Shown here: positions 1 to 57,323 of the stretch, one piece after another
Layout: every line of letters starts with the position of its first letter
Numbering within the stretch: the stretch's first letter is position 1
Source of the DNA: a virus
Lineage: Duplodnaviria > Caudoviricetes
IMG/VR virus record: IMGVR_UViG_3300042295_002426
Span: 1-57,323 of that record
Reading direction: 5' to 3' (one strand)
Length of the DNA stretch: 57,323 bases
Made by a program: the position numbers and the translations under genes
The notes under the pieces: generated by a model
What the model was told of the DNA's origin: nothing
Database searches by the model: none
The model's input: only the letters and a program-made list of their open reading frames with translations

Positions 1-1002
1 ATGGAAGAACTGGAGTTGGCGGTTGATTGCTGTCCTGACCAGAAGGCGCAGAAGCGTCTTAACACGATTCATTTGCTGCTATGCGGCGCCACCTTCGAAC
101 TCGCCCTCAAGCATGCCCGGGTCTCCGAGCGATGCCTGCAGAAGTGGATCTCCCGGTTCAACGAAGCTGGGATCAACGCGATCACTTACAGGCCGGTTCC
201 GGGTCGTCCCAGGTTGATGGAAAAGGAAGCCGTGGAGAGCGATATCCTCGCGGTGGTGGACAACCCAAGCCAAGCCAACCAGCATCATTGGACGGCGACG
301 AAACTGTGCGGTTGGCTGCGTGAGGAGAAGGGCCTCGACCTCTCGTATCGGACGCTGGTCCGCTACCTTCACGAACACGACTACGCCCGTCGCATCCCGC
401 GACCGTTCCCATTGCCATCCAAGCCCGAGGAGTGGGAGGAGCAGCGGGAAGTCTTCGTGGACAGGCTCTTCCCGCTGCTGGAAGATCCGAACTCGGAAGT
501 CTACTTCAGTGACGAGTGCGGCTTCGAGGGGGATCCGAGACCTCGCCAGAAATGGGTGAAGCGGGGATCGCGTCCGCGCATCGGCTACTACGGTGGCCAT
601 GTCAGGACTAACGTGATCGGAGCGGTGTCACCACGGTCGGGGCAACTCGTCAGTCTGATCGTGCCTTACTGCGACCGCTTCGTGTTCCAGCAGTTCCTCG
701 ACACGATGGCAGCGGAGGTTCCACGCCGGAAGGGCAAGACAGTCTACCTCGTTCTCGACAACGCGAGTTGGCACAAAGTGAAGTCACTCAACTGGCACCA
801 CATCACGCCACTCTACCTACCGCCCTACAGTCCTGATCTAAATCCGATCGAACGGCTCTGGCAGCATCTCAAGAGCTACTATCTTGCCGGTTTCCTCACC
901 AACGAGCACGAGGCACTCGACGCAAAGGTCGAGGAATCGATCCGGACACTCCTAGAAAAGCCCGAAACTCTCCGCTCGGTCTGCAAAACACACTCCGAAT
1001 AG
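1..1002 (+). CDS. IS630-family transposase
   Basis: N-terminal HTHs and DDE motifs YFSDECGF, LVLDNASWH and LPPYSPDLNPIERLW, typical of IS630/Tc1. Confidence 0.95.
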   Translation: MEELELAVDCCPDQKAQKRLNTIHLLLCGATFELALKHARVSERCLQKWISRFNEAGINAITYRPVPGRPRLMEKEAVESDILAVVDNPSQANQHHWTATKLCGWLREEKGLDLSYRTLVRYLHEHDYARRIPRPFPLPSKPEEWEEQREVFVDRLFPLLEDPNSEVYFSDECGFEGDPRPRQKWVKRGSRPRIGYYGGHVRTNVIGAVSPRSGQLVSLIVPYCDRFVFQQFLDTMAAEVPRRKGKTVYLVLDNASWHKVKSLNWHHITPLYLPPYSPDLNPIERLWQHLKSYYLAGFLTNEHEALDAKVEESIRTLLEKPETLRSVCKTHSE

Positions 1003-1027
1003 CCGCACACATTTTTGGCAAACAGTA
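1..1027 (+). mobile_element. IS630 element (left end outside window)
   Basis: Transposase followed by a short tail ending ...GGCAAACAGTA; the TA junction fits the IS630 target preference. Confidence 0.75.
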
Positions 1028-1516
1028 TAAAGCAAGCTCACGGCAACAATCGAGGAAGAAGAGGCTGACCCGTGGCTTCCGGGCGGCAATCTGCTCGATG
1101 ACCGATGCGATCGGAACGATCGTGTTCGACGTCAGCTTTTCATCCGAAACGGATGCGTCGATGCCAAGAAGACAAGGTTCCTTTTCAACTTGAAACCCGT
1201 GGCCCGAGAAGAAGAAGGCAGCTTCCGCGTTGATCGGTAGTTTCGCGGAGAAATTTCGAACCGAATCCTGGATTTCCTCCGCAGTGCAATCGGTGACGGA
1301 GACGACGCTGTAACCTGCCTTTTTGAGCGCACTGCCGAGTAGTTCCGCATCGCTGATCGCATTCTGAAGGGTGGGAAACGAGTCATCTTCCCGGTAGTTC
1401 GAATTTCCGATGATCAGGGCGAAGCGGTCGTCGGCAAGGGCGAATGAAGCGTCGGTCAGGACGACTAATGCAACAACAATCAGCCACTGAAAAAGCGATA
1501 TGGGTCGAACAAGCAT
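1028..1516 (-). pseudogene. Secreted caspase-like (peptidase C14) protein interrupted by IS630
   Basis: Signal peptide, ALIIGNSNY, FFSGHG and FLDCCR motifs; the frame runs into IS sequence a few codons after the catalytic Cys. Confidence 0.85.
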
Positions 1517-1795
1517 GACATCACCGGGAGAAGCTCCATATCCGAGTCCTCCGTAGTCCCTTCCGTCGTAGGTACGGCGCCGAAGGGAGTCAGGGGGCGA
1601 TTAGGGACACCACTGGCAAGTTTCGTGTCATGGGGGATGGAGAGTCAACCGTTTTCACGCATCTCTGGACCGTTTCAAGGACAGTCGCGGCTTTATATCA
1701 GCAATGCCCGCACATGGCGGGTGGAAAGGCGGCGGTGGAAGCGCGGCCCGTCGAAGCCGGACTCCTTCGCGACAGCGCCCGGATAGGCGGTTTGC

Positions 1796-2632
1796 TCATT
1801 GGGAAAAGATTTCAGAAGGACTCTGTAACTCACGTAGTCTGCCTTGTACTTCTTCAAGGTTGCGTAGCACAGATGACTTTTGCAGTTCGATTGCTACATT
1901 TAGGGCAACCGCTACGCCGAGAAAGACGAAAGCTGAAGCAAGGCCACCAAATATGTAATTCTTGACGCCGAACTTGCTGCGGTAATACAAATAAGCGGGA
2001 AATGCGACAATCCAGAATCCGATGCCGCAGATGAACCAACCGGCGGGTCCCATGGAGAGGAATCCGCCGCGCTTGCTGCTCATTCCGAGTTTGCTTGCCT
2101 CGACCGCCATTAAAGTGGATGTAGCTAATACGGTTACTATGGTAATGCCCATCAGAGTCGATCCGGGACTCTGGAGGAGGTTCATGCTGCTAATCCAAAA
2201 CCACATGAGCGCTGCGGATGCGACCGGAAGCAACATGATGACCATACCAATTGCGTCCGATGGCTCTTTTGTGGGGTTAGCGGCAGCGCGAGTTGTCGCG
2301 TCAAGAAGCTCGCCACAATGCTTACACTTCTTTGCGGCAATCAAAATCTCCTCTCCGCACATCGGGCAAGCCTTGGTGACTGTCCAGTTGGAGTTGGTAG
2401 GACTTGATGAGCGCACGGTCTGTCTCTGGATGTTTTCTGGGGCTATCGCGGTCTGTGCCGGGCGAGCTGGACCAGTGGCAATGACCGTCGAAAGCGGTTG
2501 CCATACCTGTGCACCCTCCTGACAGACTTGTGCTGTATTCGGAATCATACCCAATTCGAAATAGCTGGTCAGTTCACTGAGGGTGCAGGGGCCGTCGACC
2601 GCGGTTCCGTCGATTGAGTAGTAGAAGTTCAT
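1796..2632 (-). CDS. GYF_2/DUF4339 domain + zinc ribbon + membrane protein
   Basis: MNFYY..DGPCTLSEL..VCQEG..WQPL (GYF_2-like), CPMCGE..CKHCGE zinc ribbon, about 4 TM helices; start chosen at ATG 2632. Confidence 0.8.
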   Translation of the reverse strand: MNFYYSIDGTAVDGPCTLSELTSYFELGMIPNTAQVCQEGAQVWQPLSTVIATGPARPAQTAIAPENIQRQTVRSSSPTNSNWTVTKACPMCGEEILIAAKKCKHCGELLDATTRAAANPTKEPSDAIGMVIMLLPVASAALMWFWISSMNLLQSPGSTLMGITIVTVLATSTLMAVEASKLGMSSKRGGFLSMGPAGWFICGIGFWIVAFPAYLYYRSKFGVKNYIFGGLASAFVFLGVAVALNVAIELQKSSVLRNLEEVQGRLRELQSPSEIFSQ

Positions 2633-2901
2633 GGCTGATTGCGGGCGAAAGGGTGTAGAAACAGAATTAGTCCAACTTGCTATCTTGCGGAAAACTTCCG
2701 AGTGAAGAAATCGGCGATCATTGGCGCTGACCGACGAAGGCGTAAAAGACTTACAAGTCCATCGAATAATCGCAAGACAAATTCGCGAAACCAATTTAGC
2801 GCATGATTTTCACATAAATTATGAAAATTTATCGCTTTAAAACAGGTGAGTAGTGATCCCAGTTCAAGGCTTTGAAGATTCCAAAAACGGCCATTGAAAC
2901 A

Positions 2902-3392
2902 AAGGAAACTTCACCTCCTAGCGGGTGAAGGTGGCAGCACCCAATGACCGGTTGTCTCTTCAGCGGCACAAACCTTGAGGAGTTCGCCGCCTGCGTTCAG
3001 CGCGCCCTGCTCGATCTGGGCGAGGACCCGTCCCTCGCAAGGGACCAGATCCACGAGACGACTGCGAAGAGCCTGTTTGAGCGAGGCCATCATGACCTCG
3101 TCCAGACCGTGAAGAAAGTCCCCCGGGCGCCCGGCCAATACGCCTCCGGCGCCAAGGCTGACTTCCTCAAGTGGTGGCGCGAGAGCCCCGTTTACGGACT
3201 CATCCACGGCAAGGCGAGCCGGGGCGAGGCCGTGTTCGTCGAGCAGGCGGAAGGGGATCGCCGAGCGGCGATCTGCGTGAACTGTCCCCACAACGTCATC
3301 CCGGCCGGGAACGGGTGGCTGCAAAACTGGACCGACGGCCAGATGCTGAAGTCGGTCGAGGGCCGCACTACCGCGAGCCAGGATCGCCTCGG
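2902..3392 (+). pseudogene. Decayed paralog of prophage gene 51404-52063
   Basis: Shares FLKWWRESP, CPHNVIPAG.GWLQNWTDGQMLKSVEGRTTASQDRLG with 51404; in-frame TGA at 2926 where the intact copy has Trp; truncated at ~3392. Confidence 0.9.
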
Positions 3393-3425
3393 GTTTTCCT
3401 CCGTAACCCCTTGATTAAGAAGGGA

Positions 3426-3467
3426 AGCCAACTGTCGGACTCGAACCGACGACCGGCTGATTACAAA
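3426..3467 (-). tRNA. 3' half of tRNA-Thr(UGU); prophage attachment core (attR-like)
   Basis: Minus strand TTTGTAATCAGCCGGTCGTCGGTTCGAGTCCGACAGTTGGCT contains the anticodon loop TGT, T-arm GGTTCGAGTCC and acceptor 3' strand; the 5' half is absent. Confidence 0.9.
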
Positions 3468-3515
3468 GCACACGTTTCGGTATTAAGATCCCTATTTGGC
3501 GGGCTTTGCGGGCCG

Positions 3516-3536
3516 TGATGCCACATTTGATGCCAT
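3516..3536 (+). repeat. TGATGCCA direct repeat pair, candidate integrase arm-type sites
   Basis: TGATGCCAC (3516) and TGATGCCAT (3528), 12-bp period, about 50 bp inside the att core. Confidence 0.5.
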
Positions 3537-3560
3537 TTTGAAATTTCTGCTGTTTTTAAA

Positions 3561-3854
3561 TCAGCAGTCGCTGGCGACCGGTGATGCCACCGTTGCACCC
3601 ACTCTTACACCGTTCTCGAAGGAGCGTTTTACGGAGAGGTTGGCGAAGGTCCGGTCTTTCGAGGCGTAGCAGTTTGCCCCGGTCGTCGTGTTGGCCGCGT
3701 CGAAGATTTCCAGCTCGCGGGAGCCGAGCCAGACCTCGGTCGGCTGGATGCCCTGGCGAACGGCCTCGGCGATGAGGCGGTGGATCTCGGCCGTGAGGGA
3801 TGCAAACTCGGCCGCGGACCTATGGGTGCGGTACGGGACGATGGTTTCGCTCAT
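3561..3854 (-). CDS. Hypothetical phage protein
   Basis: Clean ORF from ATG 3854; no recognised motif. Confidence 0.55.
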   Translation of the reverse strand: MSETIVPYRTHRSAAEFASLTAEIHRLIAEAVRQGIQPTEVWLGSRELEIFDAANTTTGANCYASKDRTFANLSVKRSFENGVRVGATVASPVASDC

Positions 3855-3861
3855 CGGGCGG

Positions 3862-3905
3862 GAGCATTTTGAGTTGTCATCGGTAAGGAGTCTGGGCAAA
3901 AACGT
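3862..3905 (+). repeat. ~44-bp direct repeat, copy 1
   Basis: GAGCATTTTGAGTTGTCATCGGTAAGGAGTCTGGGCAAAAACGT; near-identical copy at 4249-4291. Confidence 0.9.
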
Positions 3906-3922
3906 GCTAAGCTTCGTGAAAG

Positions 3923-4243
3923 ATGAGCGATCATGACTTCAACCGTCCCTTCCTCGATTTGGATTCGATGGAACTGTTTACGGCGATTCGCCTGAAGGAT
4001 GCGCGGAGGTTCGGGCGGACCGTCAGGGCTTTCCATCTCTCCAATCGGGAGTACCAGCACCGCTTCAACGAGCTTGGAGCGAAGAATAATATGAAGCCGC
4101 CTCCAAGCAGCTACATTCACATCATGCCGGGCTATCTGGTGGTGCGGAACCTGGGGACCGCGCGACAATACGAGACTTGGATGCCGAGTGATGTGTTCGA
4201 GGAATTGTATGAGAAGAAGAAGAACTCGGGGACAAGCTCGTGA
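3923..4243 (+). CDS. Hypothetical protein between the direct repeats
   Basis: 106-aa ORF that fills the inter-repeat space. Confidence 0.7.
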   Translation: MSDHDFNRPFLDLDSMELFTAIRLKDARRFGRTVRAFHLSNREYQHRFNELGAKNNMKPPPSSYIHIMPGYLVVRNLGTARQYETWMPSDVFEELYEKKKNSGTSS

Positions 4244-4248
4244 GCCAC

Positions 4249-4291
4249 GAGCGTTTTGAGTTGTCATCGGGAAGGAGTCGGGGCAAAACGT
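4249..4291 (+). repeat. ~44-bp direct repeat, copy 2
   Basis: GAGCGTTTTGAGTTGTCATCGGGAAGGAGTCGGGGCAAAACGT, directly upstream of ATG 4295. Confidence 0.9.
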
Positions 4292-4294
4292 AGC

Positions 4295-4648
4295 ATGCGT
4301 AGTCGCAACCGCTCTGTGAAACTTCCCAACGCCCTGATGGATGCCGGTGAACGCCGGGCCGAGGGACTGGGTTATGGATCGTTCAACGCCTACATCGCGG
4401 CGCTGATCCGCTATGACCTGATGGTGCGCGGCGCACACCACGTGACGCTGCCGGTGGCGCGGATGAAGCTGGAGGACCAGGATGCGATCGACGACGAGCT
4501 GCTGAGGATCGAGGAGTCGGGCGAAGGGGCCCGCGGGGTCTTCCTGGAGCACCTGATGGAGCGGGTCCTGGAGCGGGGCGGAAAGCTCGACGGAGAGGCA
4601 ATCGCCAACGAGGCAAAGCGAAAGCAGGCAAAACCTAAGGGCAGTTAA
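4295..4648 (+). CDS. Putative ribbon-helix-helix DNA-binding protein
   Basis: NRSVKLPNALMDAGERRAEGLGYGSFNAYIAALIRYDL fits the RHH beta-alpha-alpha pattern. Confidence 0.6.
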   Translation: MRSRNRSVKLPNALMDAGERRAEGLGYGSFNAYIAALIRYDLMVRGAHHVTLPVARMKLEDQDAIDDELLRIEESGEGARGVFLEHLMERVLERGGKLDGEAIANEAKRKQAKPKGS

Positions 4649-4773
4649 AAATCGGTGTTACCCGGTGTTACCGGATCGTGCTGGACACTGTTCGCCTGGG
4701 CAGTATGATGCTCACGACACAAGACGCGACATGGACACAAGACTCGAATTCACCGCCCCCCTTTCCGCCCGGC

Positions 4774-4977
4774 TTATTCCGAGGCGTTGTTCTTTGACTT
4801 GGGGCGTGGGTCTTGGCTGAGCTTCTCGCTGAGGAGCATCTCGAGCCAGTTCGACAGGCTGCGATTCTCCTCCCCGGCCGCCTTCTTCGCGGCGGCGAGA
4901 AGATCCCCCCGAAGGGAGATACTCGTCTGGGTCTTCCCTTCAGCACGGACTCCGTGGCGGGTGGTTTTCTTCTTCAT
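4774..4977 (-). CDS. RHH (Arc/CopG-like) repressor, leftward gene of the switch
   Basis: TQTSISLRGDLLAAAKKAAGEENRSLSNWLEMLLSEKL. Confidence 0.8.
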   Translation of the reverse strand: MKKKTTRHGVRAEGKTQTSISLRGDLLAAAKKAAGEENRSLSNWLEMLLSEKLSQDPRPKSKNNASE

Positions 4978-4983
4978 CAGAAA

Positions 4984-5061
4984 ATAATACACCCTGATAC
5001 ATTTTGTTCAATCAAATTCTTGCCCTGCAAACAATCACACCATACGATGGTGTATCACACC
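4984..5061. promoter_or_regulatory. Divergent promoters and operator
   Basis: Rightward TTGCCC(5020)-N17-TACGAT(5043) with the -10 inside palindrome ACACCAT-ACG-ATGGTGT (5037-5053); leftward TTGAAC-N16-TATTAT; extra ACACC half-sites. Confidence 0.7.
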
Positions 5062-5072
5062 AAAGGATAACG

Positions 5073-5330
5073 ATGAAAATCAGCACCACGGTCAGTCTGG
5101 ATGGAGAGCTCCTGGAGGGGGCTCGGGCCTTCGCCCGATCCGAGAGGCGATCGCTGTCAGCGCAGATCGAAACTTGGATCGAGGAAAAGCTGACGGGCGA
5201 TGAGCCGGCCCCGGTCGAAGGGCGGGCGGAAGTCCCGCATCACCTGACCCCGGACCCGGAAGCGGACCTCGCGAAGCGGACCGTGGTGCGGGTCTCCGAT
5301 CAACCTCTCACGAAAGGAATGAAACAATGA
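5073..5330 (+). CDS. RHH repressor, rightward (Cro-equivalent) gene
   Basis: ISTTVSLDGELLEGARAFARSERRSLSAQIETWIEEKL; similar to 4774-4977. Confidence 0.8.
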   Translation: MKISTTVSLDGELLEGARAFARSERRSLSAQIETWIEEKLTGDEPAPVEGRAEVPHHLTPDPEADLAKRTVVRVSDQPLTKGMKQ

Positions 5331-5524
5331 ACACGGCAATGACGCACCTGCTCACCCCCGAACAACTGGCGGAACGCTGGCAGGTCTCGAAGAAGACAAT
5401 CCTCAACTGGTGCTACGCGGGCCGTCTGCCCTTTGCGACGCATCTCGGCAACAAATGGCGCTTCCACGAGGCCGACGTGGAGAAGCACGAGCGCAATCTG
5501 CGCGTCGGCAAGGTCGCCAAGTGA
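5327..5524 (+). CDS. Excisionase-like HTH_17 protein
   Basis: LLTPEQLAERWQVSKKTILNW..GRLP..GNKWRF. Confidence 0.85.
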   Translation: MNTAMTHLLTPEQLAERWQVSKKTILNWCYAGRLPFATHLGNKWRFHEADVEKHERNLRVGKVAK

Positions 5525-5556
5525 ACCACCTCTTTTTTTACAACGAACCCACTAAC

Positions 5557-6573
5557 ATGAATACCCTGCTCGATACCATGAAAGGCGGCCTCAAGCCGCG
5601 TCCCCAGCGAGTCGTGATCTACGCGCCCGAAGGGCTCGGGAAGACGACGCTCGCGAGTCAGTTCCCCGCCCCCTTGTTCTTCGACTTCGAGGGCGGGACG
5701 CACCACATCGATGCCGTCCGCGTCGAACCGAAGACGCTCGAGGAAACTGAGGCCGCCCTGGTCGCGATCTCGAAGAAGGATCCGGCGGCTTTCGGCGTCA
5801 GGACGGTGGTGATCGACACGATCGACTGGCTCGAAAGTCTCATGATCGAGGCGGTCTGCCGGGAAGGGAAGAAGGACTCGATCGAGGACTTCGGCTACGG
5901 CAAGGGCTACACGTATCTGGCCGAGCGGATGCTGAAGTTCCTCGGGATCCTCGATGCGGTGAAGAACGCGGGATTCCATGTCGTGCTGCTCGCGCACAGC
6001 GAGATCAAGAAGTTCGAGCTGCCGGACGCGGCGGGCCAATTCGACCGCTACAAGCTGAAGCTGGTGAAGCAGAACGAGCCGCTCGTGAAGGAGTGGGCGG
6101 ATGCGCTGCTCTTCGGCAACTGGAAGACGCAGGTGGCGGAGAAGGACAACGGGAAAGAGCGTCTCGTGGGCGGCAAGACCCGCGTCCTCTTCTGCAACCG
6201 CAGCGCGGCGTATGACGCGAAGAACCGCTACGGGCTCAAGGACGAGGAGGGATGGAACATTGCGACGATCTCCAAGGGGTTCGCCGCGATCGGAGCGCCC
6301 TGGGAAATGGCCGCCCCCGAGGCTGCGGCGAAGGTCCGTCGAGACGAGGAGCCGGATGCCGATGTGATCCCGGGGTTCCCTGAACCGGATGTGGCGGAAC
6401 TGGAGAAGCTCCTCGGCAAGCACGAGGTGGTGGTCAATGCCTTCCTCGTGACGCGCGGGGAGATTCGGGAGGGGCAGACCTTCCGTGAAGTGACGGCGGC
6501 CTACCGGAAACGGATCCTGACGCAGCCGGTGAAATTCCTCAACGCCGCAACGGCCCGACTGGTGGCCGCCTGA
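5557..6573 (+). CDS. AAA_24 ATPase (Sak4-like single-strand annealing protein)
   Basis: VIYAPEGLGKTT Walker A, FFDFEGGT, VVIDTIDW, GYGKGY, DAKNRYGL. Confidence 0.88.
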   Translation: MNTLLDTMKGGLKPRPQRVVIYAPEGLGKTTLASQFPAPLFFDFEGGTHHIDAVRVEPKTLEETEAALVAISKKDPAAFGVRTVVIDTIDWLESLMIEAVCREGKKDSIEDFGYGKGYTYLAERMLKFLGILDAVKNAGFHVVLLAHSEIKKFELPDAAGQFDRYKLKLVKQNEPLVKEWADALLFGNWKTQVAEKDNGKERLVGGKTRVLFCNRSAAYDAKNRYGLKDEEGWNIATISKGFAAIGAPWEMAAPEAAAKVRRDEEPDADVIPGFPEPDVAELEKLLGKHEVVVNAFLVTRGEIREGQTFREVTAAYRKRILTQPVKFLNAATARLVAA

Positions 6574-6634
6574 TTCCTGGCCGGGATCGTCCTCCCCGCA
6601 GGGACGACCCCGGACCCACCCTTTCCAAACCATC

Positions 6635-7645
6635 ATGGACATCAGACCTTCCCTACTCCCCCGGATCGCGGCGTGCGCTTGCTTCGATCCCGAGCCGAAT
6701 CCCGGCGCCGCCGCCAACCGAGGCAGCGAGATCGACTTCCACTTCCGCGCCATCCTTTCGACGGAGGGTCCGGCGCGAGCCGAAGCGGTCGGGACGGCGG
6801 CTTTCAGCCTGGACGAGGACTCGGCCGAATCGCTGGCGTGGGCCTGTGAAATGGCCGGACTGCTCGCCGGGGACTACAAGCTGCTCGCCCGCGACGAGGA
6901 TCTCCGCATCGAGGCTTGCGGCATGACGGGCACGGCTGACCTGGCTTGTCCGGCGGGCCAGTGGAGTGCGGATCTCAAGACCGGTCAGATCCACAACTAC
7001 CGAGAACAGCAGGCGGCCTACGCGCTGGGGTTCATGGACAAATACTTCGAGGACGAGTGGACGGTCTACCTCCTCTACTGCGACCAACGCGAGTATGTCC
7101 GGCTCTCCTTCACGCGGGAGGAGGCCGAGCGGGTGGTGCGCGAGCAGATCGCGCGCCGCGCCAATCCGGAGCGGGTGCCGACGCCCTGCGACTACTGCGG
7201 GTGGTGCGAGAACCGGTTCCGCTGCATCCCGCGCCTGGAGCAGGCGATGCCGTTGGTCCCGGTCGTGGACGCGGAAGTCCCGGAGCAGGCTTTCGAGGCG
7301 GTGCTCGCGGACAATGCGAAGGCGGTCGCCTTTCTCCATGCGTGCCGGACCGTCCGGGATCTGGAGGAGAAGGCACGGGAAACGATCAAGGACCGTCTCC
7401 TCGCCGGAAAGGGCGAGGGGCTCAAGATCCCCGGCGTTTCACTCGTTTCGAAGAAGGGCAGCGAGGTGCTGCCGACGGAGGAACTGCTCGAGGTGGCCAA
7501 GAAGATCGGGCCGAAAAAACTCCTCGCCGCACTCGGATCGATCTCCAAGGCGAAGGCCGAAAAACTGTTCGCGGAGGCGGAGCTGGAACTGCCCGCCGAC
7601 AAGCTCATCGAGACCGCAGGATCGGTCTACATCCAGGTCCGCTGA
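6635..7645 (+). CDS. PD-(D/E)XK exonuclease (Cas4-like phage nuclease)
   Basis: GTADL..ADLKTG..QQAAYA and PCDYCGWC..RC cysteine cluster; follows the Sak4 gene. Confidence 0.85.
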   Translation: MDIRPSLLPRIAACACFDPEPNPGAAANRGSEIDFHFRAILSTEGPARAEAVGTAAFSLDEDSAESLAWACEMAGLLAGDYKLLARDEDLRIEACGMTGTADLACPAGQWSADLKTGQIHNYREQQAAYALGFMDKYFEDEWTVYLLYCDQREYVRLSFTREEAERVVREQIARRANPERVPTPCDYCGWCENRFRCIPRLEQAMPLVPVVDAEVPEQAFEAVLADNAKAVAFLHACRTVRDLEEKARETIKDRLLAGKGEGLKIPGVSLVSKKGSEVLPTEELLEVAKKIGPKKLLAALGSISKAKAEKLFAEAELELPADKLIETAGSVYIQVR

Positions 7646-7681
7646 TTTTTTCCAACCCCAACCTCAACCCCAAATCAAATC

Positions 7682-8080
7682 ATGGCTATCACCTACACTA
7701 CTGGCTCCCCGACTGAGGGAGGAATCGAATCGGTCCTTGCACCAGGGCGCTACCCGTTCCGGGTCGTCGAAGCGAAGGAGAAGAAGTCCTCCGCCGGAAA
7801 TCCGATGATCGAGTTCAAGGCTCGCGTCATCAAGGAGGATGGGACGACGGGACGCGCTGTCTACGGGAATCTCGTCTTCACGGCGAAGGCTCTCTGGAAG
7901 GTGGACCAGTTCGTCGCGGCATGCGGCAGGCACCCGGGCGAGGGGCAGGACTGCGAGCTCGACCCGGACGAAATGATCGGATGGGAATTCGATGCGGACA
8001 TCGTCCTGGAGCAAGACCCGAAGGGCCGGGACCGCAACGAGTTCGCGAACTTCATCACCCCAAACGAAACGGCATTCTGA
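7682..8080 (+). CDS. DUF669-like ssDNA-binding protein
   Basis: LAPGRYPFRVVEAKEKKSSAGNPMIEF pattern; context of Sak4 and exonuclease. Confidence 0.75.
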   Translation: MAITYTTGSPTEGGIESVLAPGRYPFRVVEAKEKKSSAGNPMIEFKARVIKEDGTTGRAVYGNLVFTAKALWKVDQFVAACGRHPGEGQDCELDPDEMIGWEFDADIVLEQDPKGRDRNEFANFITPNETAF

Positions 8081-8082
8081 TC

Positions 8083-8250
8083 ATGGGCCGGATCTGCCTC
8101 GTGCTGCTGATCTACGGAGCGACTGCCACGGTGGCGTGGCTCTGCGCCCTGAACGATCTGTTCGACGAACGGCGCGAATCGCGTCAGGCGTGGGAGCAAG
8201 TCCAGGAACTCCGCGCCTCGGTTGCGGCAGGGGTGCCAGTGCGATTCTGA
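8083..8250 (+). CDS. Small membrane protein
   Basis: One hydrophobic helix, tightly packed in the operon. Confidence 0.5.
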   Translation: MGRICLVLLIYGATATVAWLCALNDLFDERRESRQAWEQVQELRASVAAGVPVRF

Positions 8251-8252
8251 CG

Positions 8253-8612
8253 ATGACCAATCAGGACCAACTGCTCCTCATCATGAAGGAGGTCTTCGGT
8301 CCTGACGAGGTCGAGACGGAATGGCGTTTCCACCCGGTGCGTCGGTGGCGCTTCGACTACGCGGTGCCATCGAAAAAGGTCGCGGTCGAATACCAAGGGC
8401 ACGGAAAGATGGGCGGCGGATCCGGTCACATCGGTGGGCATGCCTCGGTGATGGGACTGACCGGTGACGCGGAGAAGTTCAACGCGGCTGAAATCCTCGG
8501 CTGGCGCGTGATCCTTTTCACGGCGCTGCATTTCCGCGAAAGGGACCGCAAGAGGCACAATCTGACCGCGCCCCTGGAAACCCTCCAATCCCTCGCCTCG
8601 GAGATTGCCTGA
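8253..8612 (+). CDS. Restriction-endonuclease-fold (Vsr/DUF559-like) nuclease
   Basis: EWRFHPVRRWRFDYA..KVAVEYQG..DAEKFNAA..GWRVI. Confidence 0.8.
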   Translation: MTNQDQLLLIMKEVFGPDEVETEWRFHPVRRWRFDYAVPSKKVAVEYQGHGKMGGGSGHIGGHASVMGLTGDAEKFNAAEILGWRVILFTALHFRERDRKRHNLTAPLETLQSLASEIA

Positions 8613-8673
8613 TGCGCCCCAACCCGGAATTGAAGTGCTTCGCGGGGGCGGCCCCGGGAGGAAGGAGGGCGGC

Positions 8674-10734
8674 GTGAGTGACGAGCTCCTCGTCACGGCC
8701 AAGCGATCCCTGCCGCTGCCGGAACTGCTGCGGAGGCTGGGCGACTACGCGCCGTCCCCGGCGGAGACCGGCAGAGGAGCGTTCCTGATCCGGTCGCCGC
8801 TGCGCGAGGACCGGAACCCCTCCTTCTCGGTCTACCGACGGGACGGGGAATGGAAGTGGAGCGACAAAGCCACCGGCGACGGAGGGGATGCGGTTGACTA
8901 CCTTTGCCACCGGGAAGGGAAGGAGTTCAAGGAGGCGAGGGCCCGGCTCCTCGATCTGGCCGGGATCCAGGATCGGGCGCCGGAAGCGGCAAGAGACCCG
9001 ATGATCCGCGTGACGGTGAAGAAGAAGGTCTCCGACTGGGCGGACTGCACGAAGGCGCTGACCGACGAGCAGGTGCGTGAGATCGCGACCTGGCGAGGTT
9101 ATCCGGTAGACTTCGTCGAATGGTGCCGCGACCAGGGCTGGCTTGGCTGGTTCAAGGGCGGACCGGCCCTGCCCGTGCATGAGGGCGGGAAGGTGATCGG
9201 GATCCATCATCGGCGAATCGATGACCCGACAAGCTGGCGCAACACGGCGGGCAAGGCTGCGCCTCTCGTCTTCGGTGATCCGACGAAGACTCCCCTGACG
9301 ATCCTCATGGAGAGTCAGTGGGACGCCTTTGCCGCTCTCGCGGCGATGGAGGCTCACCGGCGGCCAATTCTTGAGAACCTTACGATCGTCGCGTCGCGTG
9401 GAGCGGACCACGTCGCGGCGCTGGGTGATCTCATCGCGAAGATTCCAGGCCAGAAATGCCGGATCGGTGCGGTCGAGCAGAACGATCCGCCGCGCGAGGA
9501 TGGCAAGCCGACGGGGAACGAGACCTGGCGGAAGAAGGTCGGGAAGCTCGCTCCCGGAATCTGCTTCAACGCGCCGCCAAAGGAGCACAAGGATCTGAAC
9601 GACTGGCTCCGGGCGGGGATGAAGGGCGAGGACTTCCTCGACCTCGTCATGAGCGCCCAACCGAAGCGGACGACGAGCCTCTCGCTGCGGTCGATCTCGG
9701 AGCTCCGCGCCATGCAGTTCGACGACTCGGACTGCTATCTAGGAGACCGGATGCTCGCCGCCGGGCAAGCAACCTCGTTCCTGGGACCGGGCGGGATCGG
9801 GAAGTCGCGGATGGTCCTGCAACTCGCGGCGTGCTGTGCCCTCGGGCGTCCGTTCCTCGACCTGGAAACGCGGGCGGCCGGGAAAAAGTGGCTCATCCTC
9901 CAGACCGAGAACAGCAACCGGCGGATCCGCTCGGACATCGAAAAGCTCATCAATGGCCTCGAGCTGAGTGACGCGGAAGTCCGCGCCCTCGACCGGTCCC
10001 TGATGTTCCATACGATCGAGCGGGAGAACGACGCCTTCCTCGACCTCGGGGAAGCGAAGATCCTCGAGGACGTGGAGGCCGCGATCTTTGACTGCTCACC
10101 GGACTTCGTGGTGCTGGACCCGCTGAACACCTTCACCTCAGGGGATCTGAACTCGGACCGGGATTGCCGAGCGGTGCTGATGGCGATCAGCCAGGCGGTG
10201 AAGAAGGGCAACCCGGCACGGGTTCCGTTCGTGGTTCACCACTCGCTGACGGGGAAGGCCGGCGCGAGCAAGGCGGTGGGATGGGACCGGGGGAGTTACG
10301 GCCGCAACTCGAAGGTGCTCCATGCCTGGGTGCGGAGCCAATGGAACCTCGCCCCTGCGGATCCGGACGATGAATCGAAGCTGATCCTCGCGTGCGGGAA
10401 GAACAACAACGGGAAGCCCTTCGGCGAGATCGGCGTGGTCTACGACGAGGAGGTGGGGGTCTACCGGATCGATGGTGACTTTGATGCGGAACGCTACCGC
10501 GAGGCGATCGGCGCCGACGGGAAGCGAAGGAAACCGGGGCTAGGGCGCCAGTATTCCGCAGATGACATTCTTGAATGCCTGGGAACTGAGTGGATGCGGG
10601 TGAGTGCCTTGCAACGCCGCGTCTACGAAGAGACGGGTATGAGCAAGACCCGCTTCTACGTGATCTGGCCGGAGATCAAGGATGGGCTCCGGGTGGATCG
10701 GAATGAGCGGGGGGAGTATCGGCGGGGGGTGTGA
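8674..10734 (+). CDS. Primase-helicase (CHC2-like + TOPRIM + AAA_25/RepA helicase)
   Basis: SPLREDRNPSFSVY, MESQWDA, KDLNDW, GPGGIGKS Walker A, VVLDPL Walker B; GTG start after GGAGG. Confidence 0.88.
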   Translation: MSDELLVTAKRSLPLPELLRRLGDYAPSPAETGRGAFLIRSPLREDRNPSFSVYRRDGEWKWSDKATGDGGDAVDYLCHREGKEFKEARARLLDLAGIQDRAPEAARDPMIRVTVKKKVSDWADCTKALTDEQVREIATWRGYPVDFVEWCRDQGWLGWFKGGPALPVHEGGKVIGIHHRRIDDPTSWRNTAGKAAPLVFGDPTKTPLTILMESQWDAFAALAAMEAHRRPILENLTIVASRGADHVAALGDLIAKIPGQKCRIGAVEQNDPPREDGKPTGNETWRKKVGKLAPGICFNAPPKEHKDLNDWLRAGMKGEDFLDLVMSAQPKRTTSLSLRSISELRAMQFDDSDCYLGDRMLAAGQATSFLGPGGIGKSRMVLQLAACCALGRPFLDLETRAAGKKWLILQTENSNRRIRSDIEKLINGLELSDAEVRALDRSLMFHTIERENDAFLDLGEAKILEDVEAAIFDCSPDFVVLDPLNTFTSGDLNSDRDCRAVLMAISQAVKKGNPARVPFVVHHSLTGKAGASKAVGWDRGSYGRNSKVLHAWVRSQWNLAPADPDDESKLILACGKNNNGKPFGEIGVVYDEEVGVYRIDGDFDAERYREAIGADGKRRKPGLGRQYSADDILECLGTEWMRVSALQRRVYEETGMSKTRFYVIWPEIKDGLRVDRNERGEYRRGV

Positions 10735-10780
10735 GATCGCGGGGTGCTGAGGATTTACGCCTTGCCCCTCCTCGCTCCTA

Positions 10781-10867
10781 CCCTCGGCTCCGTTCCCGCC
10801 GAAGGCCCGGGGTCGGTGGGGGTTCGGCTCCCTTCCCGCCGAAGGCCCGGGGTCGGTGGGGGTTCGG
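10781..10867 (+). repeat. 40-bp tandem repeat (2 copies) at the left edge of the Rhs block
   Basis: TCGGCTCC(G/C)TTCCCGCCGAAGGCCCGGGGTCGGTGGGGGT twice; related copy at 16340-16373. Confidence 0.9.
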
Positions 10868-11054
10868 TGGCGCGCAGGGCGTTGACGAGTTTGCCCTTCC
10901 CGCAGCCGAAATCGAGGACGCTCCGGCAACGGAAGGCCCCGATGAGACCCGTGAGGCGTACGATCGACGTGAGACTGGCTCCGTAGCCGGGGAGGCGTTG
11001 GTGGAGGAGACGGTACTGGGCGATCAGATCGAGACGAGCTGAATTCTGTTTCAT
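10868..11054 (-). pseudogene. Truncated class I SAM-dependent methyltransferase
   Basis: SVLDFGCGKG motif I, after which the frame runs into the tandem repeat. Confidence 0.7.
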
Positions 11055-11160
11055 GAAGTAAACTCCTTTTTACTCCCCATCTTCATGGAATCCCTCAAAC
11101 GTTTCGATTTTCTTTTGCTCGTGGTTCGTTCCGGATGTTCGTCCCTCATGTGCAAAAGTT

Positions 11161-11583
11161 TTACGGCGAGTTGTCTAAAGAGAAACTTTTCTCGTTCGAA
11201 ACATCCATTAGAATTGCATCCCAGCTGGCGAGATGGCCATCCAAAAAAATGCACAGCGCGGGACTTTTTCGACGATCAAAGGCGATCAATCCAGGCGAGA
11301 AGATTTGAACTCTCAAGTTGTCATATGTATAAATAACATCTCGATTAGATTTCAATCGACTATAATCAGGTTCTTCAAGATAATTCCGAATCTCATCTAA
11401 AGAGGGACCGCGACCGGTGACTGATGTTTCATGGTCGGCTAAATAAGATCGAACCCCTAAGATCAAGGCAATATATAGAGAGTCCTTGCTCTCTCTATCT
11501 GACTTTCGAAAGCAAATCCCGATCAGACCAAACAAAACAATCGTGACTGGCGTTAAAATTAGAAAAGTCAAACGTTTCGTCAT
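11161..11583 (-). CDS. Putative Rhs immunity protein 1
   Basis: Directly downstream of the Rhs gene, AT-rich, N-terminal TM. Confidence 0.6.
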   Translation of the reverse strand: MTKRLTFLILTPVTIVLFGLIGICFRKSDRESKDSLYIALILGVRSYLADHETSVTGRGPSLDEIRNYLEEPDYSRLKSNRDVIYTYDNLRVQIFSPGLIAFDRRKSPALCIFLDGHLASWDAILMDVSNEKSFSLDNSP

Positions 11584-11595
11584 CTGGCAAGTGCC

Positions 11596-13284
11596 TTACC
11601 CTAGTTTCTTAAGTCCCTTGTCGCATTCCGTGAAGGGACATTTCTTGTTCCGCAATCGCTCTGAAAGGCTGTTCAATTCTCGCGATTTTTCATATTCAAT
11701 ATCTTGAAGTCTTGAAGCTTCGGGAGCGATTGGGTTGTATACTTCTCTGCGGATGCGACCGGCCAACGCTTGCTGCTCTGGGGTTCTTTGACTTGGATGC
11801 GGGAGACCCGCTGCCTGAATCCTCCTTTGAAACTCAGAATCAGCTTTAGATAAAAGTGCTTCTAGTTCATCTTTCGATTGCTTGAATTCATTGCATGCCT
11901 CGTTGTAGATTCTAATCAAATCTGCGCATGGATCAGCGCTGCATCCGGTTAGGAAGAGTCCTAAATAGTCAACGGCGTTCAACCCATTATTTCCAACGAA
12001 ACCGTACAGATTATCCCCACCGCTGTCCGCGATGGGATCCCGATTGATCCACCTGCCGAGCACGGCTACGTAGAACCGATATCCATAGTTGCCCCACCCC
12101 GTCTCCGCGTCCCGGAACTGCCCCTGGAACCCGAAGTCCCACGCGTAGCTTGATGTGGAGCGCGGCGAGAAGTCCGCCGCCATGATCCGCCGAACCCCGA
12201 AGGCGGCGTAGGCGTAGCGCTCCAGGATCGTGCCGGACGTGTTCAGCACCGCCGTGCCATTGAAGTAATCCATCGTCGCGTAGAGCCGCTCGTCCAGCGT
12301 GCCGTTTCCATCGGTATCCCGGTCACGCAGGATCAACTCGTCCCGATGCCCCGGTCGCTCGCCCCACAGATAGGAGCGGGAGGCGGTGGTGGCGGAGCCA
12401 ATCCGTTCTTCCAAAGGCTTCCAGCGGTCGCTCCAGTAGGTGTGGGTCACGACACTCGCGGATTCCGTCGTGATCCGGCGGGAGAGGCCATCAAAGGCGT
12501 TCTTTTGCACGGTCACGCCGTTCTCATCTTTCACTTCGACGAGTCGGTTCCAGGCATCCCAAACAAGGGTGAAGTGTTTGCTCCAGTCGCCTCCGGCTCC
12601 GGGGCGGATCTTGATCGCGTTCCCGGCGCGGTCGTATTCGATGGCCTGGCTGGATCCGTCGATTTGGGTCAATTGATTGTCCCGGTTGTTCGAGCGGGTT
12701 TGATCGAGGACAGGTGAGCCGTTCGCTTTCTTCTGATACGCGAGCCAGTTCCCGACAGGATCGTAGGTGAAGGTCTCGTCTTCCTTCGGCGTTCCGCCGA
12801 TCGCCGTTCGGTTGGTGTTCAGCGTCCCGACCGCATCGCCTTTCACCTGATACAATCCATCGTATTGGTAGGCCTCATCCTGCCCCGTCGCGGCGACGAG
12901 GTTCTTCTTCCACGTCCGGTTCGACGCTTCGTTGAAGCCCCACTGCCAGGCATCGATGGGCGTGCCCGTTGAAACACTCTGCCATCGCATCTCTTGCACC
13001 CGGCTGAAGCGGTCGTAGCCGTCGTAAGGGTCTCCGGAGTCGCCCATGCTGCCTCCGCCCGGCCTGATCATCGACATCTTTACGTTCGGTTGCGGATAGG
13101 CAATCTCGATGAACCTCGCGAGACCCGCCCGGGTGTATTCCACCTTGTTCCCCGGTTCGCCGGAGAGGGCCACGGACTTCACGAGACTGAAGGAATCCTC
13201 GATGCTGTCGCCCGCACCGTAGGCAAGGTTCACGACCCGTCCGTTCGGATAGGTGATCGAGGTGCGTCGTGCTGTGTTGCTCAT
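11596..13284 (-). CDS. Rhs core (N-truncated) with helical C-terminal tip
   Basis: YD repeats; FQGQFRDAETGWGNYGYRFY..GRWINRDPI..NAVDYLGL core end. Confidence 0.92.
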   Translation of the reverse strand: MSNTARRTSITYPNGRVVNLAYGAGDSIEDSFSLVKSVALSGEPGNKVEYTRAGLARFIEIAYPQPNVKMSMIRPGGGSMGDSGDPYDGYDRFSRVQEMRWQSVSTGTPIDAWQWGFNEASNRTWKKNLVAATGQDEAYQYDGLYQVKGDAVGTLNTNRTAIGGTPKEDETFTYDPVGNWLAYQKKANGSPVLDQTRSNNRDNQLTQIDGSSQAIEYDRAGNAIKIRPGAGGDWSKHFTLVWDAWNRLVEVKDENGVTVQKNAFDGLSRRITTESASVVTHTYWSDRWKPLEERIGSATTASRSYLWGERPGHRDELILRDRDTDGNGTLDERLYATMDYFNGTAVLNTSGTILERYAYAAFGVRRIMAADFSPRSTSSYAWDFGFQGQFRDAETGWGNYGYRFYVAVLGRWINRDPIADSGGDNLYGFVGNNGLNAVDYLGLFLTGCSADPCADLIRIYNEACNEFKQSKDELEALLSKADSEFQRRIQAAGLPHPSQRTPEQQALAGRIRREVYNPIAPEASRLQDIEYEKSRELNSLSERLRNKKCPFTECDKGLKKLG

Positions 13285-13344
13285 CGCGTCAGGGAGTTTA
13301 TGAGATGCCGTTAAGGCTGCAATAAAGTGTCTAAAGACGCAAAC

Positions 13345-13620
13345 TTACTCACGCCCTGGTTTTCGAATGAAAACAACGGTGGTTTGTTTTGGCGAATAAT
13401 CGATAGACTTGATTTGAAAATCCCCGTCGGAATGATAAGTGAAAATCACATTCTCTGAAGAGTTTTCCAAAACCCGGTAATACGGTGAAAGAGGATTTCT
13501 TTTTTGTTGAACTCCATTCGGCCACTTCTCGGGAGTAATATCTCTTGTAGTTGCTTTTCCGAGTAGAATTAGACATGCAATAATTGCGACGCACGAAACA
13601 ATAAGAGAAGATATCTTCAT
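13345..13620 (-). CDS. Putative Rhs immunity protein 2
   Basis: AT-rich, signal/TM N-terminus, directly after the Rhs tip. Confidence 0.6.
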   Translation of the reverse strand: MKISSLIVSCVAIIACLILLGKATTRDITPEKWPNGVQQKRNPLSPYYRVLENSSENVIFTYHSDGDFQIKSIDYSPKQTTVVFIRKPGRE

Positions 13621-13638
13621 AAATCTTTCGTATCTTTA

Positions 13639-15372
13639 CTACGGTGTTCCGCTTCCAACAGGGCAACAGCAAGATGGTGGCTCAGCAGCTTCGGGGCAGG
13701 CGCAGCGGGTGACGCAGGATATTGCAAGCGGATCGCTCAACATTCCCGCCATTTGCCCTTCGATGTTTGCCTTCATATCCTTGAAAGCTTCGTCCCAGCC
13801 ATGTGCTCCAGAAGCCAAGTTTAAAGCTTCATTTACGAGACTTCCTGCCATTGCGAGTGACGGGCTTCTCGCATGAATCAATGTCGATACGCAATTGACA
13901 AAGCAATGCATTTGTTTGTCTCTGACGTAAGTGTCGCCACCGACGCTACAAGGAGGAAACAAAGTCTCTGCGAGCTCCATAATTGCTTTGTGTATCAATC
14001 CTTCGGCGAGGGCGATTAACGCTACAACTAATGTAGGCGACAGCAATCCCAAATAGTCGAGATCGTTTACTCCACTATTCGCCGCGAACAAATAAACATT
14101 CCACCCGCCCGTCTCCCCGATAGGGTCGCGGTTGATCCACCGCCCCATCAGCGGCACGTAGAAGCGGTAGCCGTAGTTATACCAACCCGTCTCCACATCG
14201 CGGAACTGTCCCTGGAACCCGAAGTCCCACGCGTAGCTGGACGACGTCCGCGGCGAGAAGTCCGCCGCCATGATTCGCCGCACTCCGAAGGCCGAGTAGG
14301 CGTAGCGCTCTAGGACGGCTCCCGAGGTGTTCAAGATGGCCGATCCGTTGAAGTAGTCCATCGTCGCATAGAGCCGCTCGTCCAGCGTGCCGTTGCCATC
14401 GGTGTCCCGATCACGCAGGACCAGTTCATCCCGGTGCCCCGGTCGCTCGCCCCACAGGTAGGAGCGGGAGGCGGTGGTCGCGGAATCCACCCGCTCTTCC
14501 AAAGGCCTCCAGCGGTCGCTCCAGTAGGTGTGGGTCACGACACTTGCGGATTCCTTGGTGATCCGGCGGGAGAGGCCGTCGTAGGCGTTTTTTTGCACGG
14601 TCACGCCGTTCTCATCTTTCACTTCGACGAGTCGGTTCCAGGCATCCCAAACAAGGGTGAAGTGTTTGTTCCAGTCGCCTCCGGCTCCGGGGCGGATCTT
14701 GATCGCGTTCCCGGCGCGGTCGTACTCGATGCCCTGGCTCGATCCGTCGATTTGCGTCAATTGATTGTCCCGGTTGTTCGAGCGGGTTTGATCGAGCACG
14801 GCTGAACCGTTCGCGTTCTTCTGATAAGCGAGCCAGTTCCCGACGGGATCGTAGGTGAAGGTCTCGTCTTCCTTCGGCACTCCGCCGATGGCCGTTCGGT
14901 TGGTGTTCAGCGTCCCGACCGCATCGTCTTTCACCTGATACAATCCATCGTATTGGTAGGCCTCATCCTGCCCCGTCGCGGCGACGAGGTTCTTCTTCCA
15001 AGTCCGGTTCGACGCTTCGTTGAAGCCCCACTGCCAGGCATCGATGGGCGTGCCCGTTGAAACACTCTGCCAGCGCATCTCTTGCACCCGGCTGAAGCGG
15101 TCGTAGCCGTCGTAAGGGTCTCCGGAGTCGCCCATGCTGCCCCCGCCAAGGCGGATCATCGACATCTTCACGTTCGGTTGCGGATAGGCTATCTCGACGA
15201 AACGGGCGAGACCCGCCCGGATGTAATCGACCTTGTTCCCCGATTCGCCGGAGATGGCCACGGACTTCACGAGGCCGAAGGAATCCTCGATGCTGTCGCC
15301 CGCACCGTAGGCAAGGTTCACGACCCGGCCGTTCGGGTAGGTGATCGCCGTTCGTCTCGCCGTGTTGCTCAT
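13639..15372 (-). CDS. Rhs core (N-truncated) with SAA-like tip
   Basis: Core nearly identical to 11596-13284 up to DYLGL; tip DKQMHCFVNC..NE..DMKANIEG. Confidence 0.92.
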   Translation of the reverse strand: MSNTARRTAITYPNGRVVNLAYGAGDSIEDSFGLVKSVAISGESGNKVDYIRAGLARFVEIAYPQPNVKMSMIRLGGGSMGDSGDPYDGYDRFSRVQEMRWQSVSTGTPIDAWQWGFNEASNRTWKKNLVAATGQDEAYQYDGLYQVKDDAVGTLNTNRTAIGGVPKEDETFTYDPVGNWLAYQKNANGSAVLDQTRSNNRDNQLTQIDGSSQGIEYDRAGNAIKIRPGAGGDWNKHFTLVWDAWNRLVEVKDENGVTVQKNAYDGLSRRITKESASVVTHTYWSDRWRPLEERVDSATTASRSYLWGERPGHRDELVLRDRDTDGNGTLDERLYATMDYFNGSAILNTSGAVLERYAYSAFGVRRIMAADFSPRTSSSYAWDFGFQGQFRDVETGWYNYGYRFYVPLMGRWINRDPIGETGGWNVYLFAANSGVNDLDYLGLLSPTLVVALIALAEGLIHKAIMELAETLFPPCSVGGDTYVRDKQMHCFVNCVSTLIHARSPSLAMAGSLVNEALNLASGAHGWDEAFKDMKANIEGQMAGMLSDPLAISCVTRCACPEAAEPPSCCCPVGSGTP

Positions 15373-15490
15373 GGTGTCTGGTTTCGTGAACAAGGGCGGC
15401 GCTTCCCGTCCTGCGGTATTGTCGATTCAAGATTCTCGGACTTCCTCAGTCTCTTTCATGTTCCGACTTGAAAGATCCTTCGAGGTTTCA

Positions 15491-15808
15491 CTATTTAGAG
15501 GCGGATCCTCGTCTCCGGAACTGAACCATGTAAATGTCACCGGATCGCTCTATTTTTTCCACAACGAAGTCCGGTGGTATGGGGGACGAGAATATCACCA
15601 CCCCGCTTTCCTTCTCAAAGACTGAGAGGGTTTCCGAAAGAGCATTCTCCTTCATTGCAACGCCTGCAGAATCAAACGCCGTCGAATTCATAGGGATGTT
15701 GGTTAAATCGTTGAGGATAAAATTTCCCAACAGAAATAAGGCCAGAGATGCGATTACCGCAATCATGATCACCGTTCCGGTGGCTGCGAAAATCTTTTTC
15801 ACGGACAT
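15491..15808 (-). CDS. Putative Rhs immunity protein 3
   Basis: N-terminal TM; overlaps the stop of the orphan tip. Confidence 0.6.
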   Translation of the reverse strand: MSVKKIFAATGTVIMIAVIASLALFLLGNFILNDLTNIPMNSTAFDSAGVAMKENALSETLSVFEKESGVVIFSSPIPPDFVVEKIERSGDIYMVQFRRRGSASK

Positions 15809-16338
15809 GGACAGCAGTCTTTCTGGGTGGATCCCAGAGGGCATTCACAACGATCTTTGCAAGTGTCCCAAAATGCAGATCCCTGAACTTGGCCGTATAT
15901 GTTTGAAGCCATGTCTCTCGCTGTGGATTCCCATCCTTCTCCGTCAATTAATAGATCCCAAGCCTCTTTCCCCAAGCTGAATAGCATTGCCATGGCTGAG
16001 TGGAAAATGTGGACTCGAGTAGAAATGCAATTGACGTAGCAATGCCTCTGTTTGTCTTTCCATATATCTTTATCGGGACAATGGGGAAATATCTCTACGG
16101 AGCGACGATAAATCAATTGATGAAGAATTCCTTCAATTATTGCAATGATTCCGAAAGCTGCCATCAGTCGGGGATCGAAAAGTCCGTATCTATCATTAGA
16201 ATTGATTGGATTGTTGGCTAGAAAGCCGTAGAGAGTTGAATCGGCGACCTCGCCGATAGGATCCCGATTGATCCACCTGCCAAGAAGCGGGACGTAGAAT
16301 CGGTAGCCGTAGTTACTGCTAGGGATTTCCTTTTTCAT
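15799..16338 (-). CDS. Orphan Rhs C-terminal tip (SAA-like)
   Basis: Homology begins at NYGYRFYVPLLGRWINRDPIGE (~16314); tip DKQRHCYVNC..GKE..DMASNIYG; in-frame ATG at 16338. Confidence 0.8.
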   Translation of the reverse strand: MKKEIPSSNYGYRFYVPLLGRWINRDPIGEVADSTLYGFLANNPINSNDRYGLFDPRLMAAFGIIAIIEGILHQLIYRRSVEIFPHCPDKDIWKDKQRHCYVNCISTRVHIFHSAMAMLFSLGKEAWDLLIDGEGWESTARDMASNIYGQVQGSAFWDTCKDRCECPLGSTQKDCCPCP

Positions 16339-16339
16339 C

Positions 16340-16373
16340 CCCTCGGCCCCCTTCCCGCCGTAGTCCCGGGGGC
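16340..16373 (+). repeat. Third copy of the Rhs-flanking repeat
   Basis: CCCTCGGCCCCCTTCCCGCCGTAGTCCCGGGGGC, 29/34 identical to 10781-10814. Confidence 0.8.
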
Positions 16374-16557
16374 AGGGAGATGTTGATGGGTCCCGAGGGC
16401 TTTTATTCGTTTTGTCTCGAAGCGTCAAGCATTTCTGATTGGTAAAATCGGACGCTCGTTCCGCACTCATGCCGCCTCTCGCTTCGTTTCGCTCCGAGCG
16501 CGGGCACCCGACCGGCCCCCCCCTTCCCACGCGGCTTCCTTCGGCTCCCCAGACGTC

Positions 16558-16755
16558 CTACGACTCCCGCTCAATCTTCTCCTCCACGGCCTCTCGGATC
16601 CAGGGCGCTAGCTTCATCTTGCGCTTGCGGGAGGCTCTCACCGCTTCGCCCTTGAGGTCGCCGAGGTCGATCACGATCCTGCCCTTGCCGGAGATCTTCT
16701 CCTCGTCGGGCTTCTTGGCGTTGTCGTTCCCTTGTAGTTTCTCGGATCGGCTCAT
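16558..16755 (-). CDS. Small RHH-like DNA-binding protein
   Basis: GNDNAKK..RIVIDLGDLKGEAVRASRKRKMKLAPWIREAVEEKI. Confidence 0.6.
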   Translation of the reverse strand: MSRSEKLQGNDNAKKPDEEKISGKGRIVIDLGDLKGEAVRASRKRKMKLAPWIREAVEEKIERES

Positions 16756-16769
16756 CAACCGATTTTTCT

Positions 16770-17087
16770 TCAAATTTCAGACTTTGGCAACTCGTTGATC
16801 GCGCGTTGGGCGGAAACCTTCCAGGAGGCGCGGTAGGTGGCGGCCATTTCAATGGCCCACTGCACGAGGTGTTCGTAGCCTTCGAGGTTTCGCGACGCCA
16901 GAGCAAGGCGCACCGCTGTCTCGGCGCGGAGGGTCCGCGAGCAGATCTGCGCGGCTTCCCACCTGACCTGAGGGTGGTCTTTCCATCGTCCCTCGACTCG
17001 CTGGCGGATGAGCCATCCGGTCCGGACGTTGAGGGGCTTGGTGACGAGACGTTCCGCCTCGGCGATTTCGGGGGCTTCGATTTTCAT
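16770..17087 (-). CDS. Hypothetical phage protein
   Basis: Member of a leftward operon; no recognised motif. Confidence 0.6.
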   Translation of the reverse strand: MKIEAPEIAEAERLVTKPLNVRTGWLIRQRVEGRWKDHPQVRWEAAQICSRTLRAETAVRLALASRNLEGYEHLVQWAIEMAATYRASWKVSAQRAINELPKSEI

Positions 17088-17159
17088 GGGTGATGAGGTC
17101 TGGTGCGGGCGTGTCCCGATTGCCGCTCCCTGGGTTCATTCCAAGGGGCGGGCATCGGA

Positions 17160-17570
17160 TCAGGCATCCTGCCACTGGTCGAGGAGGGTCCGGTGGAGTC
17201 GGGTGATGTCGTCGCGGATGAGTCTGTCGATCTCCGCCAGGGTTTCGGGCCGGAGTGGCAGGAATGAATCCCCGCGGAGCATCCCGGGATCGGCAAGCCC
17301 GAGCCCGGTGATGATCGGTTTCTCCTCCGAGGCAAGGGCGGGCGCGTAGCGCAATCCCTCGAGGCAGGGACTGCCTCCGTTGCTGCCGTCGTAGGACCGC
17401 ATCAGGTCGATACGGCGGGCACGGGTGTCCCTCGAGCCGATGGCGATATCCACGACCTGGGGACCGGTGCTGCCGTCGAGGTTGATCTGGTCGGCAAGGG
17501 TGTTGAGTTTGTCGGCCTGGTCGAGCAGGCGGGACAGTGCGTGCAGATGGTTCAGTTGGTTGTAGTTCAT
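17160..17570 (-). CDS. Hypothetical phage protein
   Basis: ATG 17570 (MNYNQLNHL); leftward operon. Confidence 0.6.
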   Translation of the reverse strand: MNYNQLNHLHALSRLLDQADKLNTLADQINLDGSTGPQVVDIAIGSRDTRARRIDLMRSYDGSNGGSPCLEGLRYAPALASEEKPIITGLGLADPGMLRGDSFLPLRPETLAEIDRLIRDDITRLHRTLLDQWQDA

Positions 17571-17670
17571 AAGGCATTCCGGCATCCGGCCGGTCGGGTT
17601 TGGGTTAGGCGGAGATTGACTCCTGGCCGCCCCCTCCCATCGCCGGGAAGGGGCGGGTAAGGGGGCGACG

Positions 17671-18354
17671 TCAACCGAGAGTGGGGGCGCCGTGGGCCGC
17701 CAGGGCATCGCGCAAGACTAGGCAATGCCAGTCCCCCTTGATCTCCTCGATCACTTCGCCGGCGCGGCAGAGAGTGTGGTCCTGTGAATCGGCTGAATAC
17801 CAAAGCCGTCTGGACTCGACCTCGATCCCGGCAATGGCCGCCATCTCCTGCCAGGTCAACCGGCGGAGCTGCACCTCACCGTCGTCCCAGATGATGCGGT
17901 CTCCCTCGATCCGGCCGGTCCTCGCACCGTGGCGGCGCCACCAGGCCGAATAGACCGTGCGTCCGACCCGGTCCATCGGTCCGGGCTCCCCCTTCGGGGT
18001 CTTGAGTTGCCCGGCGATCGCCATGGTCATCACCGAGCTGTTCTCCGCGACTGCGGTGGCAACCGGCCCGGTCATGACGTCCCGATCGAGTCGTTCGATG
18101 GCATCGGGGGCAAGATCGCGACCGTAGATGGGGGACTGGATCGCGAGCGACCACGATCGATCGATGGCGGGACGTTTGTCGATGACGAGGGCATCGGTGT
18201 AGTCTGACTTCGGATCCGGAGTCCAGGTCTCGGGGGAAGCGTAGCCGGAAAGGCACGAGGAGCATCCTGCGACTCTCCGGAGCGGGGTCCGCTCCTCGTG
18301 GTGGCCACCTAGACCGAAACCGAGCAGGGAGACGTGTTCGGTTTTGCCGTTCAT
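17671..18354 (-). CDS. Hypothetical phage protein
   Basis: GGAGG RBS and ATGA coupling to the upstream ORF. Confidence 0.7.
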   Translation of the reverse strand: MNGKTEHVSLLGFGLGGHHEERTPLRRVAGCSSCLSGYASPETWTPDPKSDYTDALVIDKRPAIDRSWSLAIQSPIYGRDLAPDAIERLDRDVMTGPVATAVAENSSVMTMAIAGQLKTPKGEPGPMDRVGRTVYSAWWRRHGARTGRIEGDRIIWDDGEVQLRRLTWQEMAAIAGIEVESRRLWYSADSQDHTLCRAGEVIEEIKGDWHCLVLRDALAAHGAPTLG

Positions 18355-18605
18355 GCCGCACCTCCTTCCAGGTCGGCACCCACGATCTCCAGGAACTCGT
18401 CGAGTTGAGACTCGGCACCGAGTTCCCAGAGATGGGTGGCGATCACGTTCACTGCTTCATGCATCCCCTTACTCCGAAAGACTGCGTCAACGAAGTCGCA
18501 AGCCTGGGCGCGGGGATCGGTCAGGTCGAGGGTTTGGTCTGGGGACTGATCGTGGTTCAGTCGGTATTTCGCCGCCCGAAGGACGGCATCAAGGTAGGTG
18601 TTCAT
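18351..18605 (-). CDS. Hypothetical phage protein
   Basis: First gene of the leftward operon; ends EGGAA with an embedded RBS. Confidence 0.65.
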   Translation of the reverse strand: MNTYLDAVLRAAKYRLNHDQSPDQTLDLTDPRAQACDFVDAVFRSKGMHEAVNVIATHLWELGAESQLDEFLEIVGADLEGGAA

Positions 18606-18643
18606 GATGTTGGATCCCGGATCCGCCGGGACGGGTTGATTGG

Positions 18644-18682
18644 ACCGTTTTTTAAATTGAATACAGTCATCGGTCAAACGGT
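18644..18682 (-). promoter_or_regulatory. Leftward promoter flanked by inverted ACCGTTT/AAACGGT boxes
   Basis: TTGACC-N17-TAAAAA on the minus strand; boxes at 18644-18650 and 18676-18682. Confidence 0.45.
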
Positions 18683-18710
18683 TTTTTATAGCGAAAACAA
18701 ATGGGCATTT

Positions 18711-18805
18711 GGTCCCGCGGGACTGGTCCCGTGGTCCCGTGCGGGACTAGGACGGGACTGGTCCCGTGGTCCCGTCGTCCCCTATAGGGGGACGGGACCG
18801 GGACC
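18711..18805. repeat. GGTCCC/GGGAC iteron cluster around a CCCCTATAGGGG palindrome (ori- or pac-like)
   Basis: 23-bp direct repeat CGGGACTGGTCCCGTGGTCCCGT at 18718 and 18753; palindrome at 18776-18794; AT-rich tract adjacent. Confidence 0.75.
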
Positions 18806-18894
18806 AAACCAGTCCACGGTCGAGACGAGACCAAGAACGGCAGGACGGACAGAGTTGTCTGTTGAAATCGCAGAGAGAAAAGGTAGGCTGAACC

Positions 18895-19416
18895 ATGGCC
18901 ACAGCGATGAGGACACCGGCACAGGACAGGGCAATGCGATTCCTCCCTCAGGCTATCACCGAGGGCTGGACTATCGCCAAGCTCTCCAGGGAGGCCGGGA
19001 TCGGGAAGGACACCGCCCGGAAGCTCCTGCAACAAAGCTCCGAAAGAAATCGCCGCTCCATCGGCTCCGAACTCGACCGGGAAGGTAACCGGGCGGTGGC
19101 GGTGGCACGGCAAGTCAGGGACGGGCAAATCGAGCAGGCCGCGCGAATCGAGGCACTCACCGAAAAGGCCCTCAAATCCCTCGAAGAGAAGGCCGCCCAG
19201 GGTGAGTTGTCGATCCGCGATCTCGGCGATCTCGCCAAGCTCCGCGAGAAACACTGGGCGCACGTCAAAGACATGGCCGGGCTCAACTTGGCGGAGAGGC
19301 TTGCGGTGGCGAAGGCGAAGGGCGATGCCGCCGGTCGTGGCTTCGCCGGAGCCCTCCTCGATGCCACCTCGATCGACCTGGGTGACGGGGTTTTTGATGT
19401 GGTAACTGATGGTTAA
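18895..19416 (+). CDS. Putative terminase small subunit
   Basis: N-terminal HTH (WTIAKLSREAGIGKDTARKLL), helical middle, typical size, near TerL. Confidence 0.6.
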   Translation: MATAMRTPAQDRAMRFLPQAITEGWTIAKLSREAGIGKDTARKLLQQSSERNRRSIGSELDREGNRAVAVARQVRDGQIEQAARIEALTEKALKSLEEKAAQGELSIRDLGDLAKLREKHWAHVKDMAGLNLAERLAVAKAKGDAAGRGFAGALLDATSIDLGDGVFDVVTDG

Positions 19417-19773
19417 TCACTTGGCCGATCTAGGCAGAACGGGGGATTGATCCGGTGTGATGCCACTTTTGTAGCCACTTCTCCCTGCGAGGATCCCGGC
19501 GCCCGGCATTTTCACCGGCGAGATAGACCGGCCTTGCTCCTGACCTGGGTGGTTGGATCCCTTTCCTTCGAGGGGAGGGGGCAGGCCGGCAGGCGAGCGA
19601 CGCCGGGCTCGAGCGGGCAGGCAGGCAGGCCGGAGGCGCGGGGGGTATGGCGGGGGGTGGGGTGGGGCCGCGCAGCGGCCCACGGCCCTCAGAATGTCAC
19701 CCCCCGTGAAAAATTTCGACTCGCGTGCGAAGAGGGTTACCCTCTCACCAAAGTCATTACCCCAACACTCCGC

Positions 19774-20190
19774 ATGAAGCCAATCATCCTCCTTTTCACC
19801 GTCCTGTTTTTCCAGAATGTGATCTACGCCCAATACGAGACCTTGATCTACCAGGCTGCGGATGGCCCCCTTGAAATCGAGATTCCCGAGGGAAAAGTTC
19901 TCGAAGTTGGGACATTTACCCACAGTGCTCTTGAGCGGGATTGTTTTCTCACATTGGTGAAAAGCGGTCGTGAAATCCCAATTCTCGTTTCTCTCTTCAT
20001 CTCAAACCATCTAAATGATGGAGCCTTGATGCCTTTCGCAGGCCCGGCGGTTTTGAAGGTTTCCTCATCTTTTCCTAATGGGAGAGCTGCCCTCACCTAT
20101 CGAATATTCAAAAACGAGGATCCGGATGCCGAACCGGTGCGCCCCATCATCCAGGTTCAAACGATCTGCCGCTGCAAGAAGGGTCGTTGA
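19774..20190 (+). CDS. Secreted hypothetical protein (moron)
   Basis: Signal peptide MKPIILLFTVLFFQNVIYA; AT-richer than flanks. Confidence 0.65.
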   Translation: MKPIILLFTVLFFQNVIYAQYETLIYQAADGPLEIEIPEGKVLEVGTFTHSALERDCFLTLVKSGREIPILVSLFISNHLNDGALMPFAGPAVLKVSSSFPNGRAALTYRIFKNEDPDAEPVRPIIQVQTICRCKKGR

Positions 20191-20248
20191 TTCCCCGCGC
20201 GCGTCACGCGCCGTGAAACTTTCGGCTCGTGCGTGAAAGGCGGTCGGG

Positions 20249-20869
20249 CTACCCCCCGCAGATCCCGCAGGGCCTTCCTTCGTCCGGGCCGCAGGCTCGA
20301 CCGCGTGAGGTCTGCCCATACCACCGGCAGGACGTGTTGTGCCGGACTCCTGAACTGGAGTTGAGCCAGTGCCCGCCAGTGGCCGTCTGGGGCTTCTTCT
20401 TGATGGCACGGTAGTCCCAGGGGGCAATCGGATTAAACCCCGCCCAGAGACCACGGCTTTCAGCTCGGGCCGCACTTTCCGCGGCAGCGAGGTCGGGGTC
20501 GTCTGAGTATTTGACGTAGTGCCAGGCGAAGCCCGCCCGGACCATAGCGAGGTTCACGTTCTGGCCGTCCGCGAAAACGGTCCCGAGAGTGCGCTGGTAG
20601 CGGTCGGTCCCTGAGACTTGCAGCGTGACGGTCTTCCCTGCCGTGAGATCCGAGAGGGCCCGCTTCGAGGCAGCAGAGAACTCCTGCCCGTTCTCCGGGG
20701 CGTCGATACCGTCGAGGCGGACCTTGAGCTGGGTCCGTTCCGGCGTGAGGAGGGTGAGGGTGTCGCCGTCTGCGATCCCCACGACCTTCCCGGTAACCGT
20801 TTGGGCGGAGGCGGGGATGGTGAGAAGTGCGGAAACCAAGAGAAAGACAATTCCTGTAGGGCGATTCAC
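20249..20869 (-). CDS. Secreted thermonuclease (SNase) with Cys/His C-terminal domain
   Basis: IADGDT, VRLDGIDAPE, DRYQRTLG, VNLAMVRAGFAW, RGLWA; tail H..SC..C..PCGIC. Confidence 0.92.
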   Translation of the reverse strand: MNRPTGIVFLLVSALLTIPASAQTVTGKVVGIADGDTLTLLTPERTQLKVRLDGIDAPENGQEFSAASKRALSDLTAGKTVTLQVSGTDRYQRTLGTVFADGQNVNLAMVRAGFAWHYVKYSDDPDLAAAESAARAESRGLWAGFNPIAPWDYRAIKKKPQTATGGHWLNSSSGVRHNTSCRWYGQTSRGRACGPDEGRPCGICGG

Positions 20870-21044
20870 GCGCTCATGATACGTGAGTTTCGCCTAGCAG
20901 GCGATGGGTTTTCCAACCATGATCGAAACCGACGCTCGCCTGTTCGCGAGAGACAAACATCCGCAGCTTGGTGTAGATCTCGAGCGAGAGTCCTGAACCC
21001 TGCCATCGCCGATATCGCCGCGACCTTGCTCGGGGAACGATTTT

Positions 21045-22829
21045 TTACCTCCCCGCCACCCCCGCCACCCGCCGCATCCGCTCTAGGTAATTGCCCCGCC
21101 TCGCCGTCGGCAGAAAGAAACTCTCCTCCGGCCGCACCGCCGGCATCGCCCGGGCATCGATGTAGGGCCGGATGAGCTTCCGCCGGATCGCCAGCTCCAC
21201 CGCGCAGACCGCAGAGTCGAGGTCGTCTGGCGACCGGTCCTGGTTGCGTGCCTTCCAGTCGTCCTTCTCCTCGGCCTTCATCCGGCCGTTCTGCTTCAGA
21301 GTGCGCCGAGTCGCCACCTGATGGGCGATCGCGTCGGTGATTCCTCGCATCCGGCCCTGTCGCACGATGGCAGCGAAGTTCGCGAGCAGCTCGGTGGCGT
21401 GATCGTTGTAGTGCTGCCGTGCGGTGTGGCCCGAGGCCGAGACCGGACGCTCCGTCGAGGGGCCGGAGAAGAAGACCCGGCACGCGCCGCGCTGCCCCAT
21501 CTCCTGCTCGATGCGGTCGACCTGGGCCCCCTGATTGCCGGTGGCGTCTGCCGCGAAGTCCTTGATCGGGATGCCCCATTCCCGCAGCTTCGTGGCGGTC
21601 TGGGTCGCGATCTGGCCGGAGATGTCGCCCGCGGTGATCTTCACGGTGATGGGATGGACGTTGAGGAGATTCACCCAGGGATGTCCGGACGGGCCGATGC
21701 CGACGCGGATCCGGGTGAGCCGCACGCCGTCCCGGCCGCCCGACGGGTCGAGCCCGGCGAGGTCGGTGGTGGGCTGCCCCAGCAACTCGGGGGCCAGTTG
21801 CCCGCCGGACGAGCGCAGATCCTGGGGCGAGAGGAGCGTCTCGACGATGCCCGAGGGAGGCATGCGCCCGATCCCGTAGGTCCAGAGCTGCATCGAATCC
21901 TCGCCGAAGTTCGCGATGAGGTCCTCAAGGTGCTCCTTCCCGGCGAGGTAGGTGATGGTCGGATCCTCGATCGCCGGGGACTTCCGCCCATCGAGGACGA
22001 GGCAGACGCCGTGCGCCCCGCGCCAGGTGTCGGAGGTCTTCCACTGGTCGGGCTCGTTCTTTTCGACGGTCTCGATGTCGAGCGGGCCGCCGTCGAGGAG
22101 GCAGTGGGGGATGGAGTGCTTGCCCAGCGGGGAGAACCAGGAGTCGGGGTTGCCGAAGAAGATCTCTTTGTATTCACCCGAGGCTCCGAAGTTCGCCTTC
22201 ACCGAGAGGATGGATTCCGAGCACTTCTGCGGCTCATCGACGGCGAAGCGGTTGCGTTTCTGGTGGGCCCCGATCTTCGACTTCAGATCCTCGTTCGACT
22301 CGCCATCCTTCGTCGAGATGCAGACGACGCCGGCGGTCTGGCCCTCGCGGTCCACCGTGATCAATCCGGGGGCGGGGGCCTTCACGACATGGCCGACCCG
22401 CAGCTCCGGCGGCAGGTGGGAGTGCCACTTCTTCAGCGATCCGAAACAGCGGTCGTCGTGCATCTTCAGCGGCGAGGTGCAGAGCGAGATCTTCGTCACC
22501 GCCGGGGCCGCCATCAGGTCGAAGAGCAGCACCGCCGCCACCGTGCCGGATTTCCCCGAGGAGGAGGATCCCCAGATCGTGGTGATGTCGTGGTCGCACC
22601 AGAGGTCGATGATCTCGTTCGACCAGCGGTTGAAGCTGAAGACATGGGCCGGGAGCGCGAGCGAGATCGCGGAGCGCAGGTGATCATCCGGCGAGAGGGC
22701 CTTTGGTGCCTTCGCCCGCAGGGTGGGGTTGGCGTAGAGCACCAGGTCGATCAGGGACGGGTGGATGAACTTTTTCGGATCCCAGCGGAGGCCGTATTTC
22801 TCGATCAGATCGGCGGATTTCTGCGACAT
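21045..22829 (-). CDS. Terminase large subunit
   Basis: IWGSSSSGKS Walker A, AVDE Walker B, FFGNP, AGLDPSGGRD nuclease motif, SPDDLDS. Confidence 0.88.
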   Translation of the reverse strand: MSQKSADLIEKYGLRWDPKKFIHPSLIDLVLYANPTLRAKAPKALSPDDHLRSAISLALPAHVFSFNRWSNEIIDLWCDHDITTIWGSSSSGKSGTVAAVLLFDLMAAPAVTKISLCTSPLKMHDDRCFGSLKKWHSHLPPELRVGHVVKAPAPGLITVDREGQTAGVVCISTKDGESNEDLKSKIGAHQKRNRFAVDEPQKCSESILSVKANFGASGEYKEIFFGNPDSWFSPLGKHSIPHCLLDGGPLDIETVEKNEPDQWKTSDTWRGAHGVCLVLDGRKSPAIEDPTITYLAGKEHLEDLIANFGEDSMQLWTYGIGRMPPSGIVETLLSPQDLRSSGGQLAPELLGQPTTDLAGLDPSGGRDGVRLTRIRVGIGPSGHPWVNLLNVHPITVKITAGDISGQIATQTATKLREWGIPIKDFAADATGNQGAQVDRIEQEMGQRGACRVFFSGPSTERPVSASGHTARQHYNDHATELLANFAAIVRQGRMRGITDAIAHQVATRRTLKQNGRMKAEEKDDWKARNQDRSPDDLDSAVCAVELAIRRKLIRPYIDARAMPAVRPEESFFLPTARRGNYLERMRRVAGVAGR

Positions 22830-22864
22830 GCTGGCAGGATAGCAGAAAGTCGCGTGAAAAACAG

Positions 22865-22894
22865 TTGACTTTTGATGCCACAAAAGGCGATATT
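22865..22894 (+). promoter_or_regulatory. Candidate late promoter for the capsid operon
   Basis: TTGACT-N18-GATATT, with TGATGCCAC in the spacer. Confidence 0.45.
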
Positions 22895-23102
22895 CGCGCA
22901 TCGGGAGTTTTTTTCAGCCGGGGTCTCCGCCCGGCATCCAGATCGGGCTGATTTGGGGGACGCCGCCCCACGGGTCTTTAACCTTCTCACTTTGAGGAGG
23001 GGTTCTCCGTGACCGGGAGGACGGAAACGAAGCTGGTAGGCGCCGTCGTTTTTGCGACGCGCGATTTCCCCACTGGCATCACCACGCACCCCTTTTTCAG
23101 CC

Positions 23103-25013
23103 ATGTCCACCATTTCTCTCGGATGTCATCGCGGTCCCGATGCGGAGCCGATGACCGTCATCACCAACATGATCCAGGAACGCGGCCGGATCTCGCAGGT
23201 CATCTACCAGCAGATCGCGGCCTCGCACCCCTTCATCAAGGTCCTCGAACCCTCCAAGGAACTCTTTCCCTCCGGCATGGGCGATGTCCTCAACGAGGTC
23301 GTCCTCGACGTCTCCCGTCCGTCGGAGGGCGACGTCCTCGCGTGGCAGCGCGTCCAGGCCGCCCGGCCCGGCTACAATCCCTGCTGCGTCGAGTTCAAGG
23401 AGATCCCCTACGGATCGCGCAACGTCTCCGCCTGTCTCTACCGCGACGGCTGGAAGTCGCCCGCCTTCTGCAAGACCGATCTCGCTTTCAAATACGAGCG
23501 CGAAAAGCAGATCACCCAGCAGCGCATGATCATGGCGCAGTGGACCAAAGACATCTGGTGCCACTGGTCGGTCGTGGCCTTCCAGCGTTCGGTGATGTGC
23601 GTGAACCTGGCGGGAGCCTACGGTCTGCCCGAGCAGATCGGACGCTACCCCACCTACGCCTCGCCCACCTCGATCGTCACCTTCCACCACCTCGAAGCCC
23701 TCTACGTCCGGATCAAGAGTTCGGGTGGGGAGTTTGGCCGGTCCGTCGAGGGCCACGAGCTGATCTTCATCGGGGCCCAAGAGTTCACCGCCCTCGAGGA
23801 AAACTATCAGAAGGAGCGCGTGAAGCTCGGCTTCCAGAGTGCCGAGGTGATGCTGCCCGAGATCGGCAGCGTCCGGAAGATCGGCAAATACCTGTTCGTC
23901 CTCATGGACACTCCTCGCCGGTTCCGCGAACCGCAGCCCGGTGAATCCTTCGAGGATTGCCTGATCCCGAGCACGCTCCAGCGCGAGTCGGTCCGCGGCA
24001 CCGAGACGGTCCGCAACCCCGACTACCACAATCCGGAGATCGCGAAGTATTCGGAGTTCATCTACTTCAACGCCTCCGCCGCCGCCTGGCTCATCCCTCC
24101 GGCGGCGATGACCGGCGCGAGCCAGATGTATCCGGCCTCAGACTACTCTGGCGAGTTCCTCCTCATCAACCCGCAGACCGACAAGGATCCGTTCCAGGAG
24201 ACGGTCTACTTCGCCGCCCGCTACATGTCCGGGATGATCGGACGTTTTCCGGCGCGTGCCCGGTGCGGTCTCGCCCTCGCCGTCCACGACCGGTTCAAGG
24301 ACGTCTGCGTCGATGGCCAGGTCGGGATCCCGGCGCAACCGGAGCGGTGGTTCGTCCTCGATTGCAGCAAGCCCATCGGCACGGCGCGTCTCCAGCTCCT
24401 CCTCAAAAAGGGGACGCTCCCGGAGATCTGCCCGGACAATCACAGCCTCTTCCTCGTCACGAAGCAGGGGCACAAGTTCCTCATCAACTCCATCATCAGC
24501 CAGGAGTCCTATGCCGGAGACGAGATCCACACCGAAGGCGGCACCATCGTGGTGATCGACTTCCCCGAGGATCTCGAAGAGGTGGCGACCTGCCGCGAGG
24601 ATTGCGACGGGTGGGACTACGTCGCGTGCCTCCCCGCCGCGACCCTGTCTGACCACCCGGTCACGGCGACCTGCGGCAGTTGCTCGCCGACGCAGCCGGA
24701 TACCACGCCCTGCACGCACACCGTGCACTTCAGCAGCGACACGGTCCTCGACCTTGTCGATGCCGAAGGCGCCGGCCTGCTCGGTGCCCGCCCCGGCCCC
24801 GGCTACACCGCGGCGACCTTCCGATCTGCCATCGAGGAACTCCTCGACGGAGAAGGCACCGTGACCGTCACCCAAGGCGAGGCCCCCGAGTATCTCTGGA
24901 CCATCGTCATTACCGGCAACAACAACGCGAACCTCGAAGGTGCCCAGGTCATCTACGAGGACGGCTTCTACGAAAACGGAGCCGCGTTCGTCCGCACCGG
25001 CAACTGCGATTGA
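23103..25013 (+). CDS. Major capsid protein with C-terminal extension
   Basis: First gene of the late operon, biased codon usage, ~400-aa capsid-like N-part plus Cys-rich tail, followed by a hairpin; call is from context and resemblance. Confidence 0.7.
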   Translation: MSTISLGCHRGPDAEPMTVITNMIQERGRISQVIYQQIAASHPFIKVLEPSKELFPSGMGDVLNEVVLDVSRPSEGDVLAWQRVQAARPGYNPCCVEFKEIPYGSRNVSACLYRDGWKSPAFCKTDLAFKYEREKQITQQRMIMAQWTKDIWCHWSVVAFQRSVMCVNLAGAYGLPEQIGRYPTYASPTSIVTFHHLEALYVRIKSSGGEFGRSVEGHELIFIGAQEFTALEENYQKERVKLGFQSAEVMLPEIGSVRKIGKYLFVLMDTPRRFREPQPGESFEDCLIPSTLQRESVRGTETVRNPDYHNPEIAKYSEFIYFNASAAAWLIPPAAMTGASQMYPASDYSGEFLLINPQTDKDPFQETVYFAARYMSGMIGRFPARARCGLALAVHDRFKDVCVDGQVGIPAQPERWFVLDCSKPIGTARLQLLLKKGTLPEICPDNHSLFLVTKQGHKFLINSIISQESYAGDEIHTEGGTIVVIDFPEDLEEVATCREDCDGWDYVACLPAATLSDHPVTATCGSCSPTQPDTTPCTHTVHFSSDTVLDLVDAEGAGLLGARPGPGYTAATFRSAIEELLDGEGTVTVTQGEAPEYLWTIVITGNNNANLEGAQVIYEDGFYENGAAFVRTGNCD

Positions 25014-25030
25014 CCCGGCGTCCGACCCAC

Positions 25031-25067
25031 CCGGGCGGGAGGATGAGTGGGTTCTCCTCCTGCCCGG
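25031..25067 (+). terminator. GC-rich hairpin after the capsid gene
   Basis: CCGGGCGGGAGG..CCTCCTGCCCGG stem; U-tract is weak. Confidence 0.45.
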
Positions 25068-25094
25068 ATTCGATTTCCAACCCCACACAAAACC

Positions 25095-25265
25095 ATGAAG
25101 AACAGTCCACTCCTCGGCGTCTTGCGCCACCTCCTCACGTTCGGAGGCGGTTACCTCGTGTCCGGCGGTGTCGTGTCCTCGACTGAGCTTGAAGCCGGGA
25201 TCGGGGCGCTCATCTCCCTCGCGGGTGTCGCCTGGTCGATCTACGAGAAACGCAAGGCCCACTGA
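25095..25265 (+). CDS. Putative holin
   Basis: LRHLLTFGGGYLV..GVAWSIYEKRK, 2 TM, directly before the endolysin. Confidence 0.75.
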   Translation: MKNSPLLGVLRHLLTFGGGYLVSGGVVSSTELEAGIGALISLAGVAWSIYEKRKAH

Positions 25266-25286
25266 CCCGCCCGCCACGATCCGACG

Positions 25287-26132
25287 ATGAATCCCATCCA
25301 CTCAGGCAGCAGGGGCGCGGACGTCCAGGCCGTGCAGCGTTTCCTCATCGATCTCGGTTTTTACCGGAGCGAGGTGGATGGGGATTTCGGTCCGAAGACG
25401 AAGGCCGCGCTCACCGGCTACCAAAAACAGGAGGGGCTCATCCCCGACGGCATCCTCGGCAACGCGACCCTCGCCGCCATGCTTGGCGACGGGTTCAAGC
25501 TCACCGAGACCCCGGACACCGCGAAACCCGGCACCTACCCGCCGGGATTCCCGCCCCGGCCTGCCTACGGACCCATGACGCCCTCGCAGGCGAACGCGGC
25601 GTTCGGCACCTTCAGCTACGCTCCCGCCCCCACCAAGGGGAACCCCGAAGGCATCAAGATCACCGACGCCTGGGAGTCGGAGAACATCGTCCTCCTCAAG
25701 GTGCCGCAACTGGTGACGCTCGGCCTGAGCAAGACCGGCAACGTGCGGGCGCACCGCAAGGTGGTCCCGCAGACCGTGGCGCTCTGGCAGGCGTGGGAAG
25801 AGGCTGGGCTCCTCGACCGGATCCTGTCGTGGGAGGGGATGTTCTTCGCCCGGTTCGTGCGCGGCTCTCGGTCGACCCTTTCGAACCACTCGAAGGGATC
25901 CGCCTTCGACATCAACGCCGGTTACAACGGACTCGGCAGAGTCCCGGCACCGATCGGGGCGACCGGCAGCGTCCGCGAGCTGGTCCCGCTCGCCGTGCGC
26001 TTCGGGTTCTACTGGGGCGGCTGGTTTTCCCGTGGAGACGGCATGCACTTCGAGGTGAAGTCGGTGCTCTCCGAGGAGGCCGTCGCAAAAGTCATCGCCG
26101 AAGTCCAGACCCGCGCCACCACCCCCGGATGA
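25287..26132 (+). CDS. Endolysin: PG-binding domain + M15 peptidase
   Basis: VDGDFGPKTKAAL..DGILG; SNHSKGSAFDIN and DGMHFE zinc motifs. Confidence 0.92.
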   Translation: MNPIHSGSRGADVQAVQRFLIDLGFYRSEVDGDFGPKTKAALTGYQKQEGLIPDGILGNATLAAMLGDGFKLTETPDTAKPGTYPPGFPPRPAYGPMTPSQANAAFGTFSYAPAPTKGNPEGIKITDAWESENIVLLKVPQLVTLGLSKTGNVRAHRKVVPQTVALWQAWEEAGLLDRILSWEGMFFARFVRGSRSTLSNHSKGSAFDINAGYNGLGRVPAPIGATGSVRELVPLAVRFGFYWGGWFSRGDGMHFEVKSVLSEEAVAKVIAEVQTRATTPG

Positions 26133-26371
26133 ACCTCGATTTCTTTGCCGATCTCCACCGGGCCACGCCCCTCTGCGACAAGGTCCTCGCTCTCATCGGC
26201 GGGGCGACCGCCGGAGCCCTCACTCTCGGCCCTCTCCAGGCCTGGGTCGGGATCGCCGTCGGCATCGTGACCCTCCTCATCATGATCCCCCGCGCCGTCC
26301 TCGTCTGGCGGGATTTCGTCCGCAAGATCCGGACGGGCGAGGCCGAGAGCAAGGACGAGAACGAACCATGA
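26129..26371 (+). CDS. Small membrane protein (lysis-associated)
   Basis: Hydrophobic helices; ATGA-coupled to the endolysin. Confidence 0.6.
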   Translation: MNLDFFADLHRATPLCDKVLALIGGATAGALTLGPLQAWVGIAVGIVTLLIMIPRAVLVWRDFVRKIRTGEAESKDENEP

Positions 26372-27381
26372 TCACCGCCGCGAGAGCACTCCAGCCGTGC
26401 AGCGCCTTTGACGATGAGGCTCTGGCTCGCACAGCCATCGAGGCGCGCGAGGAACGGCTCCGCGACCCGGCCTTTTATCCGCAGACCGACGACCGCCGTG
26501 CGCCCCTCGCCGTCATCACCGCCCATTTCAATTGGTCCGGCTACCGCCGCCCTGTCCTCAATCTCCTCCGCTTCCTCCGCGAGATGGATTACCAAGGCAT
26601 CCCCGTCTACGGCATGGAGCTCCACCTCGAGGGCACCAAACCGCTCATGGCAAGGAATCATCGCTGGCTCTGTCTCGAGGTCGGTCCAGAAAACCTCCTC
26701 TGGCAGAAAGAGCCGATGCTCAATCGCATCGCCCGCGAGGTCCCTCGCCACATCCCGTGCATCGCCGCGATTGATGCCGACGTCCATTTCACCAATCCGC
26801 GCTGGGCCGAGAGAAGCGTTCGCGAGCTGGAAGCGACTCCTGCGATCCAGCCCTTCGCGGAGGCCGTCTGGGGCGACGAGTGGGGCCGCGCCCAGATGAT
26901 CCGTTCGTGCTCCGCCCGCCACGGCCTCAACCTCGACTGGCAATCCCATCCCGGCTTTGCCTGGGTCTTCCGTCGCGAGTTCTTCGAGAACGGTCCCGGG
27001 TTCTACCCGTGGTCGGTCACCGGGGCCGGCGACACCGTCACCGCGACCGGTCTCCTCGATGTCACCCGCTTTTCCTCGACGGAGAAAGCGATTGGCGAGC
27101 TGAACCTCTTCAACGGCGTCGCCGATGACTGGATCGCCCGGGCCAAGCAATTCATGGGAGATAGCCCGGTCGGATGGGTCGAGGGGCAGATCTGGCACGA
27201 GTGGCACGGCGACCGCAAGGACCGCCAGTATGTCAACCGCCACGTCATCATGGAGCAGGTGGATGTGCTCAAACACGTCCGGCTCAACTCGTCCGGGATT
27301 CTTGAATGGACCGACGCCGCCCCTCCAGACGCTCGCGCGGGGATGGCCCACTACTTTGACACGCGAAGGGAGGACGGATGA
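26368..27381 (+). CDS. GT-A fold glycosyltransferase-like protein
   Basis: LWQKEPMLN, AAIDADVHF (DxD), HPGFAWVFRR, GAGD, WHEWHG. Confidence 0.75.
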   Translation: MITAARALQPCSAFDDEALARTAIEAREERLRDPAFYPQTDDRRAPLAVITAHFNWSGYRRPVLNLLRFLREMDYQGIPVYGMELHLEGTKPLMARNHRWLCLEVGPENLLWQKEPMLNRIAREVPRHIPCIAAIDADVHFTNPRWAERSVRELEATPAIQPFAEAVWGDEWGRAQMIRSCSARHGLNLDWQSHPGFAWVFRREFFENGPGFYPWSVTGAGDTVTATGLLDVTRFSSTEKAIGELNLFNGVADDWIARAKQFMGDSPVGWVEGQIWHEWHGDRKDRQYVNRHVIMEQVDVLKHVRLNSSGILEWTDAAPPDARAGMAHYFDTRREDG

Positions 27382-27959
27382 TCGATGACATGACTTTCAC
27401 GACCGATTGGGTCACCAACCAGGAAGGCTCGTGGCGCGAGTTACTCGGCCATCTTGTGGGCACGCCTGCCCGTGGGCTTGAGGCGGGAGTGTTCGAGGGC
27501 CGCTCCTCGCAGTGGTGGCTCAAGAGTATCCTCACGCATCCGGACGCTTCGCTCTATGCGATGGATCCGTGGATCGAGAAGAGCCGCGAGAATGTGGCCC
27601 TGATCAAGGCGGATCCGATTCACGGCCCGAAGTTCACCTTTGACGGACGCCGTGGCCAAGTCGCCATGGCCGATCTCATCGCCCGCGGCCAGTCCGGCAC
27701 TTTCGACTTCGTCTACCTCGACTGCGGCAAGGAAGCGCACAGTGTCCTGGAGCAATCCGTTCTCGCCTGGTTGTTGCTCAAACCGGGCGGCATCGCCATC
27801 TGGGATGATTACCGATGGAAATGGGCCGTGGGCCGCACCGAGCAAAAGCCCGTTCATCCTCCGTCAATCGCCATCGACGCTTTCGTCGCGGCCTACGCAG
27901 GCTTCGCCGAGGAAATCCATCGCGGCTGGCAGCTCGCCATGAAGAAACTCGCCCACTGA
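27378..27959 (+). CDS. Class I SAM methyltransferase (Methyltransf_24-like)
   Basis: LEAGVFEGRS, FDFVYLD, LLKPGGIAIWDDY. Confidence 0.88.
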   Translation: MIDDMTFTTDWVTNQEGSWRELLGHLVGTPARGLEAGVFEGRSSQWWLKSILTHPDASLYAMDPWIEKSRENVALIKADPIHGPKFTFDGRRGQVAMADLIARGQSGTFDFVYLDCGKEAHSVLEQSVLAWLLLKPGGIAIWDDYRWKWAVGRTEQKPVHPPSIAIDAFVAAYAGFAEEIHRGWQLAMKKLAH

Positions 27960-27960
27960 C

Positions 27961-28677
27961 ATGGACATCCGACTCCTTCTTGATAGTGCCGGTCCGCATT
28001 GCAAGCCGCTCAGATGCGATGCGGGGGCTCGCGCCTTCCTTTTCCTCAAGAGCGGTTTCGAGGATCGCACCGCCGACGGTTCCGGCGTGGTCGTCGCCAC
28101 GATCAGTTCGGTGTCGCTTCTGTGCTCGAACGCGGGCGCAGGGAAGTGGGACTATCTCTTTTCGATTGCCCCCGATGAGATCGCACCCACAAAGACCGTC
28201 GCGGCTTCCGATGTCGTCAGCGTGTGTTGTTTGGAATGCGACTCCGAGGCGCTCCTTCGGAAGATCAAGCGAGTCGAAGCCCGGGATTTCACGACCGAAT
28301 CGTTTCGCGTTTTCGGCGATGAGGAGGGGGTCGCGGCCGGGGAGTTCCGGCTTTTCCGAAAGCATACCGACGTCCTCCTGATCGCGATGGAGGTTTCGGT
28401 GGCGCGGATCAACGGAGGCGACGGATACGCCGAGCCTGGAAGACTGACCGTGAGACCGATCTCCACACCGGAGCAAGCTCTCGGTCCCTGGGCCGGAATC
28501 GGTGCTGGGGCCGTGATCGATCCTGCGACATCGACGCCGATGACGGCGCGGTTCGAGTTCGTTCCACCGCTCAAGCTGGATGGCGGGCGGGCCCTCGGCG
28601 TCAACGTTCTTCCGGAAAACGTGGGGGCCTTCTTTGGCCTGGAGGTTCACCTTCAATTCAGCCTCTCTGACGAATGA
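27961..28677 (+). CDS. Putative virion protein
   Basis: In the late operon; beta-rich C-terminal half. Confidence 0.55.
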   Translation: MDIRLLLDSAGPHCKPLRCDAGARAFLFLKSGFEDRTADGSGVVVATISSVSLLCSNAGAGKWDYLFSIAPDEIAPTKTVAASDVVSVCCLECDSEALLRKIKRVEARDFTTESFRVFGDEEGVAAGEFRLFRKHTDVLLIAMEVSVARINGGDGYAEPGRLTVRPISTPEQALGPWAGIGAGAVIDPATSTPMTARFEFVPPLKLDGGRALGVNVLPENVGAFFGLEVHLQFSLSDE

Positions 28678-29825
28678 TCCCGCTGAAAGACATCAAGCCT
28701 TTGCCTTTCATCCAAGGTTCGACCGTTGTGGTGGTCGAATCTGGGGATTCGAATCCTGACGCTCCGTCGGGCAACACGACCATCGCCAATGTGGCAGGCC
28801 TGCAATCAGCACTGGATGCGAAGGCGGCAAGCACTGATCCGCGTTTCTCCGACGCCCGAAATCCGACCGCACACAAAGCGAGCCATTCCCTCGGCAGTGC
28901 GGACCCTCTGAGTCCATCGGACATTGGCGCGGTGGCATCGAACTTCGATGCCAGCTTGAAGAGGCTCGCCCTCGCCCCTGATGCACTCGCGGGATCATCG
29001 GCACTCTCCGCGTTGAGCATTTCGCAAACGTGGAACACGACCGGCAATCCGGCCTTGGTGAGAGGCTACGTCACCAACACCACCAGCGGCGCGGGTGCGA
29101 AACTCCTCGACCTGGGGGTTGGCTCGACAACTCGACTGAACCTCGATGTGTCGGGCCATCTCTACACGAATAGCGCCGACGATTACGCCGCCTACGGGTT
29201 CCTCAATTCGGCGCGGGGGATCGGCTACAATGGGGCTTCGGAAAAAATGCTGATGTATGCGAATGCCTCCGGAGTCGTGAACGCTGGAGTCTCCGCCGAT
29301 GGGCTTTTCTTGCCCCAAACCTCCGCCCTTTCATGGTCAAGCTCTGGATGGGCTAGCGCCAGCGATCTCTTTTTATCGCGGGCTGCGGCGGCAACGCTCC
29401 AGCTTGGTGTCAACCATCCCAACATTTCGACCCGTCATACGATCAAGGGGCACAATGTGACCACTGGAACTGCTGGCGAGCTAGTGCTGAGGGCCGGAAC
29501 TGGAACGGGAGGCGCCATCGGAACCGCGGGCGTCTGGCTTGGTAACCCGGCCTCAAGTGCTTTGAAGCAATACGAATTCAACGGGGCCATCTTGGGCGGA
29601 TTCTTCAACGAGGGTCTCCGTGGTTATCTGCGTTTTTGCGGAGGAAGTGGAGGTGAGGTGACTCTCGCGAGCACTTCAAATAACGGAAATTTGGAATTCA
29701 TCCCTCACGGAACCGGGAAGGTGAAGTTCGGGACCTTCGTCGCCAGCGCCTCTCACACCGCCGCCGGTTACATCGAAATTCTCGACGCTTCGGGGACTGC
29801 CAGAAAACTTGCCGTAGTCGCATGA
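28674..29825 (+). CDS. Putative tail fibre / receptor-binding protein
   Basis: IANVAGLQSALDAK and DPRFSDARNPTAHKASH..GSADPLSPSDIGA fibre motifs; Gly/Ser/Thr-rich. Confidence 0.75.
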   Translation: MIPLKDIKPLPFIQGSTVVVVESGDSNPDAPSGNTTIANVAGLQSALDAKAASTDPRFSDARNPTAHKASHSLGSADPLSPSDIGAVASNFDASLKRLALAPDALAGSSALSALSISQTWNTTGNPALVRGYVTNTTSGAGAKLLDLGVGSTTRLNLDVSGHLYTNSADDYAAYGFLNSARGIGYNGASEKMLMYANASGVVNAGVSADGLFLPQTSALSWSSSGWASASDLFLSRAAAATLQLGVNHPNISTRHTIKGHNVTTGTAGELVLRAGTGTGGAIGTAGVWLGNPASSALKQYEFNGAILGGFFNEGLRGYLRFCGGSGGEVTLASTSNNGNLEFIPHGTGKVKFGTFVASASHTAAGYIEILDASGTARKLAVVA

Positions 29826-29828
29826 TTT

Positions 29829-30083
29829 ATGAATCTCTCAATCACGCTCAACACTGAACAAGCCGCAGCTCTCGACGATCTGCTCGCGAGCCATAACGCC
29901 GGCGTGGACGCTCCGGTTTCGGCGGAAGCCTACCTTCAGACGGTCCTGCTTGGGATCATCGACGACAAGGTCTCGCAGCGATTTGAAGCCACGGCGGCCA
30001 ATCTGGTGAACGCCTCACGACAACTTCCTTATGAGTCAAGAATCGCCCTCATCGCCCAAGTCCAAGCAGCCATCGAAGCCTGA
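29829..30083 (+). CDS. Small fibre-associated protein
   Basis: Follows the fibre gene after 3 nt. Confidence 0.6.
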   Translation: MNLSITLNTEQAAALDDLLASHNAGVDAPVSAEAYLQTVLLGIIDDKVSQRFEATAANLVNASRQLPYESRIALIAQVQAAIEA

Positions 30084-30252
30084 GCTCTCTCTGCAACAAG
30101 CGGAGGCCATCCGTGAGCTCGACGCGCTCCTGCACCCGGCCGTTCTGCCTGGCTTTCTGCAAACGGCGAGTCGCGAACAGTGGCGAAAAGTCGCCGACTA
30201 CCTCGATGCGTTGAAGGAACTCCTGCCACCGACCACCCCCACACCATCATGA
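30031..30252 (+). CDS. Small hypothetical protein
   Basis: Stop is coupled to ATG 30249, but it overlaps the previous gene. Confidence 0.4.
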   Translation: MSQESPSSPKSKQPSKPELSLQQAEAIRELDALLHPAVLPGFLQTASREQWRKVADYLDALKELLPPTTPTPS

Positions 30253-31256
30253 GCAACGGAAACCACTGCGGCTGCGGATCGACGCCGGTTCAACCAGGCA
30301 ACCAACTCATCGTGCCTCCCGGGACGCTCGTCGTTCAGCAGCCATGCGCCACCACCTCGCCGCAGTCGGTGGGTGTCGCTCCCTCTGCGTTCAACTCTGG
30401 GCAGGCCGTCAACAATCCCACCGGAGAATGCTCGCCGTTCGCCATGCCGACGGTGGCCCGCTCGTTCGTTCCCGCCAGCACCAACCAGACCGGAAACTTT
30501 TTCTCGAACTGTGCGAGCAACTGGGGGCTTCCCGGGATGCTCATCTACTTCCCAGGTCAGGGCCAGCTCGAGATCCTTGGCACCAGCCAGAACTCGATCA
30601 CCTACCGAAACCGCACCGTCGTGCCTGGTGTCGAGATCCTCGAAGGGACCCGCTTCGCGGTGGGGATTCCCATGGCTCCGATCGAGGTCGTCGATACCGG
30701 GGACGATGACGTGGCGACTCCAGTTCCAACTGAAACCATTTATGCGGATGCGTCCCAGCTCTCGAACCTTCGCGGCGTCCTCAACAACACCCCAAGCCGC
30801 ATCGTGCCGGTGAAGAACAACGTCCTCGTTGGGCGTGGCGGTGGCGAGGCCGGGTTGTATTGGGTTCGGCGCCAGCTCGGACAGATGCGCTATCCCGTCA
30901 CTCCGGTTGCACTTTACACGACGGGTTACGTGGCCGCGGCCAATCGCACGGCCGCTCCGACATTGCCCGGGAAGCCGGTCCTACCTAGCGAGGTCGATAC
31001 CTTCGGCGTTGAGCTGTTGTTCTATGTCGCCTCAAACAGAGAGGCGAACGACCCACAAAGTTGCGGCGTGACGCTGCTCGCAGGGGGGCTCGTCGTCGGC
31101 TCCGCCTATTCGAATTATCGGCTCACTCCGGACGTTGCCGGCGCGGTCATCAACCTGCCGAAAGAGGCGACGACACTCCCTCTCTCGATTGTTCACGCGC
31201 CAAACTCGTCCGGCAAGATGGACGTGAGGGTCACCCTCCTTGCTTATCACTACTGA
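30249..31256 (+). CDS. Putative virion structural protein
   Basis: Beta-rich, coupled within the late operon. Confidence 0.6.
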   Translation: MSNGNHCGCGSTPVQPGNQLIVPPGTLVVQQPCATTSPQSVGVAPSAFNSGQAVNNPTGECSPFAMPTVARSFVPASTNQTGNFFSNCASNWGLPGMLIYFPGQGQLEILGTSQNSITYRNRTVVPGVEILEGTRFAVGIPMAPIEVVDTGDDDVATPVPTETIYADASQLSNLRGVLNNTPSRIVPVKNNVLVGRGGGEAGLYWVRRQLGQMRYPVTPVALYTTGYVAAANRTAAPTLPGKPVLPSEVDTFGVELLFYVASNREANDPQSCGVTLLAGGLVVGSAYSNYRLTPDVAGAVINLPKEATTLPLSIVHAPNSSGKMDVRVTLLAYHY

Positions 31257-33055
31257 TGGATGAAGGAAAGGTCACGGATGGATTTACGACTCTGGCCGGT
31301 GGGATGCACTTGGCTGGGGAAAATCCTCATGTGACCGGGGCTGACCAGGCTGAGGTCATGGTCAACGCGACGGTGCGCGATGGATGGGCCGAGCCACGGC
31401 CCCGATTCCGCCAGCTTCAAATCCTCTGGACGCACCGGCTCGCCCAGCAATCCTTCGAGGGCGGCGTCATCCAGGGGTCGGCCCGCTACGAATCGAATCA
31501 GGGCCCGCGCATCGTCTTCGCGGCGGATGGGCGGCTCATCTCGTTCAACCCCGAGACGCGAGAGGCGCACCTCCTCACCCCGGACGGCGTGACGCGGCCG
31601 TTCTTGGCGAACCTCCCGTTCATTCACCTTCAGCAGCGCGGGAAGTGGCTCATCGCCCAAGACGGCTTGAACCCGCCGGTCATCGTCGAGGGAGAGAACG
31701 CGCGCTTCGATCGAGATCCGTTCTCCGGGATTCCCGTTGGGGCGATGATGGCGGACGGTTGGCACCGCCTGATTGTCGTCGCTCCGGATCGCGAGCGGAT
31801 CTATCTATCCGATCACGAGCTCGATCCATCGACGACTCCGCTCTCCTTCACCGACGGCGCCGAGTATTACCTCAACGCCCGATACTTCCGGGTCCCGCGC
31901 GAGTTGGGCAAAATCGTGTCGGTGGCCTTTTCGCCCTCCTTCAATTTCCAGGACGATCTCGGTCCGCTCGTCGTCTTCTGCGAGCGGGGCACGCGGACCT
32001 ACTCGATTCAGTATCCCCGCGAGGAGTGGATCCAGCGCGACATCTCTTCCACGATGCTCCCCACCATAGGGGCCTGTGCCCATGGGGCGGTGGTTTCGCG
32101 GGGGAATGACATGATCTTCTCCGATCACAACGGCCGCATCCAGACCTTCAAGGCGGCGATCTCCCGGCGCGAATCCTCGCGGATCGGACACATCGACCAG
32201 CCCGTCTATGAGCTGTATGAGCGCGAGAATGCCGCTCTCCGCCGGTGGCGACGAGCCGAGAGATTCGACGACCGTATCCTCACCACCGTCTGGCCGGAGC
32301 GAGTCCGACGCCCCGGTGGCTACTCGGTTCGCCATCGGGGTTTCGTCGTCATGGAAGAGAACTTCCTCTCCGAGCGTCCCTTCGTGTGGGCGGGTCTCTG
32401 GACGGGAGTTTACCCGGTCACCATCAACGTGGTCGGGCATCAGAAGTCCCCGAATGATTCGCCCGAGGAGCGTTGTTTTGTCGCGTCCCTCGATGACGAC
32501 GGGATCCATCGGATCTACGAACTCGATCGAGAACCGGGCCCGGATCTCGTGCCGACGCCGCGGCGCGTCCCCATGTGGGTGATCCCGCGTTGGATGGACT
32601 GGAAGAGCGTCTTCGATCAGAAGCGATACCTCAGCGCCTCCGTTCAGCTCGGGGCGATTCGTGGCCGGGTCACGGTCAGGGGATGGTGGCAAACCTCCGA
32701 CCGTCGGGCGCAACGGTGGTTCACTCACGAGGACGCAGGCCCGAAAGGTTTCCAGCTCTGCCCTGGGATCAAGCCGCTCTTCGCTCCCGGCCGCCCGCGC
32801 CTGAACCTGCCCGCTCTCCCGACGAAGGACGCCTTCTACCGAGCTCGTCCCATCCTCCAGGTCATCGGGCAAACCTCCCTTCGCGAGCTCGCCGTCCATG
32901 CGGAGATGACGACCGCATCCCGCACCAATGACACCAAATGCGAACCCCCGGTCGAGGTCGTGACCACCGAGGACTGTGGTCTCAATTTCTGGCGTCACGA
33001 AGGGGACGATCCGGTGATGCCACCCGTGCGAATCTGCCACCCCGACCATCCATGA
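31256..33055 (+). CDS. Putative podoviral tail nozzle (beta-propeller)
   Basis: About 600 aa, DGFTTLAGGM..NATVRDG...PRP start, propeller-like strand pattern, gene position. Confidence 0.65.
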   Translation: MDEGKVTDGFTTLAGGMHLAGENPHVTGADQAEVMVNATVRDGWAEPRPRFRQLQILWTHRLAQQSFEGGVIQGSARYESNQGPRIVFAADGRLISFNPETREAHLLTPDGVTRPFLANLPFIHLQQRGKWLIAQDGLNPPVIVEGENARFDRDPFSGIPVGAMMADGWHRLIVVAPDRERIYLSDHELDPSTTPLSFTDGAEYYLNARYFRVPRELGKIVSVAFSPSFNFQDDLGPLVVFCERGTRTYSIQYPREEWIQRDISSTMLPTIGACAHGAVVSRGNDMIFSDHNGRIQTFKAAISRRESSRIGHIDQPVYELYERENAALRRWRRAERFDDRILTTVWPERVRRPGGYSVRHRGFVVMEENFLSERPFVWAGLWTGVYPVTINVVGHQKSPNDSPEERCFVASLDDDGIHRIYELDREPGPDLVPTPRRVPMWVIPRWMDWKSVFDQKRYLSASVQLGAIRGRVTVRGWWQTSDRRAQRWFTHEDAGPKGFQLCPGIKPLFAPGRPRLNLPALPTKDAFYRARPILQVIGQTSLRELAVHAEMTTASRTNDTKCEPPVEVVTTEDCGLNFWRHEGDDPVMPPVRICHPDHP

Positions 33056-33588
33056 GCCATCCTCTCATATCCGGCTTCAAAGCGCCTCCGCCGATCCAGG
33101 CGCGCCTCACGTTGAATTCCCTCCCTGGGGGAGGGTGCTTCGAGTCTGTGGGCGATCTGCAAAAGTGGCTGGAATCCGCGACGATCGAGTTCGTCATGCA
33201 GACCGGCTCGGTGGTCTTCGGCACCGCCGGCACGATCAACGCCGCGACCGTCACGGACCGCGACAAGGTCCGGCTCATGTTTGACGACGATGGCCGGTGT
33301 TTCGGCTTCGCCATCTACTCGACCCAGGCAAAGGCATGGGTGCGCTGCGGCACTCCCGGCGAGCTGCTAACGATCTTCCGCACCGAAGCCACTGTCGATC
33401 GCGACATGGAAACGAAGCTCCTCAAAAACGGCTGGCTCCTCTGCGACGGCAGCCTGACCGGAGCGCCCAATCTCGTGGGCTCGAAACCAGCAGAAAACGC
33501 GGGAGATCCGCCAGTCTACGTGAACAACGAATTCTTCCAGAAGGACGAGGGCGAATGGACGGTCTACACCGTCATCAAGGTTGCCTGA
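33052..33588 (+). CDS. Putative tail protein
   Basis: NGWLLCDG..PNL tail-collar-like motif. Confidence 0.55.
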   Translation: MSHPLISGFKAPPPIQARLTLNSLPGGGCFESVGDLQKWLESATIEFVMQTGSVVFGTAGTINAATVTDRDKVRLMFDDDGRCFGFAIYSTQAKAWVRCGTPGELLTIFRTEATVDRDMETKLLKNGWLLCDGSLTGAPNLVGSKPAENAGDPPVYVNNEFFQKDEGEWTVYTVIKVA

Positions 33589-33603
33589 CAGAGCTACGCG
33601 CGA

Positions 33604-34725
33604 ATGATCTTCCGAGCCTCAGATGCCCTTGCCGAGATCGCTCCCTTCGTGGATGGCGGCGGCGTGGATGTGCGATGCGAGCCCGGCCGGTCTCAGGCTT
33701 TTGCCGTGCTGAACCGGGCCATTCGCCAACTCATGAACGAGGGCGACTGGCACGGCATGACCGCGACGATCTGCATGCCCGTGCGGAGCAGAGGAGTCCT
33801 CGTGCTCGATGAACGGTTTGAGACGATTCGCCTCGCGAAGTGGAAGTCCGGCAGCCCGATCCCGATCTACACCGAAGGATTCAAGTTTCTGGAGGGCGGC
33901 CTCGATCCAGAGGCGTCGGACATTCCTTCTCTTGTCGATCTTGGTGAATCGATTCCGCTGCACCGACAACTTCCCCGCGCGATGGCGATCCTGGCCTACT
34001 CCGAGCAGATCGAGCGGGACGGGATCGTCCTCGAGATCCGGGGCACGGATGAGAGCGGGCGCGAGGCCCTCTCCGCTCTCCCGATTCGGCATTCGTGGAA
34101 GAGCGCCCAGCCTCCGGCATACACCGGGGCAGACTGCGAGCGATGGCTCAGTGGTCGATGGGCGGCGGTGACCGAGTTGCGGAAGCCGGTCACGCAAGGG
34201 CTCGTCTACGTCTTCGGGTTCGACCCTTCGACTGGAGAGTCGGTTTGGTTGACCACCCTGCGACCGGAGACCCTTTCCCCGCAGCATCGCTGCTACGCCG
34301 TGCCGGGGTCGAAGACTGGAAACGGTCACCAAGTCCTCGCGAAGGTCGTGCTGCGTTGGCACCCGATGCACTTTGAGAGCGACGTCCTCCCAGTCCAGAA
34401 CATCGACGCCATCGCTCGGATGGTGCAGGCGCTTCACGCGCTCGATACCGGCGACGCGGCCCGTTACCAGTTCTTCACGAACAGCGCGATGAGCCAGCTC
34501 AACAAGCAGCTCTCCCGGCGCGAGCGTCCTGCCAAGACCGGTCTCCAGGTGAGCATGGTCCGCAGTCCCGCCCGGCTCGGCCGCGGTGGGCGTGGGGGGT
34601 TCTTTTCTCACTGCTCTTCCCCGGCGAGCCCCTCGACGCTTGAGGAAGAGGAAACCGAAACCACAATCCTCTCGGCGTGCCATCAGACACCCGAGGACGA
34701 ACCACCCCAGGGCGTCACTCTCTGA
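33604..34725 (+). CDS. Putative head-tail adaptor
   Basis: LNRAIRQLM N-terminal helix and helical C-terminus; position in the tail cluster. Confidence 0.55.
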   Translation: MIFRASDALAEIAPFVDGGGVDVRCEPGRSQAFAVLNRAIRQLMNEGDWHGMTATICMPVRSRGVLVLDERFETIRLAKWKSGSPIPIYTEGFKFLEGGLDPEASDIPSLVDLGESIPLHRQLPRAMAILAYSEQIERDGIVLEIRGTDESGREALSALPIRHSWKSAQPPAYTGADCERWLSGRWAAVTELRKPVTQGLVYVFGFDPSTGESVWLTTLRPETLSPQHRCYAVPGSKTGNGHQVLAKVVLRWHPMHFESDVLPVQNIDAIARMVQALHALDTGDAARYQFFTNSAMSQLNKQLSRRERPAKTGLQVSMVRSPARLGRGGRGGFFSHCSSPASPSTLEEEETETTILSACHQTPEDEPPQGVTL

Positions 34726-34730
34726 AGATC

Positions 34731-35609
34731 ATGTCAGCACTCGGACTACTCGGAAGCATCGGCGGTGGGCTCCTCAATTTCGGGGCGGCAAAAGGTCTTG
34801 CCGATGACATCAGCAAGGCCCTCGACGTGCAGGGGCAGGCATGGGGCCTCGGCTACAACCTCCGCGACGTCTACGGCAAAAAGCCGGTGCTGCCGAAGTG
34901 GAAGTTCAACTATGGCGATCTCCAAAAGATGATGGCCGAGATGGGGACGCGAGCGGGAACCGTGGGTGTCGAGAATGCGGCCAAAGTAGCCGAGGGTTCA
35001 AACAAGGCCGCGGTCGAGCAACTTGAGGCCGCGATGCGCGAGATGTTCGGGGGACGCGGTTCCTTCGAACGCCAGCGTGATCTTGCAAGCCGCAACACGG
35101 AGGACATGCTCGCGGGAAAGCTGAGTCGCTCGGCCGAAAACCAACTCGCGCGCCGAGCCGTTTCCTCGGGTGCTGTGGGGCTTGGCGAGGGTGCTGTGAG
35201 CGACGCCTATGCCGGTTATCTCGGGCTCTCCCGGGAGGAAATCGTCACGCGCGGCAACCAGCAATACCAGAGCCTCTATCAGGGCTACCGCCAGGCGCTT
35301 CCGTTCGTCTCGGCTGCGGAGATGATGCCCTACACGACCCTTCAGATGGGACAGGCCGTGGGTGCCCGGATGATGCTGGAGGAGAACAAGTATCGCGCGA
35401 ACTACAACCGTGCGCTGGTGAAGGCGGCTCCAGACCCGATGGCGCAGGGTCACGTCTTTGCCGAAATGCAGCGCGACATGGCGGTCGCGGGAGCCAACTA
35501 CCAAGCCAACAGCCAACTCGGAGGAATGTTCTCCTCGGCGCTGAACGGCCTCGGCGGCCTCATGGGTGGCCAATCGGCGATGAGCTTCAACCCCACAGGA
35601 ATGTTCTGA
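34731..35609 (+). CDS. Putative ejection (internal virion) protein
   Basis: Gly/Ala/Gln/Met-rich helical protein with Gly-rich ends; first of three increasingly large genes. Confidence 0.65.
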   Translation: MSALGLLGSIGGGLLNFGAAKGLADDISKALDVQGQAWGLGYNLRDVYGKKPVLPKWKFNYGDLQKMMAEMGTRAGTVGVENAAKVAEGSNKAAVEQLEAAMREMFGGRGSFERQRDLASRNTEDMLAGKLSRSAENQLARRAVSSGAVGLGEGAVSDAYAGYLGLSREEIVTRGNQQYQSLYQGYRQALPFVSAAEMMPYTTLQMGQAVGARMMLEENKYRANYNRALVKAAPDPMAQGHVFAEMQRDMAVAGANYQANSQLGGMFSSALNGLGGLMGGQSAMSFNPTGMF

Positions 35610-35610
35610 C

Positions 35611-36777
35611 ATGGCCCTTCCCGACATCGCAGGATACCTCGCCTCAACCCGACAGCCGATTGATTTCGTCGGTCCGGCGATCCAGGCGTTTCAGTCCATC
35701 TCTTCGGAGATGCGGGCAACGCGAGCCCAGAACCTCGCCGAAGAGGAGAGTGCCCGGGATCTCGGCAAGGGGATCAAAGAGGGGATGCAGAAGGATCGGA
35801 TGTTCCAAGAGGAACTGATCGACATGTCGCAGGAGCGGATGATCCGCGATCAAGACCAGCAGATGAAGATGATGCGCTTCGGCATGGACATGCGCGAGAA
35901 GGAGTTCAGGCATCAGAACCTTCTCCCGCTCGAGGTCCAGAGTCGCCAGCTCGGAATCGCTCGCGATCAGCAGATGTTCGAAGCCAAGGCGATGGAGATG
36001 CAGACCGAGCAGTATCTCCGGACCGTGGGTGTCGAGAATCTCGGCCGCGCCGGAGCCCTCATTGGGGGGAGCCTTCCTGTTCCCGAAGAGGCGATCGATG
36101 TGGCTGCCGGCGAAACCGCGGAGTCTCCCCAGGCGCGAATTCGCGCGGCGGCCAACCAGCTCGGATTGCTGGAGCCGCTGATCAAATCGAGCGGGGACAA
36201 GGGCCTGGCCGCCCAACACCAGAACCTTCAGCGAGTCCTCCAATCCGACCCCATGTATCGCTCCTTGGCGGCGAGCGACGGCCTGCTCTTGCCCGCAGAG
36301 AAGGCGGAACGCAGTAACCGCCGGATCGAACTGTTCCAGTCGATGTTGCCCTTTGATGATGAGGCCAGCGCCGGATTCATCGAGCGGAATTTCAAATCAG
36401 TCCTGACGATGAAAAACGGGACGGACAAGGAGTTTGATGCGATCTCCCGCCGATTGCTGGACCGCGCCGATACGGAGTACCGCGACTCCCAGCAAAATCC
36501 AACGACATCGCCACGCGGCGATTATGTGGGGGATCGAAACCGGTATGATGAGATCGCCAAGGCCAGGGCCGATGTTGCCGCTGCTCAAGCCGTGGTCGGG
36601 CAGAAAGAAGCAGGCGGCTCCACGTTGGGGATGGATGCCGCAATGGGTGCGCTTCGCTCCGCCGAAGCGAGGCTGAATTCCCTCGAGCAATCTTACGGAG
36701 GCTTAATCCCTAACCTTCCTGTGGCACCAGTCGCACCGGGACCAACAGGCTCAAACCCAGCGGATTTTTATCGGTGA
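35611..36777 (+). CDS. Putative ejection protein
   Basis: Helical, Gln/Met-rich; precedes the giant gene. Confidence 0.6.
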   Translation: MALPDIAGYLASTRQPIDFVGPAIQAFQSISSEMRATRAQNLAEEESARDLGKGIKEGMQKDRMFQEELIDMSQERMIRDQDQQMKMMRFGMDMREKEFRHQNLLPLEVQSRQLGIARDQQMFEAKAMEMQTEQYLRTVGVENLGRAGALIGGSLPVPEEAIDVAAGETAESPQARIRAAANQLGLLEPLIKSSGDKGLAAQHQNLQRVLQSDPMYRSLAASDGLLLPAEKAERSNRRIELFQSMLPFDDEASAGFIERNFKSVLTMKNGTDKEFDAISRRLLDRADTEYRDSQQNPTTSPRGDYVGDRNRYDEIAKARADVAAAQAVVGQKEAGGSTLGMDAAMGALRSAEARLNSLEQSYGGLIPNLPVAPVAPGPTGSNPADFYR

Positions 36778-36784
36778 GCTGACG

Positions 36785-39700
36785 ATGGGCAACTTCTTCG
36801 AAGATTTCATTTTCTCCGCCAAGAACGGGCACATTTACCTCGGCGACTATGGGGAATGGACGCCCGAGGAAATCATCGATGGTTCTTGGCTGAAGCAGTT
36901 TCGGCCTTCTCCGAAACCCTCGGTGGCGCCCGCCCCAAAAGCAAAGCCGGGCGACACCGAATCGGCCAAAGGGGCGCAACCCAGCCCATCGACCCCGGCC
37001 CCGGAAGCGCCGCCGCCGGATCCCAGCCCGGAGCCTGCGGTAGCCACCCCAGCACCGATGCCCACTCTCGATGCGGTGATCGACCACGGCCAGAAAGCGG
37101 GCAAGTCTCCCGAGGAAATCGCGGAAGCCGCCAAGAAGTGGCGCGACAAGGCGAGGACCTGGGGCGAGGAAAACTTTCGCGAAACGGATCCAAACAAGTG
37201 GTTCGCCGGGAACCGCAAACTCGACGCGCGGATCCGCGACGAACTGGCCGCGATCCAAGGCCGCGAGGCTACCGAGCGCATCGCCACCGAGATCCGCGAC
37301 CCGGGCGATCGCCAACGCTTTGCCGAGCAGTATTCCCAGAGCAACGGCGATCTGAATGCCTTTGAAGAAGGGAGCCCGGCTCGATCTCTGGCCGAGATCC
37401 TCAACCAGGAGGTCTTTCAGTCGCCCAAGTTCACGCTGCGAGGCGGCGGATCGGGTCCCATGCCGTTCTCGACCGAGGCCGGTGTGCCACTCGGCGACTT
37501 CGAAACCCAAATCCGCCCCGAAGGTGATCTGGACGTCGTCATCCGCGTCGATGACGAGGAGAAGGGCAGCGTCAGGAAGGCGATCACGATTCCCGAGATC
37601 ACGGACGAAGACATCGAGGCGGCCCGGAGGAAGGCGGAGGAGGAGGCGACGCAGCTTCGCCAAATCGAGAGAACGACGAACCAAGGACTCAGAGACGACC
37701 TCGCGGATGAGCCGGTTCAGCGGGGGTATGACGTTGGCTACCAGGGAAATCTAAAACTCCGAAAGGAGAAGGCCGAAAGAGCAGCCGAGACCGCCCGACT
37801 CAAAGCCGGACAATCCGAGTCCCGCGCCAACGTGCTTGCCGATCCCGGTCGCGGGCGACTTCTCCTTCTCCGCGAGCAAGTCGAGGAACAGATCAAAGCC
37901 GACAAAGATCTCAAGAAGGTGGTGGGTGATGTCGCCCTCGGCGAGGACTTCTGGCGGGGCGTGCAGCAGACCCATCTCGGGGCGCGCATGGCGGTCGCCG
38001 ACGCCACCGGCAACGAAGAGGAGAAGACGAAAGTCCGCGAACTGATCGGCGATCTCAGCCAGATCTATCCCGGCTCGACGAACCTCCAGTTCCGGGGCGG
38101 GGCCGGTGCGTTCGCCAGCGACGCTTCGATGGTGCTCGGAGGGATGCTGCCGACGATGATGGTTTCGCTGGGGACCGGGGGAGCGGCGGCGGTGTCTGGG
38201 GCAGCCGTTGGCGGCCTCACTCGAACCGCGGCCCTTTCGCCTATCGGTTTGAGTGCCTACGGCAACGCCTACGCCACGATGCTGAACGAAGCCGACGCCC
38301 TCGACGAGATAGGGCGGCGCGAGGAGGCCGCGCAACGTCGCAAGGACGCCCGCGTCTACGCATTGGCCCAGGCAGGGGTGGAAGTCGGCACCGAACTGAT
38401 CTTCAAGGAGGAAATGTTCCGAGTCGGAGGCAAAGGGTTCTTCTCGAAAGTGGGTGCCGGAGCCGCGCAGAACACCGTCGAGGAACTCCTCGCGGCGACA
38501 GGCAATGCCGAGCTCGACCGTGAGTTCCGCGATGAGTTGCCGAAAGAGGGTCAGATCGCCAGGGAAACCCTCTTGGGGACCGTGGTGGGCGGGCTGATGC
38601 AAGTGCCCGGAGGGGCGGTGGAAGTGTTTCTCCCGAAACCCCAGCCGGGCACTCCCGCAGGAAACGCGACACCGCCACCCGGGACGTCTCCCGGCGCAAC
38701 ACCCCCGCCTTCCTCCGCGCCACCTCCCGGGGCGACGCCTCCCCCCAGCAGTCCTCCACCTGGAACTGCGCCGCCACCGCCCGCTACGTCATCTCCGCCT
38801 TCGTCTGCGCCCCCGCCCGACACAACCCCGTCTGCCCCGCCACCGGGGACGCAGTTGACGGTGCCGGGCGACGCTGCGCTCTACCAGATCGGTGGCCGTT
38901 CGTTTGCGTGGACGCGCTGGGGATGGTTCGACCGAGACGCCAACAAACTCATCGATCCTCTGGCAGAACTTGGATTGGTCGTGCAACTGGACGAGGCACG
39001 CCGACGCCTCAACTCGGGAGAGCAACCCGTCAGCCCTGAGGTCACCCTCAACCCAGGCGAGACGCCCCGGATTCTCAGCATCGACGGCAACCGGTTTTTC
39101 ATGATCGACCCGGCGGGGAGAGGGTGGCTCGAAGTCTTCCCAGCGACCGGCAAGCCGTCGCAGTTGGTCAACTTCGCCCTCGAAGGCTCCAGCGGCGTCG
39201 AGACGCTCCGCCGTCTCCAGGCGAAGGTGGCGGAGCTGAGAGGAGAGACACCCGCTGATCCAAACGAAACTCCGGACCCGCCGGTCGAGCCCACTCCGCC
39301 GGTCGAGACGCCATCCAACGAAAGCGACCCAGCCCCAGAAATTCCCGAACGCCCAGCCGATGGCACGGTTTCCAGCGGCAAACCCAACGGGGCAAAGGCG
39401 CGGTTTCGGTGGAGGATCGTTTCCCGTTCCGACATCGAGGCGATGGTGGTTCGTGACATCGAGGAGGCTCAGACTCGCCAGCGGAAAGGCAACGTCGCCA
39501 GCGATGAGCAGCGCGAGCGCATGGCTACCGGTCTCGACCCTGATCTGGTTATGGAGTCTCCCGTCTCAAGCATGGGGGCTCCGGCGGTTTTCGAGGGGAA
39601 GGTTCTCGCTGGGAACGGCCGAGCTGATGGGATCTCAGAAGCCTATCGGCGGGGACTCGCCGCCGATTACGAAGCGAGGATCCGAGCATTCGCCACCGAG

Positions 39701-42700
39701 CGCGGGCTCGATGTCCCAGACGAGCCGATCCTGGTTCGCGAAATCATCGACTTCACCCAGGGCGACGCGCGGAGTTTCGTGGTGGAGTCCAATCCGAAGC
39801 GGGGCGGAATGCTCGCGGAGTCCGTTTCCGAACAGGCCCTCCTCGACTCCGAGACCATCGGCGACGAGGTCCTCGCCAATCTCACCTTCACGGCGGATGG
39901 AAACCTTTCGGCCGGATCACTCGCTGCGGTGGCGTCGAAACTGGAAGAGGCGAACCGCGGGATCACGCGCACGCTCTCGGGTCAGTTCGACCGCTCCGAG
40001 GCTGGCCGCCGGGTCATGGCCGCGTTCCTTTCTCGGCTCGTCTCAAAGGCCGGGCGAGACGCCTCCGATGTCGCGTCGATCCTCGAATCCGATGGCGGCA
40101 AGCGCGCGGTGTCGGCGATCGCCCAGGCGGCTCCGCGACTCTCGAAACTCGATAACGATCTCTCGCTCGCATCGCCCATCGTGGAGTCGCTCTTGGAATT
40201 CAAATCCGGTCTCAGTGCGGTTTCAAAGGGAGAGTTTGCCAACGTAAGCGACTGGTTTGAGAACCGGACCAGTGAGCTGCTCGCGGCCAATCTCGATCCC
40301 GTCTCGCGAGAGATCCTCAAGGAAATGGCCGGGTCGGTGACTTCCGGGGCGGCCATGAGAGACCTCCTCGCCGAATATCTCGTGGACGCCGAGGCGGAAC
40401 AAAAGGAGCGTGACAGCGCATCTTCAACAGGTGATATTTTCGGTGATGAGCGAGCCAATCAAGCCCCCGAAGACATCTTCCGAAAGCTCGGTAGGATCAA
40501 AGGCCCGGACCCCGGTGTCGGCTCTGGAACTGTTGAGGCGAGCCAGCGCGAGACTGGAGGCCAAACGGAAGGCAGGCCAACCACCGGCCCAGCTGTAGGC
40601 CCGGAGGCCGAAGGCCAACTCATCCCCGAGGGCGAGATGCCCTTCAACCTCTCCGGCGAGACCATCGTCGAACCGCCGCCGGTCGAGCCCGAGGATACCC
40701 GCACCGATGCCGAGCAGGATGCGGACAGCGGACAGGGCCGCCTCTTTGAGGATCGCATCACCACGCCGCCACTCCGGCCGCGACAGGACCGGCTGGGCCG
40801 GTTGGGCCGGTTGGTCGATGGGTTCTCGGCGCGTCATCCCGAGAAACGCCCCGAGACGCCTCCTGCCCGCAACGAGGCGCAAGAGGAGCACCTGCGTGCC
40901 ATCAAGGCCGGAGTCGAGGAATACTTCGGCGGCGACGTCCCCGCCGGTGTTCGCGTTGTGTGGGATCCCGCGGCGGTTTGGGATGCCCAGTTCCACCGCG
41001 CGATGCGAATCATCGAGGCCAACGCGGCACTGATTAGGCGCGGCGAGATTTCGTTCAAGCTGGACCATGAGATTGGTCACCTCCTTTTCTCGGACAAACA
41101 GTTCGCAGCAGACTTTGAGACGCTCTGGAAGTCGCTCCCGAAAACCGTGCAAGATCGGATCAGCCGCGGCGTCCAGGGTCATGTCGAGCGGGGATACTAC
41201 GCCGAGGACGAGGCCTTTGAGGAAACCCGTGTCAGGGCTCTCGAACACATCCGCAGGGCGGCCTCCAGCGAAAATGCCGACCCTGCGATGAAGCGTGCGT
41301 GGCGCCGGTTTGTCCGCGCCGTGATCCGTGCGTTCAATCGTCTCACCGGCCGCAAGCCGGTCGACCCGCAGCGTCTCGCCGCGGCCATGATCGAGATCGG
41401 TGTCGCGAGGATGCGTGGCGATTCGGGCAGCGCCGGTGTCGGTAGTATGTCTTCCGTTGTCGAGTTCGAGACGTTCAAGGATTGGGCGCTTCGCGAAATC
41501 GCTGACAATCAGTTCCTCCAGGAGGACGCGGGGCGTCTCTGGGTGGCGTCCGATGTGCGGGGCAACGTCAACGAGGTCTTCGGTTCGTTCGCAGATGCCG
41601 ACGAATACTTCCGGACGATGTCAGGGAAAGGCGAGTTTCTCTGGGATGTGACCGAATCCTACGAGCGAATGGTGGGCGGGATCCCTGCTCGAAAGCCGGA
41701 TGGACCGATCAAGGCAAGCGAGGCGAAGCAGGCTTTCTATGGGCTCGAGCCCATGCCTGGCGAAACGCCAAGCGAGGCCGGAAACCTCCCGCAACTCACG
41801 CCGATGGGCAGGCCCGTCACTCCGGCGGTGTTGCCGGACCATGCGCTCCGCTACGGCTTGCCTTCTGATGAGGATTCCGGCCGCGATGCCACCCCCATGC
41901 GTCGCGTCCCGAATCCGGGTAAGCCCTACCGGCCGGGGCAAGCGATCTTCTCGATTCGTGAGGCGGGCGAAGTCGGATGGGAAGACCGGGCGCAACGGTT
42001 GATGCGGCGCATCGATCAGATGTATGCGACCGGCCGGGTCGAAGAGGTCGAAGATCTCGAAGCTGAACTGGAAGCCATCCTTGAGCGAGCGGACACCGAT
42101 CTCGACGGGATGGACGAGGGCGACGACGCCGACCAGGTGAGGGAAATGCAGACCAGCGACCTGTCGGAGTTTGATTCCGCGCCGCCGGATCCCGAGGCGC
42201 AGCTGGTGCAGTTCTGGCTCCAGTGGAACGGTCAAGGCGGGCCGTCGTACATGAGGGAATTGGCGAGGCGAGATAACGCCACCTTCGGCCAATATGTCCG
42301 GAACTCCCTTGGTGATTCCGCCTACGTCCTCAATGATGGAGTCACCGACGAACAGATCGAAGAAGCCGCCGAAGAGGCCTTCGCCAACTACGAGCGAAGG
42401 AGGAACGCGATGCTTCGCGCACTTGAGCGTCGCCGTAGCATCTCATCGATCGCCGCGGATGACCCAGGCCAGACCACGCCTGAACCACCGCTCTCCATCG
42501 ACGGTCCGATCGAATCGGACATCGACGCCGCGGCCGAGGCCCTAGCCAATCTGGAGTCGGCCTTCCGGGTTTCCTTCTTGGTGGGCGACTTCGACGGGGC
42601 GGCATCCGCGATGGACTCCGCGAACGTCGAGACCTTTACGGCCTTTGCCGAGAAGCTGATCCGGTTGGCCGCGGCCGGTGACCCAAGCGCCGAAGGAATG

Positions 42701-45700
42701 CTGGAGTGGATCGAGGCGATCAACTCCGGGACGCGCGTGGACACCGACATCGATCCGGAGCTCGAGGATCTGATCCGCAAGATGCGTGAGCGGTTCCCCA
42801 ATCGACGACGCAGGGGTAGGGCCGACCATCTCCAGAAGTTCCACTCTCCGGACGCATTCGCCGCCGCGTTTGCCGCGTTCGTGGCCGCGGGCGACTTCCA
42901 GAGCGCCTACGAGGCCGTGCGCGACACGGATGACAGCATCCGCATCCCGGTGATGAAGCGGTTCCTCAAGGCGGCCAAGGGCGGTGATCCGGTGGCGAAG
43001 AAGAACTACGAGTGGATGAGTCACATCTTCAATGGCACGACGCCACCTGGAGTCTCTCAGCCCGGTGCCGGAACCTCCGCACCTCCTCCGGGGAGCGCCC
43101 CGCCACCCGGGTCGTCAACCCCGCCACCGGGAGCTTCGGCGCCTCCGCCAAGTGCGCCTCCGCCGGTCGCGCCGAAGACGCCGCCTCCCCGGCCCAGTGG
43201 AGTCGAGAAGCTGAACATTCCCGCCCTGGTGTTCCTCGCCAAGCGCATGGGGACCACGCCGATCGTGAGACGGTTCCGGGCACGGGGGATGTATCAAACG
43301 ACCAACCCACGCGGCCAGCGCCAGGACAATCCGAAGATCTTCGTGAACGAGTTCCTCGCGAAGGAGGACTGGCAACAAGCGGCGCGGACCCTCGCCCACG
43401 AGATCGGTCACTTCATCGACTACATCATCGCCGCTGTCCCAAGCGCAGACATCGTCAAGAGCCTCATCCCGCTGCAAGCCGAGCGGGACCAGTTCATCGA
43501 GGACATCTTCGGTGTCGGGACGGCCTACACTGCGGCGCGGAAATACATGATGGAGGAGGCTGTCGCGCTTTCGAAACGGATGCGCGGAGACTTTTCGCCG
43601 TCGGACTCCTACCGGATGTCGGCGGCTGAGCTCTACGCCGATTTTCTCTCGGCGGTGATGATCGACCCGGATCTGGCGTTCGACGTCGCCCCGCTGATTT
43701 CGCACGCCTGGTTCGCCCACCTCAACCAGAAGCCGGAGGCGGAATCAGCGTGGAACCTGATCCAAAACCTCATCAAGGGGGACGGGCTCCACGATGCGAT
43801 CAGGAGCGGCCGCGTCACCGAGCAACGCGCCGCCATGACCGAAGTGCGGAACCGGGCGGACAGACGCAGCGCCCTCCACGCCGGCTGGAAGAAATTCCGC
43901 AACGGTCTCGCGGGGGCCCTCTGGAGCCGTTACCTCCCGGCTGCCGCCAAGGGCGCGAGCAGTTCCGGTCGATGGGAGTTCACCAACCGGTGGTGGAAGG
44001 CGGTGACCCAACCGAACGAGAACGACTTCCTCGCGCGGATGGAAGGCGCGGAGATCGAAGCCTCCCAGCGGGGGAGCGTCCTGCGGATCAAGATGCAGCG
44101 CGACGTCTACGACCCGCTGATGCGGCACGGCATCGACACGGCGCAACTCGACGAATACCTCACCTTCTTCCAGATCCTCAACGAGGACACCGCGACCCGG
44201 CAATACCTCAACGCGAATCCTGACGAGTTCCGCGAATTCCTCCTCTGGCTCGACGACACCGTCTCGCTGTCGCGCGAGGCAGAGATTCAGGGCGCGGCGG
44301 ATGCTGACTTGGATGAAATCGGAGCGACCATGGTGGGGCACATCCAGCTCCACGATCTGTTCGATACGGTGTATGCGGCGGCGCAGAGTATCGATGCCCC
44401 GGACATCGCGGAGCTGGGCCTCTTTGCCTTCGACATCGCCCGCTACCAGTGGAACCAGGACGGGCACACTCCCGAAACCGCCCAGCAGGGCATGGAATTC
44501 CTCCGCCGCGAACTGGGCGACGAACGCTTCAAGGTGCTTCGCGATGCGTCGAAGGCGTTCCATCAGAACCTTGCCGGGATCGTCCGCGAGGCGAATTCCG
44601 TGGGGCTCTTCAGCGACCGGATCTGGAACGAGAAGATCAAGACCAACCTCGGCAACTACGTGCCCCGAATGGTGCTGGAGTATTTCACCGGCGAGATGTC
44701 GGCCTCGATCAAGCAACGGCGCGGCAGCGTGAAGGCGACCTTGCCCAAGCAACTCGCGGGCGAAGGCCAGGCGATGGTGCTGCTCCACAAGATCGCCAAG
44801 CAGAAGCAGATACTGATGATCCTGGAACAGGCTGCCGACCTCGGGTGGAACAAGGAGATCCGGCGGATCAACATCCCCAAGGGAAAAAATGTCGAGGCGC
44901 TCGCCAAGAAAATGGCGAGGGAGGAAGGCAAGGGACTGCGCGGCTACTGGGTGAAGGGCAAGTGGCGGTGGCTCGAGTTCGATGACATCGACGTGGTGCG
45001 GTGGATGGACTCCGCCTCCCCCACTGATCTGAAGTTTCTCTACGACATCGCCAAGGCGAACGAGAGCTTCTGGCGTCTCTCGACGACCGTGCTCAATGCC
45101 TCCTTCGCGCTCTACAACAACTGGGCGAGGACGGTCGCCGGGTTGCCGATGGACTATGGGCCGAGGGCGGTCGCGCACACGATCCGCCAGATCCCGGAAG
45201 CGGTGAACTGGGCCAAGGCGAGCCTGGGCCGCGCCGCGCCCTCTGACCGTGTCCTCGATCTGGTCGAGCGCGGCGTGCTGCCGGCCTTTGGCCAATACAC
45301 CGCCGGAGACCTGCTGCTCTCGCACGACGACCTCATCGACCAGATCTCCTCCGGCCTCGTCGGCATCGACGCGCTTCGTCGCGGTTCCCGTGCTTTCGGG
45401 CCCCTCGAAAAAGTGGCGAACCTGCCAGGGCTCCGACAGGTCATCGAGTTTCTGGGGATGTTCACCGGCACGGCCGAAGCCCTACCGAAGCTCGCGGTCG
45501 AGTCCCTCCTCGAAAAGCGCGGACTGCCGCAGTGGGAGCGGGATCGTCTCGCCCGGATGGAGGGCATCCCCAACACCGGCCTCTCGGCCGGGAAATACGG
45601 ATCCTATGCCGGACTGCTCTCCCTGTTTTACCGGGTCTGGGCACAGGGCACGCGCCGCATGATGACCTTGCCTTTCAATCCCAGAACGCGGGGAGCCTGG

Positions 45701-46738
45701 TGGATGGGCAACCTCCTCGGCTACGGCGCCATCAAAGCCTTCTACTCGGCAGCCGCGGCGGGGATCCTCGACGCCATGATGGGTGGAGGCGAAGACGAGG
45801 AAAAGCAGGTCGATTGGCAGGAGGCTTACACCCGAGTCTCGCCCTACAAGATCCGCATGGCCGACGCCTTTTTCCTGGGGTGGGTGCTCCCGGACGGATC
45901 CTACGAGCCGCCCTACGGCCACACCTCCATCCCAGGGAACTGGACGCCGATGATGTGGCGAATCCCCTACACGGAATCGGGTCGATTGACGGCCCCCTTG
46001 GCTTCGCTCTGGACGAGTCTGGCGATGCCGAGCAGCCCCTTGCGGCCGCGGAACTGGAGGGAGGGCATGCGCGTGGTCCGCGATGTGGCCCAGAACTCGA
46101 TCCTGCCAAGTGCCAACCCGGTTTTCGAAAACGGCGGATACGCCCTCTCGATCTTTAACCCGAGATCACCCTACGACGCCTATTCCGGCCGCGATGTCGT
46201 GCCGGAGGACGAGTGGGACGCTGGCATCCCTTCGCGTGCCTGGGGCATCACCCGGCACCTCCTCGAAGAGACTCCGGCCCGGAACGTGGTCCCTGCGGTG
46301 AAGCAGGGAATCCGCAACGAAAACGCGCTGCCACCCTGGGCCAGAGCGGTCATGAGCATCCCCGGAGCCTCCGCGGCGATCTCCTTCGACAACAGTCCGA
46401 TGGCCGCCGACTACATGGACCGCATCGAGGAGCGGGACTCCGTGAACCGCGAAGCGCGGCGACTCCGGGGACCGAAGGCGATGGAGGCGGTTTCCCTGCG
46501 ATCCCGGCTCAACCGGATCCCTTCGGAAAAGCGGACGCCGGATGAGCAGGCCAAGATCGAAGTCCTCAACGCCTGGTATCGGGAAGCCTACCTCGGCTCT
46601 GATCTCTATCCCGGCCTCTTCCGGGAACTCCAGGCCGCGGCAAGCGGGATGGAGGGAATTGATGAGAAAGCAGCGAAGAAGGCGCTGGAGGAGACGGCAA
46701 GCGAGGTGCTGCGGGAGATTGGCGGGGTGGGGAGGTGA
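36785..46738 (+). CDS. Giant polyvalent internal virion protein (ddrB-ParB-like domain, two HEIGH zincin motifs)
   Basis: 3317 aa; GAPAV..VLAGNGR..PILVRE at ~39400-39850; HEIGH at ~41066 and ~43397; Pro-rich linkers. Confidence 0.8.
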   Translation: MGNFFEDFIFSAKNGHIYLGDYGEWTPEEIIDGSWLKQFRPSPKPSVAPAPKAKPGDTESAKGAQPSPSTPAPEAPPPDPSPEPAVATPAPMPTLDAVIDHGQKAGKSPEEIAEAAKKWRDKARTWGEENFRETDPNKWFAGNRKLDARIRDELAAIQGREATERIATEIRDPGDRQRFAEQYSQSNGDLNAFEEGSPARSLAEILNQEVFQSPKFTLRGGGSGPMPFSTEAGVPLGDFETQIRPEGDLDVVIRVDDEEKGSVRKAITIPEITDEDIEAARRKAEEEATQLRQIERTTNQGLRDDLADEPVQRGYDVGYQGNLKLRKEKAERAAETARLKAGQSESRANVLADPGRGRLLLLREQVEEQIKADKDLKKVVGDVALGEDFWRGVQQTHLGARMAVADATGNEEEKTKVRELIGDLSQIYPGSTNLQFRGGAGAFASDASMVLGGMLPTMMVSLGTGGAAAVSGAAVGGLTRTAALSPIGLSAYGNAYATMLNEADALDEIGRREEAAQRRKDARVYALAQAGVEVGTELIFKEEMFRVGGKGFFSKVGAGAAQNTVEELLAATGNAELDREFRDELPKEGQIARETLLGTVVGGLMQVPGGAVEVFLPKPQPGTPAGNATPPPGTSPGATPPPSSAPPPGATPPPSSPPPGTAPPPPATSSPPSSAPPPDTTPSAPPPGTQLTVPGDAALYQIGGRSFAWTRWGWFDRDANKLIDPLAELGLVVQLDEARRRLNSGEQPVSPEVTLNPGETPRILSIDGNRFFMIDPAGRGWLEVFPATGKPSQLVNFALEGSSGVETLRRLQAKVAELRGETPADPNETPDPPVEPTPPVETPSNESDPAPEIPERPADGTVSSGKPNGAKARFRWRIVSRSDIEAMVVRDIEEAQTRQRKGNVASDEQRERMATGLDPDLVMESPVSSMGAPAVFEGKVLAGNGRADGISEAYRRGLAADYEARIRAFATERGLDVPDEPILVREIIDFTQGDARSFVVESNPKRGGMLAESVSEQALLDSETIGDEVLANLTFTADGNLSAGSLAAVASKLEEANRGITRTLSGQFDRSEAGRRVMAAFLSRLVSKAGRDASDVASILESDGGKRAVSAIAQAAPRLSKLDNDLSLASPIVESLLEFKSGLSAVSKGEFANVSDWFENRTSELLAANLDPVSREILKEMAGSVTSGAAMRDLLAEYLVDAEAEQKERDSASSTGDIFGDERANQAPEDIFRKLGRIKGPDPGVGSGTVEASQRETGGQTEGRPTTGPAVGPEAEGQLIPEGEMPFNLSGETIVEPPPVEPEDTRTDAEQDADSGQGRLFEDRITTPPLRPRQDRLGRLGRLVDGFSARHPEKRPETPPARNEAQEEHLRAIKAGVEEYFGGDVPAGVRVVWDPAAVWDAQFHRAMRIIEANAALIRRGEISFKLDHEIGHLLFSDKQFAADFETLWKSLPKTVQDRISRGVQGHVERGYYAEDEAFEETRVRALEHIRRAASSENADPAMKRAWRRFVRAVIRAFNRLTGRKPVDPQRLAAAMIEIGVARMRGDSGSAGVGSMSSVVEFETFKDWALREIADNQFLQEDAGRLWVASDVRGNVNEVFGSFADADEYFRTMSGKGEFLWDVTESYERMVGGIPARKPDGPIKASEAKQAFYGLEPMPGETPSEAGNLPQLTPMGRPVTPAVLPDHALRYGLPSDEDSGRDATPMRRVPNPGKPYRPGQAIFSIREAGEVGWEDRAQRLMRRIDQMYATGRVEEVEDLEAELEAILERADTDLDGMDEGDDADQVREMQTSDLSEFDSAPPDPEAQLVQFWLQWNGQGGPSYMRELARRDNATFGQYVRNSLGDSAYVLNDGVTDEQIEEAAEEAFANYERRRNAMLRALERRRSISSIAADDPGQTTPEPPLSIDGPIESDIDAAAEALANLESAFRVSFLVGDFDGAASAMDSANVETFTAFAEKLIRLAAAGDPSAEGMLEWIEAINSGTRVDTDIDPELEDLIRKMRERFPNRRRRGRADHLQKFHSPDAFAAAFAAFVAAGDFQSAYEAVRDTDDSIRIPVMKRFLKAAKGGDPVAKKNYEWMSHIFNGTTPPGVSQPGAGTSAPPPGSAPPPGSSTPPPGASAPPPSAPPPVAPKTPPPRPSGVEKLNIPALVFLAKRMGTTPIVRRFRARGMYQTTNPRGQRQDNPKIFVNEFLAKEDWQQAARTLAHEIGHFIDYIIAAVPSADIVKSLIPLQAERDQFIEDIFGVGTAYTAARKYMMEEAVALSKRMRGDFSPSDSYRMSAAELYADFLSAVMIDPDLAFDVAPLISHAWFAHLNQKPEAESAWNLIQNLIKGDGLHDAIRSGRVTEQRAAMTEVRNRADRRSALHAGWKKFRNGLAGALWSRYLPAAAKGASSSGRWEFTNRWWKAVTQPNENDFLARMEGAEIEASQRGSVLRIKMQRDVYDPLMRHGIDTAQLDEYLTFFQILNEDTATRQYLNANPDEFREFLLWLDDTVSLSREAEIQGAADADLDEIGATMVGHIQLHDLFDTVYAAAQSIDAPDIAELGLFAFDIARYQWNQDGHTPETAQQGMEFLRRELGDERFKVLRDASKAFHQNLAGIVREANSVGLFSDRIWNEKIKTNLGNYVPRMVLEYFTGEMSASIKQRRGSVKATLPKQLAGEGQAMVLLHKIAKQKQILMILEQAADLGWNKEIRRINIPKGKNVEALAKKMAREEGKGLRGYWVKGKWRWLEFDDIDVVRWMDSASPTDLKFLYDIAKANESFWRLSTTVLNASFALYNNWARTVAGLPMDYGPRAVAHTIRQIPEAVNWAKASLGRAAPSDRVLDLVERGVLPAFGQYTAGDLLLSHDDLIDQISSGLVGIDALRRGSRAFGPLEKVANLPGLRQVIEFLGMFTGTAEALPKLAVESLLEKRGLPQWERDRLARMEGIPNTGLSAGKYGSYAGLLSLFYRVWAQGTRRMMTLPFNPRTRGAWWMGNLLGYGAIKAFYSAAAAGILDAMMGGGEDEEKQVDWQEAYTRVSPYKIRMADAFFLGWVLPDGSYEPPYGHTSIPGNWTPMMWRIPYTESGRLTAPLASLWTSLAMPSSPLRPRNWREGMRVVRDVAQNSILPSANPVFENGGYALSIFNPRSPYDAYSGRDVVPEDEWDAGIPSRAWGITRHLLEETPARNVVPAVKQGIRNENALPPWARAVMSIPGASAAISFDNSPMAADYMDRIEERDSVNREARRLRGPKAMEAVSLRSRLNRIPSEKRTPDEQAKIEVLNAWYREAYLGSDLYPGLFRELQAAASGMEGIDEKAAKKALEETASEVLREIGGVGR

Positions 46739-46784
46739 GGGGGTTCCGGGGAGGAAATGGCGCTTGACCTGAAAACCAATTTTT

Positions 46785-46880
46785 ACAGAACGTCAAAGGT
46801 GTGGCACGGCGGAGATTGAACGTCCAGAGCGAAGCGAACGAGAGACGTTGCCCGCCGTTGCCACCACTGTCTTGTTCGGC
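46785..46880 (-). repeat. attC site (distal, cassette 7)
   Basis: GCCGAAC-AAGACAGTGGTGGCAACGGCGG...CCGCCGTGCCACACCTTTGAC-GTTCTGT. Confidence 0.9.
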
Positions 46881-46887
46881 TTATTCA

Positions 46888-47322
46888 TTACCTCGGATCT
46901 GTCCTGTGAATTGATATTTCATTCGACAGGGCTGTTGCCGTCGCTTGTATGTAAATTCTCTTCTTTGATATCGTAATCGGGTGCTTCGAACTGAATTTGA
47001 GCAGATCCCAGTGTGAGAGTTCAAGAGTATAGCTACCTTCTGGGAGATCGAGTTCCAACGAATCTCCAATCTTCAGTTCTTTGGGAGTTCCTCCGTCCAC
47101 CGATATAGTGATTTTGCCACTTAGCGCATGCGTGACGCGACTTGAATTATTGATTACTACAAGATTAGGGCTCTCATAAGGAACTTCAATGACCTTCTGA
47201 GATTCTATGATCTTATTGCCATCGACCTTCGTCGTTGATTTAGAGGATGGCCTGAGGAAGAACGCAATCACGACAAGTGCTATTGCGCAAATGACGATTT
47301 TAGGATTAATGGACTTTTTCAT
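46888..47322 (-). CDS. Cassette 7 ORF: membrane-anchored beta-sandwich (PEGA-like) protein
   Basis: N-terminal TM; ISVDGG..LDLPEGSYTLEL. Confidence 0.75.
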   Translation of the reverse strand: MKKSINPKIVICAIALVVIAFFLRPSSKSTTKVDGNKIIESQKVIEVPYESPNLVVINNSSRVTHALSGKITISVDGGTPKELKIGDSLELDLPEGSYTLELSHWDLLKFSSKHPITISKKRIYIQATATALSNEISIHRTDPR

Positions 47323-47331
47323 AGATTCTTA

Positions 47332-47420
47332 GCCGAACGTCTAGCTCATCCACGGCGGGGAGGGAAGTCCGAAATCAAACGGGAACGTTATCCGCCGTTG
47401 GATGGAGCGTCTTGTTCTGC
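47332..47420 (-). repeat. attC site (cassette 6)
   Basis: GCAGAAC-AAGACGCTCCATCCAACGGCGG...CCGCCGTGGATGAGCTAGAC-GTTCGGC. Confidence 0.9.
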
Positions 47421-47461
47421 TAGAATGTGTTTTCGTATGGTGCAATCGATGGAGAAAAATG

Positions 47462-47923
47462 TTAGATGTCTTGATATGCTCTGAGTTCCGACGCCTTTGC
47501 ACTGAGACCCTCAATTCGCAGGTGCTCCTCATCATAGGACGTGTGTCGGATCGTGTTGAGGATCCACCCGTCAGATCCATTGCAATCATAGAGAACTTCC
47601 TGCAGAATTTCGAGGGCGAAATAGCTTAACGCCGCTTCCCGCAACTTGGGATCTTCTAGAATCTTATCTACGGAGGGCCAATCGCATTCCCTTAAAGCTA
47701 TTTCGAAGTCTAACCCATCATCAGGGAATTTCCTCGCATCTTCGACAAACTCTTCTAACTCCGCGTCTAGAACTCGTCTAAGACACGAATGAGGCAACGT
47801 AAGCTCGTAAGCAAGATCTCGGACACCTGGTGTCCGCCAATGTTGGTCGAAGTTCATGTGGCGAACCGCGACCTTCTGAAGGTCGCGGTTCACGCCGTCA
47901 ATTGTGATCGTCGCACTTGTCAT
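47462..47923 (-). CDS. Cassette 6 ORF: acidic cytoplasmic hypothetical protein
   Basis: ATG a few nt after the GTT core; no TM. Confidence 0.75.
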   Translation of the reverse strand: MTSATITIDGVNRDLQKVAVRHMNFDQHWRTPGVRDLAYELTLPHSCLRRVLDAELEEFVEDARKFPDDGLDFEIALRECDWPSVDKILEDPKLREAALSYFALEILQEVLYDCNGSDGWILNTIRHTSYDEEHLRIEGLSAKASELRAYQDI

Positions 47924-47928
47924 TTAGA

Positions 47929-48021
47929 GCAGAACGTCTCGGATCAGGCGACGGCGAGCGCAAGACGTTGCTGACACGACAAATCGCCTTCGAGCCGTTG
48001 CCTGCATCCGTTTTGTTCGGC
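47929..48021 (-). repeat. attC site (cassette 5)
   Basis: GCCGAAC-AAAACGGATGCAGGCAACGGC...GCCGTCGCCTGATCCGAGAC-GTTCTGC. Confidence 0.9.
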
Positions 48022-48038
48022 CTTGGTTGAGGCATAGG

Positions 48039-48569
48039 TTAAGTGTGACTGCTGACCAATGCTGCTCGGATAGCTTCTTGCCAAACTAAGTTCTGATTCA
48101 CAACAAACTTGTGAGTCTCGCCAGAGGTCAACGTGATCTGAAGTCCGTTCGGTATCATCCCGAGTGACTTTGTGGCCTCTACTTTGACAATGTCGGAAAG
48201 TAGCGCAGCCCATTCGTGATTCTGAATGTTCAGCTTGTGAGATCGAAAGAAAAGCCTGCCGGTGGTAAGCCAGAGGTAGCCACGAACTCCCTCGGCACCT
48301 TTGAAGTGGTTCGCGAGGCCCTCGTGGGTCACGTCTTCCCCGGCAAAATCAGGGCGATCAATCACGAAGCGCTTGGCCCGACCTTTAGCAAACCTAGCCA
48401 TTAGAACCCCGAAAATCACCCCTGCCAGCAACCCTCCGCTCATGCCCAGAATCCAATTGCCACTCTGGACAGAGAATACCACCCCCATCGGAAAGCCGTA
48501 GAGCAAGGCCGCGAGCCATTTGCTTCTGGCAGTGTTAGCGGGGGTTGAGGATGCTGGCTCGGTTGTCAT
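48039..48569 (-). CDS. Cassette 5 ORF: 2-TM + GRAM/PH-like domain protein
   Basis: EGLANHFKGAEGVRGYLWLTTGRLFFRSH..PNGLQI..FVVN. Confidence 0.75.
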   Translation of the reverse strand: MTTEPASSTPANTARSKWLAALLYGFPMGVVFSVQSGNWILGMSGGLLAGVIFGVLMARFAKGRAKRFVIDRPDFAGEDVTHEGLANHFKGAEGVRGYLWLTTGRLFFRSHKLNIQNHEWAALLSDIVKVEATKSLGMIPNGLQITLTSGETHKFVVNQNLVWQEAIRAALVSSHT

Positions 48570-48592
48570 TGGGCGGGTGACTTTGGTGCTTG

Positions 48593-48716
48593 GCCGAACG
48601 TAAAGCGCTGGCACCCGCTACCGGGAGCGCCCCTTCGATTCTGGCTGAGGTTTGTCACTACCGGCCGACTTCGACTCCGGAGCGGTAGCGGGTTGTCCAG
48701 GCGCGGCTTGTTCGGT
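48593..48716 (-). repeat. attC site (cassette 4, long type)
   Basis: ACCGAAC-AAGCCGCGCCTGGACAACCCGCTACCGCTCC...GCTCCCGGTAGCGGGTGCCAGCGCTTTAC-GTTCGGC. Confidence 0.9.
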
Positions 48717-49190
48717 CAATTTTCTCGCCTGAAGGATCCCGCTCGAAATAGCCTTACGCTGCGCTTCCGTGAATTCAAGCAGCTCTCTTTTGTATCCACC
48801 CTTTACCGGAATTTCCTTCGATACCGATAATTTCGAGAGATCGTCCAGTGAAAAAAAGCAAATATACCCGCCATTCTTTTCGGTCATGAACTCCATATTT
48901 AAGTAAGGATCCCCCTCGTGCCACCAAGCTGCAAACATCCGAATATTTGATTCCTTGGCTTGCGACTTTAGGATTTCTATCAAAAAATCAGGAAACTTGA
49001 AGCTCTGGCCTCCTACCGTAAGAACATACTTTTCCTTGTCAAAATGAGCAGGGTTATATGCATCAGGCAATCCTACCAGGTCTCCATCATTGAGAAATAT
49101 CTCCTTATCGAGGTGCGCTTGAACGTTGCTGGCTCCAAATAGCAATATCGCTGAAAGAAGGGCCAGTTTACTAAAAACTCGTGAATTCAT
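48618..49190 (-). CDS. Cassette 4 ORF: secreted hypothetical protein
   Basis: Signal peptide ending VQA; C-terminus reads through the attC (EQAAPGQPATAPESK). Confidence 0.75.
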   Translation of the reverse strand: MNSRVFSKLALLSAILLFGASNVQAHLDKEIFLNDGDLVGLPDAYNPAHFDKEKYVLTVGGQSFKFPDFLIEILKSQAKESNIRMFAAWWHEGDPYLNMEFMTEKNGGYICFFSLDDLSKLSVSKEIPVKGGYKRELLEFTEAQRKAISSGILQARKLTEQAAPGQPATAPESKSAGSDKPQPESKGRSR

Positions 49191-49212
49191 GATAATGAGT
49201 GTGCAGTCTTTC

Positions 49213-49307
49213 CCCGAACGTTTGAGTGCTTCTACGGGCGCGGTTGAGTGGAGATTGAAGTGAAATTGAAAAGCTTATGGCCCGTTAGGAGGCACGACTT
49301 GTTCTGC
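49213..49307 (-). repeat. attC site (cassette 3)
   Basis: GCAGAAC-AAGTCGTGCCTCCTAACGGGCC...GCCCGTAGAAGCACTCAAAC-GTTCGGG. Confidence 0.88.
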
Positions 49308-50327
49308 TTCTTCGTTAGTGCTCGTGAAGAACAAATGCTCGTTGGTTTGGAACCATTTGATTCGCGCATCGCAATCGGCGATCAACTTCCTGATATCCGC
49401 CAACTGCGCCTTCCCAAAAGAACCTTTCTCTGCATTACGATTCTTAAAAAACTCACCTGGATTCAGGGAAACATCTGCTTCCTTCGTGTTGTGATTCGCT
49501 GTCACAGAATATCTCCTACCTTCCTCATCTCCCGAAGTGAATGTATATGCATGACCAGCTTCAACAGCTTCCAACGCTAATGCAATCTTCTGGAGCAGGC
49601 CAGCGACCCAGTCTCCGCCCAGTGTTCCATTCAACTCACCGTCTCCCGAATACAGGCATAGCGTATGTCCGATTGTGTATTGAGGATCTTCTGTGCGTGA
49701 GTACGAGTTGACTGAAACCTCGTAGCCAATTCCCTTGCCTGAAACCGTCCCAATCGACGAATCGAGGTAATATCCTTTAGCTTGTGGAGCTCTCGCCTCT
49801 TCGTTCGGCACAGGCATTGTCTCCTCGACCAACAACTTTCTGAACCATGTCTGCCCGGCTCTCGCCTGGGCAAGCGCGGCCCTGACTTTGGCTGCTTCGC
49901 CCGGCAGGAACTCCGCCTGCTCTTCTCCACGACGGATTCGAATCATCTTCTTTCCATCCACCTCAACGACTTCATAGATGGTCTCCTTCTCGCCTCTGAA
50001 GGTCTTTGTCTTCACCGATTTCCGAAACTCCTTGCCATCCTGTGCCGCATCTCCTGCCGCCATAAATACTTCCAAATCTGTATCTGGAAGCATGCGCTGA
50101 GCGGCTTCGAACTCAAAACAGTTGACCTCAACCGAGGTCGATCCATTTGGTTCCTCAGCACTTCGTGAAACGCTGACCGAGACATGCAGGCGATCTCCTT
50201 CGTTTCTTCTGTCCATCCAATCATTCGTCTCAACGCTGACGTGAAACGCGTTAAATGGAATCAGATCTCCTCCAGACAATGGAAGAGCCAGAAGTAGCGA
50301 TACTAGAAGTGATGGAAGCGTCTTCAT
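49275..50327 (-). CDS. Cassette 3 ORF: secreted hypothetical protein
   Basis: MKTLPSLLVSLLLALPLSG signal peptide; ends inside the attC. Confidence 0.78.
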   Translation of the reverse strand: MKTLPSLLVSLLLALPLSGGDLIPFNAFHVSVETNDWMDRRNEGDRLHVSVSVSRSAEEPNGSTSVEVNCFEFEAAQRMLPDTDLEVFMAAGDAAQDGKEFRKSVKTKTFRGEKETIYEVVEVDGKKMIRIRRGEEQAEFLPGEAAKVRAALAQARAGQTWFRKLLVEETMPVPNEEARAPQAKGYYLDSSIGTVSGKGIGYEVSVNSYSRTEDPQYTIGHTLCLYSGDGELNGTLGGDWVAGLLQKIALALEAVEAGHAYTFTSGDEEGRRYSVTANHNTKEADVSLNPGEFFKNRNAEKGSFGKAQLADIRKLIADCDARIKWFQTNEHLFFTSTNEEAEQVVPPNGP

Positions 50328-50332
50328 TTTCT

Positions 50333-50390
50333 GCAGAACGTCAAGCGCAGGGGAGGGCTGCAAGCCCTTCCCTGTCGCGATTTGTTAGCT
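50333..50390 (-). repeat. attC site (cassette 2, 58 bp)
   Basis: AGCTAAC-AAATCGCGACAGGGAAGGGCTTGCAGCCCTCCCCTGCGCTTGAC-GTTCTGC. Confidence 0.88.
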
Positions 50391-50777
50391 TGGTTTGCTG
50401 GTGCGGTTCCGTCGCGCGCCCCTAATGAGCGCGAATACAAATGAGATGCTTCCTGCCAAGACTGCGCCGATCAGGAACATCACGAGCGGGTGTTCGCCGT
50501 TTATTGTGGCGATTGAGAGAAATATCATCGATCCAACGACACATCCACCGAGCGTATAGTTTTTGATCGTTTCCATGCCAAGTTTTCGAAAGATCAGGAA
50601 GGACAACAAGAGCGGAGGCCATGAAAAGGCGTAGGCAACAAGACTGGTCCACCCCAAGTAGTTCCTGAAACTTTCATGACTGAATGAATCGATTCGCATT
50701 GCCGACCCAAGAACGGTCAGGATCAAAGGAGCAATCAGAAAGGCGTAGATGATTCTTGCTGGCTCTGAGATCTTCAA
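50385..50777 (-). CDS. Cassette 2 ORF: 4-TM membrane protein
   Basis: Four hydrophobic segments; the TAA stop lies in R''; TTG start. Confidence 0.75.
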   Translation of the reverse strand: MKISEPARIIYAFLIAPLILTVLGSAMRIDSFSHESFRNYLGWTSLVAYAFSWPPLLLSFLIFRKLGMETIKNYTLGGCVVGSMIFLSIATINGEHPLVMFLIGAVLAGSISFVFALIRGARRNRTSKPS

Positions 50778-50784
50778 TTTATTG

Positions 50785-50844
50785 AGCTAACGTTGGAGGC
50801 CATCGGACGGGCGTCAGGCCGTTCGATGCGCCGCCTAGTTCGGC
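50785..50844 (-). repeat. attC site (cassette 1, 60 bp)
   Basis: GCCGAAC-TAGGCGGCGCATCGAACGGCCTGACGCCCGTCCGATGGCCTCCAAC-GTTAGCT. Confidence 0.88.
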
Positions 50845-51092
50845 TTTTCGGTTTCAGTCTCTGTGATTGGAGGATACGCGAATCGAATCAGAAACGGAGC
50901 ACCCCGTAGCAGATAAAGCCCAATGACGAAATAGGTGCCTCCCGTGATAAAATATGAGATCAAGTAGCCTGGACTATCCTCTGGAAGGCCGACAATCGTG
51001 GCCACTCCGTAAACAAGATACCAAATCGCATAGATGAACAGGGAGAGCCCGAAGGTCCGGATGATAATTCCAAAAATGTCGCGAGGTTCCAT
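50835..51092 (-). CDS. Cassette 1 ORF: small 2-TM membrane protein
   Basis: MEPRDIFGIIIRTFGL..YLLRGAPFLIRFAYP. Confidence 0.78.
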   Translation of the reverse strand: MEPRDIFGIIIRTFGLSLFIYAIWYLVYGVATIVGLPEDSPGYLISYFITGGTYFVIGLYLLRGAPFLIRFAYPPITETETEKPN

Positions 51093-51123
51093 GATTTTGG
51101 TATGAAGCTTCTCTGATTTTTCT

Positions 51124-51199
51124 GCCGAACGTTGTTTAGCCACAAAAAATTGTGGACTAATCTGATTCGTCCACAATTTCTTGTGGGCGAATCGGATTC
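51124..51199 (-). promoter_or_regulatory. attI-like recombination site with upstream nested palindrome
   Basis: Minus strand GGCTAAACAAC-GTTCGGC with no attC hairpin; preceded by CCACAA-N4-TTGTGG twice in inverted arrangement (51140-51186). Confidence 0.7.
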
Positions 51200-51403
51200 T
51201 CAATTACGCCTCCGATTCTTCATAATCGGCCACCGAAGTCAAGCCTCGGGCGCGTCCCTGCTCCCACGATGGAGTGGTCGAACCCGCCGAACCCGTAGGC
51301 GGGCCCCGTTTCGGCTGCCCGGGCCTGCTCCGGGGTAAGTTTCGCACCCCCATCCCAAGTTTTTCCTTGAAAAACAACTGATCCATGATGCCGTTAGAGG
51401 GAG

Positions 51404-52063
51404 ATGGAGAACGTGTTTTTTAACGTTTTGAAGGATCGCGAGTCCCCTCCCGGCGGATGGAGGTGGCATCACCCCGTTACCGGCCAAATCTTCTCCCGCG
51501 AAAGCTTCTCCGACCTGCTCGAAAGCGCCCAGCGAACACTGCTCAATCTGGGCCTCGACCCGTCCCTCGCCTCGACCCAGATCCACCAAGCCACGGCGGC
51601 CAACCTCATTCAGCTCGGTCGAAACGACCTCGTCCAGGTCACCAAGGAAGTCCCCCGCTCTGCCGAGCAATACACCGCCGGCGCCAAAGCGACCTTCCTC
51701 AAGTGGTGGCGCGAGAGTCCGATCTTCGGTCTCCTCCAAGGCAAGGCGAGCCGCGGCGAACCCGTCTTTGTCCCTGACGACGTCGCCAACGGTCGCGCCC
51801 TCGTCTGCGCGAAGTGCCCCCACAACGTCATCCCGGCCGGGAAGGGGTGGCTGCAAAACTGGACCGACGGACAGATGCTGAAATCCGTCGAGGGCCGCAC
51901 GACCGCGAGCCAGGACCGTCTCGGCGTCTGCGAGGTCTGCTCGTGCGAGCTGCGGGCAGCGGTCTGGTGGCAACCGGACATCATCGCCACGACCACGCGC
52001 GACGCGAAATTCGCCCGTCGTCTGCCACGGCATTGCTGGAAGCGCAAGATCCTAGAATTATGA
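51404..52063 (+). CDS. Cys-rich phage protein (first gene of the portal operon)
   Basis: SPPGGWRW, CAKCPHN, CEVCSC, PRHCW; paralog remnant at 2902. Confidence 0.8.
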   Translation: MENVFFNVLKDRESPPGGWRWHHPVTGQIFSRESFSDLLESAQRTLLNLGLDPSLASTQIHQATAANLIQLGRNDLVQVTKEVPRSAEQYTAGAKATFLKWWRESPIFGLLQGKASRGEPVFVPDDVANGRALVCAKCPHNVIPAGKGWLQNWTDGQMLKSVEGRTTASQDRLGVCEVCSCELRAAVWWQPDIIATTTRDAKFARRLPRHCWKRKILEL

Positions 52064-52347
52064 TACCCCAACCCACCACCGAAACCGAAGCGCCGGCCCA
52101 GCCGGATAACGTCACCCCCATCGGCATTCCCGCTGACGATGCCGCTCCGACCCCGGAGCAGATTGAAGCCGCCCGGAAGGCAGTCGAGGAAGACATGCGG
52201 GAAGCGCTCCCCTTCAACCGTCTCGCCATCCATGTCGGATTTCAGCGCGCCATCCAGGGGGCGGTGGCGGGAAACAAGCCAGAGAAGGTCGGGCCGCTCT
52301 GCGCTGCCTTCCGCAGCTTCGCTGAAGCCGAATCTCTCCTCAAATGA
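52060..52347 (+). CDS. Hypothetical protein
   Basis: ATGA-coupled on both sides. Confidence 0.65.
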   Translation: MIPQPTTETEAPAQPDNVTPIGIPADDAAPTPEQIEAARKAVEEDMREALPFNRLAIHVGFQRAIQGAVAGNKPEKVGPLCAAFRSFAEAESLLK

Positions 52348-54602
52348 CCACAACCCCTCCGGCGGAAGCAGACGCCCTCCGCGCCCCCGATCCGGCGCGT
52401 CCCTCAGCGGGCCGCGTCATCGATGCGCCGCGCGTCCGCGGCCTGATCTCCGCCGGTGCCCGGAACCTCGAACACCGCTTGGAACAATATCGGCTGGTCG
52501 AGGACGCCTACGACCGTGTCCCGCCCGATACCGAGGAGCAACTCCGCGCCGACGGTCTCGGGTGGGCCGCTAACGTCGACTGGGGTGGAATGGAGGCCGG
52601 GATCGATTCGGCGGCATCGCCCTACGTCAATCTCCTGACCGAGCCGGAGCCTTTCGTGAAGTTCTGCTCCTACGCACAGATCCCGAACCTGCACCATGCC
52701 CTCACCGAGCTCGCCCGCGCCGACGCGGAGCTGCTGCGCGACTGGCCGGACTGGATCTACGAGGCCCAGATGATGATCCACAACCGGGTCGCGCATGGGA
52801 TGGGCATCTTCTATTTCCCCCAGCCGCACGGATGGCACTTCCAGTCGCTGCACCCGGCGAACCTGATCACCCCGCCGAAGGCCGGGCTCAATCCCGAGCG
52901 GTGGCCCTGGTGCGCCGTTGTCACGGAGTTCGAGGTGCCGGATCTGCTCGCCAAGCTGACCGACAAGGACGAGGCGCGGAAGCAGGGCTGGAACCCGCCC
53001 GCGGTGCGCGATGCCATCGAAAAATACCGGCGCGGCGACGGCGCCCGGTGGCCCCACAACCTGGACGTCGATCAGGCGGTCCACGGGTTTTCGAACCATT
53101 CCATGATGGGCGTCTTCGACGAGTCGGTCACCATCAAGGGATTCATCTTCTACGTCCGCGAGAGCGACGGGACGATCTCCGAGTATTGGCTGACCAATCA
53201 GGAGGAGGTGGGATTCCTCTACAAACGGCAGAAGCAACAGAGCCGGATGTCGCGGGTGATCAGCGTCTTCCCCCACGGCCTGGGGAGCGGCTACCTCAAC
53301 AAGGTCCGCGGGCACGGCATCAAGAGTCTGCCGTATCACGATCTGGAGAACCGTGCCTTCAACCACTCGATCGATGTGACCTTCCTCGCCTCGAACCTCA
53401 TGCTCCGAGGCAACGGCCAGGATCTGCATCGCCTCCCCGAGATGGTCTTCGGACCGGTGACGGTGATCCCGGAGGAGTTCGCGCTCGAGCAGCAGTCCTT
53501 CCAGAATCCGGCCGGTGGGCTCGTACAGCTCTACCGCGAGATGAACGCGATGCGGGCCAGTCGCAACCAGGTCTTCGGCGGGAACATCGATGTCTCTCCG
53601 AACGTGGACCGCACCGCCTCCGGCGCCCGGATGCGCTACCAGGAACAGACCGGGATCCGAAGCCACGACGTCGCCCGTTTCTATCATCAGGTGCGGATGT
53701 TCCACGCAGCCCGCTGGGAGCGCATGATGGACCCGGAAGCCGCCGAATCCGATCCCGGCATGGCCGAGGCGAAGGAGATGCTGCGACGGGCCATGCTCCG
53801 CGGCTGCCCACCGGAAGCCATCGCGGGCATCTACAAGGTCAACGTGGTGACGGTCTTTGGCGAAGGCGATCCGGTGAACCAGTTTCTCGCCATGATGGAT
53901 GTCCGGGAACTCTACGGCCAACTCACCCCGACGGGCCGGAAGGTCTACGCCCGCGCCACCCTCAACGCCCGCCTCCGCGACCCAGACCTGGTGGATCAGC
54001 TCGTGGGCCGAGAGGATGCCCTCATCGACGAGGCCGACTCCCGGCACCGCCAGATCGCCCAGGGCGAGAATGCCGACTTCCAGAGCAGCGATGTCCGCAT
54101 CGATGTGGCCGAGACCGACAACCACCTCATCCACGCCGGCGAGCACACCGTCTTCACCGAGGACACTCTCGGGCAATTGGGCGAGGGAATCCTGTCGGAG
54201 GAGGATGCGTTCCGGACCGTCTCGCGCGTCCAGGCCCACATGGGCCCCCACCTCGAAATGGTCGCGAGCGATCCTCTGAGCCAGGCCGAGGCCAAGGATC
54301 TCCAGCGACGGTGGGCCGACATCACCAACTCCCTGCGCCAACTCGCTCAGAAGCTCGAAGCGAAGCGACAGCGGATGCAGGAAGAGCAGATGGAGGAGCT
54401 CCGCAACCCGCGCCCATCGGTGAAGGATCAGGAGACCGCGCTGACCGAGGAGGTCAAACGCCAGAGCCTCCTGCGCGAGACTGAAGCAAAGATCACCATT
54501 CTCGAGCGCGAGTCCCGGTTCCGCATGGGGCGAGAAATGGAGACGGCTGCCCAGGAAGGCCGCATCGCCGAGCTCAAACGTCTACCCGTCGAAAACGCAT
54601 GA
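52344..54602 (+). CDS. Putative portal protein
   Basis: 752 aa; DRTASGA motif (cf. RTATE in podoviral portals), DNHLIHAGEH, coiled-coil C-terminus as in P22-type portals. Confidence 0.75.
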   Translation: MTTTPPAEADALRAPDPARPSAGRVIDAPRVRGLISAGARNLEHRLEQYRLVEDAYDRVPPDTEEQLRADGLGWAANVDWGGMEAGIDSAASPYVNLLTEPEPFVKFCSYAQIPNLHHALTELARADAELLRDWPDWIYEAQMMIHNRVAHGMGIFYFPQPHGWHFQSLHPANLITPPKAGLNPERWPWCAVVTEFEVPDLLAKLTDKDEARKQGWNPPAVRDAIEKYRRGDGARWPHNLDVDQAVHGFSNHSMMGVFDESVTIKGFIFYVRESDGTISEYWLTNQEEVGFLYKRQKQQSRMSRVISVFPHGLGSGYLNKVRGHGIKSLPYHDLENRAFNHSIDVTFLASNLMLRGNGQDLHRLPEMVFGPVTVIPEEFALEQQSFQNPAGGLVQLYREMNAMRASRNQVFGGNIDVSPNVDRTASGARMRYQEQTGIRSHDVARFYHQVRMFHAARWERMMDPEAAESDPGMAEAKEMLRRAMLRGCPPEAIAGIYKVNVVTVFGEGDPVNQFLAMMDVRELYGQLTPTGRKVYARATLNARLRDPDLVDQLVGREDALIDEADSRHRQIAQGENADFQSSDVRIDVAETDNHLIHAGEHTVFTEDTLGQLGEGILSEEDAFRTVSRVQAHMGPHLEMVASDPLSQAEAKDLQRRWADITNSLRQLAQKLEAKRQRMQEEQMEELRNPRPSVKDQETALTEEVKRQSLLRETEAKITILERESRFRMGREMETAAQEGRIAELKRLPVENA

Positions 54603-54934
54603 GAATCGCCCCCTATGTCACGCCCGATGAATTTTGCCGCGACCCGGAAAACGTGGACGCACTCGTCTCCTTCCTGCAATCCGCTCCCGGACAGGCGCTG
54701 CAATCGGTGCTCCTGGGGCTGAACCCGGCCCGTCAATCCCTCCGGGCCCCCACCATGCCGGACTCGCTCCCGGAGCGGGCTGAGCATCTTTTGGGGAAGT
54801 GTCAGGGCTTCGAGTATGCCTTCGAGTTGCTGACCCAGACCCTCACGCAAAAGACCCGCGAGTTTCCCAAGATGTCTTCGAAGGCATCCGGACCGCGGGC
54901 CGAGATCCGGCCGGTGAATCCTCCGGTGCCGTGA
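54599..54934 (+). CDS. Small protein between portal and scaffold
   Basis: Coupled to the portal; helical, GKCQGFEYAFELL. Confidence 0.65.
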   Translation: MRIAPYVTPDEFCRDPENVDALVSFLQSAPGQALQSVLLGLNPARQSLRAPTMPDSLPERAEHLLGKCQGFEYAFELLTQTLTQKTREFPKMSSKASGPRAEIRPVNPPVP

Positions 54935-54940
54935 CCCTTT

Positions 54941-56188
54941 ATGACACCGAACCCACAACCCGCCGCCGAACCGTTGCCCGCCCAGGGCACCGTCCCTGCA
55001 AACCTCATGGCCGATCTTTTTCCGGGATCGGGTGAGCCATTGCCACCCAGCACGCAGACTCCGCCGTCGTCCGACGTTTTCGGCATCGACATCAGTCCCG
55101 CTCCAGTGATGCCCTCCGCTGCCGCGGCTCCTGAGGTCAGTGCCGTCTCGGGACTGTCCCTTGAGGATTTCGTCTCGAAGCACATCGCGGATCCGGACAC
55201 GCTGTTCCAAGGGGACGGTCGGAAGATCTCCCAGTTCCGGGAACTCCGTGGCCTCTTCGAGGGCGCGACCCGCGATCTCGCGGCGGCGCATCTCGAGCTC
55301 TCGCAACTCAGGCAATCCCAGGTCGCCGCCCCGGTTTCGAACGGAGCCCCTCTACCGGAGACGGAGGCGATCCAGAAGCTCACCGCCGAGATCGAGGCGC
55401 TGAAACCCGCCGCGCAACGGTGGCAGGAACAGGAGGCCCGGCAGTCGATTCGACAGACCCCCGCATTCCGCGCCGAGTTCGATGCGCCCCGAGCGGAGAT
55501 CCTCCGCGAGATCGGCGAGGTGTCCGACGAGATCGGCCTCGACCGGGAAGACGTCGAAGAGTTTCTGCGCCTCGACACCGAGCTGAAGCAATCCAAGTGG
55601 ATCCGGGAGAACGTGGACGATTCCGACGCCGCCGACATTTACCGCCAGAAGGGGAAGGCGTTTCTCTCGATGACCAAGCAGGCAACCGCGGTGCTGGAGT
55701 CCGCCGATCCGATTGCCGCTCTGCGCGACTGGGAGGATTACAACAGCGCCTTCGCCACGAAGTTCGCCGCAAAGCTCGAGGAAAGTGCGGCCAAGGAATT
55801 GCAGGGCGCGACGAGTCGCGTTCTCGGGCAACTCTCAGCTGGCGTCGATCCCTTCTTCGCGACCGATTCCGGCAAGGCCGTCCTTTCCGATCTGACTCGA
55901 CGCGCCGCCGAAGGGCGCGGGTTCTCCGCCGACGAAGTTGTGGAAGCGGTGGCGATGTCCCGGTCGGCTACCGCCTACCAAGCGCTCGCTCAGAATCTGC
56001 AGCATCGCGCCCTCGCCGCAGAGAGGGAACTCGCTCGCCTTCGCGGGCTCAATCCGACGCCGATTCCACCCGATCCGCTCCGTGGAGGAGCCGCCCCGGC
56101 ACCGGGAGACCTCTACGGTTTCGGCTCGCATGACGGCAGCGGCATCCGACCGCTCATCCTTGCCGACCAGATCAGGCTTTCTTCCTGA
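54941..56188 (+). CDS. Putative capsid scaffolding protein
   Basis: Pro-rich acidic N-terminus, coiled coils, downstream of the portal. Confidence 0.6.
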   Translation: MTPNPQPAAEPLPAQGTVPANLMADLFPGSGEPLPPSTQTPPSSDVFGIDISPAPVMPSAAAAPEVSAVSGLSLEDFVSKHIADPDTLFQGDGRKISQFRELRGLFEGATRDLAAAHLELSQLRQSQVAAPVSNGAPLPETEAIQKLTAEIEALKPAAQRWQEQEARQSIRQTPAFRAEFDAPRAEILREIGEVSDEIGLDREDVEEFLRLDTELKQSKWIRENVDDSDAADIYRQKGKAFLSMTKQATAVLESADPIAALRDWEDYNSAFATKFAAKLEESAAKELQGATSRVLGQLSAGVDPFFATDSGKAVLSDLTRRAAEGRGFSADEVVEAVAMSRSATAYQALAQNLQHRALAAERELARLRGLNPTPIPPDPLRGGAAPAPGDLYGFGSHDGSGIRPLILADQIRLSS

Positions 56189-57323
56189 CTGCCTTGGTCT
56201 TCGGCTTCAATAGTCCAAGGTCGTCCAGCGAGAGCGGCTCGGACTGAGTCACAAACGAGAGGTAGTGGAGTTTCGCGGTCTCGATGTCGATGCGCAGGAA
56301 CTCCGCTGCCCGCTCCCAGGAGTTGGTCTTCGTGGCCACCATGGAGCCAGCCCACTTCCGCAGCTCGTGGTTGGTCTTCGTCCTTCCCGGGACCCGAGCC
56401 CGGACCCACTTTGAGTGAATCTTGCAGATGAGGTTGTGACGCTCAGTGGGATGCTTTGCCGGGATGAGGTGGTCATCCGAATGGGACGCGAAGTAGTCGA
56501 GGAGGGCCTGGGGGACGGGGACTTCGCCGTCGCTACGCTTCGGAGCTGCCTCTCCCTCTCGACGGTTGATCACGAGGAACGTTTGGTCGCCTCGCTTTAC
56601 CAACCAGTGTCGTCGGGCTCGCTCGATCTCGGAGTCCCGGAGTCCCATGAGGCGGATCATCAGGTGGATCGCCCAGAGACGCTCGTCCTGCTCCTTCAGC
56701 TTTGGCAGGTCCTTGTTGAGTTTGTCGATCTGCTCTTGGGGGATGGGGTTGTCGGAGTAGCGATGGCTCAGCTCCTTCAGGAACTGCGCCTTGAGAAATC
56801 CGTCCAGTGTCGGCGGCAATGAGATCCCGGCTCGCTCATAAATCCTGAGAGCTGACCTCGAAAAGACGCCGCGCGCCTGGCGAACCACCGAATTGATCCC
56901 CGTGTTCACCGCCATCGGAGTCACGTAGTCGACGCCGCGGCCGGTCTTCTGCTTGAGGACTTGATACTGGCGGACGAAGTCTTCCGTGAGGATACCGAGG
57001 GTTTCCTTCTTGGCTGCCTCGGCTTCCAGGCCGGTCACGTCCTTGATCATGCGGAGGAGGGACAGCTCGTAATGGCGACCGGTCCGGGATCGGACATGCT
57101 GGTCGCCTTCCCGGAAAGCATCGAGGACCTTACCGATCGTCGGGGAGGACTTTCCTCGAGGAACCCGCTCGACCGGCTTGCCGTCGAAGATCTCGGTGAG
57201 CAGCTCCTTGGCCTTGGCCTTCGCGAGAGTGAGGTCGGCATGCCCGGTCGCGAGGATGCGACGCTTCCCTTGGTGCTGGATCCGGAGCGAATAGGATGTC
57301 CCCTCACCCCGCTTGAACAGCAA
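56172..57323 (-). CDS. Phage tyrosine integrase (start at or beyond the window edge)
   Basis: GLRDSEI (R), APKR (K), HELRK (HxxR), AKLHY (Y); N-terminal arm-binding-like domain. Confidence 0.9.
   Translation of the reverse strand: MLFKRGEGTSYSLRIQHQGKRRILATGHADLTLAKAKAKELLTEIFDGKPVERVPRGKSSPTIGKVLDAFREGDQHVRSRTGRHYELSLLRMIKDVTGLEAEAAKKETLGILTEDFVRQYQVLKQKTGRGVDYVTPMAVNTGINSVVRQARGVFSRSALRIYERAGISLPPTLDGFLKAQFLKELSHRYSDNPIPQEQIDKLNKDLPKLKEQDERLWAIHLMIRLMGLRDSEIERARRHWLVKRGDQTFLVINRREGEAAPKRSDGEVPVPQALLDYFASHSDDHLIPAKHPTERHNLICKIHSKWVRARVPGRTKTNHELRKWAGSMVATKTNSWERAAEFLRIDIETAKLHYLSFVTQSEPLSLDDLGLLKPKTKAVRKKA

Follow-up and report, generated by a model that had tools for sequence, protein, structure and literature searches.

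The window analysed here is the whole of the 57,323-base record IMGVR_UViG_3300042295_002426, an IMG/VR provirus. Our comparative analysis suggests that positions 46785–51262 of this record probably constitute an integrase-less, phage-borne integron whose cassettes are swapped by a host IntI acting in trans. The block is by definition a CALIN, yet it retains an attI. Read from the portal side, it consists of an approximately 65-nt stump of intI with a Pc-like promoter inside it, attI, and seven cassettes without promoters of their own, each closed by an attC site. A host IntI, supplied in trans during lysogeny or infection, would insert cassettes at the phage attI and delete them by attC x attC recombination, and the phage would thereby hold a shifting selection from the host cassette pool. 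The cassettes would be expressed from Pc as lysogenic-conversion genes, and the phage could ferry them from host to host.

Phage context and the cassette array

The carrier is an uncultured podophage-like provirus of a lake Verrucomicrobiota, and the record is 93% complete according to the CheckV estimate. The portal protein (52344–54602, plus strand) was identified by its predicted fold; its AlphaFold model (pLDDT 71) matched the podophage portals of SU10, Pan3, VP1, T7, and N4 in Foldseek with E values from 6e-9 to 1e-5. The gene for the large terminase TerL (21045–22901, minus strand; PHROG 2, E 1.5e-6) lies directly upstream of the cassette slot or the portal in relatives, as synteny shows, but not in this window. 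The window also encodes a holin, an endolysin, Sak4, an exonuclease, and a primase-helicase, and the terminase, portal, lysis, and replication genes that mark a tailed-phage provirus flank the block on either side. The 57-kb record yielded no phage integrase. The provirus may be inducible and may package the array.

At its distal end, the array is separated by 46 nt from the stop codon of a gene for a 3317-aa putative virion protein with a ddrB-ParB domain (36785–46738, plus strand). On the other side is a gene for a 219-aa protein (51404–52063, plus strand), a phage gene that is kept upstream of the portal in relatives. It sits divergently beside the array and has a paralog at 2944–3414; its product had no family match and was not recognized as a recombinase by any library searched. 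Sequence comparison showed that the segment at 51263–51364 is common only to L046, a related phage contig, and that the phage backbone common to the relatives L003 and L048 begins at 51365.

The block is low in GC (0.48–0.52 versus 0.61–0.67 in the flanks) and contains seven co-oriented minus-strand ORFs, the 3' end of each being followed or overlapped by an attC-like site of 58–124 nt that runs on the minus strand from the R'' start to the R' end. To score these sites we used two covariance models, R1 (attC6 and two sites of another genome) and R2 (seven training sequences, three from this window), both built from the attC family of the window. R1, run unfiltered on both strands of all 57,323 bases, placed six of the seven sites at ranks 1–5 and 7 (113–16.7 bits) and missed attC4; rank 6 went to attC6 on the opposite strand, and the best unrelated match scored 12.3 bits (E 0.38). 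R2 returned all seven sites as ranks 1–7 in the window (98.5–18.9 bits), all on the minus strand, and the four outside its training set, attC4, attC5, attC2, and attC1, scored 42.2, 30.3, 21.8, and 18.9 bits, respectively. Rank 8 of R2 was the left boundary of the array (13.8 bits), and the rest of the window reached at most 13.4 bits. A scan of the window at the Rfam gathering threshold gave 0 matches.

All seven cassette ORFs and their attC sites are on the minus strand. Cassette 1 (ORF 50835–51092, 85 aa, membrane-like) ends in the 60-nt attC1 (50785–50844; R1 16.7 bits), and cassette 2 (ORF 50385–50777, 130 aa, membrane-like, no family match) in the 58-nt attC2 (50333–50390; R1 19.7 bits); both sites lie outside the R1 training set as well. 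The ORF of cassette 3 (49275–50363, up to 362 aa, no family match) has an ATG at 50326 followed by a signal-peptide-like start, and its 3' end is overlapped by the 95-nt attC3 (49213–49307; R1 36.6 bits, R2 80.7 bits). Cassette 4 (ORF 48618–49190) encodes 190 aa with a signal-peptide-like N-terminus and no family match, and the 124-nt attC4 (48593–48716) overlaps the 3' end of this ORF. The 191-aa product of cassette 5 (ORF 48039–48614) has a weak match to the GRAM domain that falls below the Pfam cut-off (E 9.4e-5, 22.7 bits versus a cut-off of 23.6), and the 93-nt attC5 (47929–48021) has a 97% identical chromosomal counterpart in L036. Cassette 6 (ORF 47462–47923, 153 aa, no family match) carries the 89-nt attC6 (47332–47420), which is matched by R1 and R2 and is 92% identical to an attC of the L004 prophage. 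Cassette 7 (ORF 46888–47322, 144 aa, hydrophobic N-terminus, no family match) ends in the 96-nt attC7 (46785–46880; R2 74.9 bits, R1 49.6 bits) with the R' sequence GTTCTGT, and the G|TT crossover of attC7 is the distal end of the array. The array packs seven attC sites into 4.1 kb, and the 57-kb record has no integrase; a cluster of two or more attC sites that lacks a neighbouring integron integrase is a CALIN.

Structure, covariation, and homology to complete integrons show that these sites and the adjoining attI are genuine. All seven attC sites end in inverted repeats, with R'' as NNNGAAC or CTAAC and R' as GTTCKGY or GTTAGCT; position 4 of R' is mostly C and not a purine, so GTTCKGY departs from the textbook form GTTRRRY as quoted in PMC9892861. 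DNA folding of the bottom strands gave an R box and an L box, the latter with bulged bases, on either side of an unpaired spacer; the bulges of attC6 are T and G, and attC5 and attC7 are each bulged on the same arm. The fold of attC3 was weak alone (z +0.2), yet this site scored well with both models. An alignment of 53 sites, taken from host genomes and related phages as well as from the window, had 89.1% of its cells paired, compared with 64.3% after shuffling and 30–44% after sliding of the partners, and 20 of 22 pairs had changed on both sides; this alignment had been fitted to the model and so favours structure.

The preliminary description, made from the sequence alone, had placed seven co-oriented ORFs, each with an attC of 58–124 bp, from 46785 onward and had reported the lack of intI in the window. 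Both statements held when the models and the integrase profiles were applied; however, the array does not end at 51199, as that description had it, but runs on through attI and the intI stump to about 51262.

The attI, the Pc-like promoter, and a possible source of the integrase

The attI (51124–51196, minus strand) was located by its homology to the attI region beside intI in the loci L063, L065, and L006. Its core is GGCTAAACAACG|TT, with the crossover between 51130 and 51129. A 13-nt half-site resembling TTGTGGACGAATC occurs in it three times, two of the copies making up a long palindrome, and its hairpin has a z score of -6.6. The region at 51126–51196 was 88.7% identical to L063 over 71 nt and 85.3% to L065 over 68 nt, and the attI site was 86.3% identical to L006 over 51 nt; the homologues in L063 and L065 sit between intI and the first cassette. 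In addition to this homology, differing first cassettes begin at the G|TT of attI in the window and in L046, as they do at contig joints in the samples X2 and X10.

Next to attI, alignment to the IntI ORFs of L006, L063, and L065 revealed an intI stump (51197–51262, plus strand) that matches their first ~17 codons (78% identity to L006 over 54 nt); the start codon has been lost, and the homology stops near 51262. A Pc-like promoter directed toward the array (51215–51242, minus strand; TTGACT, 16 nt, AAGAAT) was predicted inside the stump by a consensus scan, with 9 of 12 consensus positions matched and both hexamers kept in L006, L063, and L065. These homologies indicate that the block is an integron whose integrase gene has been lost, the array starting with attI, the Pc-like promoter, and about 50 nt of the degenerate 5' end of intI, which are 85–89% identical to the junction of intI and attI in complete integrons from two genomes of the host order. 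The proximal breakpoint is within intI rather than at a recombination site, so IntI did not mediate the initial event at that end.

Searches of all six frames with TIGR02249 and PF00589 found no intI or other tyrosine recombinase gene in the window; where a complete integron has an intact intI beside attI, only the stump of ~17 codons is present. Integrons are common in the verrucomicrobial host order: integron integrases above the curated cut-off were found in 57 of 150 genomes, and the R2 attC family was present in 71 of 150. Among the intI carriers is G001, a metagenome-assembled genome containing, in addition, a phage whose portal is 86% identical. An R2 match 1–7 kb from a cut-off-passing intI in divergent orientation was seen in at least six genomes (G110, G018, G086, G061, G068, and G104), a lower bound because these were picked by eye from the matches listed; sites of the window's type thus adjoin intI in the canonical divergent orientation. 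A homologous attI was absent from three of the five intI-adjacent loci examined (L064, L066, and L067). The frequency of intI in the host order makes a supply of IntI in trans plausible, and such an integrase could act on the phage copy.

Cassette turnover among related phages and alternative explanations

The phage contig L046, from another metagenome, has a backbone 93.8–97.3% identical to that of the window and keeps both junctions, that between the 3317-aa gene and the last attC and that between attI and the 219-aa gene. Only one cassette is common to the seven of the window and the six of L046: the entire cassette 1, which is 100% identical over 347 nt to L046:2855–3201. In L046 an extra cassette is inserted exactly at the attI G|TT, before the TT that opens cassette 1, and a different last attC is followed by the same distal flank as in the window.

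Contigs from two further lake metagenomes gave joints of the same kind. In X2, attI is joined to cassette 2 with a skip of 339 nt, exactly cassette 1, and in X10 it is joined to cassette 3 with a skip of 791 nt, exactly cassettes 1 and 2; X10 has no depth over 50414–51115, and contigs in both samples begin exactly at 51128. The whole-cassette differences in L046, X2, and X10 all break exactly at G|TT. The X2 and X10 joints are on short Logan contigs with only 23–31 nt on the attI side, so that a chromosomal integron sharing this attI could be their source. Further contig joints from lake samples fall off cassette boundaries, which probably reflects the attC repeats.

The preliminary description had proposed a landing pad at which the phage has a rewritable accessory locus. 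The homology of the array start to the attI of complete host-order integrons bears out the former; the insertion at attI and the single common cassette of L046, a related phage with the same site differently loaded, and the exact skips in X2 and X10 bear out the latter. All of this support is comparative.

The slot is a hypervariable accessory site that immediately precedes the 219-aa gene and the portal gene, and it holds other genes in L003, L045, L047, and L060; R2 found no attC in the slots of L047, L003, and L060. Lookalikes of decayed attC sites were noticed by eye in L047.

Alternatively, a chromosomal integron fragment consisting of the intI 5' end, attI, and cassettes may have been captured once by an illegitimate event and now be inert cargo, with the variation arising from homologous recombination via shared attI and attC sequences or from separate captures and not from site-specific events on the phage. 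Whole-cassette differences would also be expected from homologous recombination with chromosomal arrays because the attI and attC sequences are common to both, and chromosomal attC sites up to 97% identical offer the homology for such exchange. The breakpoint inside intI, the genes without attC in the slots of three relatives, and the seemingly decayed sites of L047 are also in keeping with passive capture. Against this, the two phages have different last cassettes with the same terminal G|TT and the same flank, a pattern that deletion between attC sites or gradual filling from attI fits better than random capture does. Moreover, the common cassette is identical in phages whose backbones are only 94–97% identical, and in X2 and X10 the attI crossover is the exact branch point of the assembly graphs. 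We consider passive capture unlikely and infer that cassettes were exchanged while the array sat in the phage, and not by homologous recombination with chromosomal arrays.

It is very improbable that a recombinase of the phage itself, belonging to an unrecognised family, moves the cassettes and makes host IntI unneeded. The candidates for it would be the 219-aa protein, whose gene occupies the position expected for intI, or a gene in the ~7% of the genome that the record lacks; the divergent position, the paralog, and the lack of a family match speak for the former, and the completeness estimate for the latter. However, the 219-aa gene is kept between TerL and the portal in the relatives L002, L059, and L049–L051 without any attC, and the attI and attC types are those of ordinary integrons with their own IntI. 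Least probable of all is an artefact, in which the repeats are terminators or REP-like elements or the array was misassembled onto phage DNA: the Rfam scan was empty and the attC family is so highly repeated in metagenomes (depth 1883 over attC5 in X2) that chimeras can result, but this reading is contradicted by both junctions in the independent contig L046, by the strong covariation, and by the intI-adjacent attC sites of complete integrons, and all seven sites are co-oriented at ORF 3' ends.

Comparison with known integrons and phage accessory loci

Plasmids and transposons are generally regarded as the vehicles of integron cassettes. Chromosomal CALINs are clusters of attC sites without an integrase, which Cury et al. 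in 2016 reportedly regarded as degraded or dispersed integron arrays; unlike these, the array in the window is on a phage and has kept its attI, and its cassettes turn over between carriers that are nearly identical. Phage moron or accessory slots are low-GC, opposite-strand, independently transcribed blocks between late operons. The site described here resembles them in that its content varies among close relatives (L003, L045, L047, and L060), but the variation in the window would come about by a defined site-specific route, with junctions exactly at G|TT. A verrucomicrobial phage lineage may even keep the integrase-less integron as a dedicated rewritable locus that the IntI of each host reloads and whose cassettes the phage expresses and carries, an extension that we offer tentatively. 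If so, reloading from the local cassette pool would occur during lysogeny, and the cassettes would be conversion or counter-defence genes; phages would regularly shuttle cassettes among freshwater bacteria and would routinely draw accessory genes from integrons.

Seventeen CALINs of phage genomes were described by Qi et al. (2023, PMC9892861), including one in a Shewanella prophage with its own attI between structural genes; an E. coli assay in that study demonstrated recombination of phage attC sites with IntI1. As far as the accessible part of that paper goes, the cryptic Shewanella prophage M16-3 is similar to our provirus in having an attC array without an adjacent integrase, a host-type attI at its start, and flanking phage genes (tail, capsid, and terminase); however, that prophage also has a complete integron with an intact IntI, where the window has only the ~65-nt stump, and its host belongs to a different phylum (Shewanella as opposed to Verrucomicrobiota). 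The virulent phages TJE1, P12002L, and PH101 likewise have co-oriented cassettes with attC sites and no integrase, and phage attC sites were shown there to recombine with IntI1 in trans, but their arrays are short (three attC sites in TJE1), and the same part of PMC9892861 mentions no attI for them, whereas the window has seven attC sites together with attI, a Pc-like promoter, an intI remnant, and natural variants. We found no comparison of array content between related phages in that part of the paper, and in the portions of the literature on phage-borne integrons that were accessible we found no natural phage array changing cassette by cassette. The doubt about novelty in the preliminary description was thus justified, since phage-borne CALINs, including one with attI, were known by 2023; what is added here is unusually direct evidence of turnover, in that different lake samples hold one phage backbone with different cassette sets, which break at the point of recombination.

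The closest complete integrons are those of L063 (G110:C20) and L065 (G086:C36), which share with the window the attI core, the palindromic half-sites, the Pc-like hexamers in the intI 5' end, and the attC family. Both are on bacterial contigs and have a full IntI ORF with an approximately 160-aa N-terminal extension, whereas the intI of the window is truncated ~17 codons in and embedded between phage genes. With defined sites and a candidate integrase, the shuttling of cassettes by a phage and its use of a host IntI become a directly testable case. Prophages receive cassettes from host-order integrons at more than one locus.

An integrase-less integron platform on the minus strand

The GC content of the window is 0.48-0.52 from position 46785 to about 51260 and 0.61-0.67 in the flanks. 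The low-GC block contains seven minus-strand ORFs. An imperfect inverted repeat, with NNNGAAC or CTAAC at its 5' end and ACGTT plus four bases at its 3' end, lies behind each ORF or overlaps it. The preliminary description had reported seven co-oriented ORFs, each with an attC site of 58-124 bp; we measured the same lengths (58-124 nt), and all seven sites headed the search with R2, the second of two attC covariance models. As measured between successive G|TT positions, cassettes 1 to 7, numbered from the portal side, are 339, 452, 1120, 620, 664, 597, and 547 nt long.

The check by covariance model proposed in that description recovered six of the seven sites with R1 and all seven with R2. 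The seed of R1 consisted of attC6 and two sites of another genome, and the model was run unfiltered on both strands of the whole window; its top seven matches comprised six attC sites and the reverse strand of attC6, attC4 was not recovered, and the strongest unrelated match scored 12.3 bits. R2, trained on seven sequences that included three of the seven window sites, placed the attC sites at ranks 1-7 (98.5-18.9 bits). The four sites outside the training set scored 42.2, 30.3, 21.8, and 18.9 bits, and unrelated window matches scored no higher than about 11-13.4 bits. An Rfam scan of the window at gathering thresholds gave no match.

Bottom-strand single-stranded DNA folds showed a terminal R box, an internal loop, a long L stem, and bulges on one arm (T and G in attC6). 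When 53 attC sites from the window, related phages, and host genomes were aligned, 89.1% of the cells were paired, as against 64.3% after shuffling and 30-44% with slid partners, and compensatory changes occurred in 20 of 22 pairs; the alignment was fitted to the covariance model and is thus biased toward the structure. A MAFFT alignment of 10 attC sites, in which the 3' arms were misaligned, was dropped and replaced by a three-sequence seed and model-based alignment.

Upstream of cassette 1 on the minus strand lies a long hairpin of 13-nt half-sites (z -6.6), followed by GGCTAAACAACG|TTCGGC, and cassette 1 begins at the TT of this sequence. The 70-nt attI region matched three loci of the Verrucomicrobial host order that carry an integron integrase (IntI) above the TIGR02249 cut-off: L063 (G110:C20; 88.7% identity over 71 nt), L065 (G086:C36; 85.3% over 68 nt), and L006 (G001:C389; 86.3% over 51 nt). 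In L063 and L065, the homologous segment separates intI from the first cassette. In a five-way alignment, homology extended beyond the half-sites and covered the 5' ends of the IntI reading frames; the window copy has lost the start codon and can be aligned for about 17 codons, to near 51262. Identification of this intI stump rests on the five-way nucleotide alignment, since a tblastn search of the window with the L006 IntI ORF gave a collinear, non-significant match (E 4.4). Sigma-70-like hexamers (TTGACT, 16 nt, AAGAAT; 51242-51215, minus strand) are directed into the array and conserved in the three chromosomal integrons, and form a putative Pc-like promoter. No tyrosine recombinase gene was found anywhere in the window, in agreement with the absence of intI noted earlier. 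On these sequence features, the block is a complete integron platform minus the integrase, and by definition a CALIN, that is, an attC array without an integron integrase.

Window-type attI was found in two of the five intI-adjacent loci fetched and was absent from L064, L066, and L067, indicating that the host order contains several attI types. The exact 16-nt attI core also occurs in six IMG/VR loci, which lack the palindromes and homology to the window and were taken as chance occurrences; R2 gave a single weak match among them (L056, 15.7 bits, E 0.028). The IntI proteins of L006, L063, and L065 share a conserved N-terminal extension of approximately 160 aa before the TIGR02249 region, and open frames of 430-500 aa recur among the intI genes listed for the host order.

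The cassette proteins gave few database matches. PADLOC found none for the seven window proteins and four proteins of L046, a near-identical phage contig, and NCBIfam found none for the seven window proteins. The only Pfam match among the latter was GRAM in cassette 5, under the cut-off. Several cassette proteins have signal-peptide-like or membrane-like N-termini, as read from the sequence.

The phage and its accessory slot

The window is a complete IMG/VR record classed as a provirus, with a CheckV completeness estimate of 93%. Pfam and PHROG scans of 52 ORFs assigned a Sak4-like annealing protein (5410-6573), an exonuclease and a primase-helicase (8605-10734), an SNase-type nuclease, the large terminase TerL (21045-22901, minus strand; PHROG 2, E 1.5e-6), a Pam3-type holin, an M15 endolysin, and a giant gene (36785-46738) whose 3317-aa product has a ddrB-ParB domain. 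The 752-aa ORF at 52344-54602 had no family match; a tblastn search of 50,697 GenBank phage records with this portal candidate gave no match, its use as a single-sequence query against viral contigs retrieved no locus, and its profile had no meaningful match among PDB sequences. A fold search was therefore needed to identify it. The AlphaFold model (20 homologs, pLDDT 71) matched the podophage portals of SU10, Pan3, VP1, T7, and N4 (Foldseek E 6e-9 to 1e-5), and the ORF is predicted from this model to be a podophage-type portal. Its homologs come from Verrucomicrobiota, e.g., Prosthecobacter debontii (44% identity).

The array occupies an accessory slot upstream of the portal and of a 219-aa gene (51404-52063). 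In the distant relatives L001 and L052, TerL is followed directly by the portal, and in L059 (P. debontii) a short homolog of the 219-aa gene lies between them; other relatives carry a low-GC block of mostly opposite-strand genes. The comparison of related phages suggested in the preliminary description covered 11 loci in which 1.3 kb or more precedes the portal or 219-aa gene. At an R2 threshold of E <0.001, attC sites were found in the slot of five loci, namely the window (seven), L046 (four, plus two weaker), L045 (one, plus two weak), L004 (four), and L005 (one), L046 being differently loaded from the window; none was found in the remaining six (L047, L003, L060, L059, L001, and L002). The portal of L004 is only 43% identical to that of the window, yet one L004 attC is 92% identical to attC6.

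Cassettes were also found outside this slot. L026, a second prophage locus in genome G002, has two cassettes between homologs of the window genes at 31061-33055 and 34677-35609. At two different prophage loci of one genome (L004:8260-8480 and 9390-9450, and L026 in G002:C10), the cassette arrays lie behind a promoter-like segment of approximately 200 bp with ...TAGACTG|TT at its end, possibly an attI-like platform of another type. A segment of approximately 100 nt in L004 is repeated at 8440-8530 and 5850-5945.

TerL is on the same strand as, and directly upstream of, the slot or portal in L001, L004, L052, L059, and L060. The array is adjoined by the giant gene in the window and L046, and the window TerL is 24 kb away on the other strand; this arrangement is consistent with an inversion, one of whose breakpoints coincides with the distal array end. 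Other features of the record include an IS630-type DDE transposase at its start (1-1002; PF13358, E 1.8e-31) and a paralog of the 219-aa gene near its left end (2944-3414; approximately 77% identical over approximately 395 nt), which also matches homologs of that gene in L003 and L044-L048. Behind each of two minus-strand RHS-repeat proteins (11596-13284 and 13639-15393) lies a small low-GC ORF (11161-11583 and 13349-13672; local GC 0.44-0.50), and these pairs look like phage-carried polymorphic toxin and immunity modules. R2 found no attC site in this region (11161-15393).

Whole-cassette differences at fixed junctions

The 5.8-kb contig L046, which comes from another metagenome, encodes a portal protein 99% identical to that of the window. 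The two sequences align in three pieces: one reaches from the 3' part of the giant gene as far as the last attC (93.8% over 692 nt), the second runs from attI across the 219-aa gene and enters the portal (97.3% over 2080 nt), and the third is cassette 1 (100% over 347 nt). All other sequence between the two junctions differs, such that L046 has six cassettes and the window seven, with one in common. In L046, an additional cassette directly follows the G of the attI core and directly precedes the initial TT of cassette 1, with the junctions ...AAACAACG|TTAGCAG... and ...CGACG|TTCGGCAGAAAAATC.... At the distal end, L046 and the window have different last attC sites, followed after the G by an identical TTCTGTAAAAATTGG flank. 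An assembly chimera, raised earlier as a possible refutation, was not borne out, as both junctions recur in L046; judged by this recurrence, both array/phage junctions are real.

Logan contigs of four lake or freshwater metagenomes were also placed on the window. In run X2, one contig lacks precisely cassette 1 (339 nt, 50788 to 51128), and other contigs contain this cassette. One contig of run X10 omits 791 nt (50335 to 51127), exactly cassettes 1 and 2, and depth in this run is zero across 50414-51115. On their attI side these joints extend for only 23-31 nt, so the junctions could derive from a chromosomal integron that shares this attI. Contigs of both runs start precisely at the crossover point (51128), where a branch in the assembly graph would be expected to break them. 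Several other joints, off the cassette boundaries (e.g., 47417>50791, 48022>48587, and 46794>48015), were set aside as probable attC-repeat effects. In X2, the summed contig depth was 1883 over attC5 (47840-48073) and 11-100 over the remaining stretch, indicating that the attC5 type is very abundant in that lake community.

Proposed source of the recombinase and known phage-borne arrays

The search of hosts for intI and matching attC sites advocated in the preliminary description was made at the level of the order. Among 150 sampled genomes, 57 had intI above the curated cut-off and 71 had a window-type site by R2 (E up to 1e-5; 28 candidates scored per genome). Among the matches listed, intI and an R2 site were divergent and 1-7 kb apart in at least six genomes. 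One genome (G001) has two intI genes and a phage fragment with a portal 86% identical to that of the window. G002 and G003 had 23 and 20 R2 matches (E up to 0.01), distributed over numerous contigs or along the chromosome, and no intI above the cut-off. These matches are scattered as singletons or small clusters over the G003 chromosome and G002 contigs, and a 69-aa intI fragment lies near an attC in G002:C25.

The anatomy of the array and the whole-cassette differences were observed directly; how the cassettes move is considered here. Since the phage has no recombinase in cis, its attI and attC sites are of host type, and many genomes of the order have intI, we suggest that host IntI acting in trans would move cassettes on the phage array. 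As the proximal breakpoint falls within intI, the first capture was not site-specific at that end. Entry by cassette insertion at a secondary GTT of the phage was dropped for this end, since the block contains attI and the intI stump. That different last cassettes are followed by the same distal G|TT flank agrees with later deletions by attC x attC recombination or with cassettes being added one after another at attI. The strongest competing explanation, homologous exchange with chromosomal arrays, may account for the differences too, as it would give identical junctions.

The preliminary description left novelty unconfirmed. Phage-borne arrays are already known: Qi et al. 2023 (PMC9892861) reported 3 complete integrons, one In0, and 17 CALINs in a screen of 10,705 phage genomes, including the cryptic Shewanella prophage M16-3, whose CALIN begins at a host-type attI among structural genes. 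IntI1 recombined five of six phage attC sites in that study, and the spread of cassettes by phages was proposed (PMC9892861). Beyond PMC9892861, a search of full-text literature found no paper on phage-borne arrays or on array differences among related phages. What is new here, relative to the main text of PMC9892861, lies in the variants and some features of the array. The window has more attC sites (seven) than the arrays described there, although the supplementary tables may list others; it retains attI, a putative promoter, and an intI stump; and it adds a new host phylum to such reports. It also differs from those arrays in having natural variants that change cassette by cassette.
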